A stretch of DNA of 64,000 nucleotides from Candidatus Parcubacteria bacterium (lineage in GTDB: Bacteria > Patescibacteriota > Minisyncoccia > JACPXH01). Positions within the stretch are counted from its first letter, which is position 1. Each line of letters starts with the position of its first letter. The position numbers and the translations under genes were made by a program. The notes beneath the pieces are model-generated. The model had not been told where the DNA came from. It searched no databases and saw only the letters and a list, made by a program, of their open reading frames with translations. The DNA lies in the NCBI GenBank assembly GCA_016196625.1, contig JACPXH010000007.1:18631-82630 (forward strand), in the 5' to 3' direction. This document shows positions 1 to 64,000 of this stretch, piece by piece.

Positions 1-2218
1 GGTGGAATTTTTACGGGAGCGCGAGGACGTCTATGATCTGACCATTGATGGTACTCACAACTTCGCGTTAGCTGCCGGAATCTTCGTGCACAATTCGATA
101 GATGGCGATAGTCAGGCCGCGATGCGTTACACGGAGGCAAAATTGACGCCCCTGGCCGCCGAGATGCTCGCAGACATCGACCGCGATACCGTTGATTTCG
201 TGGACAATTACGACGGCACGCGCCAGGAACCCACGGTGCTGCCCGCCAAGGTGCCGCAGCTGTTGCTCAACGGCACGGTCGGGATTGCGGTGGGTATGGC
301 CACGAACATCCCGCCGCATAACTTGGGCGAGGTTGTTGACGCGCTCACGTACCTAACCCATCACCGCTCGGCCTCGGTCGAAGAGCTGCTAAAGTTCGTC
401 AAGGGGCCGGATTTTCCGACCGGCGGAGCCATCTATTCGGTTAAAGACATCGCTGCCGCCTATGGCACCGGTCGGGGAGCCATCATCACGCGGGGGCTCG
501 CCGAGATTGTGGAAGGCAAGGGCAACACCCAACAGATTATCATCAACTCGATTCCATTTCAGGTGAACAAAGCCACACTGATTGAGCATTTGGCCGAGCT
601 CGTGCAGGAAAAGAAAATCGAGGGCATCAGGGACATCCGCGATGAATCTGATAAAGATGGTTTGCGGGTGGCGATTGATCTCAAAGCCGACGCCTTCCCC
701 CAGAAGGTGTTGAACAGCCTCTACAAATACACCGATCTGCAAAAGACTTTTCACCTGAACATGTTGGCACTCGTGGACATCGTGCAGCCGCAGGTGCTTT
801 CGCTCAAGGGGATGTTGGAGGAGTATTTGAAGCATCGCGAGGTCATCGTGCGCCGGCGTGCCGAGTTTGATCTGGCCCGGGCGCGCGAACGGGCGCATAT
901 CCTTGAAGGTCTGGTCAAAGCGCTCGATCAGATTGATGCGGTCATCAAAACCATCCGCCAGTCGCGCGATCGCGAAAGCGCGCATCAGGCCCTCAAGTCC
1001 AAGTTCGGCTTCACGGATCTGCAGGCTTCAGCCATTCTCGACATGCGGCTTCAGACCTTGGCGGGTCTCGAGCAGGAGAAGGTGCGCGAGGAGTTGAGTG
1101 CGAAGCGCAAGCTTATGGGTGAGCTCACGCTTTTGCTTGGCGATCCCAAACGGATTTTGGACGTTATCAGAGACGAGCTTGCGCAAGTCAAGGCGAAATA
1201 CGGCGACGAGCGCAAAACCAAGGTGGTGGCGCACGCGCCCGGCGAAATCAAGGAGGAAGATTTGGTGCCGGAGGGGGAATCGCTCGTCATTTTGACTCGG
1301 GGCGGATCAGTCAAGCGAATGAACCCGGCTGCGTACCGCACGCAAAAGCGAGGCGGCAAGGGCGTGGTTGGCGTGGTGCCCAAAGAAGAAGATGTGGTGA
1401 TGCACGCCGTCTCGGCCCACACGCACTCGAACCTGCTCTTTTTCACGAACACCGGTAAGGTCTTTCAGACCAAGACCTACGAGATTCCCGAGGTCTCCCG
1501 CCAGAGCCGGGGCAAAGCCATTGAAAACTTCTTAGCACTCGGCCCCGGTGAAGCGGTAACGGCTATTTTGCCCTACCGGCTGCGCAAGAACGAGCCGATC
1601 GGCGCAAAATTCTTCGTGATGGGCACGGCCAGTGGTATAATCAAGAAAACCGCGATTGAGGAATTTTTGCAGGTGCGCCGCTCCGGACTCATTGCGATCA
1701 AACTCGGCCGAGGCGACACGCTGCGCTGGGTGCGGGCATCGGGCGGCGGGGATGAAGTTATGCTGGTGACTAAAAACGGGCAGGCCATCCGTTTTTCCGA
1801 GCGTGATGTCCGCGCCATGGGGCGCCCCGCCGCAGGCGTTACCGGCATTCGGCTTCGCAGCACCGACGAGGTCGTCGGCATGGAAGTGATTGCCAAGAAA
1901 GCGGAAGCGCCGATGGGTGAGGCGGTTTTGGTGGTAACGGAAAACGGCTACGGTAAGCGCACGTACCTCAAGGAGTATAAAAAGCAAAAGCGGGCCGGCG
2001 TGGGCGTGAAAACGGCTAAAGTAACCAAGAAGACCGGAGCACTCGTGGTGGCTGCCGTGCCGGCGCCCGAAGCAGGCGAGGTGATCGCCCTTTCGGCCAA
2101 AGGTCAGGTGATTCGCACCCCGGTTGAGAAAATTTCGATTTTGGGCCGGGCTACCCAAGGGGTGCGTCTCATGAAAGTGGAGGCCGGGGATCGGGTCGCG
2201 GCAGCCACCGTTTTCTAA
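1..2218 (+). CDS. gyrA: DNA gyrase subunit A, 5'-truncated by window edge; first ~31 codons are the C-terminal end of an intein
   Basis: ORF 2..2218; extein motifs [17 protein letters not shown] (catalytic Tyr), [15 protein letters not shown], long C-terminal repeat domain; TAA stop 2216-2218. Confidence 0.93.
2..94 (+). other. intein C-terminal splicing region (blocks F/G) inside gyrA; extein resumes at Ser codon 95-97
   Basis: [24 protein letters not shown] followed by S+1, canonical VYDLT..HNF..G..VHN intein terminus, immediately followed by conserved GyrA extein [12 protein letters not shown]. Confidence 0.8.
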
Positions 2219-2265
2219 TGGCTGGGGTTATGCGTTTCAGTCCGGTACGGTTAGCTGTAGAAAAT

Positions 2266-2441
2266 ACCAGCGTTGTTTACATCAAACGGGCGAGCTTCTC
2301 GCTACGCTCGAACCCCCACCGAGGGTTCTCGCTGCTCTTCGGGCTCGCTCGCCTCGCCCTTCGACACGGCTCAGGGCTTGGCGCCTTGGCCGCTCGCCCT
2401 TCAGACGCCGCTTGGAGCTTGCCCGTTTGATGAAGGTAGAG
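2266..2441. repeat. GC-rich structured repeat (copy A) with terminal inverted repeats ttacatcaaacgggcgagc / gcttgcccgtttgatgaagg and internal ctcgct-rich core; related copy at 44638-44830
   Basis: read directly: TIR pairs are exact reverse complements; ~70% identity in blocks to copy B (ttgtttaca, ctcgctacgc, cttcggGctcgctcgcc). Confidence 0.55.
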
Positions 2442-2484
2442 TTCTCGCAAATAACGCTCGGAAATCTTACGGGTCAGTGTTTCC

Positions 2485-3036
2485 ATGAAAACTAAGACTA
2501 CCGCAGGCGCGCGCGCGTTTTTAGACCCCACGAGACTGCTTGAAGCAGTCGGTCTCAAGCTCGGCATGGAGGTGGCTGATTTTGGGTGCGGGGCCGGGCA
2601 CTTTGCCATCCCCTTGGCGCGGTTCGTGGGAGACCGTGGCGTGGTGCACGCGCTTGATGTCCGCTCGGAGATGTTGGAAGCCGTGGTCGGCCGGGCCAAA
2701 CTCGAGCGGCTCTACAACGTTCAGACCGAACGCGTTGATTTGGAGGCCGAGCGCGGCTCAAAGCTTAGGGACGGATCGCAAGATATGGTGGTGGCGGCCA
2801 ACATTCTCTTTCAGGTGCGCGACCAACGCGCCATCATCGGTGAGGCGTATCGCATCCTGAAGCCGGAGGGACGGTTTGTCGCGGTCGAATGGCACAGCGA
2901 AAGGATGTTTGGCCCCGCCTTCGCGCTCCGCCCCACTCCGGTTGACGTCAAAGCTCTCGCCGCCGAGGTGGGGTTTAAACTGGAGCATACGCTTGAAGCC
3001 GGCTCATTCCACTTTGCGATTGTGTTTAGAAAGTGA
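2485..3036 (+). CDS. class I SAM-dependent methyltransferase
   Basis: motif I VADFGCGAGHFAIPLA, acidic post-I DVRSE, ILKPEGRFV motif; 183 aa. Confidence 0.7.
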   Translation: MKTKTTAGARAFLDPTRLLEAVGLKLGMEVADFGCGAGHFAIPLARFVGDRGVVHALDVRSEMLEAVVGRAKLERLYNVQTERVDLEAERGSKLRDGSQDMVVAANILFQVRDQRAIIGEAYRILKPEGRFVAVEWHSERMFGPAFALRPTPVDVKALAAEVGFKLEHTLEAGSFHFAIVFRK

Positions 3037-3116
3037 ATCTCAAACGTCAAACTTTCGTTTCGGTTTTGAGCTTTGGCATTGATTCGTCATTTGGATTTTG
3101 TCATTTGGATTTGTGA
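3037..3116. repeat. AT-rich palindromic intergenic element, copy 1 (tandem gtcatttggattt units, tttgagctttgg arm)
   Basis: shares core with copies at 29484-29571 and 47607-47742; AT-rich in GC-rich background; sits between methyltransferase stop and SBP start. Confidence 0.6.
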
Positions 3117-3118
3117 GT

Positions 3119-4450
3119 ATGCCTTCTTTCTCCCGTGGTCTAATCATCGCCGCCGTCATCGCCGCCCTGATCCTTGCGGTTGGGGCGCTCATGCTGACCT
3201 GCGTTATCCCCGGGGTGAAATACTGCTCGGATAAAAACAAAGCCGCGACCTTGGAGGTGTGGGGCGTGTTTGACGACACGGATGCGTTCAAGCCGTTCAT
3301 CGACGCCTACCGCGCGCTGCGGCCCAGCGTGAAGGTAAATTATCGGAAGATGGACGCGCGCGACCCGAAGCGCTACGAGCAGGAGCTCTTGGAAGCGTTC
3401 GCCGCTGGTCGGGGCCCGGACATCTTTTTCATCCACCACACGTGGCTCAAGCGCTACCTCGAGAAGCTCCGTCCCCTGCCCGAAGATCTCATGGCGCTCC
3501 GAGAGTTCAAGGAGACATTCGTGGATGTGGCGGTTGAAGATCTGACGACAGACGGTCAGATCTATGCACTCCCGCTGTATGTGGATACCCTCGCTCTCTA
3601 CTACAACCAGGATATGCTCAATTCAGCCAGGCTCTCCAAGGCGCCGGCCACGTGGACCGAATTCAACGCGGCCGTGCCCAAGCTCGTTTCGGTTGACGCC
3701 CGCACGGGTGCGGTAACCAGAGCCGCAGCCACTATCGGCACGGCAAAAAACATTAACCGTTCCACCGACATCCTGGCCCTCCTCATGCTGCAGTCGGGTA
3801 CCGCCATCGTGGATCGCAAAACCAGTCAGGTGGTTATGGACGAATCGAAACAGTTAAATGGCCAAGCCCACCGACCCGGTCTCAACGCTCTTGAATTTTA
3901 TACCGCCTTCACCGACCCCGGCCGGAGCGTTTATACGTGGGGAGTGGGGTCGAATTTCCACTGGTCAGTGGACGCATTCGCCGAAGAGTCGGCGGCGATG
4001 ACCTTCAACTACGCCTACCAATTGCCCGTTATCCGCCAGAAAAACCCCAACCTGCGTTTCGGGATTTCAAGCATGCCCCAAATTGAAAACCGGACCATTG
4101 ATGTCAACTATGCGAGTTACTGGGCGCCGGCGGTTTCCTTCCAGTCGCGCAACGCCCGGGCGGCGTGGGAGTTCATTATTTTTGCGAGCGGCAAGGATGC
4201 GGTGGTATCATATTTGAAGACAACACAGCGTCCGCCGGCCCGGCGCGATCTGATCGAGACCTTCCGGAGCGATTCGAACCTTGGCGTTTTCGCCGAGCAG
4301 GCGTTGACCGCCCGTAGCTTCTACCAGTATGACAGCAGCCAGGTCGAGCAGATTTTTGCGGACATGATTGAAACAGTGGTCAAACGCGAGAAAACGCCGA
4401 ACGAAGCGCTAGAGACCGCGGTCAATGCGATGCGCGTGGCGACGAAGTAA
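3119..4450 (+). CDS. ABC transporter extracellular solute-binding protein (family 1, sugar-type) with N-terminal membrane anchor
   Basis: N-terminal TM, then SBP-like fold; ATG at 3098 lies inside the repeat so start at 3119 (MPSFSRGLII) preferred; no permease or ATPase adjacent. Confidence 0.55.
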   Translation: MPSFSRGLIIAAVIAALILAVGALMLTCVIPGVKYCSDKNKAATLEVWGVFDDTDAFKPFIDAYRALRPSVKVNYRKMDARDPKRYEQELLEAFAAGRGPDIFFIHHTWLKRYLEKLRPLPEDLMALREFKETFVDVAVEDLTTDGQIYALPLYVDTLALYYNQDMLNSARLSKAPATWTEFNAAVPKLVSVDARTGAVTRAAATIGTAKNINRSTDILALLMLQSGTAIVDRKTSQVVMDESKQLNGQAHRPGLNALEFYTAFTDPGRSVYTWGVGSNFHWSVDAFAEESAAMTFNYAYQLPVIRQKNPNLRFGISSMPQIENRTIDVNYASYWAPAVSFQSRNARAAWEFIIFASGKDAVVSYLKTTQRPPARRDLIETFRSDSNLGVFAEQALTARSFYQYDSSQVEQIFADMIETVVKREKTPNEALETAVNAMRVATK

Positions 4451-4460
4451 CACGAAAGTT

Positions 4461-4937
4461 ATGAAGACTCTGCAACGGACGACTTTTGGGGCATCTCTGG
4501 TCGGCATCGAAATCGCCACCATCCTGATATTGTTTCAGCCGACCGCGAGCTTCGCACAGACATGCAACTGCAATAGCGGTCGTACCGGCATCACGGCGCC
4601 TCCCGGGCAGACGTGCGAACAGGTCTGCCAAAGCGAAGGCGGTGTGGTTGGAAGCGGTGCGGGAGGATCGGTTACCATCCCCAACTTCCTTGGTTTCAAC
4701 ACCATTCAAGCGGTGATCAACGCGGTTATCCCCAAGCTCATTATCTTGGCCACCGTCATCGTCGCGCCCATGGTCATTTGGGCCGCTTATATGCTGATGT
4801 TTTCGCCGGCCTCTCCTGATCTTATCAACAAGGCCAAAACCACCTTGTTGTGGACGTTGGTGGGGTATGCTATAATCTTGGTGGGTAGCGGCATCGCTTA
4901 TATTGTGAGCGAGATTCTTGGGGTGCCCACCGGTTAG
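4461..4937 (+). CDS. TrbC/VirB2-like pilin (signal peptide, Cys-rich segment, two TM helices)
   Basis: MKTLQRTT.. signal, CNCN..C..C region, two hydrophobic helices joined by SPASPDLINKAK loop; paralog of next gene. Confidence 0.4.
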   Translation: MKTLQRTTFGASLVGIEIATILILFQPTASFAQTCNCNSGRTGITAPPGQTCEQVCQSEGGVVGSGAGGSVTIPNFLGFNTIQAVINAVIPKLIILATVIVAPMVIWAAYMLMFSPASPDLINKAKTTLLWTLVGYAIILVGSGIAYIVSEILGVPTG

Positions 4938-4981
4938 AGATAGCCGCGAAATATAATTTTTATTATTAAAAACCTTTTGTT

Positions 4982-5338
4982 ATGAGAAAAATACTTTTTT
5001 CAGTGATTGCCGCCGTGTCTTCATTCCTGCCGCTGGTTGCGAGAGGCCAAGGAGGTTTTCTTCCGGTGCCGCAGCAGAACGTGCCTAACATCCCCACGGA
5101 TTTGCAGGGGCTCATTAGAGTGATTGATCGGGTGGGGGTATTCATGTTTGGTTTTCTCTTGGTGGGGGCCTTTATTATGTTTATGATCGGTGCGTTTATG
5201 TATCTTGTGGGCGGGGGCAGCCCGGATGCGCAGAAAAACGCCAAGAACTATCTCATTTACGCCGCCGTTGCGGTGATCGTGGGTTTTGCCGCTTTTGCCA
5301 TTGCTCAGACTCTCAAGACCGTGGTTGGCGCGCAATAA
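4982..5338 (+). CDS. TrbC/VirB2-like pilin paralog
   Basis: signal peptide, two TM helices with conserved GGGSPDAQKNAK loop matching the upstream paralog. Confidence 0.4.
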   Translation: MRKILFSVIAAVSSFLPLVARGQGGFLPVPQQNVPNIPTDLQGLIRVIDRVGVFMFGFLLVGAFIMFMIGAFMYLVGGGSPDAQKNAKNYLIYAAVAVIVGFAAFAIAQTLKTVVGAQ

Positions 5339-5367
5339 AGTATTTCAAGGTACTAAGGAAAAGAAAT

Positions 5368-5410
5368 CTGCCCAGCCGCCTCAAAGGCGGCTGGGCAGAC
5401 GGTTTTCGGA
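5368..5410. terminator. bidirectional Rho-independent terminator between convergent genes
   Basis: 13-bp perfect stem ctgcccagccgcc/ggcggctgggcag, loop tcaaa, followed by ggttttcgg; T-rich on both sides. Confidence 0.6.
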
Positions 5411-5417
5411 AAGAGCT

Positions 5418-6605
5418 TTACTGCGGCCTTACTTGGACCGTGAGTGAATCCCCGGAGCCGCCCCAGCCGTTCGTCTTGAACGCCACGTACTGCGGCTGGT
5501 CGGAGTCATTGCAGGGTTTGCTGTCGAGTGTGGTGGCATCGAAGCGGTACTCGCTTCCACCCACCACGATAGCGGTCTCCCTCAGGATCGGGTTGCGGTC
5601 CGTTCGGAGGCTCTCGAGGTAGATTTTGTTGAGGACGGGTCGCCGGTCGAGCGAGATGTGTTCCCAACCTGGCTGCACCGCACCCTCGATCCAGATCCGT
5701 ACGCACTGGCCCGGTTGAACCGCGATCGGGGTCGGGAAATGGGGAAGACCCTTGAGAAATACCAGCCCTGTGCCGGGTTGCGTAGAGCTTGCCTGCGCCA
5801 CAGGCGGATACCGGATCTCGAGTTCTTTCTGCGGCCCCCGATCATTCGATACCATCGCTTTCGCGATGTCGGCGCCGAAGAAGAGCCATACGAGACCCGC
5901 GATCAGCGCAAGCCCGCCGAGCGTACTCGCAATCCACGCGGGGCCAATCTTCACTTTCGACATCGCAAATCCGATGCCGAAGAGCAAGAGGCCCAGCGCG
6001 ATGAGCCCGCCGGCTGTGCCCGCTTGCGAGAAGTCGGGCAGGGATTCCTTTAGGGTATCCCACCAGGAGGCGTCACGTGCCTTGCGCAAGCACGTAGCGA
6101 TTATTTTGCTGCTGCGTTCAGCGCGCGCCCAAACTCGTTTGAGGTCGTTCTCGCTCATTGCGAGAGTGCGGCCGGTGATGTTCTGGATGCCCCGGATCGC
6201 CGCGTACTCTCGGCGGATGCGTCCACCCTCGATCTCGTCGTAATCCAAGCATGCTTCGAGCGCGGCTTGCCGTGCGCGGAGTCCCACTGGTGAAATCCTC
6301 GCCGCGTTCGTGACATCGGTACTCTCGCGTTGGCGCTCGAGCGCGTCTTGTGTCCTTGGCTGGTAGACAAGGTAGGTCTGAACGCCTACAACGGTGAGGA
6401 ACGTGACGGCAATGGCGACGAGCGGTATCGTGAGCGGCCAGTGCACTTTGCCGAGCGTGTGCATCGCTACTACGACCGCGATCGCTATCGCGAGTAGCCC
6501 GAACGTCGCCCAGAACACCGGAACGATCCCGGCGAAGTAGAGGATGGCGGAGAGCACGAGGCTCCCCACCAGTCCCCACAGCCCGTACTGCATCACTTGC
6601 GGCAT
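5418..6605 (-). CDS. hypothetical polytopic membrane protein with C-terminal beta-rich extracytoplasmic domain
   Basis: 395-aa ORF, several predicted TM segments, no recognisable catalytic motif. Confidence 0.5.
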   Translation of the reverse strand: MPQVMQYGLWGLVGSLVLSAILYFAGIVPVFWATFGLLAIAIAVVVAMHTLGKVHWPLTIPLVAIAVTFLTVVGVQTYLVYQPRTQDALERQRESTDVTNAARISPVGLRARQAALEACLDYDEIEGGRIRREYAAIRGIQNITGRTLAMSENDLKRVWARAERSSKIIATCLRKARDASWWDTLKESLPDFSQAGTAGGLIALGLLLFGIGFAMSKVKIGPAWIASTLGGLALIAGLVWLFFGADIAKAMVSNDRGPQKELEIRYPPVAQASSTQPGTGLVFLKGLPHFPTPIAVQPGQCVRIWIEGAVQPGWEHISLDRRPVLNKIYLESLRTDRNPILRETAIVVGGSEYRFDATTLDSKPCNDSDQPQYVAFKTNGWGGSGDSLTVQVRPQ

Positions 6606-6617
6606 GACTCTTCCTCC

Positions 6618-8165
6618 TTACGCCGACTTCCGGTGGAAGACGGCGTTGCTCACCATATCGCTCAGAAAACTTATGCCTAACTCCATGAGCGGATACACGC
6701 GCCAGAACTGCCGTGAGGTGAGGGGGGTCTCTCCTGCCGTCGGGGTAGCGCCCGGCTGGCCGCCGGTCTGCTTACCCTGTTTGATCGCGGCGACGGTTTC
6801 GCCCAACGAGGCGCGGCCTTCACGGATATCCACCTCGCCTACGCCGTATTTCCGAGTAATCGATTGCTTCGCACGTCGCCATGAGCGGCGCGCGTCGTCG
6901 CGGAACACCGCGAAGAAGCAGACGATCATCACGATGATGGAAGCCCAGAATCCGCGCCAGTACCACTTCACGAAACCAGAAACCATTTTCGGTTGTGGCC
7001 GCTGGACCTTGATCCCCTCCCGGTCAAGCTCCGCATCGGTCTTGAACTTTCCGAAACGGTACTCATTCCGGTACCGCTGGGCGATTTCGCTCGGCGGCGC
7101 GGTCAGCTTAACCTCCCATGAGGAAGGGTTGAAGCCGACCATCGTAAGCCCGACCACGAGGAGGATCACGTTGAGGATTCCTAATACGTAGAAGGGTTTA
7201 TTGCTGACATCCCGGACGGGGCCGTCGAGAGACAGTCGATGGTCCTTCGACGTTCCGCGGAGGAACAGGTGGACCCCCCGACTTTTCTCGGCGAAATCCA
7301 TCTTGAACTCAACGATGCCGTCGGCATCGGTTCGCCGAATGGGCGGATCAATGCCGGCGCCAACGATCTCTACCTGCCAGTCCGGCACCGGCTGTTTGGC
7401 AGCGTCGAAGACGGCAACGCGAATGGTTTGTTTCCCATCTTCGCCGCTGACCTTAATCTCCCAGTCGTCCGCCCGGCGTATCTGGCTGGCCTGGTCCAAC
7501 TCTTGCTCGATCTGCGCGAGCTCACGCCGAAGCTTCGCCTCGGCCACCTGCTTTTCGAGCGAACTCGGCTGTGCCCCGAGTTTCTCGAGGTCAGCCGTGA
7601 TGCGTGCGAGCTCGAGCTTGAGCCGCGCTTCCGTGACATTCCTTTCGGTATCGCTCGGCGTTGCGCCAAGCTTCTTGAGTTCGGCGTCAATGCGAGCAAG
7701 CTCAAGCCGGAGGCGCGCGTCTACGAGTTTCTTCTCGTTCGAATCGGGCCGCTGGCGGAGCCTCGCAAGTTCCGCAGCAACCTTCGTCCGTTCGAGTTTG
7801 AGTTTGTCGTGCTCGAGCGAAACTTCCTCGGCCGATTTCTGTTTCGGTAGCTCGGGGACCATAAGAAGTCGTTCTGTCCGCTGGCCTCCGATTGCCACCT
7901 CGGCGAGGTAGTGGTGACCCGGACCTAGGCCGGTGATGGCTTTGGTGGCATAGCGATCTTGAACCGGTACTGCCCGGCCGAACCGTTCGCCATCCATATA
8001 GAAGATTGCCTCGGGGATTTCCCCCTCCCAGTCGCCACGCGCAAACGCGCGTAGCGTCGTGGAGTAGGTGTCATCCGCCGCGAGGGCAAGGGGTGTGTTG
8101 GTAATCTCTACCGACGGTCGCTGACGCCGTCGCTCCCTTCTGTCTCTTCCTTCATCTGCCATCAC
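6618..8165 (-). CDS. hypothetical membrane-anchored protein with tandem 23-aa coiled-coil repeats and a carboxypeptidase-regulatory-like beta domain
   Basis: 515-aa ORF; repeats KLELARI(D/T)A(E/D)L(K/E)KLGA(T/Q)PS... x3-4; two TM segments near C-terminus. Confidence 0.5.
   Translation of the reverse strand: MMADEGRDRRERRRQRPSVEITNTPLALAADDTYSTTLRAFARGDWEGEIPEAIFYMDGERFGRAVPVQDRYATKAITGLGPGHHYLAEVAIGGQRTERLLMVPELPKQKSAEEVSLEHDKLKLERTKVAAELARLRQRPDSNEKKLVDARLRLELARIDAELKKLGATPSDTERNVTEARLKLELARITADLEKLGAQPSSLEKQVAEAKLRRELAQIEQELDQASQIRRADDWEIKVSGEDGKQTIRVAVFDAAKQPVPDWQVEIVGAGIDPPIRRTDADGIVEFKMDFAEKSRGVHLFLRGTSKDHRLSLDGPVRDVSNKPFYVLGILNVILLVVGLTMVGFNPSSWEVKLTAPPSEIAQRYRNEYRFGKFKTDAELDREGIKVQRPQPKMVSGFVKWYWRGFWASIIVMIVCFFAVFRDDARRSWRRAKQSITRKYGVGEVDIREGRASLGETVAAIKQGKQTGGQPGATPTAGETPLTSRQFWRVYPLMELGISFLSDMVSNAVFHRKSA
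7540..7800. repeat. intragenic tandem ~69-bp repeats encoding the coiled-coil units of the 6618-8165 protein
   Basis: repeated gcgagctcgagcttgagccgcgc / gcgagcaagctcaagccggaggcgcgc units seen directly. Confidence 0.5.
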
Positions 8166-8238
8166 GTCCTCCCGGGCTTTCGGCCCTTCTTTGGTTTCCG
8201 TATTCTGCTGTCAACGAGCGCTCGTCCTGTTTTGGCTG

Positions 8239-8268
8239 CTCTATGCAGTTGTCAGGACGCTTTGACTA
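8239..8268 (+). promoter_or_regulatory. candidate sigma70-type promoter for tRNA-Leu (TTGTCA -N17- TATACT)
   Basis: hexamers at 8239-8244 and 8262-8267 in AT-rich stretch ~100 nt upstream of tRNA-Leu. Confidence 0.3.
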
Positions 8269-8368
8269 GATTATACTAACATTATATACGTAAGTCAATA
8301 GGGCGTTTAGAATTGGCTGTTTTTGGCTTGTAAAAAAGGATTCTGGTCAGTAAAATGCGTGAGTCAAC

Positions 8369-8454
8369 GCTGGGGTGGCGAAACTGGAAGACGCGACGGC
8401 CTTAGGAGCCGTTGAGAGCAATCTCGTGGGAGTTCGAATCTCCCTCCCAGCACC
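8369..8454 (+). tRNA. tRNA-Leu (anticodon TAG), long variable arm, partial CC encoded
   Basis: acceptor GCTGGGG/TCCCAGC, anticodon stem ACGGC/GCCGT loop CTTAGGA, T-arm GGGAG-TTCGAAT-CTCCC; ORF-track ORF 8375.. is an artefact reading through it. Confidence 0.85.
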
Positions 8455-8458
8455 GCCT

Positions 8459-9010
8459 ATGGCGGGCTTCCAACTTTTTGCCCATCCCTGGTGGGTCAAT
8501 CTTGTCTTCGGAGTTCCATTCGTCGCTTATCTTATTTGGCGGCTGAGCGGCCTTGCCATAGCGCCGAAAACTCTCGTCCTCGCCGCGATTTTCGGTGTGG
8601 CGTTTGGATTTGTGGAGGCGGCGGTAGTCGTGTATTTGCGCGCGGCGGTCGGGCTTACCGACCCCGCACTTGTTCAGAACATCGAAGCGCTGGGCAAACT
8701 TTCCGGGCGCTTGTTTACAATTGAGCTTTTCCGCGAAGCGGCAACGCTCGTGATGCTTGCGACCCTCGCCATGCTCGCCGCGCCAGCGCGCCGCGAACGC
8801 TGGGCAATATTTTTCTGGATGTTTGCGATTTGGGACCTCACGTACTATGCGGGGCTGTGGGCGACCGTGCGCTGGCCACAGTCCATTACCGCGCCGGATG
8901 TCCTCTTTCTCATTCCCGTGCCTTGGGTGGCGCCAGTGGGGTTTCCGATGTTGGTGAGCGCACTGATACTCGCCGCTGTACTCGCAGCGTGGCGGAGGCA
9001 TGCATCGTAG
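8459..9010 (+). CDS. hypothetical polytopic membrane protein; start codon 5 nt after tRNA-Leu
   Basis: MAGFQLFAHPWW.. start at 8459 inside longer ORF; 5-6 predicted TM helices. Confidence 0.5.
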   Translation: MAGFQLFAHPWWVNLVFGVPFVAYLIWRLSGLAIAPKTLVLAAIFGVAFGFVEAAVVVYLRAAVGLTDPALVQNIEALGKLSGRLFTIELFREAATLVMLATLAMLAAPARRERWAIFFWMFAIWDLTYYAGLWATVRWPQSITAPDVLFLIPVPWVAPVGFPMLVSALILAAVLAAWRRHAS

Positions 9011-9148
9011 GAGATTGCAGCTAACTTTTTGTGATGCAATCAGCAGGGATGCCCCAGAGAAGTTTCGGCATCGGCCCTATACATCTTTCTGCGATCGCAG
9101 TAGAATGTTTTATAGACGATTCGTTTATTTCTCTTATAGTTTTTCGGC

Positions 9149-9709
9149 ATGGCAACCGTAGCACACCGTCTTCCGTACGGCGCTCTCACGAAAGCTATTC
9201 TCACGACTCTGGCGGCAGGGTCATTGGTTCTCGCCGTGGCGACGCTCCCTGGTTTGGCATTGGCACTTCGGCCCTTCTTGCCGCGCAGGCGGCACCATTC
9301 CACAGCCGTGCGGCAAGCAACGTATCGGCTCGCGAAGCAGCGTCTGGTGAAGCTTCAGCAGCGTGGTCGCCGCACCACCGTGGCGCTGACGGAAACTGGC
9401 AAGCAGCGCGCGCTCCGATATCGGGTCGCAAATCTTGCCATCAAAAAGCCGAAACAATGGGACGGTCGGTGGCGCATAGTTATTTTCGACATCCCCGAGG
9501 AACGGAAAGCGGTCCGCGAAGCACTCCGGGCGAAATTCCGAAGCCTTGAGTTCTACCAGCTTCAACGGAGCGTGTTTATCACCCCGTACGCCTGTCGCGA
9601 GGTGATTGAGTTCCTCAAGAGTTACTTCCATATCGATCGGTACGTACACTATGGAGAGTTGACGGCTATTGATTGCGATCGCTTTCTCCGCGAGCAGTTC
9701 GAGGTGTAG
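9149..9709 (+). CDS. PaaX-family-like transcriptional regulator (short form: wHTH + WDGRW..FDIPE core)
   Basis: wHTH LAKQRLVKLQQRGRRTTVALTETGKQRAL then WDGRWRIVIFDIPEERKAVREALRAKFRSLEFYQLQRSVFITPY, matching PaaX middle-domain motif (WDGKW..) and resembling the Cas2 fold signature. Confidence 0.5.
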   Translation: MATVAHRLPYGALTKAILTTLAAGSLVLAVATLPGLALALRPFLPRRRHHSTAVRQATYRLAKQRLVKLQQRGRRTTVALTETGKQRALRYRVANLAIKKPKQWDGRWRIVIFDIPEERKAVREALRAKFRSLEFYQLQRSVFITPYACREVIEFLKSYFHIDRYVHYGELTAIDCDRFLREQFEV

Positions 9710-9857
9710 GTTCAACACTGGCTTTTTCGGAATTTCGAAAAACATCTTTCAGCGATCGCCTATAGATGTTTATCCAGCACCTTTCAGAATACCCCGCGGG
9801 AAGGTGCTGGATTTATCTGTGCTTCGATCGTTTAACGGGTGCGACGTTCCCGGATTC

Positions 9858-11504
9858 TTATTCGAGCGGATTGCGCTCGACCGGGTAGAGGGCCGGTGAT
9901 TTGTAGTTTGACCAGAATGTTTTTTTGCCGATGAGTTCGCCGTTGCGGCTCACGATCTGGGTTATTTTGGCCTTGAGCGAGCCGTCAGGGTTTTTCTCAA
10001 ATTCGTAAGGACCGTCAATTGTAACCTCACGGCCGTCAGGGGCGCCAAAAAAGTCAATGGTGAGGTTTGTACCTTCGACGCGGGTCTGGATTAGAATTGG
10101 GGCGTTCGTGTCATTCCGAAATACGAGATCCGGGCCGCCCGGATAGATGGTCGCGTCAAACCCTTGGGGCGTGCCGTAGTAGCGGACCGGATAGGCGTGC
10201 GGGAAGCGCTTCAAGATTTCGAGGCCGGCTTTGGCGGCCGCGCGGAACATGGTGGTTGAAACTTGGCACACCCCGCCGCCGTATTCGGGCACGGTCTTGC
10301 CGTTTTTGATCACGAGCGCGATGTGGTAGCCGGTGGTGGCGTCAATGGGGCCGATGGTTTCGTTAAACGAGAACGTGGCTCCGGCTTCAACCAGAAGGCC
10401 ATTGTACCGTTCGGCAGCCACTTTGATGTTGTGGCTGCGCGCGGGGGTGGAACCGTTAAAATCAGTCTCCCCCCGGCCGAGCAGCGCCGTGATGCCAAGT
10501 TCACGCAGCCGCTCCAAGCTGACCGCCGCACTTTTGTTGGCAACGAGCAAGGACAGCACTTCAGTGTTTGTTTCAAGGATGTGCCGGGTTATGCGCGGTA
10601 CGTTTTCTTCAATGAGCAAGTCTGCGCCGTTCCGGCTGGGGGTGGCTTCGGTTAGGATCCCGTTCTGTTCGGCAAGGTATGCTTGAGACGGATCGCGGTG
10701 GACCGATGGCGCAAGGTCGGCCAGGAATCCGCGCACCGCATCCGGTTCGAGCCTTTCGTCTGGCGCCGTGAGCGTGAGCCACGGTTTGAGCACGTCTGTG
10801 GTGATTGCGAGCACCCGGCCGTCCACGCTGAACCGAAACGGAGCTGTGGCGAGAATGCGGTACGCATCTGTTTGCACGCGCGCAAGTTGAGTTCCAGTGG
10901 TCGCGGGCGCGCGCGAAACCAGTGAAACGTTGAAAGGCGGGTGCGAGGACTGGAGTTGTTCGGTTGCGTCTGCCAGTTGCGTCTTGAGTTTTGTGCGATC
11001 AATGACAAGACCGTTCTGCCCGGGTGTGATCGCGAGCGTATCTCCTCGCCAAGTGAGCGCCGGCTCTCGTACTGCCCGCTCCAGATCCCCAAAGTGTTCT
11101 TTCAGGAAATGTGCCAGCGTGAGTTCGTTCAGGCGGTAGGCTACCCGAATGCGGCGGGGCTTCAAGAATAGCTCGACTTGTTCGATGAGCGCCCGGAGCG
11201 GGTTCGGGTTGTGCCCCGCTTGCCAGATTGCCGCCAGAGTTTCCTTGGCGTCGATGGTGAGACCCAGCTCGGCCGGCGTGGCCCCGATAGAGTTCGCTTC
11301 AGATGTAAAGATGAATGAGGCGGCACTAAAACGGTCGATGCGGGCCCCCAGGAGAGCTGAGGCTTCATTCCTCGTAAGCTCCCCAAACGAAAGATCGCCC
11401 ACGCGCACGCCCCGGGCTACCTGTCCGCTGTTGGCGGAAGAGAACACGGCCAGGCCTAGGCCGGCTAGGAGGAAAACGGCAGTCGCGATTCTCAAAATTC
11501 TCAT
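9858..11504 (-). CDS. VanW-family protein
   Basis: N-terminal TM, GGGVCQVSTTMFRAA motif typical of VanW domain; 548 aa. Confidence 0.7.
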   Translation of the reverse strand: MRILRIATAVFLLAGLGLAVFSSANSGQVARGVRVGDLSFGELTRNEASALLGARIDRFSAASFIFTSEANSIGATPAELGLTIDAKETLAAIWQAGHNPNPLRALIEQVELFLKPRRIRVAYRLNELTLAHFLKEHFGDLERAVREPALTWRGDTLAITPGQNGLVIDRTKLKTQLADATEQLQSSHPPFNVSLVSRAPATTGTQLARVQTDAYRILATAPFRFSVDGRVLAITTDVLKPWLTLTAPDERLEPDAVRGFLADLAPSVHRDPSQAYLAEQNGILTEATPSRNGADLLIEENVPRITRHILETNTEVLSLLVANKSAAVSLERLRELGITALLGRGETDFNGSTPARSHNIKVAAERYNGLLVEAGATFSFNETIGPIDATTGYHIALVIKNGKTVPEYGGGVCQVSTTMFRAAAKAGLEILKRFPHAYPVRYYGTPQGFDATIYPGGPDLVFRNDTNAPILIQTRVEGTNLTIDFFGAPDGREVTIDGPYEFEKNPDGSLKAKITQIVSRNGELIGKKTFWSNYKSPALYPVERNPLE

Positions 11505-11514
11505 GGTGAATGCA

Positions 11515-11544
11515 GAGCAGGTCCGCCAGCCGGCGGACCTGCTC
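11515..11544 (-). terminator. hairpin terminator downstream of hsp20 gene
   Basis: perfect 12-bp stem agcaggtccgcc/ggcggacctgct, loop agcc. Confidence 0.45.
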
Positions 11545-11574
11545 TAAGTTTCCAAAGCCGATACGGGAGCCCGG

Positions 11575-12117
11575 TTAGATGGTCTTGACCGAAATGCGTT
11601 TACTCTTTTCTTTTTCCGCCTTGGGGAGCCGCACCGTGAGGATGCCGTTGTTTAAGATGGCTTCGGTCTCCTCTACTTTGATGTCCACCGGCAGGATGAC
11701 AGACCTCGAGAAAGCGCCCCAGTAACATTCTTGGTAGTAGTATTGATCGTCGGTCGGGTGCTCGTCGCGTTCGCGCTTGCCCTTTATAGTAATCATGTCG
11801 TTCGTGATCGAAATATCAAGGTTATCGCGCGTAACGCCGGCAATGGTGGATTTGATGACGATGTCCGCGGGCGTTTGGTAAACGTCTATAGTGAGTTGTC
11901 CCTCAGGCTCTTGGAGCCAGTCCTCCTTTTTTGTCGTTGGACGGGGAGTCTGCGGGGCGGGGGACTCGGGTTCGTTCACCGCAGTAACGAGGATCGCGGG
12001 CGTTTGCGGCTCGGCCGGAGCCGGTTGGGACGGAGGTGTCGGTTGCGGACTCGCCGGAGTTTCCGGTTCGTCCGGAGTAGACATGCCGGTCAAACGCTCG
12101 AAAAAAGATGGTGCCAT
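11575..12117 (-). CDS. Hsp20/alpha-crystallin family small heat-shock protein with Pro-rich N-terminal extension
   Basis: alpha-crystallin domain ..ILPVDIKVEETEAILNNGILTVRLPKAEK. Confidence 0.75.
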   Translation of the reverse strand: MAPSFFERLTGMSTPDEPETPASPQPTPPSQPAPAEPQTPAILVTAVNEPESPAPQTPRPTTKKEDWLQEPEGQLTIDVYQTPADIVIKSTIAGVTRDNLDISITNDMITIKGKRERDEHPTDDQYYYQECYWGAFSRSVILPVDIKVEETEAILNNGILTVRLPKAEKEKSKRISVKTI

Positions 12118-12123
12118 AGGAGT

Positions 12124-12828
12124 TTAGGTGGCGCGTCCGGCAATGCGTTTGAGGCGGGCCAGATACGCAGCCACAGTAAGAATAAGTGAAATCAGGAGGA
12201 CTCCAAGGAGCACAATGGAGACTCGACTATTGATCAGTATAAGCGAGTTGAAGAGTGCGTGCAAGAGCGTGGCGAGCCCCAAGCCGAGTGCCAACAAGAG
12301 CGTTGTTCTCTCGCGCATGATGAGCCCGAGCGCAAAGAAGTACCCCAGCACCGCTGACGTAAGCACGTGCAGTAGCGTTGCGCCCACAAATCGAAGTCCG
12401 GCCACTTGGATCCCGAATCCAACCGACTGTCCGAACGGAGCCCACAAGAAAAAGAAGTTTTCCACGGCGGCAAAGCCGAGCGCACTCACAATGAGGTACA
12501 TCATGGCATCGACCGGCTCGTCGAACTCACGGCTGTGGCTTACCCCGAGTGCGACCACCGAGAACTTGAGCACCTCTTCGATAAACGCAAAGCCGGTGAA
12601 AGCGAAGAACGAAGGGGCGGTGGCCGCTCCGCACGCTCCGCCCAATAGCTGCCACCAGCTGCACTCGAGTAGGAGTGCTATGGGCGTTACGGCCATGCCG
12701 CCCGCAAAGACGGCGAGCACGAGACGTTTGGGTTCCGGGTGCTCGTCTTCGTGCAAGTAGAAGACGAGCCACACCAAACTCGCCCCGAGGGCGGCGACAA
12801 TAGAGAGAAAAGGAAGTCCGCTGATCAT
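12124..12828 (-). CDS. PrsW-family intramembrane metalloprotease
   Basis: EEVLKFS, FAAVENFFF and HALFNS motifs in multi-TM protein. Confidence 0.6.
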   Translation of the reverse strand: MISGLPFLSIVAALGASLVWLVFYLHEDEHPEPKRLVLAVFAGGMAVTPIALLLECSWWQLLGGACGAATAPSFFAFTGFAFIEEVLKFSVVALGVSHSREFDEPVDAMMYLIVSALGFAAVENFFFLWAPFGQSVGFGIQVAGLRFVGATLLHVLTSAVLGYFFALGLIMRERTTLLLALGLGLATLLHALFNSLILINSRVSIVLLGVLLISLILTVAAYLARLKRIAGRAT

Positions 12829-15302
12829 TTGTCGAACAGGTGAACGGTGAGGCCTGCCTCTATGGTGGCCGAGTGGCTGGCGTTAGGTGGCGCAGCGCCC
12901 GTGGTGAACACCTCCCACGCATCCAGACGCGCGAGGTGTTTTATGAGCGCCGCCTCGGCCTGGAGGAGCTTTAAGTGCCTGTTCGCATAACTCAAAGCCG
13001 CGGCAGGCGTTTTCGGATCAAACCCGGCTGCCTGACGCAGCCGACGCAGAGCGGTGACGACGGCGCGCACGGTGGCAAACTGGACCTCGGTTTTCCGATC
13101 GGTGCGCTCAGGAGCGCTGTGCGGCCACGGCGCAATCAGGAGGAGTTCTGTCGGCAGTCCCTTAACGTGCTGGCGGGCGAGTTGCCAGAGATGTTCGGTG
13201 AGAAACGGCATGAAGGGATGCCAGAGAACGAGTATGCGCGTGATGACATACGCAAGTAGCGCATCTTTCGCGCCCTCAATTTTGGCGATCTCAAGGTACC
13301 AGTCGGCCAGTTCTTCCCAGGTAAACGCGCGGAGTCTCTCGCCCGCCTGCGAGAGCCGCAGCGCTTCGATGTCAGCGGTTACCTCGTGGGTAAGCGTCTC
13401 AAGCCGCAAGAGGATCCAGCGGTCGGCCAACGTGCGGGGCCGGGGCGTTTTCGGCACGGTTGTGCCCGCCTTCATGGTGAGAAACATGAAGCGCGCGATG
13501 TTGAAGAGTTTGTTTGAGAAATTTCTCAGGCCCGCGATTTTGGCCTCCGAGAGCTTCATGTCTTGACCCGGAGTGTTGCCGATGATGAGTGAAAGGCGCG
13601 TCGCGTCGGCGCCGTATTTGGCGGCCATCTCCAAGGGGTCAATAACGTTGCCAAGAGATTTCGACATCTTTCGGCCTTCACCATCGCGCACGAGCCCATG
13701 CAGGTACACCGTGCGGAACGGCACCTCGCCCAGAGCGTAGGTGGACATCATGATCATGCGCGCGACCCAGAAGAATAAAATGTCATAGCCGGTCTCCAGG
13801 ACTGACGTGGGGTGGTAGGTTTTGAGATCTTTGGTTTTGTCCGGCCAGCCGAGGGTCGAGAAAGTCCACAGCGCCGAGGAGAACCAGGTGTCGAGCGTGT
13901 CCGGGTCTTGTTTCCAGCCATCGCCTTTCGGCGGTTCAACGCCAACGTAGATTTCGTCGTCGCGAGACAACCTTGAACCCTGAACTTTGTTTGTCCGTCG
14001 AAGCCTTGGCGCAGGCGGGAACCCTGAACTTTTCTTGTACCACACCGGAATTCGGTGCCCGAACCAAATCTGGCGCGAGATGGTCCAGTCATGCAGGTTT
14101 CTCATCCAGTGGAAGTAGATTTTGGAAAAGCGTTCGGGGACAACGTTGATGGCGCCGGATTTGACCGCGTCGGTCGCGAGTTGCTTTATGGTTTTGCCGC
14201 GCCCGGGGATTTTTTTGTTGACCGCCACAAACCACTGCAAAGACGGCAACGGCTCGATCGGCGTGGCGCACCGGTAGCAGACCGAGAGGTTGTGTTCGTA
14301 ATCCTCGATTTTTTCGATCAGTCCCAGTTTCTGGAGTTCTGCCACGATCTTCTCGCGGGCCTCTTTGACGGTGAATCCGGCATAGGCGCCCGCCTGTTTG
14401 GTCATCCGGCCGTCTTCGCCGATAACCTGGCGCGATGCGAGTTTATGGCGCGCGCCGATTTCCGCGTCCACAAAGTCGTGTGCCGGCGTTACTTTGATGA
14501 TGCCGGTGCCGAAAGTCGGATCAACCGCCCGGTCCGCGACAACCTTGAGCGTAACTTCGCCATCTATCGATTTAACCTGTAGCTCCTTGCCGACGTAGCG
14601 TTGGTAGCGTTTGTCGTTTGGGTGCACGGCAAGCGCGGTATCCCCAAGTTTTGTCTCCGGGCGGACCGTAGCCAGCGTGAAGGGTCCGTATTTGATGTAG
14701 TAGAGTTTTCCCTTTGTCGGCTGGTATTCGACTTCATCATCAGAGAGCGTCGAGCGACACCGCGGGCACCAGTTCACGATCCGCGTGCCGCGGTAGATGA
14801 GGCCGTCTCCGTAAAGACGCACGAAAATTTCTGCAACCGCGCGGGATAGTCCAGCGTCTAATGTGTAACGCTCCCGCGACCAGTCCACCGAAGCGCCCAA
14901 GGCTCGGATTTGGCCGCGGATGGTGCTCTTTGAGTTTTCAGCAAAGGCCTCAACGCGTTTGAGGAATGCCTCCCGTCCCAGGTGCTCGCGCGAGGATCCT
15001 TCTGTGGCGAGCTCTCGCTCGACGACATTTTGCGTGGCTATAGCCGCATGATCCGTGCCCGGCAGCCAGAGCGTTTTGTAGCTGGCCATGCGGTGGTAGC
15101 GCGCGAGGATATCTTGGACTCCCAGCATGACGGCGTGGCCCACGTGGAGCACCCCTGTTGCGTTTGGCGGGGGGAGCGCCATGGAGAAGACTTTTAGGCG
15201 TTTACCGGGGAGGTTATCCGGGTTAAAGAACCCCGATGCTTCCCAGAGGGCTTCGATGTTGCTCTCGACGTCGCGGGGTGCGTATGCTTTGGGGAGGTTC
15301 AT
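12825..15302 (-). CDS. valS: valyl-tRNA synthetase
   Basis: PPPNATGVLHVGHA (HIGH), KMSKSLGN; likely start MNLPKAYAP at 15302 rather than ORF-track 15533; 4-nt overlap with prsW. Confidence 0.93.
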   Translation of the reverse strand: MNLPKAYAPRDVESNIEALWEASGFFNPDNLPGKRLKVFSMALPPPNATGVLHVGHAVMLGVQDILARYHRMASYKTLWLPGTDHAAIATQNVVERELATEGSSREHLGREAFLKRVEAFAENSKSTIRGQIRALGASVDWSRERYTLDAGLSRAVAEIFVRLYGDGLIYRGTRIVNWCPRCRSTLSDDEVEYQPTKGKLYYIKYGPFTLATVRPETKLGDTALAVHPNDKRYQRYVGKELQVKSIDGEVTLKVVADRAVDPTFGTGIIKVTPAHDFVDAEIGARHKLASRQVIGEDGRMTKQAGAYAGFTVKEAREKIVAELQKLGLIEKIEDYEHNLSVCYRCATPIEPLPSLQWFVAVNKKIPGRGKTIKQLATDAVKSGAINVVPERFSKIYFHWMRNLHDWTISRQIWFGHRIPVWYKKSSGFPPAPRLRRTNKVQGSRLSRDDEIYVGVEPPKGDGWKQDPDTLDTWFSSALWTFSTLGWPDKTKDLKTYHPTSVLETGYDILFFWVARMIMMSTYALGEVPFRTVYLHGLVRDGEGRKMSKSLGNVIDPLEMAAKYGADATRLSLIIGNTPGQDMKLSEAKIAGLRNFSNKLFNIARFMFLTMKAGTTVPKTPRPRTLADRWILLRLETLTHEVTADIEALRLSQAGERLRAFTWEELADWYLEIAKIEGAKDALLAYVITRILVLWHPFMPFLTEHLWQLARQHVKGLPTELLLIAPWPHSAPERTDRKTEVQFATVRAVVTALRRLRQAAGFDPKTPAAALSYANRHLKLLQAEAALIKHLARLDAWEVFTTGAAPPNASHSATIEAGLTVHLFDK

Positions 15303-15381
15303 GGGCGGTGGTTGCGTTTTTTCCTGTGTATCCGTATTATGGCGATTCGGCTTGCAGCGCGCAACGATTGAGGAGGGGACG

Positions 15382-16047
15382 ATGGCGGTAGAGCTGGTAA
15401 CGGAATGCCGTGAAGCGCTCCGGCGGGTGTATCGCCTGGTTTCGGTCTTGCGTTCGGCGTTGATCTGTGCGTATACTCTCGGCAGGTTCATTGAGGAAGG
15501 CAGTTCTCGAAATAACGAAGGAGGGCCTGCCATGGCGGTCCGAACGGAGTGTCAGCGTGTACGCAGTGAGATATTTCACTTGCGTGGTGGTGGCCGGATG
15601 CTGCAAGGAGCGATCCTCCACATCGTGGGGTGCCGCAGGGGGATATGCGCGGGCATCTGGAACGGTTGGGCACAGCTTCTGGCGAGCGCTGCGCGGCTCC
15701 GGGCAGCGTGTGGGCGAGCGGCGGCACCTTCGGTTCCCCACGGATCGCAACACGACTGTGCGTGGGCGCAGAGGACGTTGCGTGAGCCAACTGCCGATGA
15801 GTTGGTCCGGGCAGCCACCGTCCACATCGTCTCGTGCGCGGACGCAGACGGAGCACAGTGCCTGGCAATGAAACAGGCACTCGTCCAGTATCTGAGCGCG
15901 TTGCGGGCGCTCAACAATCCCGGGCAACTCGAGTTGCCCGAAGAAGTACGGGAAGCGCTGGCGCGAGGCAAGTATCTTGCGCCGCCGCATTGGCCCATGG
16001 TAGAGCCGTTCGCGATACTCAGCGATTTGCGCAGGGGATCTGGCTAA
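15382..16047 (+). CDS. hypothetical Arg/Cys/Ala-rich protein with internal N-terminal duplication
   Basis: strong SD gaggagggga before ATG 15382, own terminator at 16080; MAVELVTECREALRRVYRL / MAVRTECQRVRSEIFHL duplication; no known domain. Confidence 0.4.
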   Translation: MAVELVTECREALRRVYRLVSVLRSALICAYTLGRFIEEGSSRNNEGGPAMAVRTECQRVRSEIFHLRGGGRMLQGAILHIVGCRRGICAGIWNGWAQLLASAARLRAACGRAAAPSVPHGSQHDCAWAQRTLREPTADELVRAATVHIVSCADADGAQCLAMKQALVQYLSALRALNNPGQLELPEEVREALARGKYLAPPHWPMVEPFAILSDLRRGSG

Positions 16048-16079
16048 CGCATCTCGCGTTTGCTCTTGGGGGGTACACC

Positions 16080-16127
16080 GCGGCCGATCGCTCAACGCGT
16101 TGAGCGATCGGCCGCAATTCTTTTTAT
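16080..16127 (+). terminator. Rho-independent terminator (perfect 18-bp palindrome + T-run)
   Basis: gcggccgatcgctcaacg|cgttgagcgatcggccgc then aattcttttta. Confidence 0.65.
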
Positions 16128-16153
16128 GCGTCGCCGCGCACGCCATGCGGGTT

Positions 16154-17334
16154 TTACAGCCCGAGATTCGCGTCAGCACCGAGGTACTGCCATGAGACGG
16201 TTGTCGGTCGCCGCGACGTCGCGATGGCCGCGGCCATCGCCACCATCACCGCGTTATCGGTAGAGAGATTCCTTTCGGGCGCATAGACGCGTGGGGCGGT
16301 CGGGAGCAGTTTTGCTTGTTTGCGCAGCTCACGGCGAAGCTTTTGGTTGGCGGCGACTCCGCCCGCAAGAAAAATGGTGTGTGCGCGGTGTTCGCGGGCG
16401 GCGCGCATGGTCTTTATGACGAGTACGTCCACGATTGCGGCTTCAAAGCTTGCGGCGAGGTCCGCTTTTCTTTGGATGAATGTTGGATTGTCCCTGAGCA
16501 GATAGAGGAGTGCCGTTTTGAGGCCTGCGAAACTGAATTCGTGGTTTTGTCCGCCAGCTGGCGGATTTATCATGGGGCGAGGGAAATTGAACGCAGCGGG
16601 GTTGCCTTGTCTGGCCAGTTTGGCAAGATGCGGGCCGCCGGGGAAGGGAATCCCGAGGAGCCGCGCACCCTTGTCAAAGGCCTCGCCAGCTGCGTCGTCC
16701 CGCGTCTCGCCCAAGACGCGATATTTTTTGAGCGATTTAAGCACGATGAGTTGGGTGTGCCCGCCAGAAACAGTTAGGCATACGATGGGGTAGTGAAAGG
16801 TTCGACGCGGGCCATAGAAATTGGAATAGAGATGCGCCTCCATGTGGTTGACTGGGATGAGCGGTTTGCCCCACGCATACGCAAGGGCACGGGCGAAGTT
16901 GACTCCCACCCAGAGCGCCGGCGCGAGTCCCGGTCCGATCGTGACGGCGAGGGCGTCAATTGCCGGAACGTGCGTGAGGAGTGGAGATGCTCCTAGTCGC
17001 GTGAGTAAATCCGGCTCGCGTTCGAGGATTGTAGCTAGGGGTAAGTAGCTAGTAGTTAGGGTTTTCTTCTTTCGTACCCTAACCCCTAACTTCTGACCCC
17101 TAGCTACTGCGAGAAGTTTTGCTTCCCGCAGTGCGTGTATCACGACCGGCACCAGGTTTCTCTGATGTTCTCTCTTGGCAAGATTCGGCACCACGCCGCC
17201 GAACGGCGCGTGGGTTTTCACTTGCGAGGAGACGACGTTGGAGAGAATCTTGAAGCGAGGCGCAGTTTTCCCCGCGGCCTCAACGATCGCGATCGCCGTT
17301 TCGTCGCAGCTCGTTTCGATGGCGAGAATGCGCA
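16154..17334 (-). CDS. tsaD: tRNA N6-adenosine threonylcarbamoyltransferase TsaD with ~45-aa in-frame insertion
   Basis: MRILAIETSCDETAIAIV, GPGL, HMEAH, GGHTQL, DDAAGEAFDK motifs; start at 17334 preferred. Confidence 0.9.
17031..17107. repeat. imperfect palindrome embedded in-frame in tsaD (gtagctaggggtaagtagctagtagttagggt ... accctaacccctaacttctgacccctagctac)
   Basis: arms are reverse complements (ctaggggt/acccctag, gttagggt/accctaac); lies inside the segment absent from E. coli TsaD. Confidence 0.6.
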
Positions 17335-17411
17335 TCCCGCAGAGCATACCGGAATTATTGCCGCTTTTCAATCTTTTTGGTACTCTATTGCAATACAAGG
17401 CGAGGAAACGG

Positions 17412-17487
17412 GGCCCCATCGTCTAGAGGCCCAGGACACGAGCTTTTCAAGCTCGGTACATGGGTTCGAATCCCATTGGGGCCGCCA
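17412..17487 (+). tRNA. tRNA-Glu (anticodon TTC) with encoded CCA
   Basis: acceptor GGCCCCA/TGGGGCC, anticodon stem CGAGC/GCTCG loop TTTTCAA, T-loop TTCGAAT. Confidence 0.88.
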
Positions 17488-17547
17488 AGCACGGATTACT
17501 TGCACGCGCAGTTTGAAGGAGTCGCCACGGGACTCCGATGACGTGGT

Positions 17548-18522
17548 ATGACATCTCCAAAACTATATCAAGCCCTCGATCGTTTCACCGCCAAGAAGAT
17601 TGGCGTGGTTGGCGATCTCATTTGGGATCACTATATTACGGGCGAAGTTGAGCGGATTTCACCAGAGGCGCCGGTACCGGTGGTGATGAACCACCGCGAG
17701 TTCGGCGTGCCCGGTGGAGCCGGTAACGTGGCGGCCAATATTCAGGCGCTCGGAGGCGAGGCATGGGTGGTGGGGGTGGTGGGGAAGGATATCTCCGGCG
17801 AGACGTTGCTCGTTGAGTTTGCCACGCGGGGGATTCATTCGGACGGTGTCGTGCGTTTGGGGCATCGTCCGACGACCCAGAAAACTCGCGTGTTGGTTCG
17901 GGGTCAGCAGGTGTTGCGAGTTGATCGGGAAACCGCCCAGGACATTGACGCGGACGCGCGCAAGGCCTTGGTGCGGTTCATCCGCGCGCATCTGCCGGGA
18001 TGGGATGCCGTGGCCATTTCTGATTATGCGAAAGGGATGTTCGGGACCGGTCTCATGCGGGACGTGATTCGTCTTGCGCGCCGCCACCGTAAGCCGGTCG
18101 TCGGCGACATCAAGCCCGCGCACCGCACCGAAGCGAAAGGCATGACGCTGCTCGCACCGAACGCGTTTGAAGCCGCGGGCATTACGGGGCTTCGCGACGT
18201 TCAATTGGCCGGTAAGGCCATCCAGCGGCGGCTCCATTGTGATGTGGTGATTACGCAGGGGAATCGCGGCATGACGCTATTTATTGGCAAGCGGGTAGAA
18301 CATTTCCCGACACAGGCGCGGGAGGTGTTCGACGTGACCGGAGCCGGCGATACCGTGGTCGCGGCGCTCGTGTTGTCGCTCGCGGCAAAACTGTCAATGC
18401 GAGATGCGGTGCGAGCCGGGAACTGTGCTGCGGGCATTGTGGTAGGCAAGCACGGGACCGCAACCGTTTCGCTCACAGAGCTTAAGCAGGAGTTGCGGAA
18501 ACAGGGTTCGGTGGCGGCGTAA
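17548..18522 (+). CDS. hldE: D-glycero-beta-D-manno-heptose-7-phosphate kinase (HldE/RfaE domain I, PfkB family)
   Basis: VVGDLIWDHY..ISPEAPVPV, DVTGAGDTV, GxGN motifs closely matching E. coli HldE N-domain. Confidence 0.75.
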   Translation: MTSPKLYQALDRFTAKKIGVVGDLIWDHYITGEVERISPEAPVPVVMNHREFGVPGGAGNVAANIQALGGEAWVVGVVGKDISGETLLVEFATRGIHSDGVVRLGHRPTTQKTRVLVRGQQVLRVDRETAQDIDADARKALVRFIRAHLPGWDAVAISDYAKGMFGTGLMRDVIRLARRHRKPVVGDIKPAHRTEAKGMTLLAPNAFEAAGITGLRDVQLAGKAIQRRLHCDVVITQGNRGMTLFIGKRVEHFPTQAREVFDVTGAGDTVVAALVLSLAAKLSMRDAVRAGNCAAGIVVGKHGTATVSLTELKQELRKQGSVAA

Positions 18523-18547
18523 GCTCGATGTACTCCTCCTCGTAGGG

Positions 18548-19216
18548 GTGAATGATCCCATGCTTACTCCTGACTCAAAAAACTTTAACCACTCGTACAT
18601 TAAAGCCAAAGAAGCGCAGGTAAAACGCCATGAGCAATCTCATGCGCAAACCGACGACCCGAATCGTCTGCCGCCCGGGCAGGTCAAAACCGATCGGTTT
18701 CCGATTTTGGATTTGGGGGTGCGGCCCACGCGGGATTTGTATCCCATGTGGAAAGTAACGGTAGAAGGGTTGGTGGAGCGACCGATGGAGTGGAAACTCG
18801 ATGAGTTGCGCAAGCTCGGCGAAGTTGACCAGACGTCTGATTTTCACTGCGTAACGCGCTGGTCAGCGTATGACGTCCACTGGACCGGTATCCCGTTCGT
18901 GAAGATCATGGAGCTCGTCAAGCCGAAACCCGAGGTGGCGCATGTTATTTTTCACTCTTTCGACGGCTACACCACGAACGTGCCGCTCAAAGAGCTCAAG
19001 AAGCCGAACGTGCTCGTTGCGCTGCAACTCGACGGCAAGGAAATTCCGCCTGAACACGGCGGGCCGGTGCGGATGGTTGTTCCACGCCTTTACGGCTGGA
19101 AATCAGCCAAGTTCTTGACGATGATCCGGTTTGTGGAGGAAGATGAGCCTGGGTTTTGGGAGGTGAGGGGGTATAATAACCACGGAGATCCGTGGGGAGA
19201 GGAGCGGTACAGTTAA
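18548..19216 (+). CDS. sulfite-oxidase-family molybdopterin oxidoreductase (MsrP/YedY-like catalytic domain)
   Basis: FHCVTRWS..DVHWTGIP, ALQLDGKEIPPEHGGPVRMVVP, GWKSAKFL motifs. Confidence 0.65.
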   Translation: MNDPMLTPDSKNFNHSYIKAKEAQVKRHEQSHAQTDDPNRLPPGQVKTDRFPILDLGVRPTRDLYPMWKVTVEGLVERPMEWKLDELRKLGEVDQTSDFHCVTRWSAYDVHWTGIPFVKIMELVKPKPEVAHVIFHSFDGYTTNVPLKELKKPNVLVALQLDGKEIPPEHGGPVRMVVPRLYGWKSAKFLTMIRFVEEDEPGFWEVRGYNNHGDPWGEERYS

Positions 19217-19240
19217 ACGCATCGTTCAAGGAGGAGCGAG

Positions 19241-19483
19241 ATGTTGGTGCTCACGCGGCGGTTAGGAGAGCGGATCAAAATCGGGGATGACGTTTCCGTG
19301 GTCGTGTTGGAAATCAAGGGTGGCCAGGTGCGGTTGGGGATTGAAGCTTCGTCGGCGGTTCCGGTGCATCGCGAGGAGATCTGGAAGAAAATCAAGCAGC
19401 AGAGGGAGGAGGAAGATGGAGGAGCGGCGCGAGCAGATGCACCACCTGTTCTTCACGGCGCGTGCCTGGCGGGGGAGCGATGA
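19241..19483 (+). CDS. csrA: carbon storage regulator CsrA homolog with C-terminal extension
   Basis: [48 protein letters not shown], near-identical to CsrA consensus. Confidence 0.8.
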
Positions 19484-19743
19484 AGTTTTTATCCGGGTAG
19501 GAGGCACACGTCAGCGCGGAGGACTCGAGCTTCGGATGACGGTGCCAGATGGCTGGCAGAGCGAGTTCAACCCGCTGCCGCCAGATACAGACAACGGCAG
19601 GGGGAAGAAGCCGCGGCGGAGGCGAGTGTTGCGGCGAACGTAGTCCTGTGTCCGTACGAATCATGAGAGCGGCCCGCCAATCGGTGGGCCGCTCCTTCGT
19701 TTTGTTCTTACGCAGGCTGGAGTATCATGTGGTTATGGCTTCT

Positions 19744-20979
19744 GCGCGCGATTTTTCGCCGGATTTCCTCTTTGGCGCTTCAACCTCTGCCCATCAGGTT
19801 GAAGGCCATAACGTTGCGAGCGACTGGTGGCTTTGGGAGCGCAGCCGGGCGCGGCGCATAGAGCTCGAACGCCGCGGTCTTGATCCCCTAGATTTCATTT
19901 CCGGAGAGGCGTGCGATCACTCACGCAGATTTGAGGAAGACTTCGCTTGGGCCAAACATTTTGGGCACAACGCCCACCGTTTTTCAGTCGAATGGGCCAA
20001 GTGTGAGCCGGAAGAAGGCATGTTTAACCAAGCGGCATTCGATCATTACGGCGCAGTGCTTGAAGCGTTGCGGCGTCGGGGGATAGTCCCGATCGTAACC
20101 TTGTGGCACTGGACTTTGCCTGCGTGGCTTGCCGAGCGCGGCGGGTGGGAAGCGCCTGACGCGATCAGGGCCTTTAGCCGGTTTGTCGGCCGCGTGGTGC
20201 ACGATTTTGCGGGCCAGGTGCGTTGGTGGGTTACCGTGAACGAGCCCACGGTCTACGCGTGGAAAGCGTATGCGAAAGGAGAGTGGCCGCCGCAGGTTCG
20301 TTCGTCCGCGCGCACCCAGACGGTATTAGAGCGACTTCTTGAGGCGCACCGGAAGGCATACGAAGTTATCAAGTTTGTTGACCCCGTGTCAGCGGTTGGC
20401 ATCGCGCACCATATCTCGGCAATCGAACCTGCGCGGCCGCACTCGTTCTTCGACGCCTTGGCCGCGCGCGCGGCCCGAGCGGTTGCGGTGAGCCGCCCCA
20501 TTGCGGCCACGCTCGTCACGTCAGACTTCATCGGCGTCAACTACTACTCGCGCCGGCGCGTACGCTTCTCGCTTGCGCGCCCTGCCGACTGGTTTATCAA
20601 GACTGAACCCTCCGTGTTGGCGACCTCAGACCTCGGGTGTGAGATTTACCCCGAAGGGTTGCTCCGGGCGTTGAGAGAGCTAGCTCGGCATTTGAAACCC
20701 CTCCTGGTTACGGAAAACGGGATCGCGGACGCAACCGACACCTACCGGGCTCGTTTCATCGTGGGTCACCTCCGGTGCGTCAAGCAGGCGCTGGGAGAAG
20801 CAATTGACGTGCGTGGATACCTGCACTGGTCGCTCTTGGACAACTTTGAGTGGGCCCAAGGATTTGGGCCGCGTTTTGGACTATTAGCCGTTAACTACTT
20901 GAACCAGCAGCGAACGCCCAGACCATCGGCCGAGATCTATGCAGAAATTTGCCGGACCGGCCGGCTGCCCGCCCCATGA
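19744..20979 (+). CDS. GH1 family beta-glucosidase
   Basis: FLFGASTSAHQVEG, TLWHWTLP, VTVNEP (acid/base), LVTENG (nucleophile), WSLLDNFEW. Confidence 0.85.
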   Translation, partial: ARDFSPDFLFGASTSAHQVEGHNVASDWWLWERSRARRIELERRGLDPLDFISGEACDHSRRFEEDFAWAKHFGHNAHRFSVEWAKCEPEEGMFNQAAFDHYGAVLEALRRRGIVPIVTLWHWTLPAWLAERGGWEAPDAIRAFSRFVGRVVHDFAGQVRWWVTVNEPTVYAWKAYAKGEWPPQVRSSARTQTVLERLLEAHRKAYEVIKFVDPVSAVGIAHHISAIEPARPHSFFDALAARAARAVAVSRPIAATLVTSDFIGVNYYSRRRVRFSLARPADWFIKTEPSVLATSDLGCEIYPEGLLRALRELARHLKPLLVTENGIADATDTYRARFIVGHLRCVKQALGEAIDVRGYLHWSLLDNFEWAQGFGPRFGLLAVNYLNQQRTPRPSAEIYAEICRTGRLPAP

Positions 20980-21860
20980 ATTGGCTCCTCTTCGCTCTGA
21001 GCGCGTACTTTCTTAATGCGGTCGCCACGACCGTTGACAGCATTCTGTTGCGCCGGCGCATCCCGGAGCCGCTCACGTATACCACGTATGTGGGCTTGGT
21101 GAGTATTTTTGCGTTGGTGCTGGCGCCGTGGGGGTTTGGGGTGCCGAGTGCGGGGCTCGCGGTATTGAGCATACTTACCGGTTGTGTGTTTCTCGGGAGC
21201 TTGGCGGTTATCTTCCAGCTGCTTAAATCGTTCGAACCCTCGCGTTCGGCCGCGGTGGCAGGCACCGCCACGGTGCTCATATTACTCGCGGCGGAACGAC
21301 TGCTCATGGGTACAACCTTCACGAGCGCGGAACTTGCGGCCGTGGTGCTTTTGCTTGGGGGCATTTTTTTGCTGACACATCGTAGCAGCGGGGCAGCTCA
21401 ACGCGGGCGGTTCATGCGGCTTACGCTGGCGGCCGGAGGTCTGGGGGCACTTTATTTGTTTTTGGCCAAGATTGTTTTCGGCGCGCTCGGGTTTGTGAAC
21501 GGGTTTATCTGGACTCGGTTGGGTGCGTTCTTGGGGGCGTTGGTGCTGTGGCTGGTATTGAGGTTGCGCGGCCGCGGCGAGCCGATGCCCGCAGCGAGTG
21601 CGTTGGTGCTGGCCAACCGTACCGTAGCCGGAGTTGGTTCAGTGCTCATGAATGGAGCCGTGGCGCTGGCGAGTCCGGCCTTGGTGAGCGCGCTCAGAGG
21701 CAGCGAGTACGCGTTCCTGTTTTTGTTGGCGTTTGCACTGTCTGCGTTTGCGCCGCAGCTGTTGCAGGAAGAGCTGCGGGCAAAACGCGTGGTTGAAAAA
21801 ATCGCGGGCTTGGTTTCGGTCGCGTTCGGCTTAGCGCTTCTTACATTTGGCAAACCATGA
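20976..21860 (+). CDS. EamA/DMT-like 10-TM transporter
   Basis: two repeats of 5 TM helices; start MNWLL overlaps GH1 stop. Confidence 0.45.
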   Translation: MNWLLFALSAYFLNAVATTVDSILLRRRIPEPLTYTTYVGLVSIFALVLAPWGFGVPSAGLAVLSILTGCVFLGSLAVIFQLLKSFEPSRSAAVAGTATVLILLAAERLLMGTTFTSAELAAVVLLLGGIFLLTHRSSGAAQRGRFMRLTLAAGGLGALYLFLAKIVFGALGFVNGFIWTRLGAFLGALVLWLVLRLRGRGEPMPAASALVLANRTVAGVGSVLMNGAVALASPALVSALRGSEYAFLFLLAFALSAFAPQLLQEELRAKRVVEKIAGLVSVAFGLALLTFGKP

Positions 21861-22882
21861 GATTTCTCCCGCGTTGGTTTTTCCGTTTGGTCTTGCTCGT
21901 TTTGCTCGTGTTGGCGGCAGTAGTGGCCTTTGCCTGGTGGCAGGTGCGCGCAGTGCCTGATAACCCGCACGTGCGCTACGGCGTTACGTTTTCGGCCAAA
22001 CGCGCCGAAGATCTGTTTCGGCTCGATTGGCGACGGGCGTATCTGTCCGTACTTGACGATCTCAAAGTTCGCCGCTTGCGGATTCCGGCGTACTGGGACC
22101 GGATTGAGAAAGAGAGCGGAGCCTATGACTGGGCAGAACTCGACTTTCAGATGAAAGAGGCAGAAACGCGTAACGCCTCGGTCTTGCTCGCGGTGGGCTT
22201 GCGGCTGCCCGGCTGGCCGGAATGCCACATGCCCGATTGGGTCAAGAGTTTGAACACCGCAGAACGCGAAGCAAAAATTCTGGCATTCATTGAACGGGCG
22301 GTCGAGCGCTACAAACCCTCGCGAGCCGTCTGGGCCTGGCAGGTGGAAAATGAACCGTTCCTGTTTGGGTTCGGCGAGTGTCCGGCTTTGGACGTGCAAT
22401 TTTTGGACAAGGAGATTGCTCTCGTGCGCACCCTGGATGATCGAGCCGTCGTTATCACCGATTCGGGCGAGCTGGGCCGCTGGATCAGGCCCGCGCGTCG
22501 GGCTGACATTTTTGGTACCACCATGTACCGAACCGTCTGGGATCGCCGCGTTGGCTATGTGCATTATCCTATGGGCCCGGTGTTCTTTCGGATCAAGGCT
22601 TGGATTGCCCAGCACATTGTTCGAGTTAAACGCATCATCGTGGCGGAACTGCAAGCTGAGCCCTGGGGGCCCAAGCAGATTCCAGAGATTTCCATTGAGG
22701 AGATGGCCAAATCCATGAACGTGGAGAAGTTTCGGGATATTATTCGTTTTGAGCAAGAGACTGGCTTTGATGAAGTGTATTGGTGGGGAGTGGAGTGGTG
22801 GTATTGGATGAAAATGAGGCAAGGCAAGCCCGAGATGTGGGAGGAGGCGGCGAGACTATTTGTCCAACAGAGCCGCCGTTGA
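21857..22882 (+). CDS. membrane-anchored glycoside hydrolase, clan GH-A (GH5/GH113-like)
   Basis: N-terminal TM, WQVENEP catalytic-acid motif, Trp-rich C-terminus. Confidence 0.5.
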   Translation: MRFLPRWFFRLVLLVLLVLAAVVAFAWWQVRAVPDNPHVRYGVTFSAKRAEDLFRLDWRRAYLSVLDDLKVRRLRIPAYWDRIEKESGAYDWAELDFQMKEAETRNASVLLAVGLRLPGWPECHMPDWVKSLNTAEREAKILAFIERAVERYKPSRAVWAWQVENEPFLFGFGECPALDVQFLDKEIALVRTLDDRAVVITDSGELGRWIRPARRADIFGTTMYRTVWDRRVGYVHYPMGPVFFRIKAWIAQHIVRVKRIIVAELQAEPWGPKQIPEISIEEMAKSMNVEKFRDIIRFEQETGFDEVYWWGVEWWYWMKMRQGKPEMWEEAARLFVQQSRR

Positions 22883-23036
22883 CTTTTTGGTTTCTTTGGA
22901 GATAAAATGTGGCATCCCGATGGGAGGCTGGCCGCCACAGCCAGTCCATTAGCCGTTTTGGGACCGGCTCATCGCGCTGACTGTGCAGCCTCTCATCGGG
23001 ACCAGTTACGCAACCCATCGTCAGGGAGGGAACGAA

Positions 23037-23294
23037 ATGGCAGAGAAAACGCAGAAGCGGGTCGAGCGCGCGCAACGTCGTCAGGACCCAGATGGAGGTT
23101 CGCCACCAGCCGCAAACCCCGAGACCGTCGAACGAGGGAAGAAGGTCAGCGAGAAGCTCGACGCGTTGGCCCAAGAGATAGACGAGCTTTTGGCGCAAGA
23201 GGCCGAGCGGCGAGGGCATGGCACGGGCGAAGCTGCCTCGATCGCCGCAGCCGATGAGATCGTCAACACGTATGTTCAGTTCGGCGGGGAGTAA
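23037..23294 (+). CDS. pup: prokaryotic ubiquitin-like protein Pup homolog ending YVQFGGE
   Basis: 85-aa disordered E/A/Q-rich protein; KLDALAQEIDELLAQEAE helix region matches Pup Mpa-binding segment; C-terminal IVNTYVQFGGE matches Pup [FY]VQKGG[QE]; GGGAGGG SD 6 nt upstream. Confidence 0.6.
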   Translation: MAEKTQKRVERAQRRQDPDGGSPPAANPETVERGKKVSEKLDALAQEIDELLAQEAERRGHGTGEAASIAAADEIVNTYVQFGGE

Positions 23295-23364
23295 GTAGCT
23301 CGCATTGGCCAGAAGCCCCCGCGCTTCGCGCGAGGGCTTCAATAGAGTAGAGAGGAGGTGTCCT

Positions 23365-23736
23365 GTGAGAGCGACCGCGAAGTATCCGACAAGGAGAAAC
23401 GAGCTCCTCACGAGTGCTCTTTTCCCAGACAGGAGCTACCCCGAAGAATTTGCTCGGGCTGTTACGGCAGAGTTACCCGATTGGGAGGACATCCACTTGG
23501 CTTTGAGCGAATCGGACTTTATGGTCGGCGCGCTGCTGGGCATTTTTGGGAGAGGGCACTTGGGATCCCCAGAGCAGATAGTCGCCGATTTCGCAGGAGG
23601 CAGGGCTCACGACGTGAGGGCGAGAGCCGAGCGGGTCATCCGTTGTCGCCGGCTCTTTGAACAGTGGTTGGCCATCACGGATTCTTGGAGGGGCCAGCCG
23701 TCTATCGAGCGTAAGATGACGCCCGTCCTTGCGTAG
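23365..23736 (+). CDS. hypothetical protein (124 aa from GTG with strong SD)
   Basis: agaggagg SD before GTG 23365; no recognisable domain. Confidence 0.4.
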   Translation: MRATAKYPTRRNELLTSALFPDRSYPEEFARAVTAELPDWEDIHLALSESDFMVGALLGIFGRGHLGSPEQIVADFAGGRAHDVRARAERVIRCRRLFEQWLAITDSWRGQPSIERKMTPVLA

Positions 23737-23815
23737 GGAGGTATCAGGTCTCGCCCCACGGGGCGAGGCCTCTTGTTTTTGGCCCACTTTGCGCGCTACG
23801 GTACATACGCGTTCT

Positions 23816-25390
23816 ATGACCGAAAGCCGCCATTATTTGCGCGTCGGCCGCGCCACTGATCTGGTTGATTCGTCCGAGCGGCACCTCTACCGGGCACTCG
23901 AGATCTTCCCGGGCGCTTTGGCGTGGGTGACGCTTGTTTTTGTCGTCATCGGCTCGGCGTTTTTCCCGGTGGCGATTGCCCTTTTTATTATTGCTTTTGA
24001 CGTCTATTGGCTGCTTAAAACAGTTTATTTGTCGCTACACCTGCGGGCCGCGTACCGTCGTTTACGTGTCAACTTGGCCACTGACTGGCGGCAAAAGCTC
24101 GAAGCGTTGCCGGCGCATGCATACACGCTACCGATTGAGTCATGGCGTCAGCTCGACCATTTGGTGATTTTGCCAATGGTGGACGAAGGGTTGGAAGTGG
24201 TGCGGCCGACCATGCAGATGCTCGCCGCCTCGCATTACCCCTTGGAGCAACTGATGGTGGTATTGGCCATTGAAGCGCGGGTAGGAGAGTCCGCTCGGCA
24301 GGTGGCCCAGACGATCGAAGCAGAATTCGGAGCGCTTTTCGGCGCGTTTCTCGTTACCGTCCACCCCGATGGACTTGGCGGAGAGATTCGCGGCAAAGGC
24401 TCGAACGAGACGTGGGCGGCCCGGGAGGTGAAAGAGAAGATTGTTGATCCGCGCCGCATTCCCTACGAACACATCATCGCTTCGGTCTTTGATGTTGATA
24501 CCGTGGTTCGGCCGGATTTTTTCGCGTGCCTCACGTACCAGTACCTAACCACCCCGAACCCCACCCGCAAGAGCTTTCAACCTGTTCCATTTTATTCAAA
24601 CAACATCTGGCAGGCGCCGGCACTCGCTCGGGTGGTCGCGCTCTCGGCCACGTTCTGGCACATGATGCAACAAGAGCGGCCCGAGCGACAGACCACTTTT
24701 TCTTCGCACGCCATGTCCTTTGCCCCGCTTGTCGAGATCGGTTTCTGGCAGACCAACGTGGTCTCCGAGGACTCGCGGATTTTCTGGCAGTGCTATCTTC
24801 ACCTTGACGGCGATTGGCGGGTGGTCCCCCTGTACTATCCAGTTGAAATGGATGCGAACCTCGCTCCAACCTTCTGGCAGACGATGGCCAATGTATATAA
24901 GCAGCAGCGCCGGTGGGGATACGGGGTTGAAAACGTGCCCTACTTTCTCTACGGGTTTTTGAAAAACAAGGCGGTTCCCTTTCGGAAAAAACTTCGGTTC
25001 GGGTTCATGGTGATTGAGGGCTTCCACGCCTGGGCCACCAATGCGCTCATTATCTTTCTTTTGGGGTGGTTGCCGTTAGTTTTGGGCGGACGGCTGTTTA
25101 ACGTAACCGTGCTCTCGGCCAACCTGCCGGTGGTAACGCGCAACCTCATGACGCTGTCCATGATCGGGTTGGTGTCATCAGCCGTGCTTTCACTCAACTT
25201 GCTTCCGCCGAGGCCCCCGGAATACGGACGATTCCGATATCTGTGGATGGTGCTCCAGTGGCTATTCATGCCGTTGACTATCATCGTCTTTGGCGCGCTC
25301 CCCGGTTTGGAAGCTCAGACGCGGTTGATGCTGGGTCGCTACATGGGGTTTTGGGTCACGCCTAAGGTGCGCAGGTCCGCAGCAGCGTGA
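23816..25390 (+). CDS. processive family-2 glycosyltransferase (cellulose-synthase-like, QxxRW)
   Basis: multi-TM, DxD-containing GT-A core, YKQQRRWGYG (QxxRW) motif. Confidence 0.7.
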   Translation: MTESRHYLRVGRATDLVDSSERHLYRALEIFPGALAWVTLVFVVIGSAFFPVAIALFIIAFDVYWLLKTVYLSLHLRAAYRRLRVNLATDWRQKLEALPAHAYTLPIESWRQLDHLVILPMVDEGLEVVRPTMQMLAASHYPLEQLMVVLAIEARVGESARQVAQTIEAEFGALFGAFLVTVHPDGLGGEIRGKGSNETWAAREVKEKIVDPRRIPYEHIIASVFDVDTVVRPDFFACLTYQYLTTPNPTRKSFQPVPFYSNNIWQAPALARVVALSATFWHMMQQERPERQTTFSSHAMSFAPLVEIGFWQTNVVSEDSRIFWQCYLHLDGDWRVVPLYYPVEMDANLAPTFWQTMANVYKQQRRWGYGVENVPYFLYGFLKNKAVPFRKKLRFGFMVIEGFHAWATNALIIFLLGWLPLVLGGRLFNVTVLSANLPVVTRNLMTLSMIGLVSSAVLSLNLLPPRPPEYGRFRYLWMVLQWLFMPLTIIVFGALPGLEAQTRLMLGRYMGFWVTPKVRRSAAA

Positions 25391-25406
25391 AAACAAAAAA
25401 TGAAAA

Positions 25407-25482
25407 CCGGCAGCGCTGGGGCGGTTTTCAGTCGGCTTTCGCCGATGCAGCGCTGCCGGCTATCCCGGGAGGGCCCCCCGGG
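25407..25482. terminator. hairpins between convergent GT2 gene and minus-strand ORF
   Basis: ccggcagcgctg ... cagcgctgccgg and cccgggagggccccccggg. Confidence 0.4.
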
Positions 25483-25540
25483 ATTCACGGAAAGGGCACG
25501 ACAAGGAAGACACGGGAGAGGGCGGCAACGTTACGGTTAA

Positions 25541-26068
25541 CTACCGCCCACGAGAGCCGTTGAACCTGCCGTGGCGGTTGACGTACGGCGGTCTCCTCTT
25601 GCCGTTCGCCGCGGGCAGAACCATCTTACCGGGCCGTTCCTCCGTCACGGCCCACGCCGGCACCTCCAGTTCATCGCCGGTCGCGAAGCGCACCCGCGAT
25701 CGGGCCTGGCCGTTCCCGCCGATCGAACGGGCGAGCACAACGCCCTGCGAGGCGCCTCGCCTGATCAGTCCGTAGTCTAGCTGGAGGTTCTCGGGGAGTT
25801 TTCGGAGCAATGCTTCGTTGATCCAATGGGTGGGCGCGAAGATGACAGCGTGTTCGGGTACCGACACCTTCGTGCCGCACTCAAGCCGCATCGAAAGCAT
25901 GCCCGGGTGGTGTCGGTTCACACCGAGTACCATCAATCCCCGTCCATTGACCGCTTTCGACAGCGTCTTGGCGTGGGGTATGAGGTCTCGGGTGAGTCCA
26001 CCCAAGAACTCCGGCGCGAGCCGATGGGTTGGGATGAATTCTTGCGTTGCGGATCCGCTTGGTGCCAT
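25541..26068 (-). CDS. hypothetical protein with HPx8C signature and basic C-terminal tail
   Basis: 175-aa ORF; GVNRHHPGMLSMRLECGTK: spacing His-Pro ... Cys identical to UBC/E2 HPN-x8-Cys; otherwise no clear family. Confidence 0.4.
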   Translation of the reverse strand: MAPSGSATQEFIPTHRLAPEFLGGLTRDLIPHAKTLSKAVNGRGLMVLGVNRHHPGMLSMRLECGTKVSVPEHAVIFAPTHWINEALLRKLPENLQLDYGLIRRGASQGVVLARSIGGNGQARSRVRFATGDELEVPAWAVTEERPGKMVLPAANGKRRPPYVNRHGRFNGSRGR

Positions 26069-26312
26069 AAGGGGGGCCTCCCTTTCTGGGTTTTAGTCGC
26101 GGACCCTCTCCCGTGTCTACTAAAACTAAATCAAGGTACTACTTCCTCGTGGAAGGATATTAAAGAAACGCCACGCTGTCAACCTCCATCACGCCGCACC
26201 TTTCCTCTTGTGGTACGAACGTGAAATAATGATAATTTTTTCTCATCCAGACATCTCTCCGCCGTCGCAGAGGGCCACGGGCTCTGCCCTTGGAGCTTCA
26301 CCGATGCGTTCA

Positions 26313-28526
26313 TTACTCTAGGTGTGCCTCTGACTCAAACTCAGCCAGCTGCTTTTTGAGCAGCGGCCAGCGCACCAGATCAGCGCTTTGTTGAAGCAGC
26401 AATTCGGCTTCGGCTCGTGCGGCTTTGATGAGCCGGCCGTCAGCGAGACTCGCCATGGCGAGATCCGGCAGGCCGGATTGCCGTGTCCCCAGAAAGTCTC
26501 CGGGACCACGGATCTGCAAGTCTTTCTCCGCGAGTTCAAATCCGGACTTCGCCTCGATGACGGCTCTGAGCCTTTGATGCGCGGTACGCGAGGTTGAATC
26601 GGTGAGTATAAGGCAGAAAGATTGGTGCTCGGCCCGCCCCACCCGACCGCGGAATTGGTAGAGCTGGGCCAGCCCGAAGTGCTCGGCGCCCTCAATCATC
26701 ATTACGGTTGCATTCGGTACATCCACGCCTACCTCCACTACCGAGGTAGAAACGAGGAGGTCCAACTCACCTTGAGCAAAGCGCGCCATTACCGATGCCT
26801 TCTCTTTCGCGCGCAATTTTCCGTGGAGCATGCCAACTCGGAGATCGCGGAATACCTCTTTGGAGAGCTTTTCGTATTCAACCGTGACGGCCTTGACCTC
26901 GGCGCGAAGGAGCGCAAGCTGACCGCGAGCGTTCGGGTGTGGACTATTCGCATCTTCGAGTTCGATGCGTGGACAGATGACAAACACTTGCCGTCCGCGG
27001 CGAACTTCTTCCCGAATAAACCGGTAGGCACGCTCTCGTTCGGTCGGTGCTACGAGTTTCGTTTCGATGGGTCGTCGTCCTTGCGGCAGTTCATCGAGAA
27101 TGGAGAGGTCCAAATCGCCGTAGATGGTGAGCGCCAGCGTGCGAGGAATCGGGGTGGCGCTCATACTCAAAAGATGGGGGGTGAGCTTATCAGGGTTTAG
27201 CGGAGCATTCGGAGCTTCTGGGGTAGCTGCTTCTGCCCGCGTCTGTCCGCGGGCAATGAGCGAAGCTCGCTGTTCAACTCCGAACCGATGCTGCTCATCT
27301 ACGATGACGAGCGCAAGTTTAGGGATGGCGACGTGCTTTTGCAGGAGCGCGTGTGTTCCGACCACGATGTCGGCGAGGCCTTCGCGAATGTGCGCATGCA
27401 GTTGTTTTTTTGAGGTGGTCATTCCCTCTCCGCCGGAAAAAAAACGCGCTTCAGAGCTGGTCAGCAGCGCGGCCGAGGCAGTGCCGAACGGAAACAGTTT
27501 TTTGAGCGTGAGGAAATGTTGGCGGGCGAGGATTTCCGTGGGCGCCATGAAGGCAGTCTGCCAGCCGGCGCGGCTCGCGAGGTACGCCGCGATGGCCGCC
27601 ACCACAGTCTTGCCGGAACCCACGTCGCCTTCGAGGAGTCGCGCCATGGGGTGGGGCTTGGCGATGTCCTGAAGAATCTCCCAGACCGCCTTGCGTTGGG
27701 CATTGGTGAGCGGGAAGGGGAGGGATGCGACAAACTGTTTTACCTCGGCCAGATCCAATGGGACAGCCGGAGCGGCCAGCTCGCTGATTTTTGCGCGCGC
27801 CTTGAGGTGCGAGAGTTGTATAAGGAGGAGCTCTTCGAAGGCGAGCCGGCGTCTCCCCTCTTTGGCCCTTTCGAGCGTAGTAGGGAAGTGGGTTTGTTGG
27901 AGCGCTTGGTCTAATGGCAGGAGTGTCTGGCGTCGGATCGTTTCTGCGGGCAGGGGATCGGGCCAGTCCCCTGCTGTTTTCACGAGCGGTTGGATGAGGA
28001 ATCTGAGCCAGCGACTGGTGAGCCCGGCGGTCTCGGGGTAGACGGGGACAAGGCGCCCCGTGTGCAGCATGTCTGAATCGCCTTTTTCGGTTCGCGCTCC
28101 GCGGAGCACCTCGTGACTGGGGTGAGAGAAGAGTAGGCCGCGGTTGTCGAGAGAAACCTTGCCGGAGACGGCGACGAGGTATCCTTGCCGGAGGGAATCG
28201 GAAAGGTACGGCTGGTTGAACCAGACCGCACGGACCGAACCGGTAGCGTCCCGCAGAACCGCCTCGGTAACCATCATGCGTTTTCGCCACGTGCGCTGGG
28301 ATTTGACCGAGGCGACCTCTCCTTTTATTGATGCAGTCTCCCCCGCCTTTAAGTCGCGAATTGCGGTTACGTTCGAAAAATCTTCGTACCGGCGGGGCAG
28401 GTGCAAGAGCAAGTCGCGTACGGTTTCGATGCCGAGATTTTTCAGGCGCTTCGCGACCATAGGCCGCACCCGCGGCAGTTTAACCACGGGGCTCGCGAGG
28501 TTTGGAGAAATAATGCCTTTGATCAT
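26313..28526 (-). CDS. recG: ATP-dependent DNA helicase RecG
   Basis: wedge domain, GDVGSGKT Walker A, DEQHRFGV, C-terminal helicase motifs. Confidence 0.92.
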   Translation of the reverse strand: MIKGIISPNLASPVVKLPRVRPMVAKRLKNLGIETVRDLLLHLPRRYEDFSNVTAIRDLKAGETASIKGEVASVKSQRTWRKRMMVTEAVLRDATGSVRAVWFNQPYLSDSLRQGYLVAVSGKVSLDNRGLLFSHPSHEVLRGARTEKGDSDMLHTGRLVPVYPETAGLTSRWLRFLIQPLVKTAGDWPDPLPAETIRRQTLLPLDQALQQTHFPTTLERAKEGRRRLAFEELLLIQLSHLKARAKISELAAPAVPLDLAEVKQFVASLPFPLTNAQRKAVWEILQDIAKPHPMARLLEGDVGSGKTVVAAIAAYLASRAGWQTAFMAPTEILARQHFLTLKKLFPFGTASAALLTSSEARFFSGGEGMTTSKKQLHAHIREGLADIVVGTHALLQKHVAIPKLALVIVDEQHRFGVEQRASLIARGQTRAEAATPEAPNAPLNPDKLTPHLLSMSATPIPRTLALTIYGDLDLSILDELPQGRRPIETKLVAPTERERAYRFIREEVRRGRQVFVICPRIELEDANSPHPNARGQLALLRAEVKAVTVEYEKLSKEVFRDLRVGMLHGKLRAKEKASVMARFAQGELDLLVSTSVVEVGVDVPNATVMMIEGAEHFGLAQLYQFRGRVGRAEHQSFCLILTDSTSRTAHQRLRAVIEAKSGFELAEKDLQIRGPGDFLGTRQSGLPDLAMASLADGRLIKAARAEAELLLQQSADLVRWPLLKKQLAEFESEAHLE

Positions 28527-28607
28527 TCGTTTCAGTATATCAGCACGGGGCGGTTAGACCGCAACACACCAGCGTCCCGCCAAATGGCGCGGCGCTGGTT
28601 AGGCGTG

Positions 28608-28679
28608 TGCCCTCGAGAGGAATCGAACCTCTATTACGAGATCCGCAATCTCGCGTCCTATCCGTTGAACGACGAGGGC
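28608..28679 (-). tRNA. tRNA-Arg with apparent anticodon GCG, no encoded CCA
   Basis: acceptor GCCCTCG/CGAGGGC, D-stem GTTC/GGAC, perfect anticodon stem CGAGA/TCTCG with loop TTGCGGA, T-arm AGAGG-TTCGATT-CCTCT. Confidence 0.75.
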
Positions 28680-28803
28680 GCGAGGCCGTCAATCCGCCCG
28701 CTGGCGGATTGAGCAAGACAATTTATTGTCTTGCGACGGCCGAGCGGGGCGCCACGATGCCGCACAGCGGCCGTGGCGCCCGGGGTATTCCTTATTCCGA
28801 GTT

Positions 28804-29364
28804 TCAAAATCCTAACCCGTCCGCAATCAGTTCCGCAAGCGACGGACGCTCTTCTTTCTCTGGCAGGAATTCAGCCACATATTCGTGCACTGCCGTCGGG
28901 TTTTGATTTGCCAAAGGGATAATAAGTACTGGCGTTAGCCACTGCGCAGTGCGCAGCCGTATCTCCCGACGACCTCCTGCGTCCGCAGACACCCAAAAGG
29001 AGTTCAATTCTTTCCACTCGCGGCGTTGTTGGTTGATCGTGACACCCGCGTGGTCAATGCGTACGCTCAAGAGGGCGGGTTGGCGCGAGCCGTAGACGAG
29101 AATGAGAATCGCGCCAAGCCCCACGATGACGACAAAGAGCGGGTTTTCCGTGAGTGCGCCGAAGATGGCGAAAATCGCCGCCGCACCAATCACGGTCAGG
29201 CGCCACCCCTTGGGCTTCGCGCGGTGCGTATATTCCGGCGCTTGCCACTCGAAAGAGGTTGCTTTTGGCACTGTGGTGGGTGTTTGGGTGCGGCCCGCAG
29301 GGGCAGCTGCCCCTGCGGGCCGCAGGTTTACGATAGGATTATTGGTTTCTGGAAGGAGAGGCAT
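28804..29364 (-). CDS. hypothetical membrane protein
   Basis: ORF 28804..29493; internal Met (MPLLPETNN) preferred because upstream part lies in AT-rich repeat. Confidence 0.4.
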   Translation of the reverse strand: MPLLPETNNPIVNLRPAGAAAPAGRTQTPTTVPKATSFEWQAPEYTHRAKPKGWRLTVIGAAAIFAIFGALTENPLFVVIVGLGAILILVYGSRQPALLSVRIDHAGVTINQQRREWKELNSFWVSADAGGRREIRLRTAQWLTPVLIIPLANQNPTAVHEYVAEFLPEKEERPSLAELIADGLGF

Positions 29365-29483
29365 CGGCGGAATTCCAAATATCAACCCCGTTAGAAAACA
29401 AGATTTTGTTCTATCGAAAGCGGAAACCCTATTTTTAGATGACGGGTCGAAGAAAGCAAGACCAACGAGTTTTCTAACGGGGT

Positions 29484-29571
29484 CAAAGCTCAAATGTCAA
29501 ATCAAGTTCAAAATCCAAGGCCCACAACGCTTTGAGCTTTGAATTTGATTTGTCATTTGGATTTTCTTACA
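29484..29571. repeat. AT-rich palindromic intergenic element, copy 2
   Basis: caaagctcaaatgtcaaatcaa ... ttgatttgtcatttggatttt; 22-nt block identical to copy 3. Confidence 0.6.
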
Positions 29572-30239
29572 ATGGCTATCGGCGTTTGTTCGTCTGATTG
29601 TCCCAGCGGGTTGTCGCGGAAGACGGCTTTGGCGAACTGGTCCGTGATACCCCCGCTTTTCCCGAGCACCGCAACCCCAAGATCATTGGCGTCAATGATG
29701 ACGACCGGCGCGCCTACGGCTGCGCTTAGCGCTATCGCGACGCGATCCGGTTCTTTGGGGCCGAGCTTGGCGTATTTATTGTAGGGCGGCAGGGTATAGT
29801 CGCACGGGCCATCGATGGCGGCGACAGTTGGTCCGGCAATTTTGTAGAACACGCCCCGGATACCGAAGGGTTTCGTGGATAAGGCGGCGAGTGCGGCCAG
29901 TATTATCCGCGCGGCACCAGCCTCCCGAACGGCAAGCTCCATAGTCCACGGGCTGCCCAGGCCAATTCCATAGGGAGATTTGTGGACGAACCGCACGAGG
30001 AGACGCGCCAGCCACGAGGGATTTATATCTTTAATGGGGAAGGCTCGGCCTTGGGCGATAGCCACGACGCGCTCGGCGATGAACACGTGGTCGTCTGGCT
30101 GCAAGTGCGGCCGGACATAGCGTTCCATGATGTTGGGCAGTTGATCGCGCGCCGTAATCACATGCGTGCGGATAGGCAGCCGTTGCCAGCGTTCCGCGCC
30201 GACCGCAATCTCAAGGCGTTTGTTTGGGTTGGGCGTCAT
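29553..30239 (-). CDS. CofE-family (F420-0:gamma-glutamyl ligase-like) protein
   Basis: core from MTPNPN.. resembles CofE/FbiB-N fold (DVVVSSK-like HVFIAERVVAIAQGRAF, GPxxAAIDGP, IIDANDLG). Confidence 0.45.
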   Translation of the reverse strand: MTPNPNKRLEIAVGAERWQRLPIRTHVITARDQLPNIMERYVRPHLQPDDHVFIAERVVAIAQGRAFPIKDINPSWLARLLVRFVHKSPYGIGLGSPWTMELAVREAGAARIILAALAALSTKPFGIRGVFYKIAGPTVAAIDGPCDYTLPPYNKYAKLGPKEPDRVAIALSAAVGAPVVIIDANDLGVAVLGKSGGITDQFAKAVFRDNPLGQSDEQTPIAIVRKSK

Positions 30240-30420
30240 CGGGCGATTCGAGTCTCTCCAGCGCGGCGAGCTCTTGGCGTAGGCCAGCGAGTAGTTTTTC
30301 TTGTTCAGCCGCAGTGAGGTCCGTAAAGATGTCTTGCCAGTACGAAAGTTCTTCGGCATCTTCGCCGTGGGAGACGAGTTTGCGGACGAGTTCACCGAGT
30401 TCTGGGCCTGGGTCGGTCAT
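30211..30420 (-). CDS. small hypothetical protein (69 aa)
   Basis: ORF only; overlaps neighbours by a few nt on both sides. Confidence 0.25.
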   Translation of the reverse strand: MTDPGPELGELVRKLVSHGEDAEELSYWQDIFTDLTAAEQEKLLAGLRQELAALERLESPDDAQPKQTP

Positions 30421-30983
30421 GCGGCAGCGGGCATATGTTTTTCAAAAGCAGCTCGCACCGAAGCGCCGATGCCCGCGAAGCGCTCGCGCTGGCGCATGGC
30501 CACGGTGGCGGTGCGGTCGAGCAGGTGCGCGGTTTTGGGGAAACGTTCAGCCGCAAGCCGTGCGGTCTCGGCCAGAAATTCAGGGCCGTATTCGACCTTC
30601 GAGAGTACCGCAGCAGCGGCGCGAGCCGCAATGGCTTCAGCGGGCAGGCCGGCAAACTCAAGGGCGTAGGCGAGCGAGGTAGCCCCAGCGATCGCGAAGT
30701 GATCGAAGCGGTGGCGACTCGAGAGCTTTTCGCCGCTTACAGTTTCACCTCGGAGCGCCTCCCCGATCATCTTAGGCACGTCAATTCCGGGGAGGAAATT
30801 ACCGATGAGATCTGCGGTTCGGGAAGTGAAAATTTCTTTGAGGAGGTTTCGGCGGCCCGCGCGGGCGTGCTCGATGATTTGCTCGCGCGTCTCGGCGCGT
30901 TGCTCGACGATTGGCTCCGGCGTTGCGGGTTCTGGATTCGACGGCGTCCCGCCGTGAGGTTGCTCAAAATGATTGCGCATCAT
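30417..30983 (-). CDS. hypothetical protein (188 aa)
   Basis: ORF with Ala-rich helical C-terminal half; no family recognised. Confidence 0.4.
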   Translation of the reverse strand: MMRNHFEQPHGGTPSNPEPATPEPIVEQRAETREQIIEHARAGRRNLLKEIFTSRTADLIGNFLPGIDVPKMIGEALRGETVSGEKLSSRHRFDHFAIAGATSLAYALEFAGLPAEAIAARAAAAVLSKVEYGPEFLAETARLAAERFPKTAHLLDRTATVAMRQRERFAGIGASVRAAFEKHMPAAA

Positions 30984-31136
30984 CTACGCGCGAATGAAAC
31001 CAGGAGCGATGTGTCTGGTCGGAGCGTGCCCATGGCGCCACTATAAACCGCGAGGCTCTTGGGCGCAAAGGCCATGAGCCTTGAGTCCAGCCGCGGAGTC
31101 AACTAGGGCAAATTCCGAGAGCCGTGGTTGGGGCGT

Positions 31137-31553
31137 TTACCGCCAAACCGCAAGAAGTGCGCCCATGACTAGGAGCGAGACGAGGTAGTAGCCGGCGTTG
31201 ATTTTGAGCAGCTTTACGGGTTTGCCTTCCCAGAGATAGGCAGCTAGAAACACCGGCGCGATAAACCCTAGCCAGAGCCAGAAGCCCGTCTTAGCGCCAA
31301 GCGCAGCAGTCTCGGCGCGGGTAAAGTACACAAAGTGCTGGAGCGTAGCCGCCATCACCAGCGCACCCACAAAACCAAGCGCGTAGGTGCGTTTCATCCC
31401 TTTCTTGCGCGACTCAAGTTCTTCGTGGCTCCAGCCCATCGCCTTGAGCCAGGCTTTGCCAAAGAGCGTGGGCGAGTACCAAGCTGCGCCGAGCGCCGTG
31501 CTGACGATGGCAGCGCCGATGATGGGCAGCCAGTTAAGGTAGAATTGGGGCAT
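31137..31553 (-). CDS. DUF1761-like small membrane protein
   Basis: 4 TM helices, WYSPTLFGKAW motif. Confidence 0.45.
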   Translation of the reverse strand: MPQFYLNWLPIIGAAIVSTALGAAWYSPTLFGKAWLKAMGWSHEELESRKKGMKRTYALGFVGALVMAATLQHFVYFTRAETAALGAKTGFWLWLGFIAPVFLAAYLWEGKPVKLLKINAGYYLVSLLVMGALLAVWR

Positions 31554-31610
31554 GTGTAGTCTCCTTGTGTATTAGTTTTTATGCAGAAAATTGACCGAAT
31601 TTCTGCAATT

Positions 31611-32066
31611 TTATTTTGTTTTTCTTTGACGACGCAACTTGCTCCTGAATCTCAGCAAATATCCATTTGCCTCCTTCGTAATAAAACTCTTTGTATCGTC
31701 CCCCTTATTAAAAAGACTCAATGCCTCTTTGAAAGAAAGCCAAGCAAACCCAGCGCCTTCATCGAATCTGAATTCTCTAGTTTTATATTTTGGATAAATG
31801 ATATAATGCATCTTCTCATTTTTATTGTGCGCTAAAACTTTGATGCATTTTTGTTCGACTGATACGCCAAGCTCTTCGTACAACTCACGTTCAAGCGCAT
31901 GGTTTGGATCATCTAAGTCTGCCGACTCGAGGGAGCCACCAAAATAGTCCCACTTATTTGGACTTGATATATCTCGTTTATCATCGCGCTTGTGGACTAA
32001 AACCAGTTTCTTATTTGGATCATAGAGGAAAAATCCAACCCGTGTGATTTTTTGCTTTCTTGGCAT
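31611..32066 (-). CDS. NUDIX hydrolase
   Basis: Nudix box GGSLESADLDDPNHALERELYEELGV. Confidence 0.75.
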   Translation of the reverse strand: MPRKQKITRVGFFLYDPNKKLVLVHKRDDKRDISSPNKWDYFGGSLESADLDDPNHALERELYEELGVSVEQKCIKVLAHNKNEKMHYIIYPKYKTREFRFDEGAGFAWLSFKEALSLFNKGDDTKSFITKEANGYLLRFRSKLRRQRKTK

Positions 32067-32483
32067 ATATCAAAGTATTATACGCTGAATTCAAAACGGC
32101 TTGAAATTTCCCCGAAAAACGGCTGGCGAGCCCGCGTATTTGTCCCTCGTAGCCCGAAGGGCGAAGTGGGAGCGGGCGAGCCAATGACTTCATTTCCTAA
32201 CTGGCGGTGTCTGTTTGAAAATATCCGAACGGAACTCTCTGGGCCCCGCCTGCGTTGAAACTTCGGCGGGCAGGTCGGCGGGCGGCCCCGCAACTATCTC
32301 GCTTCGCTCGAAGTGCGGGGTAAAAATTCCCCCCGACCCCCTGGAGTTTATCCCGCATAATCCCGAAGGGATTTGTGCGGGGCCCGCCTCGCCTTGCCTG
32401 CCCGACCGATAGGCGGGAACCGGAGCGGAAAGCATGCCCCGTAGTGAACGCGGAGCGTTCTACTACTGGGGGCGATTTCAAGT

Positions 32484-32819
32484 CTACATCGGCAACGGCA
32501 TTGATTCGTGCACTTCGATTTCACATCCACTTGACCACTCAAGATGGGGGTGTCCCTTAAGCATCGCTACGGCGTCTTTCATACTTTCAGCTTGCAGAAT
32601 TGAGTAGCCAACAACATCTTTGTCGCTCGGAGAGGTTCCGTCTTTGGTAACTTTTTGTCCATTAGCCAAAGGAGTTCCCATGTCCACAAGCCCACTACCA
32701 CATTTTTTAGCCCATGCCATCCACGGTTCCATCCCCTTTTTCATGTCTTCTGGGCTTACGTCTTTCATACCCGCCATTGCACTTTTTGACATGTGATAAA
32801 CTACAATAAATTTTTTCAT
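32484..32819 (-). CDS. YciI-like/DGPF-domain small protein (tentative)
   Basis: 111-aa ORF, loose resemblance to YciI-like alpha+beta barrel proteins. Confidence 0.3.
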   Translation of the reverse strand: MKKFIVVYHMSKSAMAGMKDVSPEDMKKGMEPWMAWAKKCGSGLVDMGTPLANGQKVTKDGTSPSDKDVVGYSILQAESMKDAVAMLKGHPHLEWSSGCEIEVHESMPLPM

Positions 32820-32917
32820 AGTCGTTGCATTTTTAATGATTTATTACTCGACCTTGATGGTATTGTACGCTAAGGAAAGAATGATCTCAAGTTTTTCTTT
32901 GGCGGCAATGCTGGAGA

Positions 32918-33208
32918 TTACAATCTGAAATAGAAAACAGGAGCACATGCCGCAAGTATGGCAACAATTTGAATTGCGAGGACCAAGAGCACTTGCTTTG
33001 GTCTCTGCGGCAACCACCTAATTGCGAAAAACGACACCATCAGTACTTCTAGAACTAGCCAAATTTGAAATAGATGTGCGCCCGTTCCTTCATCTGGCTG
33101 ACGGACGGGAACGCCGGATATCGCAATATAAATCAGCATTGTAGCCAAAACAATCAACGACATTGCTATTGGAATCCAAGCACTAGGCTTTTTTATTGTT
33201 GAATTCAT
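32918..33208 (-). CDS. small membrane protein (3 TM)
   Basis: 96-aa hydrophobic ORF; preceded by island repeat tctcaagtttttctttggcgg. Confidence 0.35.
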   Translation of the reverse strand: MNSTIKKPSAWIPIAMSLIVLATMLIYIAISGVPVRQPDEGTGAHLFQIWLVLEVLMVSFFAIRWLPQRPKQVLLVLAIQIVAILAACAPVFYFRL

Positions 33209-33394
33209 GGGCTTATCTCAAGTTTTTCTTTGGCGGAATACAAATTTGAGCGTGCGGAGTGCTCATGATTAGCTCTTTATAAAAAGAGGATGTGTGGTTC
33301 TATCGGTTGTGTTGCTCCAAGTCAGGATTTTTTCGGTAAAGAAAATATTGTACTAGAGTGATTCCCCACATGATAATGCCGACAGAAAAAGATA

Positions 33395-33592
33395 TTAGAG
33401 GTAGAAAGGCGTGGGTAGCATAAAAAAATGCAATTTGAGAAGCGTAAAAACATAGGCAATCAATATTGCCGTTACCGGTTGCCCGGATCTCTTTTCGCGA
33501 TAATTTTTTGCTATCTGGGCTGGTATGCCAACCAACACTAGGGTGAGTGCAAAAACGCTTACTAAAATGCTAAGAAAAAATATTAAGTCCAC
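33395..33592 (-). CDS. small membrane protein (65 aa)
   Basis: two TM helices; AT-rich. Confidence 0.25.
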   Translation of the reverse strand: MDLIFFLSILVSVFALTLVLVGIPAQIAKNYREKRSGQPVTAILIAYVFTLLKLHFFMLPTPFYL

Positions 33593-33783
33593 GATTATTT
33601 ACAGAATTATGGAAAAAATGTTTCTTTTGCCTTTATGGTTCGATAAGCTCACCACAGGTTGATACATCTTCTTCGTTTTCCTTGTCCGCCAAAGCCTTGG
33701 CGACGGCGGAGCCAAAAAATCCCTTTCAAATCCTAGCCGAGCGGCGCGTCCCGTGCCGCGAGCCAATGACTTCATTTCCCAAC

Positions 33784-33875
33784 TGGCGGTGGGCAGAGGA
33801 TTCGAACCTCTGTGGGATTTTTTAGATCCCCGCAGTTTAGCAAACTGCTGCCTTAAGCCACTCGGCCAGCCCACC
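33784..33875 (-). tRNA. tRNA-Ser (anticodon GCT), long variable arm, CCA encoded
   Basis: acceptor GGTGGGC/GCCCACC, D-arm TGGCCGAGTGG, anticodon stem GCAGT/ACTGC loop TTGCTAA, variable arm GGGGATCTAAAAAATCCCAC, T-loop TTCGAAT. Confidence 0.88.
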
Positions 33876-34004
33876 ATTTTAAATTTCTCGGCAAAGCCTA
33901 ATCAAGTCGTGGTCTCGTGTCTTCCCTGGCGACTTTTTGTCGCCCGTCAAAAGCTGCGCACGCTCGCTTTTGACCCACTCAGCCACGCCTCCTCCTTGTA
34001 TCCC

Positions 34005-34108
34005 TAACTGGCGGTGTATATTGAAAATAGCTCGAACGGAATTCTGTCCTCGCCCGCCTGCGGCGGGCTCGGGTCGGGAGGGCAAAAAATCCGCGCGGCT
34101 CCGCCGCG
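34005..34108. repeat. inverted repeat IRa-left (exact partner at 34870-34968); begins with tRNA-Ser 3'-end-like aactggcggtg and degenerate T-arm
   Basis: reverse complement of 34870-34968 matches over ~99 bp with no mismatches seen. Confidence 0.7.
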
Positions 34109-34148
34109 AACATTAACAATTTCAAGTTTTTCTTTGGCGGCAATTACG

Positions 34149-34790
34149 TTATTTTGAAAATTTAAAAGAATTGATCATTTCCAGAAATATCTCATCGGGT
34201 GCGGGCGCTTCTGTATCTCTCTGTTTGACCAGAAGATAAAGCCAACTATCCCTAGTCACAAATGCATTCTCAAGGTAACTATTTTCTCCCCCGAATGAGG
34301 CGTATATAACGGGAATGTATTTTCCTTTTACGCCATCGAAGAATGGTATTAATGCTTTTTCTTCCTCAATATCCCGAGGGAATCCAAGAAACGTATTGGA
34401 ATTCAAGAAGTTAAGATTTTGTGGTGAAGCGGTGAAGCTCGGCGCAACATATAATTCGGCCCCGCAAGAAAATTCCCTTTGATGAACTGGAGTAAAGCAA
34501 ATACTGTATAAAGAATTTAGTTTTGGTTCAGGGTAAAAATAAGGCGGTGGTATGGGATTCTTATCCTTGGGAAGTGTGTGGTCTTGTTCCAGTGGTTTTA
34601 AATCACTTGGATATTTTATCTCAAATCCATATTTTTCATTTCTATATGTTTTCCAGGTAAAAGTTTTAATCTGACTCAGAGGTTCCGGTTTTAGCGGCAG
34701 AGGAACATTTCCCGATTTTTTTGCAATAAAATAGCTTGCTAACACTATAATTGCAACGATTATTATTACCCAAGTTACTTTTGTTCTCAT
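34149..34790 (-). CDS. hypothetical secreted/membrane-anchored protein bracketed by IRa pair
   Basis: MRTKVTWVIIIVAIIVLASYF signal/anchor; AT-rich; ORF-track N-terminal extension is read-through of IRa. Confidence 0.5.
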   Translation of the reverse strand: MRTKVTWVIIIVAIIVLASYFIAKKSGNVPLPLKPEPLSQIKTFTWKTYRNEKYGFEIKYPSDLKPLEQDHTLPKDKNPIPPPYFYPEPKLNSLYSICFTPVHQREFSCGAELYVAPSFTASPQNLNFLNSNTFLGFPRDIEEEKALIPFFDGVKGKYIPVIYASFGGENSYLENAFVTRDSWLYLLVKQRDTEAPAPDEIFLEMINSFKFSK

Positions 34791-34869
34791 ATGATTAAAA
34801 AATTCCCCAAAAATTAAAATATGGTTCGAGCCGATTTGTTTTTCAGGTTCTTTGGCAGTTTGGGATCTT

Positions 34870-34968
34870 TGCGGCGGAGCCGCGCGGATTTTTTGCCCTC
34901 CCGACCCGAGCCCGCCGCAGGCGGGCGAGGACAGAATTCCGTTCGAGCTATTTTCAATATACACCGCA
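34870..34968. repeat. inverted repeat IRa-right
   Basis: see IRa-left. Confidence 0.7.
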
Positions 34969-35066
34969 AGTCAGGAAAACGCAAATTATGGACAGATGCC
35001 TCGCGGCGCGGGACGCGCCGCTCGGCTAGGGTTTGAAAGGGCTTTTTTGGCGAAAAGGAAAGGGAT
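34964..35066. repeat. inverted repeat IRb-left (partner 36478-36578, ~97% identical), abuts IRa-right
   Basis: caccgcaagtcaggaaaacgcaaattatggacagatgcctcgcggcgcgggacgcgccgctcggctagggtttgaaagggcttttttggcg is the reverse complement of 36478-36578. Confidence 0.7.
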
Positions 35067-35105
35067 TTATCAATCAGGGCAAAAGAATTTTTTAACTACA
35101 AAACT

Positions 35106-36656
35106 ATGAGATATATAATTTACGCGAGGAAATCCACGGAGAGTGAGGAACGACAGATATTAAGCATTGAATCTCAAATATCTGAATTGAAAGAATTTGC
35201 CGCCAAAGAAAAACTTGAAATTGTTGCCTCGCTTTGCGAAGCCCAAACTGCCAAAGAACCTGGGCGAATGAAATTCGCAGAGATGTTGTCATTTTTGGAA
35301 TCAGGAAAAGCAGACGGAATACTTTCTTGGAATCCAGATCGTCTCGCCAGAAATTCCATAGACGGAGGACAGATTATCTATCTGTTGGACACAGGAAAGA
35401 TAAAAGATTTGAAATTTCCAACGCACTGGTTTGAGAATACACCGCAAGGAAAATTCATGCTGAACATTGCCTTTGGGCAAAGCAAGTATTATGTGGACAA
35501 TTTGAGTGAGAACATCAAGCGTGGACATAGGGCAAAACTACGAAAAGGAATTTGGCCGAGCTTTGCCCCACTAGGATATACGAACAATCACAAAACGCGA
35601 GATGTTGATGTTGATTTGGAGAAAGCTCCGCTAGTCCGAAAAGGTTTTGAGCTTTACTCAACTGGTAAATATACCCTTAAGCAAATAGCTAAAATTTGGA
35701 AAGATCTCGGATTGCGGAGCTACAAAGGCAATGTTCTAGCAGTTTCCTGTGTCCAGCGAATTTTGAAAAGTACATTTTACTATGGAATTTTCGAGTTCAA
35801 TGGCGAGACGTATCAAGGTTCGCACGAGCCGTCAATCTCAAAGAAACTTTTTGATAACTGTCAGGAAATAATGAAGGATCGCGGACATATTATGACTAGA
35901 AAATCAGAGAAAACTTTTCCATTTCGCGGTTTGCTCACTTGTGGAGAATGTAAATGCGCCATTACCGCCGAAACACAAAAAGGACACAACTATTATCGTT
36001 GCACCAAGAAGCGCGAACTGTGTTCACAAAAATATGTCCGCGAAGAATTGCTCACCGAGCAAGTAAAAAGTTTTCTTCAAAAAGTTTCTTTGCCGAGCCA
36101 AGACATGGAAAAAGTTTTGCGCGAGTTGGACAAGGACGAGCAGAAAGCAAGAGAGGATAGTTTAGCTCTGGTTAGTACTTTGAAAAATGATTTAGTGGAC
36201 ATAGAAACAAGGTTAGACAAATTGCTTTCTGCTTACCTCGATAAAGTAATTACATCGGAAGAATATGCCGCGCAAAAACAAAAAATGCTCGACCAGAGAG
36301 TAGAGCTGAAAGAGAAAATTCATGAAATCGAGGATAAAGGCGTGTCTTGGCTCGAACCAGCTCGTGCGTGGATTAAATCCTTGAATCAAGCGGAGAAACT
36401 GCTTTTGTCTGGGGATAAGTCGGAAATGACAACATTTCTAAAACAAATCGGCTCGAACCATATTTTGATCGATAAATCCTTTTCTTTTTCGCCAAAAAAG
36501 CCCTTTCAAATCCTAGCCGAGCGGCGCGTTCCGCGCCGCGAGGCATCTGTCCATAATTTGCGTTTTCCTGACTTGCGGAAGCGGGAGGATTCGAACCTCC
36601 GAAGGGGACTAGCCCCCAACTGGTTTTTCCCGATTTTGTTCACGCGGAACGCGTGA
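35106..36656 (+). CDS. large serine recombinase (resolvase catalytic domain + recombinase domain + zinc ribbon); C-terminal ~40 codons likely read-through into IRb-right
   Basis: YARKSTESEERQ..SIESQ catalytic Ser motif, ILSWNPDRLARN, CGECKC..YYRC zinc ribbon, coiled-coil; AT-rich. Confidence 0.8.
   Translation: MRYIIYARKSTESEERQILSIESQISELKEFAAKEKLEIVASLCEAQTAKEPGRMKFAEMLSFLESGKADGILSWNPDRLARNSIDGGQIIYLLDTGKIKDLKFPTHWFENTPQGKFMLNIAFGQSKYYVDNLSENIKRGHRAKLRKGIWPSFAPLGYTNNHKTRDVDVDLEKAPLVRKGFELYSTGKYTLKQIAKIWKDLGLRSYKGNVLAVSCVQRILKSTFYYGIFEFNGETYQGSHEPSISKKLFDNCQEIMKDRGHIMTRKSEKTFPFRGLLTCGECKCAITAETQKGHNYYRCTKKRELCSQKYVREELLTEQVKSFLQKVSLPSQDMEKVLRELDKDEQKAREDSLALVSTLKNDLVDIETRLDKLLSAYLDKVITSEEYAAQKQKMLDQRVELKEKIHEIEDKGVSWLEPARAWIKSLNQAEKLLLSGDKSEMTTFLKQIGSNHILIDKSFSFSPKKPFQILAERRVPRREASVHNLRFPDLRKREDSNLRRGLAPNWFFPILFTRNA
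36478..36578. repeat. inverted repeat IRb-right
   Basis: see IRb-left. Confidence 0.7.
36579..36650 (-). pseudogene. tRNA 3'-half-like fragment (T-arm GGAGG-TTCGAAT-CCTCC + acceptor 3' strand, no matching 5' acceptor)
   Basis: ggaggattcgaacctcc on + strand; no complementary GGAAGCG 5' strand found. Confidence 0.4.
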
Positions 36657-36683
36657 TTACAAAATCGAGGATCCCGTCCAAAG

Positions 36684-36770
36684 CGGCGAGGGTGAGATTC
36701 GAACTCACGATACCCTTTCGGGTATACCTGTTTTCAAGACAGGTCTGTTCAACCACTCCAGCACCTCGCC
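36684..36770 (-). tRNA. tRNA-Ser (anticodon TGA), long variable arm, no encoded CCA
   Basis: acceptor GGCGAGG/CCTCGCC, anticodon stem CCTGT/ACAGG loop CTTGAAA, variable arm TATACCCGAAAGGGTATC, T-loop TTCGAAT. Confidence 0.85.
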
Positions 36771-36822
36771 GCTTTGTTCGGGACAAGACCGTTCCTTTCA
36801 ACCACTCAGGCACCCCGCCGCA

Positions 36823-37527
36823 TTATCTGGCCACAACTACGCCCCACACTTCCCTTGCGCCGGCTGACCGTAAGGCCCGCGCGCACGCAGAGAGTGTGGC
36901 GCCAGTGGTGGCTACATCATCTACGAGGACAATCACCCTTGGCAAGATTCGCGCGTTTCCGGAGAGTGCAAAAGCTCCGGCCACGTTGGCCCGGCGCAAA
37001 TCTGGATTCGAAAGTTCTACTTGCGGTTTGGTCCTGCGAGTTCGGATAATGGCCGGCACGAGAGGGAGATTGAAGGTTGCGGCCAGAGAGGCGGCTAGCA
37101 GTTCTGCCTGATTGAAGCCGCGCTCGTGCAGGCGGGAGGGGTGGAGCGGCACCGGCACGAATACGGCATCACGGGTCAGATGCGGCGCGAATTCCCGGAG
37201 GGTTCCCGCAACCAAGTGGGCTAGGATCGTGGTAATTTCGCGTACCCGCTGGTACTTTAGTTCGTGGATGAGTTCTCGCGCGAGCGGATCGCCGTAGGAG
37301 AGGCTGGCTACGAGGCCCGTAAGATTGAGCTTTTTGCGGCATGCGCCACAGGTTCGGCCGTCCGGCCGGCGCCGACCGCAAGCAAGGCAGGTGAGCCCAG
37401 GCAGTTTTACAAGACGGGCCGCGCAGGCGGAGCAAAGGTACGCTCCTTCAGTGCCGCACCCCACACACTGGCGCGGAAAGAGAAGGCTTAACCCGGCCGA
37501 GTAGAGGTTGCGTCCAAACGCGAGCAT
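36823..37527 (-). CDS. comF: ComF-family competence protein (zinc-finger + phosphoribosyltransferase domain)
   Basis: CVGCG..CSAC..CLACG Cys clusters; VLVDDVATTGATL PRTase motif. Confidence 0.8.
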   Translation of the reverse strand: MLAFGRNLYSAGLSLLFPRQCVGCGTEGAYLCSACAARLVKLPGLTCLACGRRRPDGRTCGACRKKLNLTGLVASLSYGDPLARELIHELKYQRVREITTILAHLVAGTLREFAPHLTRDAVFVPVPLHPSRLHERGFNQAELLAASLAATFNLPLVPAIIRTRRTKPQVELSNPDLRRANVAGAFALSGNARILPRVIVLVDDVATTGATLSACARALRSAGAREVWGVVVAR

Positions 37528-40046
37528 CAGCGGATCATCAGCCGGTTCGCCTTGAGGCTCACATGCACGCGCGTCTTCTTTGCCCCGCGCCGGATGAGCA
37601 ATTGCGCCAGCGGGTTTTCCAGCTTGTCCTCGAGGATTCTCCGTATGAGCCTCGCGCCCTCGCTGGGCTTCCAGGATGTCCGGCTAAGCAGTTCTTCGAC
37701 GCCTGGACCGATCGAGAGCGCGCAGCCACGTTGGGCAAGCCGTTTTTTAAGCGCGGCCGTATGCAGGCGCACGATCGACAAGATGGCCTTGGGGTCGAGC
37801 GGCCGGAAGACGATCGTGTGATCAATGCGGCTTAGGAGTTCCGGGCGGATCGTGTGCTTTAAGGTGGAGAGTGTTCGCTCCCGGATCGTTTGGAATGAGT
37901 CAAGCGCTCGCTCGCGGGACGAGAAGCCGAGTGCGGCGGCCCGGGTGAATTCCTCGGTGCCGATGTTCGAAGTGAGGATGATGATGGTGTGGGAGAAGTT
38001 GATGTGCCGGCCGTGGCTGTCGGTCAGAATGCCGTCTTCCAGAATTTGCAGCAGGATGTTATGGACCTGCGGGTGGGCTTTTTCAATCTCATCAAGCAGC
38101 AGGAGCGAGAAGGGGTTTTTGCGGATCGTTTCAGTGAGCGCGCCGCCCTCTTCGTAGCCCACGTATCCGGGCGGAGCGCCGATGAAGCGCGCGATCGAGT
38201 GGGGTTCGCTGTATTCAGACATGTCGACTTTGAGCAGCGCTTCGGGTTTGCCGAAGATCGTCTCGGCGAGCACCCGGGCCAGTTCTGTTTTGCCCACTCC
38301 GGTTGGCCCCAGAAACAAGAATGAACCCCACGGTCGTCTTTCCCCGGTGAGCCCCGCTCGGGCGCGTCGCAGCGTTTTGGCGACCGCCGAGATGGCCTCG
38401 GGTTGGCCTAGCACCCGCCGGGCGAGCACGCGCTCGAGAGCCAAGAGCTTCGCAGCCTCGCCTTTCTCCATGTCGTGGACGGGTATGCCGGTCATTTGCG
38501 CGACCGTGGCTCTTACGTGTTCCGGTTTGAGCGTTGGTTTAACCAGAGTTGGCAGAGCGGTCGTGTGGGTGCGCAGCGTTCCCACGGACAGTTCAAGACT
38601 GCGTTGTTCACGCTGGACCGCGAGCGCCCGTTCGTATTCGCCGGCAAAAATTGCCTGCTTAAGCTCTCCGGCCAGACGTTCACGATCGAAGCGGAGCGCC
38701 TTGAGCCGACTTTCTGCTGGGCGGAGGGGCTCGCGCGTTCTGAGCCGCGAGGCAGCTTCGTCCAATACATCGAGCGCCTTATCCGGCAGGACCCGTTCGT
38801 GCAGGTACCGATTTGCGAGCCGCACGGTCTCCCGCAGAGCCTCCGGGGTGATGGCGATGGCGTGATGGTTTTCGTAGGCGGGCTTTAGTCCTTCTAAAAT
38901 TTGGTAAGTTGCTTCTGGCGTGGCTTCCGGCACGAGCACGGGCTGAAACCTGCGTTCGAGAGCAGCGTCTTTTTCGATGTAACGATGGTACTCGTCCAGC
39001 GTCGTTGCCCCGATACATTGAATGTCGCCGTGGGCTAGGGCGGGCTTCAAGATGTTGGCCGCATCGAGCGATCCTTGGGCTGAACCAGCTCCAACCACGT
39101 TATGCACTTCGTCTATGAACAGGATGGCGTGTTTGTGTTTGGCTTCGCGGAGGATGTCTTTGAGGCGCCCTTCGAATTCACCTCGAAAGACCGTGCCGGC
39201 AATCACCAGTCCCAAGTCAAGGGCAATGAGTTTGCGAAAAGTGAGGTGTTCGGGCACACGGCCCTCGGCCATGCGCCGGGCAAGCCCGTAGACAATGGCC
39301 GTTTTTCCCACGCCTGGTTCGCCAATGAGAATGGGGTTGTTTTTGCTGCGGCGCGAGAGAATATGGACGAGCCGTTCCTGTTCAGCTTCGCGGCCAATGA
39401 GGATGTCGAGCTCGCCTGATTTTGCTCGTTCCACGAGGTCGTCTCCGAAGTGGGCGAGGGCTGATTTGGTATCGTCACCGCGCGGCTCTGCCACTGAACG
39501 AGCCTCCAAGTGGTTAGAGGTGTTCGGCCGGCGGTGAACGCCAAGCAGCTGAGTCAGCTCTTGGAGCGATTTGCCTGCGGGCAAGGCGGCGATGGTGTCC
39601 GCGGAAGGAAAAGTCGAAAAACTCGCAAAGACCTCTTCGAGATGCGCGCGGAGTTTGTTAAGGGTTGCTGTTTTTACGGTGGTGCCGTGGTAGGGGGTCG
39701 GGCCCAAGCCGATCAATCCGTAGAGAAGGTGTTCGGTGCCGATGTAGCGGTTACCGTGTTTTGCCGCCGCAGCCGCCGCGTGCTTGAGGCCGGCTTTGAC
39801 AAAGGGTGCCAACGAAAGATCCGTTTCCTTTAGGGTCGACGCTCCCCGGAGCGTCCCGTCAGTCAGTCCGTAGTGCCGCAACATGAGGCTCGCGAGAGAG
39901 CCGTTTGTTTTTGCGAGTCCAGCTAAAATGATAGCCGGAGTGAGCGCGGTTGCGGACTCGCGCGCGAGGTGCTCTGCTTTGCCCAGCGCCTCGCGGGCGC
40001 GGTGGGTGAGCCGCTCAAGGTAGCTCTCGGGCAGCCAGTGATTCAT
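37527..40046 (-). CDS. clpC: ClpC/ClpA-family AAA+ chaperone (two AAA modules)
   Basis: N-domain repeats, GEPGVGKTAIV and GPTGVGKTELAR Walker A, sensor motifs; 839 aa. Confidence 0.88.
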   Translation of the reverse strand: MNHWLPESYLERLTHRAREALGKAEHLARESATALTPAIILAGLAKTNGSLASLMLRHYGLTDGTLRGASTLKETDLSLAPFVKAGLKHAAAAAAKHGNRYIGTEHLLYGLIGLGPTPYHGTTVKTATLNKLRAHLEEVFASFSTFPSADTIAALPAGKSLQELTQLLGVHRRPNTSNHLEARSVAEPRGDDTKSALAHFGDDLVERAKSGELDILIGREAEQERLVHILSRRSKNNPILIGEPGVGKTAIVYGLARRMAEGRVPEHLTFRKLIALDLGLVIAGTVFRGEFEGRLKDILREAKHKHAILFIDEVHNVVGAGSAQGSLDAANILKPALAHGDIQCIGATTLDEYHRYIEKDAALERRFQPVLVPEATPEATYQILEGLKPAYENHHAIAITPEALRETVRLANRYLHERVLPDKALDVLDEAASRLRTREPLRPAESRLKALRFDRERLAGELKQAIFAGEYERALAVQREQRSLELSVGTLRTHTTALPTLVKPTLKPEHVRATVAQMTGIPVHDMEKGEAAKLLALERVLARRVLGQPEAISAVAKTLRRARAGLTGERRPWGSFLFLGPTGVGKTELARVLAETIFGKPEALLKVDMSEYSEPHSIARFIGAPPGYVGYEEGGALTETIRKNPFSLLLLDEIEKAHPQVHNILLQILEDGILTDSHGRHINFSHTIIILTSNIGTEEFTRAAALGFSSRERALDSFQTIRERTLSTLKHTIRPELLSRIDHTIVFRPLDPKAILSIVRLHTAALKKRLAQRGCALSIGPGVEELLSRTSWKPSEGARLIRRILEDKLENPLAQLLIRRGAKKTRVHVSLKANRLMIR

Positions 40047-40090
40047 GGGCGAGATTATAGCACGCTCAACTCATTTTGTGGATAAGCACT

Positions 40091-40119
40091 TTACGCTACA
40101 GCAAAGCACGACGTATAAT
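40091..40119 (+). promoter_or_regulatory. candidate sigma70 promoter for pil operon (TTACGC -N17- TATAAT) followed by 7-bp perfect palindrome cacacgt-atcgag-acgtgtg at 40132-40151
   Basis: hexamers and spacing read directly in clpC-pilM divergent intergenic region. Confidence 0.3.
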
Positions 40120-40251
40120 CAGGAGTAGAGCCACACGTATCGAGACGTGTGTTGAGGCGTTGCAGTTCTTGCTGTGCGCTTGAGAGTTAGGCCACAGGTA
40201 CAACGGCTCGCCGTCTGGTGGTGTTGTTTTGCTAAAATACTTAAGGCAGGT

Positions 40252-41391
40252 ATGCTGCAACTTTTCCGGCGTCAACCGAAGAGTGCGATCGGCATTGACA
40301 TCGGCTCTTCCGCCGTCAAGATCGTTGAGTTGGCGTGGGAAGATAAACGTTTTCGGGTCAGCAATTACGGCTCCGTGAGTGTCACCGAGTCAGACGACGA
40401 CCGGGGACTGCCGCGGCGTCTCACACAGCTTGCGGTGGGAGACGTCGCGAATCTGATTCGAACGCTTCTTGCGGCCATGGGTTTTGGGCGCTCAGCCCCG
40501 CCAGCCGCGATCGCTGTCCCGGTATTCTCGAGTTTCTCGACGCTTATTGAAATGCCGCTCATGTCTGAATCTGAAGTTGGGCAGGCAGTGCAGTTTGAAG
40601 CGCGCAAGGTGATTCCCGTACCGCTTTCGGAAGTGGTCATGGAGTGGACAGTGCTCCAGCGCGAGCGCGATCCCAAGCTCCTCAAAGATCAGGCGCCGTG
40701 GTTGCGGCTCTTAGGAATCGGCAAGGGTTCTTCACCCCCCGGGACTGCCAGCAAAAACATTCAGGTAATGCTGGCTGCGGTGCCGCGCGAAGTGTTGAGT
40801 CGTTCCGTTTCGACTGCCAGCCAAGCCGGACTGAAGCTTTTGTTTCTTGAGGTGGAGACCTTCAGCCTCGCGCGCGCGCTCGCCGACCAGACCCCGGATC
40901 CTTCTTTGCTCATCGATATTGGCGCCCGCTCCACGAACTTTAGCATCATTGAGGAGGGGTTTGTTTCACTCACCCATACCGTTGAGATCGCGGGTTATAA
41001 TCTTACGCGAGCGACAGCCGAGGGACTCAACATTCTGCCGGCGCGCGCCGAAGAGCGCAAACAGACTCAAGGGCTTGCCGGGGGCGGCGGGGAAGGACAA
41101 ATTGCGCATTTAATGCTTTCTTATATCGAGGTGCTCACGACCGAAGCCGAGCGGGTGTTGGGGCTTCACGAGCGTTCGGGCGTCAAGGTTCAACGCATCG
41201 TTCTGGCTGGTGGTTCAGCGCGACTTACCAAATTGGCCGAATACGTTTCGACTAAGCTTGGTCGGCCCATTGAGATCGCGCAGCCTTTCAAGAACCTTTT
41301 GTATCCGGAGGCTTTGAAGGTTCAGTTGGAAGAGCTGGGGCCATCTTTTGCCGTTGCAATTGGGCTCGCCCAAAAAGCTTTGAGTGGCTAA
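40252..41391 (+). CDS. pilM: type IV pilus assembly ATPase-fold protein PilM
   Basis: actin-like IGIDIGSSAVKIVEL, ..ILAGGSARL. Confidence 0.8.
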   Translation: MLQLFRRQPKSAIGIDIGSSAVKIVELAWEDKRFRVSNYGSVSVTESDDDRGLPRRLTQLAVGDVANLIRTLLAAMGFGRSAPPAAIAVPVFSSFSTLIEMPLMSESEVGQAVQFEARKVIPVPLSEVVMEWTVLQRERDPKLLKDQAPWLRLLGIGKGSSPPGTASKNIQVMLAAVPREVLSRSVSTASQAGLKLLFLEVETFSLARALADQTPDPSLLIDIGARSTNFSIIEEGFVSLTHTVEIAGYNLTRATAEGLNILPARAEERKQTQGLAGGGGEGQIAHLMLSYIEVLTTEAERVLGLHERSGVKVQRIVLAGGSARLTKLAEYVSTKLGRPIEIAQPFKNLLYPEALKVQLEELGPSFAVAIGLAQKALSG

Positions 41392-41956
41392 ATCTATGGC
41401 CATTGATATCAGCACTATCCAGCGCGCTACTGCCGCACCAGCTCCGGGGCGGGCGACAGCGCCAGCGAGGCCGGTCGCGCTTATCGTGGGCATCGTACTC
41501 GTCTTACTCCTGGCGGCACTCACAGGAATACTCATGTTCGTGCGTAGCCGGGCGCAGCGCGAGGCCGAACAGGTTGCCTCGAGCATTAAGGCGTTGGATG
41601 AGGCGCGTAAACCAACGGACGAAGCGAAAATTCTTGCCTTCGACACGCAGCTCAAAACTCTCGCCCGGCTTTTGAATGGGCATATCCGTCCCATCAGGCT
41701 TTTCGATTTTTTTGAAACGACAACGCTCTCCGAAGCGGTGCTCAAAAACTTCGTTTGGTCTTCGGACGGACGGCTTACGCTGACGGGTGACGTTTCCAAT
41801 TACAACGCCTTGGGCCGGCAGCTTTTGGTCTACGCGCAAGATGCGCGGGTGCTGAACGTAGAGTTGACCGGTTTTACTCTTGAATCGGCTGGTGGGGTCA
41901 GTTTCACGATGGCGCTCACCCTTAAGCCCGACGTCGTGCGGGCCGTGACTCCCTGA
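41384..41956 (+). CDS. pilN: PilN-like bitopic pilus assembly protein
   Basis: single N-terminal TM + periplasmic domain, position after pilM. Confidence 0.5.
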   Translation: MAKSMAIDISTIQRATAAPAPGRATAPARPVALIVGIVLVLLLAALTGILMFVRSRAQREAEQVASSIKALDEARKPTDEAKILAFDTQLKTLARLLNGHIRPIRLFDFFETTTLSEAVLKNFVWSSDGRLTLTGDVSNYNALGRQLLVYAQDARVLNVELTGFTLESAGGVSFTMALTLKPDVVRAVTP

Positions 41957-41960
41957 TCGT

Positions 41961-42491
41961 ATGGCGTACCGTCAAATAATCGGACTCGTACTCATTGCGG
42001 CAGCGCTCATTGCGGCGTGGGTGTTTGTCTGGCCTCTGTGGATTTCATCTCAGGAGGCGTCGCGCCTACTCAACGATGCGCGCGTACGGCTCAATGACAA
42101 ACAGGAGTTTGTTCGTCACATCGCCGAGCTTCAAAAAGAGTACGAAGCGAACCGGGTCGAAGCCGGCCGGGCGAGTTTGGTTATCCCGGTGGGCCGAGAC
42201 ATTCCGGGGCTGCTTGAGACGGTGAGTGCGCTGGCTACTGTCAGCGGCGTGGCGCTTGACACGTTTGGTTTTGCCGGGGGGCAGGCGACCGGTCCGGCAA
42301 CGTCAGGGAACATATCGTTGCCCACCATAGCAATCAACATGAATGTTGCGGGTTCATACGAAGCCATCAAGAGCCTGGTGCGGAACATCGAGCAGAACAT
42401 CCGGTTGTTCGAGGCTGAGACCGTTAGCTTTAGTCGCCGTGAAGATGGGCTGTATTCGGCGGGGCTTAAACTCGACGCTTACTATCAGTAG
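41961..42491 (+). CDS. pilO: PilO-like bitopic pilus assembly protein
   Basis: N-terminal TM, coiled-coil, position. Confidence 0.5.
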   Translation: MAYRQIIGLVLIAAALIAAWVFVWPLWISSQEASRLLNDARVRLNDKQEFVRHIAELQKEYEANRVEAGRASLVIPVGRDIPGLLETVSALATVSGVALDTFGFAGGQATGPATSGNISLPTIAINMNVAGSYEAIKSLVRNIEQNIRLFEAETVSFSRREDGLYSAGLKLDAYYQ

Positions 42492-42494
42492 TTC

Positions 42495-42800
42495 ATGATC
42501 GTTCCGCTCCAACAACCAGCAAAGAGGTCTCCATTTCTAGTCTATGGGCTGGGGGCGGTGGCTCTGCTGGGACCGATTGTCATTTACCTCGTTTTTTTCG
42601 CGCAGCCGGCGGCGAAGGTGCCCCCCGCGACCGTGGGGGTGCAACCTGCAGTCGTCAACCCGAACGATGCGCGCCTGCGCGGAGTGCGTTTTAACCTTGA
42701 GGTACTGCGCGATCCACGCTTCCAGACTTTGCGCGTTTTCGGAACGTTGCCGGTAACAGTCTCCAGGCCCCCCCTGCGGACAACCCCATTTGCCCGATAG
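42495..42800 (+). CDS. small single-TM protein (PilP-like position)
   Basis: 101-aa ORF with one TM. Confidence 0.3.
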   Translation: MIVPLQQPAKRSPFLVYGLGAVALLGPIVIYLVFFAQPAAKVPPATVGVQPAVVNPNDARLRGVRFNLEVLRDPRFQTLRVFGTLPVTVSRPPLRTTPFAR

Positions 42801-42847
42801 CGGACCAGCCCCACGGGCGTAGAGATCAGCCGGCAGCATCCCCGGAT

Positions 42848-44623
42848 TTGTTGATGCCGATCGTTATGACACTCCCTCAACCAAAAACTCTACTCGATGC
42901 GCTGCGTGAAGCGAAGGCCATTGACGAGTCTACCCGGAAGGCGATCGAGCGCGAAGTAACGACGACCGGACGCGATCTAGAGAGCGTGCTGGGTACGACC
43001 GGCAACGTACCCGAACCCGCGATTCTCGAGGCGAAATCGCGGCTATTTAACATTCCGGTTCGGGCCGTTGAAAACGTTGACGACATAACTCAAGAAGCCC
43101 TCCAGACCATCCCGGAGGAAGCCGCCCGCTTCTACCAGCTCGTGCCCTTGGAGAAGCGCGGCCAAACACTCACCGTCGGCATCATCAATCCCGGCGATTG
43201 GCGCACGCAAGAGGCTCTCAAATTCATTTTGGCGCGCCGGTCTCTCAAGGCGCAGGTGTATCTCATCAGCCAGCACGACTTCGAGGAAGTCTTGAAGCGG
43301 TACCGTACCCTCCGGGGCGAAGTAGCCCAAGCCCTCGAGGAGCTCGAGAGCGAACTCTCGGGCGATACCGTTACCCTCGGCGAGCGCAAGCATGAGCCGG
43401 CGGTTGACGAGGAAGTTATCTCAGAGGAGGCGCCAATCACCAAGGTGGTCGCAGTAATCTTAAAGCATGCCACCGAGGGGAACGCCTCTGACATTCACAT
43501 TGAGCCGGGCAAGCGCGAGCTGAGAGTGCGTTTCCGGGTGGACGGCGCGCTGCGCACCAGTCTTGTTTTGCCGCTCGCGATCCATCAGGCAGTGGCAAGC
43601 CGCATCAAGATTCTTTCCGACTTAAAGATTGATGAGACGCGAATCCCGCAAGACGGTCGGTTCCACGCCCGTATCGGCGACAAGGAGATTGACTTTCGGG
43701 TTTCCACTTTTCCCACTTCATTCGGCGAGAAAGTGGAGATGCGTATCCTCGATCCTTCCGTGGGCATCCGAACGCTCGAGGAGCTGGGCGTTTCCGGGCG
43801 CAACCTTGAAGCTCTCAACAAGGGCATGAACCGGCCTTACGGCATGATTCTGGCCACCGGTCCTACCGGTTCGGGAAAATCTACGACTCTCTATGCGGTT
43901 TTGCGCGTGCTCAACAAAGAAGACGTCAATATTATTTCGTTGGAAGATCCGGTCGAGTACTACATTGAAAACCTGAATCAGTCTCAGATTCGTCCGGAGA
44001 TCGGCTACACGTTTGCGACGGGGCTGCGCCATGTGCTCCGGCAGGATCCGGACATCATCATGGTGGGTGAGATCCGCGATTCAGAGACGGCGGAGCTAGC
44101 GATTCACGCCGCCCTCACCGGGCACATCGTGCTCTCGACTTTGCATACCAATGATGCGCTAGGCGTCATACCGCGGCTTGTAGATATGGGCATTCAACCC
44201 TTTCTCATTCCTTCGGCGCTCAACCTCGTCCTGGCCCAGCGACTTGTGCGCCGTCTCTGTCCTGACTGCAAACGGCCATACCCAGCCGCAGCCGCAGCCG
44301 AAAAAATCATTCTGGAAACCGTTGCTACTTTACCCGAGAGCGAACTCAAGCTCATCCCGACTAGGACACCTCCCTTTACGCTCTATGAGGCGCCGGGATG
44401 CAAGCGCTGCGGGCATAAGGGCACGCGTGGGCGCATCGCGATCTATGAGGTACTGGAAATGACCCCGCAGCTCGAGGAGATTACTGTCCACAACCTTCTG
44501 GAGTCAGCCCTGGTGAAAGAAGCCGAGCGACAGGGCGTGGTGCGTATGAAACACGATGGTGTCATCAAGGCCTTGCAGGGACTGGTGGGTCTTGAAGAAG
44601 TGCTGGAGGCGGTGGAAGTGTAG
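42848..44623 (+). CDS. pilB: type IV pilus assembly ATPase PilB/GspE
   Basis: N-terminal GSPII_E_N domain, GPTGSGKSTTLYA Walker A, Asp/His boxes, tetracysteine CPDC..C..C. Confidence 0.9.
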   Translation: MLMPIVMTLPQPKTLLDALREAKAIDESTRKAIEREVTTTGRDLESVLGTTGNVPEPAILEAKSRLFNIPVRAVENVDDITQEALQTIPEEAARFYQLVPLEKRGQTLTVGIINPGDWRTQEALKFILARRSLKAQVYLISQHDFEEVLKRYRTLRGEVAQALEELESELSGDTVTLGERKHEPAVDEEVISEEAPITKVVAVILKHATEGNASDIHIEPGKRELRVRFRVDGALRTSLVLPLAIHQAVASRIKILSDLKIDETRIPQDGRFHARIGDKEIDFRVSTFPTSFGEKVEMRILDPSVGIRTLEELGVSGRNLEALNKGMNRPYGMILATGPTGSGKSTTLYAVLRVLNKEDVNIISLEDPVEYYIENLNQSQIRPEIGYTFATGLRHVLRQDPDIIMVGEIRDSETAELAIHAALTGHIVLSTLHTNDALGVIPRLVDMGIQPFLIPSALNLVLAQRLVRRLCPDCKRPYPAAAAAEKIILETVATLPESELKLIPTRTPPFTLYEAPGCKRCGHKGTRGRIAIYEVLEMTPQLEEITVHNLLESALVKEAERQGVVRMKHDGVIKALQGLVGLEEVLEAVEV

Positions 44624-44637
44624 TTGTTGTCAGAAAT

Positions 44638-44830
44638 CCCAGCATTGTTTACAGAAAATATACATGACACGATTTGATATCAAGCGGGGCGGCTCTCGCT
44701 ACGCGAAAATCCCCAGCGAGGATTTTCGCTGCCCTTCGGCCTCGCTCGCCCCTCGACAGACTCGGGGCACCATGCCCGCTCGGCCTCAGAAGCCGCTCGA
44801 GCCTGCCCCGCTTGATATAAACAACACTCG
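44638..44830. repeat. GC-rich structured repeat (copy B), TIR tgatatcaagcggggcgg / cctgccccgcttgatata
   Basis: see copy A at 2266-2441. Confidence 0.55.
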
Positions 44831-44859
44831 AAAATGTTACATACGTGTAGTATAGTATA

Positions 44860-45261
44860 ATGGAACGCATCATGCCGGGGCGTATTCTTATGGTCGAGCC
44901 GGATGCGTTTTGGGCAGAGCTTTTGACGCGCCGGTTTGAAGAGCTTGGTTACGAGGTTGATCTGGCTGGCGATTGGCAGAGTGCTCTCACGTTCATGGGT
45001 GGGAGCACGCCGGCGGCGATCGTCCTTGACGCGGCAGTCGGCCCGGTTGCCACTTCAACCTTGCTGCATGCGATCCGTTCGCTTCCGGCTGCCGGCGTGG
45101 CGGGTGTGGTCATGCTGGGGCACGCCGGTTCCCCTGACGAGCGTAGCCAAGCCGCTCGTTTCGGGGTCGAGCGCTACGTTCCAAAAATGTCTGCGACGCC
45201 AATTGAAATTGTGGCCTTGGCCACTGCTCTCGCCGCCCGAAGGGAGTTTAAGCGAGCGTAA
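44860..45261 (+). CDS. stand-alone CheY-like receiver domain protein embedded in pilus locus
   Basis: ILMVEPD acidic pocket, AAIVLDAAV phospho-acceptor Asp, YVPK conserved Lys. Confidence 0.6.
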   Translation: MERIMPGRILMVEPDAFWAELLTRRFEELGYEVDLAGDWQSALTFMGGSTPAAIVLDAAVGPVATSTLLHAIRSLPAAGVAGVVMLGHAGSPDERSQAARFGVERYVPKMSATPIEIVALATALAARREFKRA

Positions 45262-45273
45262 GTATGGGTTTGT

Positions 45274-46350
45274 ATGTCAGCACTGAATGCGAAAATTGAG
45301 TTGGAAGAGCTCTTGGGTGAGGTCGTGACGACGAACGCTTCCGATCTGCACGTGTCCGTCGGGCGCCATCCGACCCTCCGTATCGACGGAGCGCTTTTGC
45401 CACTCGCCAAGTATCCGGTGCTTACGCCGGAGGCAGCCGAGGAGTTGAGCTTTCTGTTGTTTACACCGGAGCAGAAAAACTTTTTCCTTGCCGAGCAAGA
45501 GATTGATTTTTCGTACGGCTTCGCCGACAAGGCCCGTTTCCGGGTGAATGTTTTTCGGCAGCGCGGTTTTGTCTCGGCCGCTTTGCGGCTGATCCCGAGC
45601 AAAATCCGGACCATCGAAGAGCTTAACTTACCCGTTGTCTTGCACCGTTTCACCAAACTCTCGCAGGGGTTTTTCTTGTGCGTTGGGCCGGCTGGACACG
45701 GCAAATCCACCACACTTGCGGCCCTCATTGATGAGATCAATCATACCCGGACCGAACACATCATCACCATTGAAGATCCCATCGAGTACGCTTTCTCGCA
45801 GGATCGATCCATTGTGGACCAGCGCGAGGTGCATCACGACACGAAGGGTTTCCACCGGGCTTTGCGCAGCGCCCTCCGGCAGGATCCGAACGTGATCATG
45901 ATTGGCGAGATGCGTGACTCTGAAACTATTTCGGCCGCAATTACCGCGGCGGAGACGGGGCACCTCGTGTTGGCGTCATTGCATACGAACAACGCCGCGC
46001 AGACCATCGATCGGATCATTGACAGTTTCCCGCCGGGCCAGCAAGCCCAAATCCGGGCTCAGCTTTCTGGCACCATCGTGGGCATTGTTTCGCAACGGCT
46101 CATCCCCCGGATTGACGGCGGCAGAACGCCCGTTGCCGAAATCTTGATCGCGAACCCCGCGGTGCGCAACCTCATCCGTGAAAACAAAACCCACCAGATT
46201 GAAATGGTGGTTGAGACGAACGCCGAGCAGGGGATGGTGTCGCTCAACCGGAGCCTTGAAGAACGAGTTAGGCGCGGCGAGGTTTCGCCGGACATGGCTG
46301 AGATTTACTCGCTCAACCCCGAAGAGCTCCGGCAACTGCTGTCGCGGTAG
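45274..46350 (+). CDS. pilT: twitching-motility / pilus retraction ATPase PilT
   Basis: GPAGHGKSTTLAA Walker A, ..IMIGEMRD, His box; 358 aa. Confidence 0.88.
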   Translation: MSALNAKIELEELLGEVVTTNASDLHVSVGRHPTLRIDGALLPLAKYPVLTPEAAEELSFLLFTPEQKNFFLAEQEIDFSYGFADKARFRVNVFRQRGFVSAALRLIPSKIRTIEELNLPVVLHRFTKLSQGFFLCVGPAGHGKSTTLAALIDEINHTRTEHIITIEDPIEYAFSQDRSIVDQREVHHDTKGFHRALRSALRQDPNVIMIGEMRDSETISAAITAAETGHLVLASLHTNNAAQTIDRIIDSFPPGQQAQIRAQLSGTIVGIVSQRLIPRIDGGRTPVAEILIANPAVRNLIRENKTHQIEMVVETNAEQGMVSLNRSLEERVRRGEVSPDMAEIYSLNPEELRQLLSR

Positions 46351-46397
46351 CGCGGTATGCCTCGAGTGGTTTCACAACCAGAGTTATAGCACCGGGT

Positions 46398-47606
46398 ATG
46401 CTGTTTTTTTACACCGCGCGCACGTCTGACGGTCAGATGCAGACCGGCACGATTGAGGCAGCTTCGCCGGACATAGGCGTGGAACTTCTGCAACAGCACG
46501 GGCTGGTGGTTATAAGTCTGCGGCCTCAGGGCGCGTCGATCTTTGACGCCCCCCTCAAGTTCTTCAACCGCGTCAAAAGTAAGGAGATCGTGATTTTCTC
46601 CCGACAGCTTTCGACCTTGTTGGATGCCGAAGTGCCAATCACCGAATCCCTGCGGACGCTCATGGAACAGACGGGCTCGGCTACGTTCCGGGGCGTGCTG
46701 TTTGAAATCTCGGCTGACGTGGAGGGTGGGATGTCGATGTCGAAAGCTTTCCAGAAACACCCGCAGGTGTTCTCTGATTTTTTTGTAACGCTCGTCAAAT
46801 CAGGGGAGGTTTCGGGTAAACTGCAGGAGGTGTTCGCGTACCTGGCGAGCTACTTGGAACGCGAGTACGAGTTGGTTTCTAAAGCCCGGCGCGCCACGGT
46901 CTATCCGGCGGTGGTGCTGTTCGCGTTTCTCGTCGTCGCGGTCATCATGCTGGTTTTCGTGGTGCCGCAGCTCACTCTCATTTTGACCGAATCCGAAGTG
47001 GAACTTCCGTTTCTGACCAGACTTTTGATTGGGACCAGCAACTTTTTGCAAGCGTGGGGGTGGCTGGTTGGCATTGGCGTTGTGGTGGGCATATTTTTTC
47101 TCATCCGCTACGGCCGCACGACCGAGGGCAAGGAGTTTTTTGACCGGCTTATTCTGCGGTTGCCCGGCTTCGGAAATCTGTTTAAGAAAATGTATCTCGC
47201 GCGGCTTGCCGAAACGCTCTCCACCATGATTGTGGGCGGCATCCCCATTGTTCAGGCGCTCGGGGTTACCAGTGATGTGGTGGGCAACACCGTCTACCGG
47301 ACGATTCTGGGTGAAGTCATGGAGGCAGTTCGGAGGGGCGAGATGATGTCCGGCGTGCTGCGCAGCCACCACCCCACGATTCCGCTCCTCGTTACCCAGA
47401 TGATGAGCGTGGGCGAGAAATCCGGCAAGCTGGATACTATTTTGCGCAAGCTCGCCGACTTCTATCGGCGGGAGGTGGAATCCTTGGTCGAGAACTTGAC
47501 CAACTTAATTGAACCTATTCTCATTTTGGTGCTGGGTGGGGGTGTGGGCATACTCATCGCGGCGGTGCTCTTGCCCATATATAACCTCGCGAGCGCGATT
47601 AAATAG
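46398..47606 (+). CDS. pilC: type IV pilus platform protein PilC/GspF
   Basis: two T2SSF domains, 3 TM. Confidence 0.85.
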   Translation: MLFFYTARTSDGQMQTGTIEAASPDIGVELLQQHGLVVISLRPQGASIFDAPLKFFNRVKSKEIVIFSRQLSTLLDAEVPITESLRTLMEQTGSATFRGVLFEISADVEGGMSMSKAFQKHPQVFSDFFVTLVKSGEVSGKLQEVFAYLASYLEREYELVSKARRATVYPAVVLFAFLVVAVIMLVFVVPQLTLILTESEVELPFLTRLLIGTSNFLQAWGWLVGIGVVVGIFFLIRYGRTTEGKEFFDRLILRLPGFGNLFKKMYLARLAETLSTMIVGGIPIVQALGVTSDVVGNTVYRTILGEVMEAVRRGEMMSGVLRSHHPTIPLLVTQMMSVGEKSGKLDTILRKLADFYRREVESLVENLTNLIEPILILVLGGGVGILIAAVLLPIYNLASAIK

Positions 47607-47742
47607 AAACTCCAAATTTCAAAGCTCAAATGTCAAATCAAATCCAAAATCCAAAGCTCAAAAACGATTGGCTGTTTTGGTTTTTGATTTTTGAGCTCGA
47701 TTTGTCATTTGGACTTTGAAATTTGGATTTTTCATTTATTCG
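47607..47742. repeat. AT-rich palindromic intergenic element, copy 3 (~135-bp imperfect hairpin)
   Basis: ccaaatttcaaagctcaaatgtcaaatcaaatccaaaatccaaagctcaaaaa ... tttttgagctcgatttgtcatttggactttgaaatttgg. Confidence 0.6.
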
Positions 47743-47752
47743 GTTCTTGGCC

Positions 47753-48268
47753 ATGAACAGAATGATGTATCGGAGCATGCCCAAAGTAGCGGGCTTTACG
47801 CTGGTCGAGCTACTCATCGTGCTCACCATTATCGGGATACTGCTCGCGGCGGCCATCAGCTCCTACCAACTCGCGCGTATCCGTTCGCGGGACAGCCGGC
47901 GGATCAGCGATCTGCGTCAGATTGAGACGGCCTTGGCGCTTTACGAAGGCCGACAGCATAAGTTCCCCGTTGATATCTACGCCGCCCCCGGCGCCGACCC
48001 GGCTGGACTTTCGCCTGATTTCATGCCGGTTGTGCCTCGGGAGCCGCTCGGCGCAGTAGCGTACGCCTATGCGATTTCAGCCGATCGACTGGAATATCAT
48101 CTGGGAGCGACCATGGAAGACGCCCAGAGTGCGGCCCGGGACAGTGATTCTGATTTTAGTTCGGTTGTTGCTGGTTGGGCTCAAGGGTTTGCCGGAGATG
48201 ATGCGGCCGGGCCTTGCTTGGCGACGCAAGCGGGGAGTTTTTGCTACGACATTGTTGAACTTAAATGA
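47753..48268 (+). CDS. pilA: type IV pilin (class III signal, G|FTLVELLIVLTIIG)
   Basis: prepilin N-terminal methylation motif. Confidence 0.8.
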   Translation: MNRMMYRSMPKVAGFTLVELLIVLTIIGILLAAAISSYQLARIRSRDSRRISDLRQIETALALYEGRQHKFPVDIYAAPGADPAGLSPDFMPVVPREPLGAVAYAYAISADRLEYHLGATMEDAQSAARDSDSDFSSVVAGWAQGFAGDDAAGPCLATQAGSFCYDIVELK

Positions 48269-48460
48269 GCAGCCGGGCGAATTGATTGTGGATAAGTGTG
48301 TTATCGAGCGAACCGCCGGTTTATGTTAAAATATAGCTACGCCCCTAAGGGGCAATAAAGTCATGGGAACATTGCTTTGGTCGAGGGCAGTGCCCCCAAA
48401 TTCAGGTGGTCTCATCAAACCTAATTTCATTTAACTGATTTATCCATCTCGGAAAAGTCT

Positions 48461-49069
48461 ATGCTTCACAAATTATTTTTTCGTAACGAAGAGCGCGCCT
48501 TCACGCTGGTCGAACTTCTCGTGGTGATTGCCATCATCGGGATTTTGGCCACGATTGTGCTGGTTTCACTCAACACGGCTCGAATCCGAGCGCGCGACAC
48601 CAAGCGCTTGGGCGACATCCGGCAGATTCAGCTGGCACTAGAGCTATTTGCCGACAGTCACAATCAAGTGTATCCATCCGGTACTGGCGCTAACGATCTG
48701 TATTCATTGACGGCTTGTGGGGCTGGCACTGCCTGCGGTTTGGCGTCAGCCGATGCCTGTGGCACGAAATCCTGCATGAGTAGTGTGCCGTTGGATCCAA
48801 CCGGTACAGGGGTGAAGTACTGGTATGATTTCCTGTCAGCTACAGCGCCGACCCAGTACCACTTGGGTGCGGATCTTGAAGAGACTACTAATTCGGGTCT
48901 CAACAGCGATCGCGACTGTCAGGATACTGTTCCTGCGGGCGCCGGGTTCTGCGCGACTGGTGCCGCAGCCTACGCGGTTGGCGGCGCAGCGGGTGGTGTT
49001 TCGGTTATAGTTGATACCACTGGTTGTGGTGGTGCAGCTAACCGAGGTTGCTACGACGTAACGAACTGA
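48461..49069 (+). CDS. type IV pilin paralog, Cys-rich C-terminus, Ala at -1 (ERA|FTLVELLVVIAIIG)
   Basis: prepilin motif; 6+ Cys in C-terminal half. Confidence 0.75.
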   Translation: MLHKLFFRNEERAFTLVELLVVIAIIGILATIVLVSLNTARIRARDTKRLGDIRQIQLALELFADSHNQVYPSGTGANDLYSLTACGAGTACGLASADACGTKSCMSSVPLDPTGTGVKYWYDFLSATAPTQYHLGADLEETTNSGLNSDRDCQDTVPAGAGFCATGAAAYAVGGAAGGVSVIVDTTGCGGAANRGCYDVTN

Positions 49070-49169
49070 TTCATTCTGACCGAGAGTAAACACAAAAATC
49101 CCCAGCTGGGGATTTTTGTGTTGTTTGATCCCCTATGGTTCGGTATAATGGTTTAAGCCGATACAATCC

Positions 49170-49790
49170 ATGATCATGCCTTCTTTACTTTTGAGGCGTC
49201 GGGGCGAAGCCGCTTTTACGCTCGTGGAGCTTTTGGTGGTGATAGCCATCATTGGGTTACTCGCCACTATCGTGCTGGTTTCAATCAACTCCGCCCGCAT
49301 CCGCGCGCGGGACATCAAGCGCTTAAGCGACTTGCGGCAGATTCAACTCGCACTCGAGCTCTTTGCCGACAGCCATAACCAAACTTATCCGGCGCACGAC
49401 ATTTACGACGCAGTGACGCTGTGCGCCGGCGGGGTGGACTGCGGGCTTGCGGTAGCGGATGCCTGCGGCACCAAGCGGTGCATCAACCCCCTGCCCGTTG
49501 ATCCTGCCGGCGGTAGCAGCAGCAAGTATTGGTACACCTATACGCAGACCGCTGCAGCGCCCACGCTTTTCCACTTGGGCTCAAATCTGGAAGAGGCGGT
49601 GGGTGCCCTGCAGAGCGATCGGGATTGCGACGACGGTGCCGGCGGCACCTGTCCGGGCTCCTTGCCTTATACGATTGGCTCCACCCCTGTCGGCGGGGCC
49701 GGCATTGTCAACTCTTCCAGCCCCGAGGATGCTAACGGCTGCCAGAACGTGGTCGGCACGAACCGCTACTGCTACGACCTCACCAACTGA
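49170..49790 (+). CDS. type IV pilin paralog, Cys-rich C-terminus, Ala at -1 (EAA|FTLVELLVVIAIIG)
   Basis: N-terminal 60 aa ~85% identical to preceding pilin. Confidence 0.75.
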   Translation: MIMPSLLLRRRGEAAFTLVELLVVIAIIGLLATIVLVSINSARIRARDIKRLSDLRQIQLALELFADSHNQTYPAHDIYDAVTLCAGGVDCGLAVADACGTKRCINPLPVDPAGGSSSKYWYTYTQTAAAPTLFHLGSNLEEAVGALQSDRDCDDGAGGTCPGSLPYTIGSTPVGGAGIVNSSSPEDANGCQNVVGTNRYCYDLTN

Positions 49791-49817
49791 CGCCACCACC
49801 ACCACTGCAACTCAGCT

Positions 49818-50666
49818 ATGGCGGCATTTTTACAGTACCCGGCACTCTATTGGTTTGCGGTGAGCGCTGGGGGCGTGTTGGGTTTGGCGGTTGGGAGTTT
49901 TCTCAACAGTTTCATCTACCGGCTCGAGCGGGGCGAAGGGGTGATATTTTCCGAAAGGCGGAAACTCGCACGCTCGCGCTGCCCGGCCTGTCGGCGTGGG
50001 CTCAACTGGTTTGAACTCATACCCCTTGTGAGTTTTTTTGCCTTAGGCCGGCGTTGCCGCACGTGCCGGGTGCAAATTTCTTGGCAGTATCCGATCGTGG
50101 AGTTCCTGACCGCGGTTTTGTTCGTCCTCATATTTTGGCAAGTGGCGAGTCAAAGCCAGCCAGCATCCGTTCGATTGATCACGCTACTGTTTGAGCTATA
50201 CGTGGCCGCGGTATTCGTGGTGGTTGCGGTCTTTGACGCCCGGGCCTACGTAATTCCTGACCGGGTCATCTGGCCTGCTATTTTTACGGCACTCGTGTAT
50301 AATGGGGTGCGGAGCTTGTTAGAGCAGGATTTTTTGATGTTTCTGGGAGCGCTGGGCGCGGGTCTCGGGGCAGCAGGATTTTTTTGGCTGATTGTGGTGT
50401 TCTCTCGCGGCCGGTGGCTCGGCTTGGGAGACGTTAAACTGGTGGCGTTCTTGGGATTGGTGCTTGGCTGGCCCAGGATTTTGCCGGCCTTGGCATTAGC
50501 CTTCTGGTCAGGGGCGATCGTGGGCGGGGCGCTTCTTGCAGCCGGACGCAAAAAAATCTCGAGTCCCATCCCTTTTGGTCCATACTTGGTTTTCGGCGCC
50601 TTGACTGTGATGCTGTTAGGGGATGTCATTAGTCAGACTTGGTGGTTCGTGCGGTTCTTGTTTTGA
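49818..50666 (+). CDS. pilD: prepilin peptidase PilD (A24 family)
   Basis: CPACRRGLNW zinc-finger, two conserved Asp-containing TM regions. Confidence 0.8.
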   Translation: MAAFLQYPALYWFAVSAGGVLGLAVGSFLNSFIYRLERGEGVIFSERRKLARSRCPACRRGLNWFELIPLVSFFALGRRCRTCRVQISWQYPIVEFLTAVLFVLIFWQVASQSQPASVRLITLLFELYVAAVFVVVAVFDARAYVIPDRVIWPAIFTALVYNGVRSLLEQDFLMFLGALGAGLGAAGFFWLIVVFSRGRWLGLGDVKLVAFLGLVLGWPRILPALALAFWSGAIVGGALLAAGRKKISSPIPFGPYLVFGALTVMLLGDVISQTWWFVRFLF

Positions 50667-50674
50667 TCGTAAAT

Positions 50675-50765
50675 AGAGTAATCACGAATATACGGATGTT
50701 CGCAAATATACCAATCCGCTGTATTCGTATATTGTTTTCGTAATTTGTATATTCGCGATTACTCT
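50675..50765. promoter_or_regulatory. AT-rich operator-like palindrome with repeated TATACGAAT/ATTCGTATA half-sites
   Basis: agagtaatcacgaatata ... tatattcgcgattactct inverted repeat plus internal half-site repeats, between pilD stop and minor-pilin block. Confidence 0.4.
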
Positions 50766-50771
50766 TCCGCA

Positions 50772-51203
50772 ATGCATACTGACAAATCAAACTGGCTTTT
50801 GCTCGCACTTTTGGTGCTTGTGTGGTTCGGGATTGCGAGCGTTGTGCCCCAACCGGCCCCGTCCGTTCGTGACAGCGGCGAACCGGCCACAGCGCCGAGA
50901 GCGTTGCAGACCGAAACTGAGGCCGAGGTGGTGGTTGACTTCGGGAATGGCGAGCGGCGCGCCTTTTCCGGGCCGGTCGGGCCGGAGACAACGGCGCTCG
51001 ACGTGATGGCGTTTGTGGCGGCGGCAGGGAGTCTTGAGCTTGAGCTGGCCGGACAGGACGAGATGGTGCTGGTCCAAGTGGGAGAGTTTCGGACGAACAC
51101 CCAAAGCCAGTGGGAGGTCTGGTTGAACGATCGTGGTCCCATCCAAAATCTGCAACGCACGTCCATTCGGCCGGGCGACCGGCTCAACCTACGGTTTCAA
51201 TGA
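50772..51203 (+). CDS. hypothetical secreted protein
   Basis: signal peptide/TM then beta-rich domain. Confidence 0.4.
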   Translation: MHTDKSNWLLLALLVLVWFGIASVVPQPAPSVRDSGEPATAPRALQTETEAEVVVDFGNGERRAFSGPVGPETTALDVMAFVAAAGSLELELAGQDEMVLVQVGEFRTNTQSQWEVWLNDRGPIQNLQRTSIRPGDRLNLRFQ

Positions 51204-51760
51204 AGAAGTTTGCGGGCCGTGAGCAGTCAGCATTCTCCATTATTGAGGGCCTCGCGGTCCTCGCTATTGTCGCGATCGTGGCTACGCTGGTGCTTGCGAA
51301 TCTCCGGCTCGGGCAGCGCAAGACCTTGCTCGACAATGAAGCGTTGCGGCTGTCGCAGATGGTCAGTCGTGCGCGGACGAACGCTTTGGGTTCGGTTATT
51401 TTTCAGGGCGCAGTGCCGACCGGCGGGTATGGGGTACGGTTTGATCTGGCGCAGGCAGGCAACGTCGCGGTCCTCTTCGCCGACACCAACGGCAACAAAC
51501 GCTTCGAAGGCAATTTTGCTTCTTGCAGTGGGGAATGCGTGGAGCGCGTGGTCTTCGGCTCCGGTGTTATCGCCGCGAGTCTCTCGCCCGACAGCCCCCT
51601 CGACGTTACCTTTGTTCCGCCTTACGGCGCGGCCACCATTCGGGCCGGCACGAGCGCCCTTGACCAGACCGAAGGGCGAGTTGTGCTTGCGTTTGCGAGC
51701 GATCTGAATTTGCGCAAGACCGTTGTCGTCGCCCAAGGGGGTCAAATTCGGGTGGAGTAA
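51200..51760 (+). CDS. minor (pseudo)pilin, prepilin-type N-terminus A|FSIIEGLAVLAIV
   Basis: class III signal. Confidence 0.6.
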   Translation: MKKFAGREQSAFSIIEGLAVLAIVAIVATLVLANLRLGQRKTLLDNEALRLSQMVSRARTNALGSVIFQGAVPTGGYGVRFDLAQAGNVAVLFADTNGNKRFEGNFASCSGECVERVVFGSGVIAASLSPDSPLDVTFVPPYGAATIRAGTSALDQTEGRVVLAFASDLNLRKTVVVAQGGQIRVE

Positions 51761-51766
51761 TTTCTT

Positions 51767-52270
51767 ATGCGGTCCATTCTGGCGCAATTATTCATGCGCC
51801 GCTCGCGCGAGCGGGGATTCACACTCATTGAACTTTTGGTTGCGATGGCTGTTATTACGGTTGGCGTGACGGGCGCTCTGTCGCTCCTTATTCATAGTAT
51901 TGCTTCGGCCCAAGCCGTGCGCAACGAAGTGATTGGGACGAACCTGGCCCAAGAAGCTTTGGAGATTGTCCACAGCATCCGTGATCAGAACGTGGTCGAT
52001 GGTCGCGCGTGGAGCGAGGGCTTGACCGTGGGGCAAGTATTCAGGGTCGAGGCTTTCCAAGGTGGGTTGCTTAGCCGTGACGACGGCGCCACGCTCAACA
52101 TTGACGCGGACGGCTTTTACACTTACGGCGCCGGCACCCCCACTGCCTTCAAGAGAACCGTGGCCTTTGACGCCTACAGTGATCCGGCCCGCGACCGGAA
52201 GGTAACCATAACCGTAACGTGGCCCGGCCGGACTTTCACGGCCGCCGGTGTCATTACCGATTGGCGTTAG
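51767..52270 (+). CDS. minor pilin (PilV-like) G|FTLIELLVAMAVI
   Basis: class III signal. Confidence 0.65.
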   Translation: MRSILAQLFMRRSRERGFTLIELLVAMAVITVGVTGALSLLIHSIASAQAVRNEVIGTNLAQEALEIVHSIRDQNVVDGRAWSEGLTVGQVFRVEAFQGGLLSRDDGATLNIDADGFYTYGAGTPTAFKRTVAFDAYSDPARDRKVTITVTWPGRTFTAAGVITDWR

Positions 52271-52275
52271 GATCC

Positions 52276-52797
52276 ATGCTTGCATTGGTCCACAACCGGC
52301 GTTTCAGAGAATCGGGGCTGGTCCTCATTGAGCTGATTGCGGCCCTCGCCATCTTGGGGTTTGTTACGATCGCGGCGACAGCGCTGTTTCTCGCGACCAT
52401 TCAGGGGCAGCTGCAGGTCAGGGGCGATGTGGCAGTGGTTGAAAGCTTGCGCACGACCATGGAAACCATGACCCGCGAGATACGTGCGAGCCAGTCCTTC
52501 CAGTACAACGCCGCCCTCTACGGCGCTCAGAGCTTGGCGTTTACCCGACCCCTAGATGGTGGAGCCACCGCAACCGTGGCCTATCGGCTTGCAGCTGACG
52601 GAGCCATTGAGCGTTCGGGCGATGGCGGAGCTACGTGGAGCAAGGTTACTTCACCTTTGATTTCCGTAACCGCCCTCACCTTTAAACCCGCACCGAATAG
52701 CCGGATCGCCATTTCGGCCAAGGTGCGCAGCGCCCGAGGTAGTTTGGGGCAGTTTTATTTTTCAACTGTAGTCGCGGCCCGGAACGAGTCGCTGTAG
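52276..52797 (+). CDS. minor pilin (PilW-like) G|LVLIELIAALAIL
   Basis: class III signal. Confidence 0.55.
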   Translation: MLALVHNRRFRESGLVLIELIAALAILGFVTIAATALFLATIQGQLQVRGDVAVVESLRTTMETMTREIRASQSFQYNAALYGAQSLAFTRPLDGGATATVAYRLAADGAIERSGDGGATWSKVTSPLISVTALTFKPAPNSRIAISAKVRSARGSLGQFYFSTVVAARNESL

Positions 52798-52827
52798 ACG
52801 GCAGCGGCTGATTCCGGCTACCTGTCT

Positions 52828-55227
52828 GTGGGCCAAAGATTTTTTTTATCCAATGCGCCATCCCCGAGGCACCGACGTTTGATTCGGCTACCCGGACGCG
52901 CGTCCAATCGGGGGGTTACGCTCTGGCTCGTGGTTTTGATTTTGGGGTTTGCTCTGGCCGCAAGTCTGGGCGCATCCGCGCTCGTGCTGGGTGAGGTGAA
53001 GCAGACCCGCATCATCAGCGATTCGGTCGCGGCTTTTTTTGGGGCCGATGCCGGCGTAGAGCGAGCGCTTTATCAACTGTGTAAGCAAAACGACAAGTCA
53101 GATCAAAGCAACCAACCCGTGGGTTCGGCGCAGTATTCATATGCGGTGGATAGGGGCGTTGGGGCGCTCAAGGTGGTCTCCACCGGCAGTTTCCGCGCCA
53201 GCCGCCGGACCATTGAGGTATCCGGCTTTACCGAAAGCGCCGGCACGGTTGACTGCGGTACGCCGCCTACACCTACAACATTTACCCTATCCAGCAGCGG
53301 CAATGTCAATCTGCCCTTTTATATTTCAGGTTCAAAACCCACGGTTGATTCTACTATCACAGTAACCTTAACCTCCGGCGCTCCCCAGCTAGTTTCTTTG
53401 AGTTTGACTAACGACCCATTTATTCCCGCTGGTGTTACTGCGACCTTTAACCCGTCTAGTTGTACCCCCAATCCCACCTGCACAAGCCAACTAACTTTTA
53501 AAAATGCAGGGTCAATGTGGGCCGGGTGGTGGACAGCTAAAGTCTCGGGCAATGACGGAACGGCCACCAATGATACTAGTTTTGGGGTTACTATTCCTGC
53601 TCCGTCGTGTGATTCCCCACTTTGGACAATAGCGTATAAGGGCGACACCATGTGTTCCATTAAGGCGTACTACCATGATTTTGTGTCCGGTGGTGGCGGT
53701 CCATTTTATTGGTATATTAATGATTTTGTGTGGCCCGGGGGTCCGTCAGTGCTTAGCACAATGAAACCGTATCTGGATCCCAATGGAGGATTGTGTCCAG
53801 GAACTATACTTCCCATACCATGCATCTCAACCGTAATTCCTGGATCCGCGCAACAAAACGGACCTGCGCCTTATAGGGTAAAAGTATATAGAACCACACC
53901 CCCAGGAGGAAGTCCGGGACCTGTGGCTTGCACCGGCAGTTATCCAGACCCGATTATAACTTGTCCCTTTGATGGAACTCCTCCCGCAGCTGTCACTGAT
54001 CTTACCGCCTCCGGAGCAACCGCTTCTTCCATAAACTTAAGCTGGACCGCGCCCGGAGACGACGGTACAACTGGCACGGCCTCAAGTTATGATATTCGCT
54101 ACTCAACCTCGGCCATTACCGATGCCAACTGGGGTTCCGCCACCCAGGTTAGCGGAGAACCTTCTCCGCTCGTAGCCGGTTCAGCTCAATCTATGACTGT
54201 TTCCGGCTTGTCAGCAAGCACTCTTTACTATTTTGCCATGAAGACGTCGGATGAAATACCTTACGTTTCCGCTCTTTCTAACGTGCCGAGTTTATCAACC
54301 CTAATTTCTTATATTCTAACTATTAATAAGTCCGGATCAGGCAACGGTACGGTCACTTCCAGCCCGGCAGGCATTGACTGCGGTTCAACCTGCTCCAAAG
54401 ATTATCCATTTGACACTGTTGTAACCCTTACTGCTTCAGCCAGCGGCGGCTCCACTTTTGACGCTTGGAGCGGCGCGGGTTGTTCGGGAAGCGGCACCTG
54501 TATAGTAACCATGGCTGCTGCCAAAAGTGTTACGGCGACCTTTAATTTGCCTCCTATTGCCCACTGGAAAATGGAAGAAACCGCGAATAACCAGTGCGGC
54601 GCGGGCAAGGACGTGTGCGACTCTTCTGGCAACAACAACCACGGAGACGCGAATGGCGCAAGCATTGTTATTGGCGGCGGCATTGGGGGGAGCAACGCCA
54701 GGAGTTTTGATGGCATTAACGATTATGTAGACACAGCGGCAAAAACATGGGGCATAAGCAATAACTTTACCGTATCGGCTTGGATTTATGCTGCTAGCGA
54801 TGATAATAGAGACATTTGGACCATTGGCAATAGTGGAGATTATAATGAGGCTGGAATTTTAGGTCTTAGAACACCCCGGCAATTAATGTTCCTATTTTAT
54901 GATAATCCTGGCGGCACTACTTACCGACGAGCCGTTTCTGCAACTAACGTAGTTCCACTCAATACCTGGACCCACGTTGTTGGAGTAGTAAACAATAATG
55001 AAATGTATGTTTATATAAACGGCGTTGATGTCACTTCCACTCGAGATGGTGGAGGTGTCTCGCTATCAGATACCAGTAGGACAGTATTTCTCAGCAAGTG
55101 GCCTACCGGTTCTTCTGATTTTTTCAATGGGAAGATTGATGAGGTTGCGATATACGATCAGGCTTTTTCATCCACTCAAATCTGCGGCCTCTACAAAGCC
55201 CAGAGCGGAAGCGTGAGCTGCCCATAA
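52828..55227 (+). CDS. pilus tip/adhesin candidate: PilX-N-like anchor + fibronectin-III domain + C-terminal LamG/ConA-like lectin domain
   Basis: RGVTLWLVVLILGFALAAS..GADAGVERALYQ (PilX_N-like); Fn3 (INLSWTAP..YYFAMKTSD); Laminin_G_3 (FTVSAWIY..WTHVVGVVNNNEMYVYINGV..FFNGKIDEVAIYDQAFS); start codon uncertain (GTG 52828). Confidence 0.6.
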   Translation: MGQRFFLSNAPSPRHRRLIRLPGRASNRGVTLWLVVLILGFALAASLGASALVLGEVKQTRIISDSVAAFFGADAGVERALYQLCKQNDKSDQSNQPVGSAQYSYAVDRGVGALKVVSTGSFRASRRTIEVSGFTESAGTVDCGTPPTPTTFTLSSSGNVNLPFYISGSKPTVDSTITVTLTSGAPQLVSLSLTNDPFIPAGVTATFNPSSCTPNPTCTSQLTFKNAGSMWAGWWTAKVSGNDGTATNDTSFGVTIPAPSCDSPLWTIAYKGDTMCSIKAYYHDFVSGGGGPFYWYINDFVWPGGPSVLSTMKPYLDPNGGLCPGTILPIPCISTVIPGSAQQNGPAPYRVKVYRTTPPGGSPGPVACTGSYPDPIITCPFDGTPPAAVTDLTASGATASSINLSWTAPGDDGTTGTASSYDIRYSTSAITDANWGSATQVSGEPSPLVAGSAQSMTVSGLSASTLYYFAMKTSDEIPYVSALSNVPSLSTLISYILTINKSGSGNGTVTSSPAGIDCGSTCSKDYPFDTVVTLTASASGGSTFDAWSGAGCSGSGTCIVTMAAAKSVTATFNLPPIAHWKMEETANNQCGAGKDVCDSSGNNNHGDANGASIVIGGGIGGSNARSFDGINDYVDTAAKTWGISNNFTVSAWIYAASDDNRDIWTIGNSGDYNEAGILGLRTPRQLMFLFYDNPGGTTYRRAVSATNVVPLNTWTHVVGVVNNNEMYVYINGVDVTSTRDGGGVSLSDTSRTVFLSKWPTGSSDFFNGKIDEVAIYDQAFSSTQICGLYKAQSGSVSCP

Positions 55228-55286
55228 TAAAAATCTTCCTCATGACTTATGGAGGGCGAGCCCCGTACATTTGATGCGAATTCAAT

Positions 55287-57326
55287 ATGGACAAAGAAGG
55301 AGTCCGAGAACGAATTCAAAAACTCCGGCGCGAGATTGACGAGCTTCGGTACCGCTATCACGTCCTCAACGACCCGAAAGCGACCGATGAGGTGTACGAC
55401 TCGCTGACGCGAGAACTGAAAAAGCTTGAGGTCTCCTGGCCGGAGCTCCAAAGGCCCGACTCGCCCACCCAGCGCGTGGGCGGCAAGGCGCTCAAGAAGT
55501 TTGAGAAAATAGCGCACCGCGCGCCGATGCTCTCGCTCACCGATGCCTTTGACGAGGCGGAGCTTCGGGCGTGGGATGAGCGTAACCGTAAGCTTGTGCC
55601 CAAAGGGGCGGCGTTCGAATACTTTGCCGAGCTCAAAGTTGACGGCTTTGCCGTCTCGCTCGTGTACGAAAAGGGGATTTTGCAGGTGGGAGCTACGCGC
55701 GGCGACGGCCGGGTGGGTGAAGACGTAACGCAAAATCTCAAAACCGTTCGGGCAATTCCGCTCAAGCTGCGCGAAGCCGAAGGACCCATTGAGAAGATTA
55801 CGGGCCGCAAGCTCTCTTCGGGCGCGTTCGCTCGGCGCCTTGAAGTTCGCGGTGAGGTTTACATGACTAAGGCCGCCTTTGCCAAGGTCAACCGCGAACA
55901 GAGAAAGACAGGCGAGCCGATCTATGCGAACCCCCGCAATTTAGCCGCCGGCTCCATTCGGCAGCTGGATCCAGCCGTGGCCGCTTCCCGCGAGCTCGAC
56001 TTCCTCGCCTATGACCTCGTAACCGATCTGGGACAGGAGCGGCACGATCAGAAACACGCGATTTTGTGGGCACTGGGGTTTAAGACCGTCCAACCTGAGG
56101 CGCGCTGTGAGACGCTCGAAGCAGTGCTGAAATTTAGAGAGAAAGTTCGGACGCTGCGTCCGCGGCTCGCCTTTGGCATTGACGGCATTGTCGTGAGCGT
56201 CAATCAAAACGATCTCTACGAACGCTTGGGCGTTGCGGGCAAAGCACCCCGCGCCGCGGTAGCTTTCAAGTTTCCGGGCAAAGAAGTAACGACGGTGGTT
56301 GAGGACATTGTCGTTCAAGTCGGCCGCACCGGGATACTCACGCCGGTGGCGCTGTTGCGGCCGGTTGAGGTGGGCGGGGTTACGGTGAGTCGCGCGACCT
56401 TGCACAATGAAGATGAGATCGCGCGCCTGGGAATCAAGGTCGGTGATACAGTCGTGATTCAACGCGCTGGCGACGTGATCCCGGATATCATGCGGGTGCT
56501 GCCGAAGTTGCGTCCGCGCCGCGCCCGGGCCTTCCGGATGCCGCGGCAGTGTCCTATCTGCGGCTCGCGGGTGGTGCGCGTAGCCGGCGAGGCGGCGCAC
56601 CGGTGCACGAACAAGAACTGCGCCGCTCTGGCAGCGCAGCGGATCGAACACTTTGCTTCGCGCCGGGCCTTTGATATTGTGGGTTTGGGTCCCGAGACGG
56701 TGGAACTTTTGATGAATCATAAGTTCGTGCGAGATCCGGCGGATCTGTTCGCGCTTACCGCAGGCGACCTCGCGAGTCTCGAGCGGTTTGCCGAGACATC
56801 AGCGCAGAAACTTATAGCGAGCATTCAGGCGAGAAAGAAACTCCCGTTGGCTCGGTTCCTCTATGCGCTTTCAATACCGCAGGTGGGCGAGGAAACCGCG
56901 ATTGATCTTGCCGAGCACTTTGGTTCGCTTGAACGCGCGATGGGAGTCTCCGTCGAAGAGCTCAAGCGAGTGCGCGACGTGGGGCCGAAGGTGGCCGCAG
57001 CTATTCACGATTGGTTTGGGGCGGAACGCAACCGCGAGTTGGTGCAAAAGTTGCTCCAAGCCGGCGTGCAAATCGAAAAACCAAAACAGGGGCGCCAGCC
57101 CTTGAGGGGCAGGGTGTTCGTGTTCACCGGCGGTCTGGAGACTTTGAGCCGCGACGAGGCCAAAGAGAAGATTCGCGCGCTGGGCGGGGATGTGTCTGGA
57201 GCGGTCTCAAAAGAAACCGATTACGTGGTGGTCGGCTCTGACCCGGGCTCCAAATATGAACAGGCCAAGGAGCTCGGCGTACCCATGATAGATGAGGGAC
57301 AATTTCTGAAACTGATCTCGAAGTAA
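55287..57326 (+). CDS. ligA: NAD-dependent DNA ligase
   Basis: KVDG adenylation motif (AELKVDGFAVSL), OB fold, Zn finger CPICGS..C..C, HhH, BRCT. Confidence 0.93.
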   Translation: MDKEGVRERIQKLRREIDELRYRYHVLNDPKATDEVYDSLTRELKKLEVSWPELQRPDSPTQRVGGKALKKFEKIAHRAPMLSLTDAFDEAELRAWDERNRKLVPKGAAFEYFAELKVDGFAVSLVYEKGILQVGATRGDGRVGEDVTQNLKTVRAIPLKLREAEGPIEKITGRKLSSGAFARRLEVRGEVYMTKAAFAKVNREQRKTGEPIYANPRNLAAGSIRQLDPAVAASRELDFLAYDLVTDLGQERHDQKHAILWALGFKTVQPEARCETLEAVLKFREKVRTLRPRLAFGIDGIVVSVNQNDLYERLGVAGKAPRAAVAFKFPGKEVTTVVEDIVVQVGRTGILTPVALLRPVEVGGVTVSRATLHNEDEIARLGIKVGDTVVIQRAGDVIPDIMRVLPKLRPRRARAFRMPRQCPICGSRVVRVAGEAAHRCTNKNCAALAAQRIEHFASRRAFDIVGLGPETVELLMNHKFVRDPADLFALTAGDLASLERFAETSAQKLIASIQARKKLPLARFLYALSIPQVGEETAIDLAEHFGSLERAMGVSVEELKRVRDVGPKVAAAIHDWFGAERNRELVQKLLQAGVQIEKPKQGRQPLRGRVFVFTGGLETLSRDEAKEKIRALGGDVSGAVSKETDYVVVGSDPGSKYEQAKELGVPMIDEGQFLKLISK

Positions 57327-57407
57327 GTAAGTCAGACGAGTTATTGGCAGCATTATACTACGATCGTATTATAACGCGGCACCCCTGACAGTTCGGGCAT
57401 AAACAAC

Positions 57408-57704
57408 ATGGCGATTGATGCGAAAACCGTAGAACACATTGCTAAGCTCTGCCGGCTGGGACTCTCGGAGTCAGAAAAGCAGAAAGTGAGCCGAGAGCTT
57501 TCGGCGATTTTGGAGTACGTGGCCAAGCTCCAAGAGCTTGAGACTCAACGCGTTGAGGCGACTATGCAGGTGGGCGGTCTTGAGAACGTGTGGCGCGATG
57601 ATGCCGAGAGCCGTGCGCCCGCGCACCATCCGGGACCGCTCAAAGAGGCGTTTCCGAAAAAGAAAGACGGGTTTCTCGAAGTGGCGGCGGTATTTAAAGA
57701 GTGA
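57408..57704 (+). CDS. gatC: Glu/Asp-tRNA amidotransferase subunit C
   Basis: 98 aa, VEHIAKLCRLGLSESE..LSAILEYVAKLQELET. Confidence 0.8.
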   Translation: MAIDAKTVEHIAKLCRLGLSESEKQKVSRELSAILEYVAKLQELETQRVEATMQVGGLENVWRDDAESRAPAHHPGPLKEAFPKKKDGFLEVAAVFKE

Positions 57705-59188
57705 TCGCGAATATGCCCATGCGTTTAGCGGAGTTTACCATCGAGAAAATCCAATCCGGTCTGCGCCAGCGCGAGTTCTCGGCGGCAGAGCTGGCGAAGG
57801 CTGCGCTGGCGGCAATCGAGGATAAAAATGGCGAGCTCCATGCGGTGTTGGCGCCTCTCGCCTTGCAGGCGCTCGCTGCGGCCAGAACCGTTGATGACAA
57901 GATTGCCGCCGGAGAAGATCCCGGTTCGCTCGCCGGCGTACCCGTGGCGATCAAAGACAATATTCTCGTGGCCGAAGCGAGGGCGACGGCCGGCTCGAAG
58001 ATTCTCGAAAACTATATCGCACCTTATGATGCGACGGCGGTGGCCAAGCTTAAAGCCGCTGGCGCGGTGCTCGTCGCGAAAACCAATTTGGACGAGTTTG
58101 CGATGGGCTCGTCCACGGAAAATTCCGCCTTCGGTCCTACGAGGAACCCGGTTGATCCCGAGCGCGTGCCGGGTGGATCTTCCGGCGGGTCAGCTGCCGC
58201 GGTGGCGTCTGGAATGTGTTTGGCCGCGCTTGGCTCTGATACCGGCGGTTCCGTCAGGCAGCCAGCAGCGTTCACCGGTATTGTGGGGTTCAAGCCCACG
58301 TACGGTTCTGTCTCGCGCCATGGGCTCATCGCCATGGCTTCAAGCCTCGATGTCATTGGGCCGCTTACGCGTACGGTTGCGGATGCGCGGGCGGTCTACG
58401 ACGTAATCCGGGGGGTAGATGAGTTTGACGCGACAAGCCACAACAATAACCCAAAACCCAAGAGCGGATTGAACGGTCTTAAAATTGGCGTGTCGAAGGA
58501 GCACTTCATCGAGGGGCTCGACCCCGACGTTGAGAAAACGATCCGGCAGGCGATTGAGCATTTAACAACGCTCGGTGCCGACATCGTTGACGTGTCGCTG
58601 CCGCATACCGAATACGCAATCGCGGCCTATTACATCGTGATGCCCGCCGAGGCTTCCTCGAATCTGGCCCGATTCGATGGCATCCGCTACGGGCTCTCCG
58701 AGCATGGAAGTGGACTGCTTGAGACGTACTTACAGAGCCGCGGTCGCGGCTTTGGCCCCGAGCCGCGCCGGCGCATCATGCTGGGCACGTATGTTCTCTC
58801 GGCTGGCTACTACGAAGCTTACTACCGGAAAGCCATGCAAGCTCGTACGCTCATCCGGCAAGATTTCTCCAAAGCGTTTGAGCAAGTGGATGTGATTGTG
58901 TCGCCCACCTCGCCCTCGGTGGCTTTCAAGCTGGGCGAGAAAAACGCGGATCCCCTCCAGATGTATCTTGAAGATATTTTTACCGTGCCCGCGAATCTTG
59001 CGGGCATACCCGCTATTTCCGTGCCGTGTCCGCGTGGGGCTGTCGAATCTCGTAGCGCGGGTGCTGTTTCAGGGCATGAGCTGCCCGTGGGGCTGCAGTT
59101 CATGGGTTCATTCGGTGCGGATGATTTGCTTTTAGATATCGCCGCAGCCTATCAGGCGAGTTACGGCCGTTCGCGCAATTCTTTCTAA
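57701..59188 (+). CDS. gatA: Glu/Asp-tRNA amidotransferase subunit A (amidase signature)
   Basis: GGSSGGSAAAVA amidase signature, Ser-cisSer-Lys triad context; 4-nt overlap with gatC. Confidence 0.9.
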   Translation: MIANMPMRLAEFTIEKIQSGLRQREFSAAELAKAALAAIEDKNGELHAVLAPLALQALAAARTVDDKIAAGEDPGSLAGVPVAIKDNILVAEARATAGSKILENYIAPYDATAVAKLKAAGAVLVAKTNLDEFAMGSSTENSAFGPTRNPVDPERVPGGSSGGSAAAVASGMCLAALGSDTGGSVRQPAAFTGIVGFKPTYGSVSRHGLIAMASSLDVIGPLTRTVADARAVYDVIRGVDEFDATSHNNNPKPKSGLNGLKIGVSKEHFIEGLDPDVEKTIRQAIEHLTTLGADIVDVSLPHTEYAIAAYYIVMPAEASSNLARFDGIRYGLSEHGSGLLETYLQSRGRGFGPEPRRRIMLGTYVLSAGYYEAYYRKAMQARTLIRQDFSKAFEQVDVIVSPTSPSVAFKLGEKNADPLQMYLEDIFTVPANLAGIPAISVPCPRGAVESRSAGAVSGHELPVGLQFMGSFGADDLLLDIAAAYQASYGRSRNSF

Positions 59189-59228
59189 TATACTAGTGTA
59201 ATAGAAATCATCAGGAGAAGTTTCTAGC

Positions 59229-59435
59229 ATGCCTGAACAAGATGTTTTTGGGACAATTCAGTCTTTTCTCGCCGCACCAGTCGCGGCTGTGAGCCTCACG
59301 TTGCTCAAATGGATTTCGGCCGTTGTCTCTATCGCATTCCTCTACGGCATCATCTACGTGATCATCAAAAAACTCCAAGAGCAGGCGAAGGCTAAGCGCG
59401 AGAAAGAGGAGCGGTTGAGGCAGCAGAAGCTCTAA
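59229..59435 (+). CDS. small membrane protein (68 aa)
   Basis: one TM + Lys/Glu-rich tail; followed by perfect 11-bp hairpin gcgccccgccc/gggcggggcgc at 59480-59508. Confidence 0.3.
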   Translation: MPEQDVFGTIQSFLAAPVAAVSLTLLKWISAVVSIAFLYGIIYVIIKKLQEQAKAKREKEERLRQQKL

Positions 59436-59521
59436 AGTTTCGTTTTGGATGGAGTTGTTGTTTACCGGCTGAACGATCAGCGCCCCGCCCAAATGGGCGG
59501 GGCGCTCAAACGTTTCGAGTG

Positions 59522-59575
59522 GGGCGGGGACGACGGGATTTGAACCCGCAACCTCTGCCGTGACCCCGCACCAAA
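59522..59575 (-). pseudogene. tRNA-Asp 3'-half-like fragment directly downstream of tRNA-Asp
   Basis: GTCACGGCAGAGG..CGGGTTCAAATCCCGTCG parallels tRNA-Asp GTCACGGAGG..ACGGGTTCAAATCCCGTCG but lacks D-arm and has different acceptor. Confidence 0.45.
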
Positions 59576-59582
59576 ACCGAAG

Positions 59583-59658
59583 CGCTCGCGACGGGATTTG
59601 AACCCGTGGTTTCCTCCGTGACAGGGAGGCGTGTTGGACCGGGCTACACTACGCGAGC
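59583..59658 (-). tRNA. tRNA-Asp (anticodon GTC)
   Basis: acceptor GCTCGCG/CGCGAGC, anticodon stem CCTCC/GGAGG loop CTGTCAC, T-loop TTCAAAT. Confidence 0.88.
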
Positions 59659-59727
59659 ATATATTTTGTACGGGGCAGGCAGGGCAGCGCTTTGAGCCGC
59701 TAAGCTACGCCCGCATTCTGGTTTGTA

Positions 59728-59803
59728 CTGGTAGCGGTGGAGGGATTCGAACCCCCGACCCATGGCTTATGATGCCACTGCTCTACCGCTGAGCTACACC
59801 GCC
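59728..59803 (-). tRNA. tRNA-Met elongator or Ile2 (anticodon CAT), CCA encoded
   Basis: acceptor GGCGGTG/CACCGCT, D-arm GCTCAGCGGTAGAGC, anticodon loop ATCATAA, T-loop TTCGAAT. Confidence 0.85.
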
Positions 59804-59950
59804 ATTCTGAACATCATCTAGTGTATCCCAGGTGTTTGGCACCGCGCAATTGCAGGGAAGTAGTCAACCTTCGCCGCAAAAAAGAAAGGCTCCGATCCCG
59901 AAGGACCGGAGCCCAGTGCCGAAGGGGGAGCGACGCTCCCCGTCGAAGTT

Positions 59951-60376
59951 CTACCTGCGGAGCGGTTGGCCGAGGAGACCGCCGTCAGTGCTGGCGATCA
60001 AGGCCGGAGCCGGTTTCGTCGTAGTATCGATATCGCCGTGGGCCGTGCCAGTACCCGTGCATTCAGCGAGTCGCCAGTGCGGACTCGATGATATGTCAGC
60101 CGTGAGGCCGCGCAGGGTCGCCGTCGCCGGAGCAGTCACAGTAACCGGAATCGCCGCCGTCATGGTCGTCAGGCCGTCGCGCTGGAAGGATGTCCAGGTG
60201 GCCATGTATTGGGGAACCGTAATCCAGACCGTGATGTCGATGTCGCCGCTGGCGGTTATGTTGACCGTCAGGATCGGCTCGCTGCCGGGATTCATCGTGT
60301 CGGTGGCGATCGCCGGCGGCGGAGCCGCAACGAACAGAATGGCGAGCAGTGCGATCGCGAACAACGCGCGTCTCAT
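59951..60376 (-). CDS. hypothetical secreted protein
   Basis: GGAGG SD, signal peptide MRRALFAIALLAILFVAAPPPAIA; preferred over overlapping + strand ORF. Confidence 0.5.
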   Translation of the reverse strand: MRRALFAIALLAILFVAAPPPAIATDTMNPGSEPILTVNITASGDIDITVWITVPQYMATWTSFQRDGLTTMTAAIPVTVTAPATATLRGLTADISSSPHWRLAECTGTGTAHGDIDTTTKPAPALIASTDGGLLGQPLRR

Positions 60377-60498
60377 GCCCCCTTCCTCCTTCCTGCAGAG
60401 CGGAAAAGAGTTTACGAAGAGCCGGTTGCCCGATGCGTTACCCTCCTTTCTCCGATTTGTTTAAAAGACCATTACGCAACCCGAAAAGCTGCGTACTC

Positions 60499-61011
60499 TC
60501 ACTCTACAGTAGCTTGCCGTAGTTGGCAAGCGGCGTTGTCCACAGCAGTGGCCATGTCGTTCTCTGACAGGGTTCTTTCCAGCAGGTCGGATTCCACAAG
60601 AGCTGCCTTGATTCGGGAGAGCGCGGCATTCAGTGGTGCGTCGTGATCGGCGAGCTCGGCGATCTTCCGACAGGCGTGCAGCACGGTGGTGTGATCGCGG
60701 TTTCCGAACATCGCTCCGATGGCCGAGTAGGACCATGTGAGCTCGGTTCGTATCAGGTACATTGCGACTTGACGCGCGAGGGCAGTACGTCGCATCCGCG
60801 ACTTGCCGGTGAGCTCTCCCGTTTGGAGTTCGAAGGCAGCCGCGGTTACCCCAAGAATACCCCTTCCGCTTCTCTTAAACACCTGACCTTTCTTGGCGCT
60901 TTCGGCCTCCTGATTGGTACGTTGGACAGAGAGGCAACACTCCCGAATGAAAAGCCGGAGTGCGGCTCTTGCCGCAGGCGGGAGCTCTTGGAGCAGCTCT
61001 GCATCAGTCAT
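60499..61011 (-). CDS. DnaA C-terminal (domain IV) HTH-only protein
   Basis: LARQVAMYLIRTELTWSYSAIGAMFGNRDHTTVLHACRKI almost identical to DnaA domain IV signature; no AAA+ domain. Confidence 0.7.
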   Translation of the reverse strand: MTDAELLQELPPAARAALRLFIRECCLSVQRTNQEAESAKKGQVFKRSGRGILGVTAAAFELQTGELTGKSRMRRTALARQVAMYLIRTELTWSYSAIGAMFGNRDHTTVLHACRKIAELADHDAPLNAALSRIKAALVESDLLERTLSENDMATAVDNAACQLRQATVE

Positions 61012-61020
61012 GGTGCCCTC

Positions 61021-61428
61021 CTAGTTGACTCGCCGGGACTTATCCTGCGCTCGGCCCAGTTCGCTGACCTCCACTATGAGCTCGGCGATTGCCCGCTGGG
61101 TTGAACCATCGGTGAGGGCCTGCTCGACCAACCGTATTCCCGCATCTGAATACATTGCGGCGATCGTCGTGAGGAAACTCACAAGGTCAATGTCGGTGGC
61201 GAGCACAGCTCGACCCTTCGCTTTGGCGAGATCGTTGGTTTCGTCAACGACTTGCTTCCGGAGCGATTCAATGCATGCCTCGATGAATTCAATGAGCTTT
61301 GCTTTTGCCTCCGTACTCAACGACCGCGAGTAGGCTTCTCCCTGCATGGTTCCCTCCCTTTTCGGTTTCAGAAACCAATAGCATGCTTTGTAGCTGCCGG
61401 TCAACCGGCAGTTCTTTTCGCAAACCAC
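61021..61428 (-). CDS. hypothetical protein co-oriented with DnaA-domain-IV genes
   Basis: ORF; likely start MQGEAYSRS. Confidence 0.35.
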   Translation of the reverse strand: MVCEKNCRLTGSYKACYWFLKPKREGTMQGEAYSRSLSTEAKAKLIEFIEACIESLRKQVVDETNDLAKAKGRAVLATDIDLVSFLTTIAAMYSDAGIRLVEQALTDGSTQRAIAELIVEVSELGRAQDKSRRVN

Positions 61429-61535
61429 TGTATAGCGGCCTATCCATCGGCTGTATCTATTTGTATTGTTGGTGGGGATAGCGCGTTCTAGCGGTAAAGC
61501 AAAGCGCCTGCCGGGTCCTAGCGGATCGGCAGGCG

Positions 61536-62030
61536 TTAGCTGGCAGCCAGAGCGGCCCTGATTTCCGAAACCAGCTGCTGGATATACGGTTCGTTGAGGC
61601 GCGTCTCAATCTTGCGCAGGCCATAGGTCGTCATAGCATTGTCCGAGTGACCAAAGGCCTGCGAAATCGTGTCGGGTGTCCAGCCTAGGTCGGCTGAAAG
61701 CAGGTACATGACCAGGTGTCTGGCCAAAACGAAGTCTTGAATTTTGCTTCGGCCAAGGATCGCCTCCGGCTCAACGCGACAAACCTCGCCGACTGATCTT
61801 AGGAGCTGCTGGGCGCGTTGGTCGGAGGTGAGAAGTTCAGCCGGTAGGTTATGCATCGGCCTCACTTCGGCGGCGCCATCAGCTCCACCGTTCCCATGGC
61901 AGTAGCACTGGTTCCCCCTGTTGTACAGGCCCAGGGGCTTTCTGCATATTGTGCACCGGCGCTTTGGCTGAGGGGCTGGAGCTGTGCGTGCATCTTCAAG
62001 AACCGTGAGATCTACAGAGAGCTTATCCAT
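61536..62030 (-). CDS. zinc-finger + divergent DnaA-domain-IV-like HTH protein
   Basis: CTICRKP..CYCHG Cys cluster; FVLARHLVMYLLSADLGWTPDTISQAFGHSDNAMTTYGLRKIE. Confidence 0.5.
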   Translation of the reverse strand: MDKLSVDLTVLEDARTAPAPQPKRRCTICRKPLGLYNRGNQCYCHGNGGADGAAEVRPMHNLPAELLTSDQRAQQLLRSVGEVCRVEPEAILGRSKIQDFVLARHLVMYLLSADLGWTPDTISQAFGHSDNAMTTYGLRKIETRLNEPYIQQLVSEIRAALAAS

Positions 62031-62214
62031 TTCTTCCTCCTTTCCCGTGGTTGCTACTATATAGCATTTTCGTCTTGTCTACAACTTTAGGCCACCGGTC
62101 GGTTGTCAACGGCCTTTACGGAGTAACGCTTTGCAACCAACAGTTATCTATACTACAATATAATGAGATTCGTGGAGGTACGATTTTATTAATATCTATC
62201 TCACAAGACGGCCT

Positions 62215-62580
62215 ATGAGGCTTTTCGAAAGAAATACGAAAAAGAAGTGGGTCCTCCACTTTATGGTTTTCCCCTCTAGGCGCACGGGGTGGTATACAGC
62301 CGTTTGTTTCGAACTTGCGCTGGTACGCGAGGGTCAGGAGGCTTACCGCCTGATACAGCAAATAAACAAGATTGCCCTCAGGTACATGCAATCTGTGATA
62401 AAAAGTAATTTGAGCGATGAATTACTGAATCAAAAGCTACCCCAGCGTTACCTAGCAAGATATAAACAAGCTCAAGCTAAAGAGGTTGAAGCATTGAAAT
62501 TGAAATGGGAGGGTATTGTCCGTGAATTCATTTGGCGGCGAAGTTCTCGCTCATCTCGTCCCATTGCTATCAATGTCTAA
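62215..62580 (+). CDS. HicB-like (UPF0150) antitoxin candidate
   Basis: WVLHFMVFPSRRTGWYTAVCFELALVREGQEAYRLIQQINKIALRY fits HicB N-domain pattern; AT-rich. Confidence 0.35.
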   Translation: MRLFERNTKKKWVLHFMVFPSRRTGWYTAVCFELALVREGQEAYRLIQQINKIALRYMQSVIKSNLSDELLNQKLPQRYLARYKQAQAKEVEALKLKWEGIVREFIWRRSSRSSRPIAINV

Positions 62581-62908
62581 GAAAGAAGGTAATCGGCTAG
62601 GTAACCCGCCGCATTACAATGTTGGTACATGGGAGCCCTCGCTTGTCGAGGGTTTCCTTGTAGCTCATGGGTTTGAGCTTGTGAGCATTGATGGCGACGA
62701 CGCTCTATGGAGGGGGAAGGCACCAAGTGGCGAGGACGCACAGGTTGCGTTTCCGGTGAGGAGACTACAGTTAACGCCTGGCACTATGCGCGATTCTGTA
62801 ATGCGGCACTCTGGTTACGATAAGAAGCACTGGGATCTTTGGCGTTCTCTCGGTAAACGTGAGCGTAAAAGCGCTAGATGCTGTTTTTTCAGAGAAGGTA
62901 AGGTCTAA
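62516..62908 (+). CDS. HicA/YcfA-like toxin candidate (lacks canonical GSH His)
   Basis: LVAHGFELVSIDGDDALWRGKAPSGEDAQVAFPVRRLQLTPGTMRDSVMRHSG fits HicA fold pattern; overlaps upstream ORF by 65 nt. Confidence 0.3.
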   Translation: MSVNSFGGEVLAHLVPLLSMSKKEGNRLGNPPHYNVGTWEPSLVEGFLVAHGFELVSIDGDDALWRGKAPSGEDAQVAFPVRRLQLTPGTMRDSVMRHSGYDKKHWDLWRSLGKRERKSARCCFFREGKV

Positions 62909-62970
62909 TCCAGAGCGTCAAAATAAACTCTTCCGACCCCCTTCAAATCCCACCCTACACGGTACAGAAA

Positions 62971-63003
62971 CGCTCACCACCGAAGGGGTGGTGAGCGTTT
63001 GTT
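62971..63003 (+). terminator. Rho-independent terminator (cgctcaccacc-gaag-ggtggtgagcg + tttgtt)
   Basis: perfect 11-bp stem, 4-nt loop, T-run. Confidence 0.65.
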
Positions 63004-63007
63004 AGTG

Positions 63008-63081
63008 TTGCGGGGGTGGGATTTGAACCCACGACCTCAGGGTTATGAGCCCTGCGAGCTACCAGACTGCTCCACCCCGCG
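63008..63081 (-). tRNA. initiator tRNA-fMet (anticodon CAT)
   Basis: near-identical to E. coli tRNAfMet: CGCGGGGTGGAGCAG..CTCATAA loop with GGG/CCC stem, C1:A72 mismatch, TTCAAAT T-loop. Confidence 0.9.
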
Positions 63082-63160
63082 ATAGTGCACGCAGGGTCAT
63101 GATAACGCACGGTTATTCTCTTGTCTATAGGCCGTCTTTCCCCTAAACTGAAAACGAGTC

Positions 63161-63535
63161 ATGACACTCAAGGCATATGGAGCTGTGCTTGCGGCCGTTG
63201 CGGTGCTGGGTTGGGCATCGGTGGCGACTATTCTATTCGGTACGAGCGCGGTTGCGGCAGGCCGCACGGGGACACTTTTATTTTTCGTGAGCGTCGGACT
63301 GGCGTTCGCGAGTTCATTTACCTTCGTCGGTTTGGTCCTGCGACGGCATACCATTGGACATGAGACGGCGGTAGCCGCGAGTTTGCGTCAAGGGGTACTG
63401 CTCGCCATATTTGCCGTCAGTCTCTTGTGGTTGCAGGCCGAGCGGCAGCTTACGGTCTTGACCGGCGGACTTGCGGCCGCCCTCACCATTGCGTTTGAAA
63501 CTATTTTTCTCTGGCGGCCATGGAAGAAAAGTTAA
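63161..63535 (+). CDS. small 4-TM membrane protein
   Basis: 124-aa hydrophobic ORF. Confidence 0.4.
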   Translation: MTLKAYGAVLAAVAVLGWASVATILFGTSAVAAGRTGTLLFFVSVGLAFASSFTFVGLVLRRHTIGHETAVAASLRQGVLLAIFAVSLLWLQAERQLTVLTGGLAAALTIAFETIFLWRPWKKS

Positions 63536-64000
63536 AGCATCTTGGCGAACAAGCCCGTGCTGATTTGCAGGTGGTTGGGCGCGCCTCTGATCTTGAGGCG
63601 TGGCGCGTGAAGTATTTGGGTCGCCAGGGGGCGCTCGCAAAATTCACGGCGGGCTTAGGCACGCTGGCCGAGGCCGAACGCCGGAAAAACGGCCAGAAGG
63701 TAAACGAGCTAAAAGCACGACTTGTCGAATCTTTCGAAGAAGCGAAACGTTCGCTGGTGCAAGAACGCGCTGTCCATAGATTTGATCTCACGCAGCCGGG
63801 CAAGCGTTCGGCTAGAGGCCACCTGCATCCGCTTACCAAAATGCGCTCTGAGATTGAGCACATTTTTGAGACGATGGGGTTTGCGGTGGCGGATGGGCCT
63901 GAAGTGGTGAGCGAATACGACAACTTTGACTCACTCAACATGCCCCCGGACCATCCGGCGCGGGAGATGTGGGACACGGTCTGGGTGCGTAGCGCCCAGA
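63520..64000 (+). CDS. pheS: phenylalanyl-tRNA synthetase alpha subunit, 3'-truncated by window edge
   Basis: MEEKLKHLGEQA.., HPLTKMRSEIEHIFETMGF, DNFDSLNMPPDHPAREMWDT; ORF-track minus ORF 63501..63977 is its shadow. Confidence 0.8.
   Translation, partial: MEEKLKHLGEQARADLQVVGRASDLEAWRVKYLGRQGALAKFTAGLGTLAEAERRKNGQKVNELKARLVESFEEAKRSLVQERAVHRFDLTQPGKRSARGHLHPLTKMRSEIEHIFETMGFAVADGPEVVSEYDNFDSLNMPPDHPAREMWDTVWVRSAQ

Follow-up and report, generated by a model that had tools for sequence, protein, structure and literature searches.

An intein with a predicted HNH endonuclease ahead of the catalytic tyrosine in the gyrase subunit A of a Candidatus Parcubacteria bacterium, one member of a widespread family at a single gyrA site

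What is the short segment that precedes GyrA at the very start of this stretch of DNA, and is there anything unusual about the point at which the two are joined? The window (the whole stretch analysed here, 64,000 nucleotides) opens within a reading frame that the first-pass annotation took for the end of an intein, followed by a Ser+1 residue and inserted at a gyrA site other than the classical one and, by implication, a rare one. Our analysis identifies the insertion, with high confidence, as a canonical class 1 intein of 524 residues in the gyrA gene of a Candidatus Parcubacteria (Patescibacteria) bacterium, with a nested, predicted HNH homing endonuclease through which the element would be able to home.

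From an anatomical perspective, the window itself holds only the tail of this element. A single plus-strand frame (window 2-2218) runs from the intein into GyrA and ends at a stop codon at 2216-2218; at positions 89-97 the letters cac aat tcg encode the terminal His-Asn and then Ser, so that the supposed intein tail and Ser+1 are reproduced exactly by translation. Pfam finds Intein_splicing as a partial match at residues 4-31 of the translation (E=9e-6) and DNA_topoisoIV at residues 32-393 (E=5.9e-110), followed by the six blades of the GyrA C-terminal domain (DNA_gyraseA_C repeats). No further intein turned up when the ten largest remaining open reading frames of the window were compared with Pfam. 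The features are as follows, with splice points marked by an arrow (↓) here and below.

2..94, + strand: C-terminal 31 residues of the intein (intein residues 494-524), equal to residues 602-632 of the full-length protein P0121 (translation)
within 2..94, + strand: splicing blocks F and G (IFVHN)
89-91, + strand: penultimate His of the intein (translation)
92-94, + strand: terminal Asn of the intein (translation)
95..97, + strand: Ser+1 codon (tcg), the C-extein nucleophile, equivalent to Ser111 of E. coli GyrA (edge of the alignment gap against the intein-less ortholog P0001; offset to E. coli)
95..2218, + strand: GyrA C-extein, 707 residues plus stop (Pfam; NCBIfam; 92.6% identity to the C-extein of P0001)
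119-130, + strand: AMRY, uninterrupted in the C-extein (translation)
128-130, + strand: codon of the catalytic Tyr (translation)
2485..3036, + strand: methyltransferase gene, 183 aa, outside the intein, a synteny marker (Pfam families matching those of the gene 3' of gyrA at the P0001 locus, L082)

Where is the remainder of the intein? It had been placed outside the window, together with any endonuclease domain, and could be recovered as protein, with a predicted endonuclease of HNH rather than LAGLIDADG type. Among the members of the 90%-identity cluster around the intein-less GyrA P0001 we found MBI3305064.1 (P0121), a protein of 1339 aa from Candidatus Parcubacteria bacterium that is encoded on a 216,792-nt contig and carries the GenBank name "intein-containing DNA gyrase subunit A". 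Its last 738 residues (602-1339) are 100% identical to the window translation, and P0121 is therefore the window's own protein. It is composed of an N-extein of 108 aa ending in GQGNFG, an intein of 524 aa (CFTGDTK…IFVHN) and a C-extein of 707 residues. The N-terminal junction, PLVLGQGNFG↓CFTGDTKVQLVD, lies outside the window and is known from the deposited protein sequence; with Cys1 in place at GQGNFG↓CFTGDTK, the worry that the upstream sequence might lack a Cys or Ser at this position falls away. Both splicing termini are recognized above cut-off in P0121, by NCBIfam intein_Nterm at residues 109-188 (38.5 bits; cut-off 24.5) and by TIGR01443 intein_Cterm at residues 610-633 (30.2 bits; cut-off 15.6), and the NCBIfam gyrA equivalog models are satisfied as well. 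At the DNA level, the first bases of the window had no exact match in genome or metagenome contig collections, and a 1.8-kb Logan contig that carries the neighbouring methyltransferase ends short of the region upstream of gyrA.

The boundaries of the insertion are fixed by comparison with uninterrupted relatives. The four GyrA orthologs nearest to the window fragment (P0001-P0004; 815 aa, Candidatus Parcubacteria; 79-90% identity over that fragment) are all intein-less. A global alignment of P0121 with P0001 contains one gap only, of 524 residues at positions 109-632, flanked by exteins that are 93% identical; the insertion point reads GQGNFG↓C…VHN↓SIDGD, and it is only upon removal of these 524 residues that the two proteins become colinear, which leaves no room for an alignment without insertion. 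At the locus that encodes P0001 (L082, JACQLD010000053.1) the intein-less site reads …GGGCAGGGAAATTTTGGT↓TCTCTAGACGGGGAT…, and a 183-aa methyltransferase with the same Pfam families as its counterpart in the window follows 3' of gyrA, which shows that the two gyrA genes are orthologous. The spliced sequence aligns with E. coli GyrA chains at a constant offset of +2. With this offset, and with Tyr122 as the catalytic residue of E. coli GyrA, the junction corresponds to Gly110↓Ser111 of the E. coli protein. It thus lies between GNFG and SIDGDS, 12 residues before the catalytic Tyr, and the eight residues SIDGDSQA separate the splice point from AMRY, precisely the spacing that had been read from the window.

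How does this site relate to the classical gyrA-a site? The Mxe GyrA intein is located after the catalytic Tyr, and a homologous case agrees: the patescibacterial GyrA P0065 carries an intein at AMRY↓CVIADT…INHN↓TETRL with a LAGLIDADG domain (PF14528), and a search with this intein retrieves 1AM2, the Mxe GyrA intein, at E=4e-18. Whereas this positive control was readily detected, a PDB search with P0010, a member of the family at Gly110↓Ser111, returned no 1AM2 match at E<=1, and we reject a kinship with the Mxe GyrA intein. The NCBIfam model GyrA_w_intein scores 829.6 on P0121 and does not reach its cut-off of 1850. Two genomes, L028 (Armatimonadota) and L071 (Woesearchaeota), contain both inteins in a single gene, 12 residues apart; the two sites are therefore distinct and occupied by unrelated inteins, and the first-pass annotation was right to separate the window intein from the mycobacterial site. 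What the window intein shares with the mycobacterial gyrA-a inteins (Mxe GyrA, PDB 1AM2; Mle and those of related species) is the host protein, the class 1 architecture with Cys1 and terminal His-Asn, and the interruption of the segment around the catalytic Tyr, which would make gyrase activity dependent on splicing in either case. It differs in its location 12 residues upstream, at Gly110↓Ser111 instead of AMRY↓C…HN↓T after the Tyr, in its +1 residue, which is Ser rather than Thr, and in its predicted endonuclease, which is of HNH type whereas full-length gyrA-a inteins have LAGLIDADG domains, as does P0065. The M. xenopi intein is called GyrA-a in the literature (PMC5050341).

The splicing domain is complete. 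Pfam Intein_splicing matches across all 524 aa of the intein (E=1.1e-19), and the TxxH motif of block B is present as C73-T74-L-D-H77, with T74 and H77 conserved at >=90% in 83 relatives. Cys1 is invariant in the family at Gly110↓Ser111, and the window intein ends in His-Asn followed by Ser+1. In an AlphaFold model computed from nine aligned sequences, pLDDT exceeds 90 at residues 1-100 and 490-524, the two halves of the Hint domain. Foldseek pairs these halves with solved NrdJ-1, DnaE, DnaB and RecA inteins, the first three being the best matches (E 6e-6 to 1e-4, probability 1.00). Among the 71 positions conserved at >=90% in the 83 full-length family members, the window intein retains 68, including the splicing positions C1, T74, H77, H512, H523 and N524; the three departures (L81M, S97A and P100A) are all conservative. 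Because nearly all of the conserved positions are kept, splicing and endonuclease activities may plausibly both be intact.

How might the intein be removed? We envision a canonical class 1 pathway, in which an N-S acyl shift at Cys1, aided by Thr74 and His77 of block B, would generate a thioester that is attacked by Ser+1 to give a branched ester. Cyclisation of Asn524, aided by His523, would then release the intein, and an O-N shift would link Gly108 to Ser109 of the host protein. Splicing along these lines would restore the active-site segment GNFGSIDGD…AMRY, 12 residues ahead of the catalytic Tyr, and gyrase would thus be made only after splicing has occurred.

Between the splicing halves sits a putative HNH (beta-beta-alpha-metal) endonuclease at residues ~114-190, followed by a helical repeat array. 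Intein residues ~114-191 match the PHROG HNH endonuclease families phrog_7545 (E=3.3e-6) and phrog_15471 (E=1.7e-4), and the AlphaFold model contains a strand-strand-helix unit at residues 151-190. The conserved positions of this module, H154, H155, N163, N167, H176 and H180, are retained. Pfam HNH_3 scores 17 bits on the window intein, under its cut-off of 24.8, and 26.8 bits on the relative P0088, above it. The array, at residues ~200-450, comprises ~11 helices, each with a W-x-D-P-x-Y-R-like motif and spaced 17-21 residues apart; its model is of low confidence in part (pLDDT 42-56 at residues 250-330). It matches phrog_22215, a family of unknown function (E=2.9e-11), and gave no significant match to Pfam, NUMOD models included, for which reason we rejected the idea that it represents the known NUMOD motif. 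Phages and introns encode HNH homing endonucleases, such as those of the I-HmuI type, whose DNA-binding repeats are modular; in these enzymes a long alpha-helical segment that binds DNA comes after the HNH core. The window intein resembles them in its succession of putative HNH core and helical region and in its matches to PHROG HNH families, but its endonuclease is nested within an intein, and its repeat motif lacks a significant counterpart among the Pfam NUMOD models. The helix array probably binds DNA.

Is the insertion peculiar to this lineage? We scanned 185,579 species, each represented by a single genome, with patterns derived from an alignment of the intein and confirmed at least 571 homologs in these species-representative genomes. 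Junctions were checked by translating the flanks of the best 80 of these loci, and all 78 at which both junctions could be read have the intein at the identical gyrA site, with the pattern G-Q/H-G-N-F/W/M-G↓CFT…VHN↓S-I/V/L/M-D-G-D; four of the 78 deviate after the Ser (SIDD or SVDD in three, SGED in L056). Two loci (L012 and L043) are partial matches in which the C-terminal junction is not seen, and at L018 and L022 the N-terminal junction is missing, as the contig stops at that point. Among the 120 best GyrA homologs, about 30 (990-1250 aa) likewise carry Intein_splicing, inserted at this very position as G↓CFT…VHN↓S(I/V/L/M)D. The hosts include, among the matches listed, the patescibacterial groups Saccharibacteria, Wildermuth-, Staskawicz-, Kaiser- and Berkelbacteria, as well as Omnitrophota, Armatimonadota, Elusimicrobiota and Chloroflexota, the last with the cultured Oscillochloris trichoides DG6 (L032), and the archaeal groups Micrarchaeota, Woesearchaeota, Nanoarchaeota, Pacearchaeota, Diapherotrites, Methanoperedens and Nitrosotalea.

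Within this family, the inteins fall mainly into two size classes, of ~390-395 aa and ~518-532 aa, and the window intein belongs to the longer one; shorter derivatives of 156-251 aa (P0099, P0112, P0019 and P0071) have no endonuclease. The window intein has the same site and the same junction residues (G↓CFT…VHN↓S) as the family, and its splicing blocks, HNH module and repeat array are homologous to theirs. It is fairly divergent nonetheless, with 34-57% identity over the full length to the sampled relatives and 45-50% to other long forms. Since the insertion is common among bacteria and archaea that have not been cultivated and was already annotated in GenBank, the window intein is an ordinary member of a very widespread gyrA-site family, deposited and labelled by NCBI beforehand, and its value as a discovery is small.

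Has the element been mobile? Its distribution is patchy, and the ortholog P0001 lacks the intein in spite of exteins that are 93% identical. In several pairs of a bacterial and an archaeal host the inteins resemble each other more than do the 300 GyrA residues next to them, for instance 67% versus 48% between a member of Staskawiczbacteria (L060) and one of Nanoarchaeota (L054), and 69% versus 57% between one of Anaerolineae (L033) and one of Methanoperedenaceae (L039). We envision that the HNH enzyme would cut the GNFG↓SIDGD coding sequence of intein-less gyrA alleles and that repair using the intein-bearing copy would then spread the element. Patchiness, the excess of intein over GyrA identity across domains and the decayed mini-inteins would together form the pattern expected of such a homing cycle. 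For the window copy, the nearest sampled intein, that of P0019, is 57% identical, so that no recent donor is visible. By the junction, its DNA agrees with that of the intein-less ortholog at 20 of 30 nt and at 78% over the first 90 nt, compared with 88% overall. Since identity is just as low in a distant stretch, the dip is not evidence by itself and is only suggestive of a co-conversion tract.

These observations bear on several other ways of reading the locus. It is conceivable, if on balance rather doubtful, that the splicing domain is active and the HNH endonuclease dead, in which case the intein would be a fixed passenger, inherited vertically within its lineage. Such a history would agree with the lack of a near-identical donor (best match 57%) and with the sub-threshold score of Pfam HNH_3 on the window copy, and the family members devoid of an endonuclease demonstrate that decay does happen. 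Against it stands the retention of all six conserved His and Asn positions of the HNH module together with the Trp and Tyr positions of the repeat array, and the full 524 aa fit the long size class found in many other lineages; moreover, the intein-less ortholog with 93% identical exteins argues for a recent gain or loss. We therefore continue to favour an intein whose endonuclease is plausibly functional.

The remaining alternatives concern the insertion as such. That the locus represents a rare or lineage-specific new insertion site was the reading implied at the outset, and it could draw on the literature searched, which names only the mycobacterial gyrA-a site and says nothing on Gly110↓Ser111 or on CPR inteins; it did not survive the genome scan. 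With at least 571 homologs among 185,579 species genomes, every readable junction among the best 80 at the exact site, several bacterial and archaeal phyla occupied, a cultured host among them, about a quarter of the 120 best GyrA homologs interrupted and NCBI itself calling the window's protein intein-containing, we regard rarity as very improbable. GyrA inteins of Chloroflexi, Aquificae and Proteobacteria were, in addition, on record in a 2015 survey, the main text of which counts 50 GyrA inteins in these phyla and in Actinobacteria without giving sites (PMC4760082). Equally little speaks for an insertion that does not splice, in which case a Hint or bacterial intein-like domain, now degenerate, would be kept in mature GyrA or the gene would be a pseudogene: the insertion splits the segment that leads into the active site of gyrase, which is an essential enzyme, and the splicing residues are all intact in a frame that is open to its normal stop, so that we give this reading scarcely any weight. 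An assembly chimera joining an intein fragment to gyrA deserves mention because the source is a metagenome-assembled genome, but the junction is in frame, exact to the residue and recurrent in 78 independently assembled genomes, and the adjacent locus is covered by an independent Logan assembly; we consider an artefact of this kind practically negligible. A canonical class 1 intein, plausibly competent to splice and of a family found in hundreds of other genomes, thus remains by far our preferred reading of the locus.

What, then, is new? Whatever novelty is left appears to reside in the family as a whole, with its apparent spread across domains and its variable repeat array, rather than in the window instance, and the family appears to be little described. 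The literature searched contains nothing on the Gly110↓Ser111 site, on gyrA alleles beyond gyrA-a or on CPR inteins, gives the family at this site no published name, and describes neither movement between domains, nor dominance among GyrA inteins, nor the repeat array as a DNA-recognition domain; in one study, 23 intein-containing archaeal GyrA sequences were removed without description (PMC9348778). Speculatively, the HNH intein at Gly110↓Ser111, and not gyrA-a, might be the dominant natural GyrA intein and might move between the ultra-small CPR bacteria and DPANN archaea or Methanoperedens, with the copy-variable W-x-D-P-x-Y-R array serving as an undescribed modular DNA-recognition domain, a tentative proposal that we would not yet expect to hold in full. 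The family could be of interest to those who study the exchange of genes between CPR bacteria and DPANN archaea. Inteins occupy at least two independent sites near the catalytic Tyr of GyrA, separated by 12 residues, and annotation pipelines as well as gyrase phylogenies must excise the intein at Gly110↓Ser111. For intein engineering, the family could be of interest through its natural Gly-1/Ser+1 junction and its natural mini-intein derivatives of 156-191 aa.

Two pairs of loci from our scan of species-representative genomes suggest, at the level of sequence comparison, that GyrA inteins have been transferred between bacteria and archaea, because in each pair the intein is more similar than the neighbouring part of GyrA. 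Taking the bin labels as given, the inteins of L060 (Staskawiczbacteria) and L054 (Nanoarchaeota) are 67% identical, compared with 48% over the adjacent 300 GyrA residues, and those of L033 (Anaerolineae) and L039 (Methanoperedenaceae) are 69% identical, compared with 57% over the equivalent stretch. Two further loci, L028 (Armatimonadota) and L071 (Woesearchaeota), carry two inteins in one gyrA, 12 residues apart: the first is inserted between GNFG and S, and the second begins after AMRY at C(I/V), i.e., at the classical site, just past the first intein match.

Might insertion have left a trace in the host gene? Relative to the intein-less ortholog at L082, DNA identity is lowest directly beside the splice site (window 95-184 aligned with L082 3325-3414), where 20/30 nt match next to the junction; for the first 90 nt the figure is 78%, compared with 88% over the whole C-extein. 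Judging from this alignment, the low identity may stem from an altered target site or from a co-conversion tract; C-extein positions 1621-1800 are as divergent from L082 as the splice-adjacent stretch.

The family of the window intein also includes natural mini-inteins of 156-251 aa (the GyrA homologs P0019, P0099, P0112 and P0071), in which the HNH and repeat regions are deleted. Among the inteins sampled, P0019 is the closest relative, with 57% identity overall and 29/31 identical positions in the last 31 residues. In the window intein, the predicted HNH core is followed by an array of some 11 helices. Each bears a W-x-D-P-x-Y-R motif, spaced at 17-21 residues, and the array lies outside the window at about residues 308-558 of the full GyrA precursor P0121 (intein residues about 200-450). 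The number of these helices is the main difference between the 391-aa and 524-aa size classes of the family. The array matched no Pfam family at significance. It matches the phage family phrog_22215 (function unknown; E=2.9e-11), and its predicted model is of low to medium confidence.

Elsewhere in the window, two large ORFs, at 6618-8165 (-; 515 aa) and 23729-25390 (+; 553 aa), had no Pfam match at E<=1e-5. Positions 32000-36800 form a low-GC island (GC 0.42-0.47, compared with about 0.58 elsewhere), which probably represents one or two mobile elements integrated at tRNA-Ser and comprises the following features:

32176-32209 and 33758-33791, direct repeats, 97% identical, overlapping the 3' end of tRNA-Ser(gct)
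33784-33875, tRNA-Ser(gct), inside the island
33983-34016, weaker third copy of the direct repeat
35106-36656 (+), large serine recombinase ORF inside the island, adjoining tRNA-Ser(tga)
36683-36770, tRNA-Ser(tga), beside the recombinase ORF

Follow-up and report, generated by a model that had tools for sequence, protein, structure and literature searches.

[quoted passage not shown] Its two helices (the H1-H2 segment) bind the PafA/Dop groove, and PafA, Dop and Mpa have left its sequence almost frozen across phyla. The sole role that we know of for its GGE tail is entry into the active site of a carboxylate-amine ligase of the PafA/Dop type. Another member of the family, UBact, is a Pup homologue reported from Gram-negative phyla and from several candidate phyla, and it is said to have a different C-terminal signature and to be encoded inside an mpa-dop-ubact-prcBA-pafA locus. 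Pupylation gene order has been described in a review as "rigidly conserved", and even the Corynebacterium-type actinobacteria keep arc and dop and have pafA directly after pup (PMC3511204). The second Pup copy of Leptospirillum ferrooxidans (system L2) is divergent and lacks the terminal GGE, and it too lies inside a complete second enzyme cluster (PMC3511204).

The gene described here lies in a 64-kb stretch of DNA (the window, part of a 216.8-kb contig) whose host is labelled Candidatus Parcubacteria at NCBI, in agreement with the CPR-like host that a first-pass annotation of this DNA had supposed. On the plus strand, the coding sequence (23037..23294, stop included) runs from an ATG at 23037 to a TAA at 23292-23294, and its 85-aa product (MAEKTQKRVERAQRRQDPDGGSPPAANPETVERGKKVSEKLDALAQEIDELLAQEAERRGHGTGEAASIAAADEIVNTYVQFGGE; A13 E12 G8 R7 Q6) has already been given the name ubiquitin-like protein Pup by NCBI. 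The gene represents a very rare Parcubacteria-specific Pup subfamily that departs from other Pups in carrying an insert, in having a faster-evolving core and in being uncoupled from the mpa-dop-pup-(prcBA)-pafA order.

With canonical Pup (PF05639, TIGR03687; M. tuberculosis Rv2111c, Nitrospirota), the protein shares a charged, disordered-looking N-terminus, a ...GKK..LD.L..EID..L helix, an [IF]V..[YF]VQ face and a GGE end. It differs in having 85 rather than 60-70 residues, in the 16-residue insert that splits "LEEN|AEEFV", in scoring below the TIGR03687 cut-off, in the lack of adjacent dop, pafA, mpa and prcBA, and in a core whose divergence outpaces that of canonical Pup between phyla. The likeness to UBact is that of a Pup-family tag, here a putative one, outside the Actinobacteria, candidate phyla included; however, when set against the features reported for UBact, the tail in the window is of the Pup type (YVQFGGE) and the gene stands alone, so neither the UBact signature nor the UBact locus is present. 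As in the proteasome-less pupylation of the Corynebacterium type (PMC3511204), there are no 20S genes nearby and the Pup ends in Glu, but unlike that system, the window gene has none of arc, dop or pafA in its vicinity. The L2 Pup of L. ferrooxidans demonstrates that strong divergence of a Pup is possible, yet it is still clustered with its enzymes, unlike the gene in the window.

Pfam PF05639 (Pup) matches the 85-aa protein at 34.7 bits (cut-off 27; E=3.5e-8), which passes the gathering score with only residues 5-57 aligned, and a profile made from canonical Pups only scores it at 52.4 bits, against a maximum of 9.8 bits among 2000 shuffled versions of it. The five best matches in a PDB profile search are all Pup, a precomputed PF05639 match is present for all subfamily members, and the alignment with canonical Pups is co-linear along the full length, from the N-terminus to the terminal GGE. 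The NCBIfam equivalog domain model TIGR03687 (pupylate_cterm) gives 20.4 bits, below its curated cut-off of 41.45, and aligns residues 72-85 to model positions 20-33 of a 33-residue C-terminal domain; no other NCBIfam model matched the protein at E<=0.1. The Pfam match is limited to residues 5-57 and the TIGR03687 match to residues 72-85 because the insert splits the domain. Judged by its sequence, then, the 85-aa protein truly belongs to the Pup family and is maintained by selection. The first-pass annotation had called it a Pup homologue ending in GGE and had proposed the Pfam model and an alignment to canonical Pups as checks, and the call holds on the Pfam and canonical-only scores, on the co-linear alignment and on the ...YVQFGGE end.

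An Ala/Glu/Gln-rich composition, together with the TIGR03687 score under its cut-off, is what might be expected of an unrelated small, acidic, low-complexity protein that merely looks like Pup. Such a chance resemblance is ruled out, with negligible probability in our estimate, by the gap between the real and shuffled scores, by the Pfam score above gathering, by the co-linear alignment and by top matches that are all Pups in two independent databases. A K-to-F change in QKGG that had earlier been flagged as atypical turned out to be unremarkable: the position is variable, with K, R or Q in canonical relatives and R in 6 of the 7 subfamily members, and the F is private to this genome. What is truly atypical is the 16-residue insert and the accelerated divergence, and both had gone unnoticed.

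The co-linear alignment and the AF2 model place an amphipathic helix at residues 28-59 (ANPETVERGKK...EIDELLAQEAE; 23118..23213, plus strand), which appears to correspond to the Mpa-coiled-coil- and PafA H1-binding helix in canonical Pup. At the other end, the Pup C-terminal motif YVQFGGE (residues 79-85; 23271..23291, plus strand), recognized by its conservation in the subfamily and by the pupylate_cterm alignment, ends in a presumptively ligation-competent Glu. The subfamily-specific insert (residues ~56-71, AERRGHGTGEAASIAA; 23202..23249, plus strand) sits between the canonical "LEEN" and "AEEFV" (here "LAQE" and "ADEIV"), with boundaries that are ambiguous by 1-2 residues; its length is 16-20 residues across the subfamily, and the Pfam, NCBIfam and PDB matches all break at it. 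Instead of the contiguous 60-70-residue form with an uninterrupted H1-H2 segment (..EID.VLEENAEEFV..YVQ), we thus find 85 residues and a segment split by the insert. The AF2 model, built on a 5-sequence alignment, has two helices, at residues 28-59 (pLDDT about 88-94) and 65-83, joined by a loop (60-64), and according to this model the insert would contribute a loop rich in Gly and lengthen the second helix at its N-terminal end. A Foldseek comparison of the model with the PDB gave no meaningful match.

Among 1.84 billion cluster representatives, 21 proteins match at E<=1e-3, the insert being found in 3 clusters, and the named subfamily members are Candidatus Parcubacteria. A degenerate DNA pattern for the insert subfamily matches every known member, and the same pattern had 0 matches in JGI metagenomes. 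When genome contigs were searched with a profile of the subfamily alignment, at least 9 loci were found, all Nitrospirota among the matches listed. Among canonical relatives that have an NCBI record, the best one, P0025, was considered as a second pup of the window clade and rejected, because it is on a 66% GC contig in a Nitrospirota-like full cluster.

Even between the closest members dS is 0.47-0.75, and dN/dS values of 0.23-0.39 indicate that the insert-bearing subfamily is under purifying selection. The [YF]VQ[RF]G[GR]E tail is kept in all seven members while its codons vary synonymously (GTT/GTC, CAG/CAA, GGC/GGA); the terminal Glu is present in 7/7, the ending being GGE in six of them and GRE in one. 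The gene is also kept at the same position in genomes whose neighbour proteins share only 70-77% identity. The 35-residue core is 62-74% identical among the Pups of Actinobacteria, Nitrospirota and Azambacteria but only 40-63% identical between lineages of the window clade, even though these are closely related, and this divergence suggests that at least some partner constraints have changed.

The gene appears to have expression signals of its own. A promoter-like site (TTGACT-18 nt-TAAAAT; 22879..22908, plus strand) with 10/12 consensus matches precedes the start codon by about 130 nt, and a TTGAYTT block is kept in the five-genome upstream alignment. Downstream of it is a conserved, structured 5′ leader with a long hairpin (22915..23001, plus strand), in which a basal stem of 14-16 bp (UCCCGAUGGGAGGC...GCCUCUCAUCGGGA) closes a variable interior. 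The leader shows covariation across 5 genomes: 94% of cells are paired, with both-side changes at 9 pairs, and none of 500 shuffles reaches the observed values, while slid controls are 39-60% paired. Its MFE is -57 kcal/mol (z=-2.95), and Rfam has no match to it. A Shine-Dalgarno sequence, GGGAGGG (23024..23030, plus strand), is located 6 nt before the ATG and is identical in the relative L002 and partial (GAGGG) in the relative L003. Just 3′ of the stop codon, a GC-rich hairpin can be read from the sequence (GAAGCCCCCGCGC-TTC-GCGCGAGGGCTTC; 23312..23340, plus strand); it is terminator-like but without a U-tract here, and a consensus terminator scan did not call it, and L002 and L003 have equivalent hairpins 3′ of the gene. 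The Pup-like gene is probably a separately regulated monocistronic unit.

These signals, together with the selection on the protein, bear on whether the gene is only a decaying remnant, i.e., the leftover of a lost pupylation cluster that is turning into a pseudogene and has no current function. Missing local partners, accelerated divergence and a GG motif broken in one member would all fit such a remnant, but at least 7 sequences, from genomes that differ by ~25% at the protein level, have an intact ORF of conserved length with a strong RBS, the dN/dS values are low at substantial dS among the closest members, the structured leader and promoter are conserved, and the C-terminal motif has been preserved through synonymous change. 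We therefore regard decay as very unlikely.

We searched the window and the flanks of relatives for the partner enzymes. Pfam scans of nearly all ORFs of at least 350 aa and most ORFs of 150-350 aa in the 64-kb window found no member of the Pup_ligase or Proteasome families. The ORFs of at least 350 aa left out of the scan, RecG (26313-28526) and an antisense overlapping ORF (21452-22822), were both covered by tblastn, and a six-frame tblastn of the window with Nitrospirota Mpa, Dop, PrcB, PrcA and PafA and Azambacteria Mpa, Dop and PafA gave a best E of 0.8. In the window, there is no gene for PafA, Dop, Mpa or a 20S subunit within 23 kb upstream or 41 kb downstream of the Pup-like gene; a hidden copy is ruled out by the Pfam ORF scans and by tblastn with two divergent query sets, and no trace of pafA or dop fragments was found at the locus. 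Two unannotated proteins of 395 and 515 aa (5418-8165, minus strand) gave no ligase signal, and the sole Clp-type AAA+ protein found is ClpB/ClpC-like (37527-40046). The available flanks of L002, L003, L013, L014, L017 and L101, loci of about 3 to 17 kb, contain no Pup_ligase, proteasomal ATPase or 20S genes either. A word search with Nitrospirota PafA returned named matches that are all Nitrospirota-type among the 120 matches listed. In 16/16 canonical loci that we inspected, pup has dop and pafA next to it or close by, and this conserved order (pup by dop, near mpa/arc and pafA, with or without prcBA) is seen neither in the window nor in the relatives' flanks. The first-pass annotation was thus right that no PafA, Dop, Mpa or 20S subunit is encoded in these 64 kb; its word "orphan" applies to the window and to the relatives' loci of about 3 to 17 kb, and the whole genome extends beyond that scope.

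Downstream, the Pup-like gene is followed by two positional anchors. The first is a 524-aa GT2-like membrane glycosyltransferase (23816..25390, plus strand), with orthologues in the clade (75-77% identity), in 80 metagenome loci (52-62%) and in Azambacteria, and the second is the RecG helicase (26313..28526, minus strand), which is convergent with GT2 and shared with the Azambacteria locus (71-75% identity within the clade, 51% to Azambacteria). In L002, L003, L013, L014 and L017 the GT2 gene comes 117-132 nt after the Pup-like gene. In the window a 123-aa ORF (23365..23736, plus strand) lies between the two, followed by a canonical terminator called by the terminator scan (23746-23771); this ORF is window-specific, with no homologue in those five relatives and no Pfam or NCBIfam match. 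The GH genes upstream belong to a variable TsaD-GT2 interval, in which they are cargo specific to the clade. The glycan-enzyme cluster in which the gene had been placed by the first-pass annotation is indeed present, but the setting appears incidental, the constant neighbour being the GT2-like/RecG pair. A functional link to this GH/GT2 "glycan cluster" is unsupported, as the GH genes are variable cargo and the Pup-like gene comes with a promoter-like site and a hairpin of its own. The window also contains a type IV pilus cluster and, 6 kb downstream of the Pup-like gene, a clade-specific CofE-like gamma-glutamyl ligase homologue (29553-30395).

In Candidatus Azambacteria, which belong to the same superphylum, the same position upstream of the orthologous GT2, with RecG convergent, is occupied by a full pupylation cluster in the order FtsH-mpa-dop-pup-pafA-GT2, the GT2 orthologue being directly downstream of pafA. 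Six metagenome loci, and NCBI Azambacteria MAGs with the same proteins, have Mpa, Dop-like, canonical Pup and PafA-like proteins encoded directly upstream of the orthologous GT2/RecG pair. The cluster is in public MAGs (e.g., KKU18939.1, OGD30307.1) with its proteins named by NCBI/UniProt, and our literature search found nothing relevant on pupylation in Parcubacteria, Patescibacteria, CPR or Azambacteria and nothing on the Azambacteria cluster. The earlier remark that a Pup homologue would be unusual in CPR bacteria therefore needs qualification, because Candidatus Azambacteria has the full mpa-dop-pup-pafA set. Unlike the window locus, that of Azambacteria has retained genes for all three enzymes. 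Its Pup is of the canonical kind, with 61 aa (...EEFVKNFVQKGGE) and a Pfam score of 72 bits, and no ANPE..GKK block is present in its N-terminal half.

Because it occupies the same slot, upstream of the orthologous GT2 with RecG convergent, the window gene is most likely the surviving, remodelled pup of an FtsH-mpa-dop-pup-pafA-type cluster. Counting against this explanation, Azambacteria does not come out as sister to the window clade in an NJ tree of GT2, so that several losses would have to be assumed for a single ancestral cluster. Another possibility is that the TsaD-GT2 interval serves as an insertion hotspot.

As to what the protein does now, we tentatively favor a reading in which it is still a covalent lysine tag, and we put this at somewhat short of an even chance. 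The N-terminus is still basic/acidic and disordered, both the amphipathic helix and a hydrophobic face of the form [IF]V..[YF]V are kept, the terminal Glu is invariant, and it is because these Pup features are retained, and because the sole known role of the tail is entry into the PafA/Dop active site, that we prefer this reading. The protein would act as a tag on lysines, and a PafA-type enzyme whose gene lies outside the window would attach it via the gamma-carboxylate of Glu85. Deamidation by Dop would be unnecessary because all members end in Glu, tagging would probably be proteasome-independent, and the insert would be a solvent-exposed loop between the two binding helices. Several of the observations above count against a PafA-ligated tag: the lack of PafA, Dop, Mpa and 20S genes on either side in the window and of any pafA or dop fragment at the locus, the proximity of dop and pafA to pup in every canonical locus examined, the interruption of the H1-H2 segment that binds PafA/Dop, the core that evolves faster than canonical Pup, and the member ending in GRE. 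To these can be added that the insert is confined to uncoupled genes, including that of the subfamily member P0005, which is in another genomic context.

Many of the same observations would be expected if the clade had lost PafA, Dop and Mpa and had kept pup for a new role, which we consider a real possibility, although not the one we would choose. The protein might then be a non-covalent helical-hairpin ligand or regulator of an AAA+ machine, either the ClpB/ClpC-like protein at 37527-40046 or FtsH, or it might be the substrate of another carboxylate-activating enzyme, and the insert and fast-evolving core would reflect adaptation to the new partner. Physical uncoupling is complete in every available context, in two different genomic settings, and only uncoupled genes have the insert; the core outpaces that of canonical Pup across phyla, one member has GRE, enzyme fragments are absent at the locus, and CPR genomes are strongly reduced. 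The AF2 model also predicts, with confidence, a helix-loop-helix rather than a disordered chain, but that model comes from a 5-sequence alignment. The VQxGGE tail, whose only function known to us is PafA/Dop active-site entry, is under clear purifying selection, which argues against a PafA-independent derivative, as do the fact that no definite alternative partner is named and the fact that the sequence examined is about 10% of the genome.

In a fuller version of this alternative, which we hold to be possible but doubtful, neither the window clade nor the P0005 lineage has PafA, Dop, Mpa or the proteasome any longer, and both have kept the remodelled Pup for a function in which a ligase plays no part or ligation proceeds differently. 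Under such ligase loss, the insert would convert a disordered tag into a helix-loop-helix module, and a new partner would recognize the constrained VQxGGE tail, the candidates for this partner being the CofE-like gamma-glutamyl ligase homologue and a ClpC/FtsH-type AAA+ machine. The CofE-like family also activates a terminal glutamate gamma-carboxylate. The homologue in the window has weak family matches only and no PDB relative, so we rejected it as an identified partner and keep it as a lead only.

CPR bacteria are established episymbionts, and a protein of this kind could in principle be directed at a host, interfering with, or being conjugated by, the pupylation machinery of a Nitrospirota or actinobacterial host. 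Nitrospirota-type Pups share the ANPE[TV]VE[RK]GKK block and are the protein's nearest canonical relatives, with the Azambacteria Pup, which is without the block, being less alike; there are no cognate enzymes nearby, and a type IV pilus cluster is present in the window. However, the protein lacks a signal peptide and any secretion motif, the bacterium has no known host, and the insert lowers the likeness to a host Pup. A host-directed mimic is purely speculative, and we think it highly improbable, even more so than decay.

Returning to the two readings in which the gene functions within its own cell, as a PafA-ligated tag or as a PafA-independent derivative, what they have in common is a Pup derivative with an insert in its enzyme-binding segment that sits away from the partner genes and is nonetheless under purifying selection in minimal-genome CPR bacteria. 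One outcome would be a split pupylation system of an unusual kind in Parcubacteria, a group for which pupylation has received hardly any discussion despite the full cluster in Azambacteria MAGs, and that cluster is a source of cognate CPR enzymes for biochemistry. The other would be a new, PafA-independent use of the Pup scaffold, and if the ligase-loss reading is true, this would be the first Pup-family protein that functions outside the PafA/Dop system.

The Pup-like gene reads on the forward strand from an ATG at 23037 to a TAA at 23292–23294 and encodes 85 residues, with a strong Shine-Dalgarno sequence, GGGAGGG (23024–23030), six bases 5′ of the start, in agreement with the first-pass annotation. 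The product is high in Ala, Glu, Gly, Arg, and Gln, and sequence comparison indicates that its resemblance to Pup is not compositional. It scores 34.7 bits (E = 3.5e-8) against Pfam PF05639, whose gathering score is 27, and 52.4 bits against our own profile built exclusively from canonical Pups, on which 2000 shuffles of the same residues reach at most 9.8 bits. When all PDB sequences were searched with a profile combining the protein with its two nearest relatives, the best five matches were Pup chains. These searches show the protein to be the Pup homologue it had been taken for, and chance resemblance is hardly credible. The identical protein is named [quoted passage not shown] at NCBI, on a 216,792-bp contig; the Pup annotation is therefore already known and, because NCBI assigns the protein to Candidatus Parcubacteria, the host is a CPR bacterium, as had been supposed.

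All profile matches to the protein break into two parts because a 16-residue insert interrupts it. PF05639 matches residues 5–57 (model positions 5–57 of 69), NCBIfam TIGR03687 matches residues 72–85 (model positions 20–33 of 33) at 20.4 bits, far below its cut-off of 41.45, and the PDB alignments pair residues 32–57 with Pup ERREKLTEETDDLLDEIDDVLEENAE and residues 72–85 with AEDFVRAYVQKGGE. In an alignment of 21 sequences, the protein follows canonical Pups co-linearly over its whole length, up to the closing GGE, apart from the insert AERRGHGTGEAASIAA at about residues 56–71, which falls exactly between the canonical "LEEN" and "AEEFV." In published PafA–Pup structures, this site is the short linker joining the two helices seated in the PafA/Dop groove. 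AlphaFold2, run with a shallow five-sequence alignment, predicts a helix at 28–59, a loop at 60–64 (GHGTG), and a helix at 65–83, with a mean pLDDT of 76.5 and about 85–94 across residues 30–80; a Foldseek search with this model found no meaningful neighbour in the PDB. The K-to-F change in the tail had been called atypical, but the position is variable: the nearest canonical relatives have K, R, or Q there, and six of the seven members of the insert-bearing subfamily have R.

Relatives are few. A word-indexed search of 5.8 billion clusters returned just two (72% and 67% identity), and HMMER, run exhaustively over 1.84 billion representatives, returned 21 (E ≤ 1e-3). Three of the 21 represent clusters with an insert at the same place: the window's own, P0006 (MBI2624535.1, likewise "Candidatus Parcubacteria bacterium"), and P0005, a 90-aa protein with a different insert of 20 residues. 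The remaining 18 are ordinary Pups of 65–98 aa ending in YVQ[KRQ]GG[EQ]. A degenerate DNA pattern fitting every known subfamily gene had zero matches in the JGI metagenome collection. The P0005 insert (gene at 1090–1362 of its locus, L101, on a CPR-like contig) appears to repeat part of the EID helix (DELIDEIDAELE), and a 575-nt GC-rich, repeat-like intergenic stretch (L101 1363–1937) lies 3′ of the gene.

The first-pass annotation had also reported no pafA, dop, Mpa, or 20S gene in the 64 kb, and our searches bear this out. Pfam scans of nearly all window ORFs of at least 350 aa and most of those of 150–350 aa detected neither the Pup_ligase nor the Proteasome family; among the longer ORFs, RecG and one overlapping antisense ORF were covered only by tblastn. 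This six-frame tblastn search of the window, with Mpa, Dop, PrcB, PrcA, and PafA of a Nitrospirota locus and the far more divergent Mpa, Dop, and PafA of Azambacteria as queries, gave a best E of 0.8. The sole Clp-type AAA+ protein found in the window is a ClpB/ClpC-like chaperone (37527–40046). The readable flanks of five loci carrying subfamily members (L002, L003, L014 [GCA_016186535.1, 16.4 kb], L017, and L013 [GCA_964409225.1, 17.5 kb]) are likewise without partner genes, and P0005 also stands alone in a very different neighbourhood, a contig of 44% GC on which its neighbours are a secreted 275-aa protein and, on the other side, an MGMT-like protein of 83 aa. In all 16 canonical loci examined (nine Nitrospirota, six Azambacteria, and one contig of 66% GC), pup has as its neighbours dop and either prcBA-pafA or pafA, whereas the Pup-like gene has no such neighbours in the window. 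Thus, in the sample examined, insert and uncoupling coincide perfectly.

The whole region is syntenic within the clade, in the order class I tRNA synthetase, TsaD, molybdopterin oxidoreductase, GH1, EamA-like protein, 341-aa GH, Pup-like gene, GT2-like membrane protein, small ORF, and RecG; neighbouring proteins are 70–77% identical and the Pup-like protein just 37–72%. Probing the metagenome collection with the conserved GT2-like neighbour yielded 80 loci (L019–L098; GT2 identity 52–62%). In six of them (L026, L028, L029, L030, L035, and L071), a pupylation cluster lies immediately 5′ of the orthologous GT2 gene, with RecG convergent downstream. The cluster (L026 2103–7795, equal to L103 10001–15693; also in L102) encodes FtsH, Mpa, a Dop-like protein, a canonical 61-aa Pup (...EEFVKNFVQKGGE), and a PafA-like protein. 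Pfam finds in it two Pup_ligase proteins, proteasomal-ATPase OB domains, and Pup at 72 bits. Exact-sequence look-up places its proteins in Candidatus Azambacteria MAGs of the GW2011 and RIFCSP series, where NCBI and UniProt use the names "Proteasome-associated ATPase" and "Pup--protein ligase"; we found no paper discussing pupylation in Candidatus Azambacteria. There is no 20S gene within 10 kb on either side, and despite this the Mpa ends in ...PTGHYL, a proteasome-docking-like motif.

Because a complete pupylation cluster occupies the same slot in a related Parcubacteria lineage, the simplest reading of these gene orders is that the window gene is the remainder of an Azambacteria-like cluster. 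Three observations qualify this reading. In a neighbour-joining tree of GT2, Azambacteria are not adjacent to the window clade, and the deep nodes are short. The N-terminal ANPE[TV]VE[RK]GKK block is nearer Nitrospirota-type Pups than the lysine-rich Azambacteria Pup. TsaD adjoins GT2 in many of the other 74 loci; across Parcubacteria lineages, the interval ranges from ~80 nt to 6.4 kb, with no cargo, glycoside hydrolases, or other unrelated genes, and TsaD was not seen within the flanks fetched for Azambacteria. The interval is a variable region and so could be an insertion hotspot.

A promoter-like site of its own, TTGACT-18-TAAAAT (22879–22908), precedes the gene, and a GC-rich hairpin (23312–23340) with counterparts in L002 and L003 directly follows its stop codon. 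Between promoter and start lies a conserved, covarying leader with a long hairpin (22915–23001); in addition, 23002–23004 pairs with 23038–23040. Its basal stem of 14–16 bp is present in five of five genomes, with 94% of cells paired and both sides changed in nine pairs; none of 500 shuffles matches the observed values, slid controls are 39–60% paired, and Rfam holds no match. The leader hairpin may be a post-transcriptional control element. GGA-rich loop and RBS motifs are present at the leader, and CsrA is encoded 3.5 kb upstream (19241–19483).

Several other features of the window were recorded. Between the Pup-like gene and GT2, a 123-aa ORF (23365–23736, forward strand) has its own RBS and a terminator (23746–23771); it matches no family, lacks homologues in sister genomes, and is an insertion in this genome only. 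A distant CofE-like protein (F420-0:gamma-glutamyl ligase family, PF01996) is encoded on the reverse strand at 29553–30395 and, in L013, at 16223–16915; its gene is conserved in the clade but does not occur in the flanks of the 80 related GT2 loci. Members of the CofE family activate the gamma-carboxylate of a terminal glutamate, as PafA does, and the host presumably does not make F420; the protein is tied to the Pup-like gene by proximity alone. The first residues of a partial GyrA (2–2218, forward strand) are the C-terminal portion of an intein splicing domain (Pfam Intein_splicing, residues 4–31), which suggests an intein-containing gyrA. A low-GC island at ~32000–36800 (42–47% versus about 58%), with a large serine recombinase (35106–36656) and flanking tRNA-Ser genes (33784–33875 and 36683–36770), is probably an integrated mobile element. 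A type IV pilus cluster (40174–52797; PilM, PilO, PilB, PilT-like, PilC, several pseudopilins, and prepilin peptidase) is followed by a 799-aa fn3/Laminin_G_3 surface protein (52828–55227), a combination typical of CPR episymbionts. Two adjacent reverse-strand ORFs of 395 aa (5418–6605) and 515 aa (6618–8165) match no Pfam family and have weak, coiled-coil-type NCBIfam matches.

The Pup-like gene is under purifying selection (Nei-Gojobori dN/dS 0.23–0.39, dS 0.47–0.75 among the three closest genes), and its decay is very unlikely. The C-terminal V-Q-x-G-G-E is conserved amid synonymous codon changes (GTT/GTC, CAG/CAA, GGC/GGA); one subfamily member ends in GRE in place of GGE, and all have a C-terminal Glu. 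Over a 35-residue functional core compared between lineages, the Pups of M. tuberculosis, Nitrospirota, and Azambacteria, from different phyla, are 62–74% identical, and different insert-subfamily lineages are 40–63% identical with flanking proteins at 70–77%. Three partners (Mpa, PafA, and Dop) constrain canonical Pup; in the subfamily the core is visibly less constrained, with the tail still fixed.

The sole role known for a ...[YF]VQxGGE ending is to bring the terminal Glu into the catalytic site of a PafA/Dop-type ligase. On this ground, our tentative first choice is that the protein would still be a lysine tag, ligated by a PafA whose gene sits outside the window. Dop deamidation would not be required because all members end in Glu, and the insert would be looped out between the two binding helices. 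A plausible second choice is that all partners have been lost and the Pup scaffold put to new use; the uncoupling from partner genes, the association of the insert with it, the fast-evolving core, and the predicted helix-loop-helix all speak for this. A mimic directed at a host is very improbable, and it, decay, and chance resemblance are all far less probable than these two readings. The first-pass annotation is confirmed in its observation and supported in its interpretation, but what sets the protein apart is its insert, relaxed core, and stable uncoupling rather than the K-to-F change or the glycan-enzyme neighbours to which attention had been drawn. The expectation that a Pup in CPR would be unusual also needs correction: with the full cluster of Azambacteria, CPR does contain pupylation clusters.

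Follow-up and report, generated by a model that had tools for sequence, protein, structure and literature searches.

Several integrative systems driven by large serine recombinases (LSRs) have been described. SCC elements are 20-60 kb long, usually require a CcrA/CcrB pair, and target rlmH (orfX). SCCmec and its Ccr recombinases are also mentioned in work on the ssrA-specific islands of Dehalococcoides, whose DsiB is a CcrB-like large serine recombinase; some of these islands lack an integrase and are candidate cis-mobilisable units (PMC3146451). At the level of the sites themselves, serine integrases show a zinc-ribbon motif that is shifted by 5 bp between attB and attP, lying closer to the crossover in attB (PMC3783163).

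The locus considered here lies in a window of 64,000 nt from a Candidatus Parcubacteria genome, and very probably represents an accretion of small integrative elements of one family, mobilised by an LSR at tRNA 3' ends, that together make up a 5.1-kb AT-rich stretch. No description of this element type was found in the literature. GC content is 0.44 across the island (31560 to 36680) and 0.58 in the remainder of the window. The sharp drop near 31560 and the recovery after 36680, noted in an initial sequence-only reading, were confirmed in 400-nt windows, most of which have a GC content of 0.39-0.46 between 31400 and 36600, compared with 0.56-0.64 in the flanks. Third-position GC (GC3) of individual genes is 0.31-0.45 in the island and 0.65-0.72 in the host. 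By base composition and GC3, the island is foreign. Its gene content was borne out as well: Nudix, YCII-like (a weak match), small transmembrane ORFs and a large serine recombinase. The inverted repeats are real and form two pairs, 95% and 96% identical. What did not survive is the picture of a single island between two tRNA-Ser genes. There are instead several units of 2-3 kb, and only one of the two live tRNA genes stands at an edge, the other lying in mid-island:

33784-33875, minus strand: live tRNA-Ser(GCT), target of E-left and E0 (ARAGORN; Rfam, 54.6 bits; orthologous tRNA in host relative L088)
36683-36770, minus strand: live tRNA-Ser(TGA), right edge of the AT-rich stretch (ARAGORN, Rfam); it takes part in no junction of the elements described here

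The units are delimited by their junctions. Five junctions in the window share a common core, which is the final 8 nt of tRNA-Ser(GCT), and the pairings of their four arm types are precisely those expected of attB, attP, attL and attR. These junction sequences delimit one complete and two decayed elements, and the pile-up would consist of one complete element and at least two decayed ones at two tRNA-Ser 3' ends. A motif reported to recur at 32183 and 33765 does so (CCAATGACTTCATTTCCYAACTGGCGGTG, found at 32181 and 33763, with 0 occurrences expected by chance). It had been taken for 29 nt of tRNA flank and end, yet only its final 8 nt are tRNA sequence (TGGCGGTG, which is CACCGCCA in reverse complement); the remainder comes from the end of an element's arm. 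The complete element, E-right, runs in the order attL, cargo module, inverted attP-like junction, recombinase module, attR:

34009-36578: E-right, complete, about 2.57 kb, at a relic tRNA-Ser 3' end
33925-33997, minus strand: relic of a tRNA-Ser 5' half (GGAGGCGTGGCTGAGTGGG...), from alignment with tRNA-Ser genes
33998-34113, plus strand: IRa left arm, which is the A arm (I1, 116 nt, 95% identical to 34865-34980)
34009-34016, plus strand: attL core TGGCGGTG at junction J3 (native-like trailer, core, A arm)
34115-34150, plus strand: cargo-module copy of the m site, directly after the stop of cargo gene X (I5, 36 nt, 92% identical to 35190-35225; 28/28 matches)
34149-34790, minus strand: cargo gene X, 213 aa, with an N-terminal TM anchor, weak PsbP_2 similarity and GC3 of 0.31
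34813-34842, plus strand: c', inverted copy of recombinase codons about 446-455 (I6, 97%)
34844-34864, plus strand: n', inverted copy of recombinase codons about 46-52 (I10, 100%)
34865-34980, plus strand: IRa right arm (I1), with an outward-facing terminator at 34870-34893 (terminator scan)
34962-34969, minus strand: internal inverted attP-like core at junction J4; in minus-strand reading, TTGCGGTG stands between the B-arm end and the A-arm start
34964-35076, plus strand: IRb left arm, an inverted B-arm copy upstream of the recombinase gene (I2, 113 nt, 96%)
35106-36656, plus strand: LSR gene, 516 aa (PF00239, PF07508, PF13408)
35190-35225, 35242-35262 and 36440-36469: repeats m*, n* and c*, respectively, inside the LSR gene
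36466-36578, plus strand: IRb right arm, which is the B arm (I2), ending in the attR core TTGCGG (36573-36578) at junction J5
36575-36623, minus strand: relic of a tRNA-Ser 3' part, comprising variable arm, T arm and the 3' strand of the acceptor (from alignment); it forms attR on the tRNA side

At its left end, attL joins native trailer, core and A arm, and at its right end attR joins B arm, core and the tRNA-Ser 3' relic. One cargo gene thus lies between A-arm inverted repeats of about 115 nt, and the LSR gene between B-arm repeats of about 113 nt. The IRa left arm contains a GC hairpin and a P' half-site whose YCGAAY motif lies at +18; the terminator scan also places the intrinsic terminator of the cargo gene in this arm, at 34085-34108 on the minus strand. 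Copies c' and n' occupy equivalent positions in most related loci. The 5'-half relic, which neither ARAGORN nor Rfam calls, lies 13 nt downstream of the attL core and resembles the 5' half of the second tRNA-Ser(GCT) of L088. The 3' relic is 82-89% identical to tRNA-Ser 3' parts of L088 and 86-100% identical to intact tRNA-Ser 3' ends that adjoin the LSR in five loci (L016, L020, L026, L035, L084), as well as to an intact tRNA-Ser elsewhere in locus L071. With a tRNA fragment at attR and arms that are 95-96% rather than about 100% identical, the E-right copy may be inactive.

The recombinase has Resolvase, Recombinase and Zn_ribbon_recom domains and the motif YARKSTES...DRLAR, and its ORF continues across the B arm and on into the relic of the tRNA. 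A homolog search returned thousands of relatives, at no more than 90% identity in that search. The best named matches, XisF and CcrB (E about 1e-27), fall far below their cutoffs, and a PDB search gave no full-length relative. The gene shows peaks of synonymous-site conservation.

To the left of tRNA-Ser(GCT) lie the two decayed elements:

31605-32201, minus strand: E0, the oldest and most decayed remnant, with Nudix cargo (GC 0.39, GC3 0.39); its left limit is approximate
31611-32066, minus strand: Nudix gene, cargo of E0 (NUDIX domain, E = 1.3e-10)
32202-33783: E-left, recombinase-less, at live tRNA-Ser(GCT), with arms and cargo remaining
32202-32209, plus strand: core copy TGGCGGTG at junction J2 (repeats D1, D5)
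32210-32425, plus strand: variant A arm of E-left, in which a long GC-rich hairpin follows a half-site of P' type (TGTCTGTTTGAAAATATCCGAACGG)
32484-32819, minus strand: YCII-like cargo ORF of E-left, 111 aa (Pfam YCII, E = 1.4e-4, below the gathering cutoff; GC3 0.45)
32884-32909, plus strand: m copy between the YCII-like and TM96 ORFs (D3, I7; 25/28 matches)
32918-33208, minus strand: TM96, cargo ORF of E-left for a small membrane protein
33215-33240, plus strand: m copy that precedes the minus-strand start codon of TM96 by 6 nt (D3, I9)
33395-33592, minus strand: TM65, a possible decayed cargo ORF and uncertain gene with only a weak DUF3302 match
33711-33783, plus strand: B-arm remnant of E-left (D2, 93% identical to 36491-36545; D1 present)

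The remnant at 33711-33783 abuts the 3' end of tRNA-Ser(GCT) in an attR-type junction, J1, and its D1-type arm also flanks the LSR of locus L032. E0 ends in a 26-nt B-arm terminus of D1 type at 32176-32201 (repeats D1, D4), and 32085-32207 is homologous to sequence adjoining a D1-type arm in L004. At J2 the core lies between the B-arm end of E0 and the A-arm start of E-left; the D1-type B-arm end and variant A-arm start are both present around the LSRs of L032 and L004. The junction marks the addition of one element beside another, E-left having inserted between tRNA-Ser(GCT) and E0. The 43-mer at 32202-32244 is 100% identical in L004, and two 43-mers of the variant A arm are matched at 100% identity in L004 and L032. 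E-left is a copy from a sister subfamily and has had its recombinase gene deleted. The GC-rich block at 32236-32560 had been described as a diverged IRa copy. This applies only to its first 43 nt (77%, D5), while 32244-32425 is a separate long hairpin (fold z = -7.05); the block really ends near 32430, and the YCII-like ORF occupies sequence from 32484 on. Homologs of that ORF were absent from 80 related loci, and a Pfam search with TM96 gave no match.

A 25-nt motif recurs as first noticed, with an exact 19-nt core at 32887, 33218 and 34122 (0 expected); the tRNA origin suggested for it gives way to an origin in the recombinase gene. It is the reverse complement of recombinase codons 31-38, and a fourth, inverted copy lies inside the recombinase ORF at 35197-35221. 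The full site, m, is a 34-bp stretch of that gene with conserved synonymous positions and copies at cargo boundaries. Sequence at 33220-33259 is 95% identical to an m flank in L031. A best guess is that m serves as a secondary LSR site where cargo modules are rearranged or lost. A weak m-like 14-mer (31618-31631) adjoins the Nudix stop in E0.

At least 80 genomes of Patescibacteria carry this element, and the 80 loci of the family set (numbered with L; L088 and L089 are host relatives lacking the LSR) point to a widespread, large and stereotyped family with unusually rigid architecture. The order is fixed: attL, cargo between 100-nt inverted repeats, inverted attP-like junction, recombinase between a second repeat pair, attR. 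IRa, IRb and the inverted m copy occur together in 29 of the 47 loci with enough upstream DNA. Within a genome the arms are nearly perfect (median identity 100% for IRa, 98.7% for IRb), and arms of the window element are 74-96% identical to those of other genomes. A tRNA gene 3' end begins 1425-1485 nt after the LSR ATG in 58 of 69 loci, the tRNAs at these 58 being Ser (22), Leu (11), Arg (8) and eight other kinds. Three junctions are found in 28 loci, namely B-end and core against tRNA, B-end and core against A-start, and unrelated flank against core and A-start. Measured from the core, YCGAAY stands at +13 towards the tRNA (54/55) and at +18 towards the A arm (35/35), which is the 5-bp attB/attP shift of serine integrases. 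Cargo is unrelated across loci, with a mean identity of 8%, many different Pfam families, and a different cargo at nearly every locus.

In the host relatives L088 and L089, the gene order ClpC-ComF...DUF1761-next gene is syntenic and the LSR is absent. From tRNA-Ser(GCT) to DUF1761 there are 69 nt in L088, which has no island, and 2230 nt in the window. The best host comparison has only 60% ComF identity, and the searches recovered neither an excised circle nor a near-identical strain with an empty site. The proposal of repeated site-specific integration and decay at tRNA-Ser through a large serine recombinase is upheld by the junctions, the relative without the island and the foreign composition. 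The outcome set against that proposal was an island shared by the relatives and resembling the host in codon usage; instead, a syntenic relative lacks the island, and composition and GC3 are foreign.

By the mechanism envisaged, the LSR would bind an attP of about 50 bp made of B-arm end, core and A-arm start, and its attB partner would be the tRNA acceptor and T-arm plus trailer. Strand exchange would take place inside the reverse complement of the discriminator and CCA (GCGG in Ser-type, TGC in A73-type elements); the crossover overlap is 3-4 nt. The tRNA would be left intact because the element brings a new CCA end and trailer, and the A-arm terminators would insulate the cargo gene. Neither a second conserved gene nor a conserved directionality factor was present in the family comparison, so that the model does not account for excision. 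Several features also lie outside simple attP x attB recombination, which neither requires nor explains them: the attP-like junction in inverted orientation, the duplication of the 100-nt arms, and the repeats m, n, c and p.

These features could be read as the work of an enzyme that is mainly a DNA invertase, the repeat pairs and m/m* bounding phase-variation segments that toggle expression of the cargo gene or the recombinase, and the tRNA link being incidental. Inverted repeats of more than 100 nt, about 100% identical within genomes, do bracket both modules. The m and m* sites are inverted, m* lies in the 5' coding region of the recombinase gene, and the enhancer of Hin/Gin-type invertases likewise lies in a 5' coding region. 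In L020, L066 and L083 a cargo ORF replaces the recombinase N-terminus, joined at m*. Such a switch is nevertheless improbable. Orientation is fixed, with m beside IRa-L and n' beside IRa-R in 29/29 complete loci and about 35 with IRa; the recombinase 3' end invariably points toward the tRNA, and no flipped isomers were seen in these loci. Inversion between m and m* would strip the catalytic Ser10 from the enzyme and would therefore be a one-way event rather than a switch. Junction triads with unrelated left flanks in every host require integration.

Two further readings are at least as doubtful. One acquisition of a single island (or prophage, since reduced to a remnant) between DUF1761 and ComF would suit a continuous low-GC block with one recombinase gene, and internal duplication and decay could in principle produce the repeats. 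It does not account for a right unit of 2.6 kb that dozens of unrelated hosts have whole, its internal order unchanged, at different tRNAs, nor for left arms of a different subfamily that surround other recombinases (L032, L004), nor for a live host tRNA-Ser(GCT) between the units; a profile search found no phage or conjugation genes, and a search of IMG/VR gave no close relatives. The highly conserved architecture, and the very widespread link to tRNA 3' ends and the ComF/tRNA-Ser neighbourhood, might suggest that Patescibacteria have domesticated the recombinase and its repeats as a feature of their tRNA loci, inherited vertically and no longer mobile, with a role such as processing or rearranging tRNA gene clusters. 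Vertical descent is hard to reconcile with LSRs that are 86-93% identical across candidate phyla or classes where the neighbouring ComF is only 31-36% identical, an element GC3 about 0.3 below that of the host, and variable cargo. The orthologous site in L088 is without an element, and one MAG, for example, has three paralogous copies at different tRNAs (L016, L042, L044).

Accretion of LSR-mobilised elements, the reading preferred here, invites comparison with several known systems, some by resemblance only. The elements share with Hin, Gin and Cin a cis element that lies within the serine recombinase gene itself, in its 5' coding part, and the yeast 2-micron FLP/FRT plasmid recalls the predicted excised circle, split into two unique segments by inverted sites; here there is no Fis-type enhancer context, flipped isomers were not observed, and replication functions are absent. 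Integron cassettes are also single, promoterless-looking ORFs, each with a conserved short site at its 3' end, and short arrays of this kind stand beside the recombinase gene in the window (32884, 33215, 34119) and in L004, L031 and L060. Integrons, however, use the tyrosine recombinase IntI and a folded single-stranded attC, whereas the enzyme here is a serine recombinase and m, at which recombination is presumed, is a 34-bp double-strand-type site that is also part of the enzyme's coding region. Like SCCmec with its Ccr recombinases, these are LSR-driven, cassette-like elements at the 3' end of a conserved gene, with tandem accumulation and recombinase-less pseudo-elements, but the SCC target is not a tRNA and SCC lacks the inverted-repeat architecture.

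Phage-type serine integrases (LI/A118, Bxb1, phiC31) have the same three-domain enzyme, to which this LSR has only remote sequence similarity, a quasi-symmetric attP of about 50 bp, and hybrid attL and attR. Unlike them, the present elements form no prophage and have no identifiable directionality factor; their target is the T-arm/CCA end common to all tRNAs, with retargeting across at least 11 types of tRNA, and they duplicate their attP arms in inverted orientation within the element. The ssrA islands are much larger, and their integration module has six genes, a second, small serine recombinase among them (PMC3146451), whereas an element here is about 2.6 kb long and has a single recombinase and a single cargo gene. 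Crossover in the islands falls in the tmRNA T-loop with a 20-bp repeat, as opposed to the discriminator and CCA with a 3-8 nt repeat, and the islands are not reported to have nested inverted repeats, an m site or an inverted attP-like site in their interior (PMC3146451). In both systems, all the same, an LSR integrates low-GC DNA at the 3' part of a gene for a small structured RNA. That gene is kept whole, a short direct repeat of its 3' end lies at the far boundary, and elements stack in tandem by accretion (PMC3146451).

The AT-rich stretch noticed in the sequence-only reading is borne out by its base composition and by the codon usage of its genes. In 400-nt sliding windows the flanks on both sides have a GC content of 0.56-0.64, and most windows from 31400 to 36600 fall at 0.39-0.46, the stretches 32000-32800 and 33600-34200 being richer in GC. 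Mean GC is 0.44 in the island versus 0.58 in the remainder of the window, and GC at third codon positions is 0.31-0.45 in six island ORFs versus 0.65-0.72 in four flanking host genes. The tRNA genes were called with ARAGORN and Rfam, and the proteins were classified with Pfam.

33784-33875, minus strand: tRNA-Ser(GCT)
36683-36770, minus strand: tRNA-Ser(TGA)
35106-36656, plus strand: large serine recombinase (LSR), 516 aa, with Resolvase, Recombinase and Zn_ribbon_recom domains
within the island: Nudix ORF
within the island: YCII-like ORF, a weak match below the gathering cutoff
within the island: small membrane ORFs, assigned to no family
left of the island: host gene for a DUF1761 protein
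right of the island: host genes for ComF and a ClpC-like ATPase

The stretch qualifies as a tRNA-associated genomic island on three counts: it adjoins a tRNA gene, the 3' end of that tRNA is directly repeated at the opposite limit, and its composition deviates. The tRNA-Ser(GCT) gene, previously placed at the left edge, lies inside the AT-rich stretch according to both ARAGORN and Rfam. All of the repeats named earlier are real, with none expected by chance, and three details of them had to be corrected. The 25-nt motif has a fourth copy, inverted, within the LSR ORF (35197-35221); only the last 8 nt of the 29-nt motif described as tRNA flank plus tRNA end are tRNA sequence; and the GC-rich block taken for a copy of the IRa repeat aligns with IRa over its first 43 nt only, the rest (32244-32425) forming a separate long hairpin. 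Neither this block nor the repeat arms contain a known RNA family, an Rfam scan of 28000-40000 at E <= 1 having returned three tRNAs and chance matches only. No domains of structural, replication or conjugation genes, such as would indicate a prophage or an ICE, occur among the island ORFs, and a scan of IMG/VR with the LSR found no close relatives. Exact look-ups of the LSR, DUF1761 and Nudix proteins gave no record, those of ComF and of the YCII-like ORF returned nothing but short unitigs of the same samples, and a metagenome scan with DUF1761 yielded a single distant, uninformative match. Outside the island, an AT-rich segment at 29380-29570 (GC dip to 0.49-0.50), flanked by a 229-aa ORF and an F420-ligase-like gene, carries a long palindrome; its matches in Rfam are chance microRNA matches only.

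The recombinase has an N-terminal resolvase catalytic domain (PF00239, residues 4-149, E = 1.8e-20), and its sequence IIYARKSTES...NPDRLARN places Ser10 within R-x-S, the usual context of the serine nucleophile. C-terminal to the catalytic domain are PF07508 (residues 172-259, E = 4.5e-15) and a zinc ribbon (PF13408, residues 272-324, E = 3e-10). The segment beyond residue 324 has enough length for the coiled-coil insertion that governs directionality in such enzymes. A homology search returned thousands of homologs (more than 7000) at up to 90% identity; the few with a name belong to metagenome-assembled genomes (MAGs) of the Parcubacteria group. Kinship to XisF and Ccr is remote (E ~1e-27, far below the family cutoffs), and no full-length solved structural relative was found.

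The LSR belongs to a complete element, E-right (34009-36578), which is built on two adjoining pairs of inverted repeats, and five junctions in the island (J1 to J5) combine one core with four kinds of arm. In what follows, an asterisk denotes the copy of a short repeat that lies in or at the LSR gene, and unstarred or primed letters denote inverted copies beside the cargo.

33998-34113 and 34865-34980: IRa pair (A arms), inverted repeat around a 213-aa cargo ORF on the minus strand
34964-35076 and 36466-36578: IRb pair (B arms), inverted repeat around the LSR gene, the right arm coding for the LSR tail
34115-34150: m, inverted copy of LSR codons 29-40, beside the cargo ORF
34844-34864: n', inverted copy of LSR codons 46-52, beside the cargo ORF
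34813-34842: c', inverted copy of LSR codons ~446-455, beside the cargo ORF
36550-36600: J5, B-arm end, TTGCGG and tRNA body; attR
34940-34985, minus strand: J4, B-arm end, TTGCGG and A-arm start; attP-like, inverted
33998-34045: J3, trailer, TGGCGG and A-arm start; attL
33758-33810: J1, variant B-arm end, TGGCGG and the live tRNA-Ser(GCT); attR of another element
32176-32244: J2, variant B-arm end, TGGCGG and variant A-arm start; accretion junction

The tRNA at J5 is a 3' fragment only, comprising the variable arm, T arm and acceptor strand. A terminator scan identified the inner ends of the A arms as intrinsic terminators pointing out of the cargo module.

These junctions behave as the attachment sites of an integrative element. 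The same triad, in which the B-arm end and core meet a tRNA, the B-arm end and core meet an A-arm start, and a host flank meets the core and A-arm start, is present in 28 loci (the window and 27 others). The host flanks at the left, attL-type junctions are unrelated between hosts, and attL and attR are hybrids of an element site and a host site with a short common core. This core is TGGCGG at tRNA-Ser genes (discriminator G) and TGGTGC at tRNAs with discriminator A, and the bases that all three junctions have in common confine the crossover to GCGG (Ser type) or TGC (A73 type). Read on the opposite strand, these are the final bases of the acceptor, the discriminator and the first C of CCA. The distance from the core to the motif YCGAAY, the T-loop on the tRNA side, is 13 nt in 54 of 55 tRNA-side junctions and 18 nt in all 35 A-arm junctions. 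Rutherford et al. placed the zinc-ribbon-domain motif of serine integrases at positions 16-24 of attP half-sites and 5 bp nearer the centre in attB (PMC3783163), and the spacings of +13 and +18 agree with that shift. From these two registers it follows that the A-arm start mimics a tRNA T-arm in the attP register. An inferred attP x attB reaction thus has strong sequence-level support from the junctions and the YCGAAY register, and the island is probably the product of integrative elements.

The element is one of a large family. A scan of one genome per species located 80 loci at 55-93% LSR identity, with hosts in the Zambryski-, Taga-, Nomura-, Yanofsky-, Jackson-, Lipton-, Doudna-, Vogel- and Sungbacteria, WWE3, Saccharibacteria and others. 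The layout, measured from the LSR start codon, is nearly uniform across these loci.

~-1100 to -1000: left IRa arm, followed by m
after m: single cargo ORF on the strand opposite to LSR
~-310 to -238: p, c' and n', followed by the right IRa arm
~-143 to -43: left IRb arm, after the right IRa arm
just before the LSR gene: p*, after the left IRb arm
+92 to 120, in the LSR gene: m*
+138 to 158, in the LSR gene: n*
+1335 to 1361, in the LSR gene: c*
+1361 to 1461/1473: right IRb arm
after the right IRb arm: tRNA gene on the strand opposite to LSR

A tRNA 3' end lies at +1425 to +1485 in 58 of 69 loci, the targets being tRNAs for Ser (22), Leu (11), Arg (8), Trp, Lys and Ala (3 each), Glu, Tyr and Phe (2 each), and Ile and Gly (1 each). 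Both arm pairs and the inverted m copy occur together in 29 of the 47 loci with enough upstream DNA. The arms are nearly identical within a genome (median identity 100% for IRa and 98.7% for IRb), whereas those of the window are only 74-96% identical to arms in other genomes, which points to concerted evolution within each copy. The cargo, meanwhile, differs in nearly every locus (mean identity 8% across 39 ORFs). It includes methyltransferases, a sodium:solute symporter, and HAD, EEP, MOSC, LigT and bPH_2 proteins, along with many N-terminally anchored proteins of no family; homologs of the window's cargo proteins were found in none of the other loci. Cargo is the only gene besides LSR and has no common family, so the element holds no candidate directionality factor, and one for excision might conceivably be supplied in trans.

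Several lines of comparison bear on mobility. At loci with both genes, the LSR is 86-93% identical to that of the window where ComF is only 31-36% identical, and several MAGs each contain multiple copies of the LSR element at different tRNAs. The nearest thing to an empty site comes from two related contigs (L088 and L089) in which ComF is 60% identical to the window's and DUF1761 is 71% identical at the nucleotide level. Flanking synteny is kept there, the interval between ComF and DUF1761 has different content with no LSR, and tRNA-Ser(GCT) lies 69 nt upstream of DUF1761 versus 2230 nt in the window; the relative is fairly distant, and the comparison serves for the left half of the island only. 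Excised circles, expected to show a B arm, core and A arm in direct orientation after the LSR, were found in none of the loci; the same search turned up an A-like sequence at offset 17 after the LSR of one locus (L044).

Three unitigs from Logan (L001, L002 and L085; SRR12113416/17) are 100% identical to the window and end at tRNA sites, at 36691/2 in the T arm of tRNA-Ser(TGA) and at 33787 at the tRNA-Ser(GCT) core. They could stop there because the population is heterogeneous at exactly these tRNA 3' ends, or simply for want of coverage. Elsewhere in L088, a 6-kb block of patchy GC (11368-17468) lies between two tRNA-Ser(GCT) copies and encodes a response regulator, FIST, a solute-binding protein, a histidine kinase and HMA; it may be another island bounded by tRNA-Ser, one without an LSR. 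A Yanofskybacteria contig (L003) holds an 11-kb low-GC block (6228-17429) with direct repeats of ~130 nt at its ends, each of which includes a complete tRNA-Ser; next to the distal tRNA is an additional, distinct LSR of 446 aa, and the 2.6-kb element is nested inside the block.

The history of the island can be read from its junctions. E-right would have entered a tRNA-Ser gene at its 3' end, and only the 3' part of that gene survives (36575-36623); the attL core of E-right is followed by a native-like trailer, GTTAGGGATACAA, and by the relic of the 5' half of a neighbouring tRNA (33925-33997). Adjoining the live tRNA-Ser(GCT) is the recombinase-less element E-left (32202-33783), with a B arm at 33711-33783 and a variant A arm at 32210-32425. 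Both arms are of a subfamily that surrounds the LSRs of two other loci (L032 and L004), with which they share 43-mers at 100% identity; E-left's own LSR is gone, and three small ORFs are kept with m copies between them at 32884 and 33215. At J2 the A arm of E-left is joined to the 26-nt end of another B arm, of the D1 type, a composition which suggests that E-left inserted between the tRNA and an older remnant, E0 (~31605-32201), whose surviving cargo is the Nudix gene. Read from the tRNA, the first 9 nt of the B-arm ends are GTTGGGAAA or GTTAGGAAA, resembling the native tRNA-Ser trailers of L088 (GTTGGGAAAA and GTTGGAAAGG), and a trailer-like B-arm end would let an old attR act again as a target. 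All told, the junctions resolve at least three integration events at two tRNA genes, in keeping with the repeated integration and decay proposed from the sequence; the finding is real and its earlier interpretation is supported.

The tRNA-Ser(TGA) gene carries a record of its own. A relic of a tRNA-Ser(TGA) 5' half (36784-36824) lies 13 nt upstream of the live gene; with its acceptor GGCGGGG it agrees with the intact tRNA of L087, the closest relative, and identity to L087 ends in the anticodon loop at 36784. The live tRNA has a different 5' half (GGCGAGG) and a compensating 3' strand, a pattern that points to an earlier, independent replacement within the anticodon loop.

Two features, the duplicated arms and the attP-like junction in inverted orientation, have no part to play in plain integration. 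On the cargo strand the cargo module runs A, n*, c*, p*, cargo, m* and inverted A arm, and the recombinase module runs p*, the N-terminal 28 codons, m*, n*, body and c*. The cargo slot corresponds to the position of the LSR N-terminal codons in the gene, and by this order the cargo module is a copy of the recombinase module with circular permutation and an internal deletion. Derivation from a head-to-head dimer, or from a reaction of attP with a pseudo-attB in the LSR gene, predicts junctions that do not match the observed ones. Nor do the short repeats and arms (m, n, c, p, IRa and IRb) form one nested RNA or ssDNA fold, as their pairs cross and give no coherent structure. The duplicated arms could provide insulation through the outward terminators of the A arms; together with the inverted junction they could also serve autoregulation, with LSR binding upstream of its own gene. 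A further possibility is that the inverted attP-like junction supports a flip-flop of a two-attP circle. Flipped isomers are absent from every assembled locus, both modules keeping a constant orientation in all complete loci, which makes an inversion switch unlikely as the main function. A rearranged second element occurs in L004 (in the region 1807-3385), downstream of a canonical LSR and a head-to-head tRNA-Ser pair. Here the first 158 nt of an LSR gene (N-terminus, m* and n*) are fused to two cargo ORFs, beyond which lie one more m* and a variant A arm in inverted orientation. The arrangement would fit an inversion of the recombinase module and a later deletion between copies of n*.

Among the short repeats, m stands out. 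In 56 diverse LSR genes third codon positions have a mean conservation of 0.64; the value rises to 0.96 over m* (codons 31-38), and c* (0.92) and four other short stretches are high as well. Over 27-29 nt, m is 100% identical in LSR genes that are ~66% identical overall, and an inverted copy lies at the 3' end of the cargo gene in 36 of 47 loci. An alignment made here matches m* with the opposite strand of the attP P half-site and core (CCGCCAAAGAAAAACTTGAAATTG versus CCGCCAGAAAGGAAATTGCAAATG) at 17 of 24 positions, in the same register. Three independent loci (L066, L020 and L083) have an LSR lacking its first 31-34 codons, catalytic Ser10 among them, and in each a cargo ORF on the same strand replaces the LSR N-terminus and ends just before m*. 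Truncated LSR genes in L033 and L065 have arbitrary breakpoints, indicating ordinary decay rather than a site-specific event. Eight loci have an insert exactly at the m centre (AAAG/AAAAAC). Seven of these inserts (L005, L011, L036, L046, L072, L076 and L083) are 65-76 nt long, with two hairpins and a promoter-like TTGAAA-N17-TAnnnT pattern, and the L083 insert additionally stands ahead of the truncated LSR body; in L020 the insert is a 20-nt GC palindrome (6990-7010). Copies of m lie at cargo boundaries, and short m-cargo arrays occur. Degenerate m copies at the stop codons of the Nudix and YCII-like ORFs did not score above chance as ungapped 28-mers.

The conservation of m, its copies at cargo ends, the N-terminal swaps and the central inserts argue that m is likely a site of DNA breakage and joining, at which the LSR may act. 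A more ambitious reading, towards which these observations also point, would make the 34-bp m (LSR codons 29-40) a second recombination site that mimics the attP P half-site and core, at which single-gene cargo units, lying between p (a copy of the LSR 5' leader) and an m copy, would be exchanged, stacked or lost. Since LSR codons 1-28/34, with the catalytic serine, occupy the position of the cargo-gene slot, recombination at m could replace the catalytic N-terminus, and such a swap would disable the LSR and lock the cargo in place. That m is a cassette-exchange site able to swap out the catalytic N-terminus is possible but less likely than not; on that reading the family would be the equivalent, among serine recombinases, of a gene-cassette system.

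Other conserved features of the LSR gene are harder to read. A perfect 16-nt inverted repeat at 35839-35854 and 36077-36092 (CAAAGAAACTTTTTGA / TCAAAAAGTTTCTTTG; LSR 734-749 and 972-987) is essentially invariant in 56 genes of 55-93% identity; being complementary yet invariant, it is uninformative on structure. The gene has another internal repeat at 173-193 and 1315-1335. The motif CAAAGAA(A)AC is common to this repeat, m* and n*. Third-position conservation is 0.89-0.96 in further stretches, including codons 413-420 and 54-61, for which no partner was identified.

The family is unusually compact, with one enzyme and one cargo gene in ~2.6 kb. Near-identical enzymes across the Patescibacteria imply that genes have recently moved between lineages believed to exchange DNA only rarely, and by reading the T-arm and the CCA end, which are universal, the family retargets among at least 11 tRNA types. 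Through its variable one-gene cargo, in many cases a secreted or membrane-anchored protein, it may channel rapid surface and metabolic variation in these episymbionts. Serine integrases are sought after as genome-engineering tools; one with a short, predictable, retargetable attB, apparently without accessory genes, could be useful, and the family could offer a route to genetic tools for the Patescibacteria, which have been largely intractable so far.

Large serine recombinases that integrate DNA at tRNA or tmRNA 3' ends are already known, and SCCmec works on a similar principle. Among described systems the nearest are the ssrA-specific genomic islands of Dehalococcoides. These low-GC islands at the tmRNA 3' end carry a CcrB-like LSR and 20-bp direct repeats, and occur in tandem, partly without an integrase (PMC3146451). 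Full-text searches of the literature collection on serine-recombinase elements of Patescibacteria or the CPR returned nothing relevant, and this compact, widespread serine-recombinase family targeting tRNA 3' ends, with stacked copies here, is apparently undescribed. Unlike an integron, with its tyrosine recombinase IntI, attI and attC cassettes, it uses a serine-type recombinase, and m is not an imperfect hairpin of the attC kind. It differs from the ssrA islands and SCCmec in its size of ~2.6 kb with one enzyme and one cargo gene, in a crossover at the discriminator and CCA that accommodates a range of tRNA targets, and in its nested repeats, internal attP-like site and m site, a rigid architecture outside the standard serine-integrase model.
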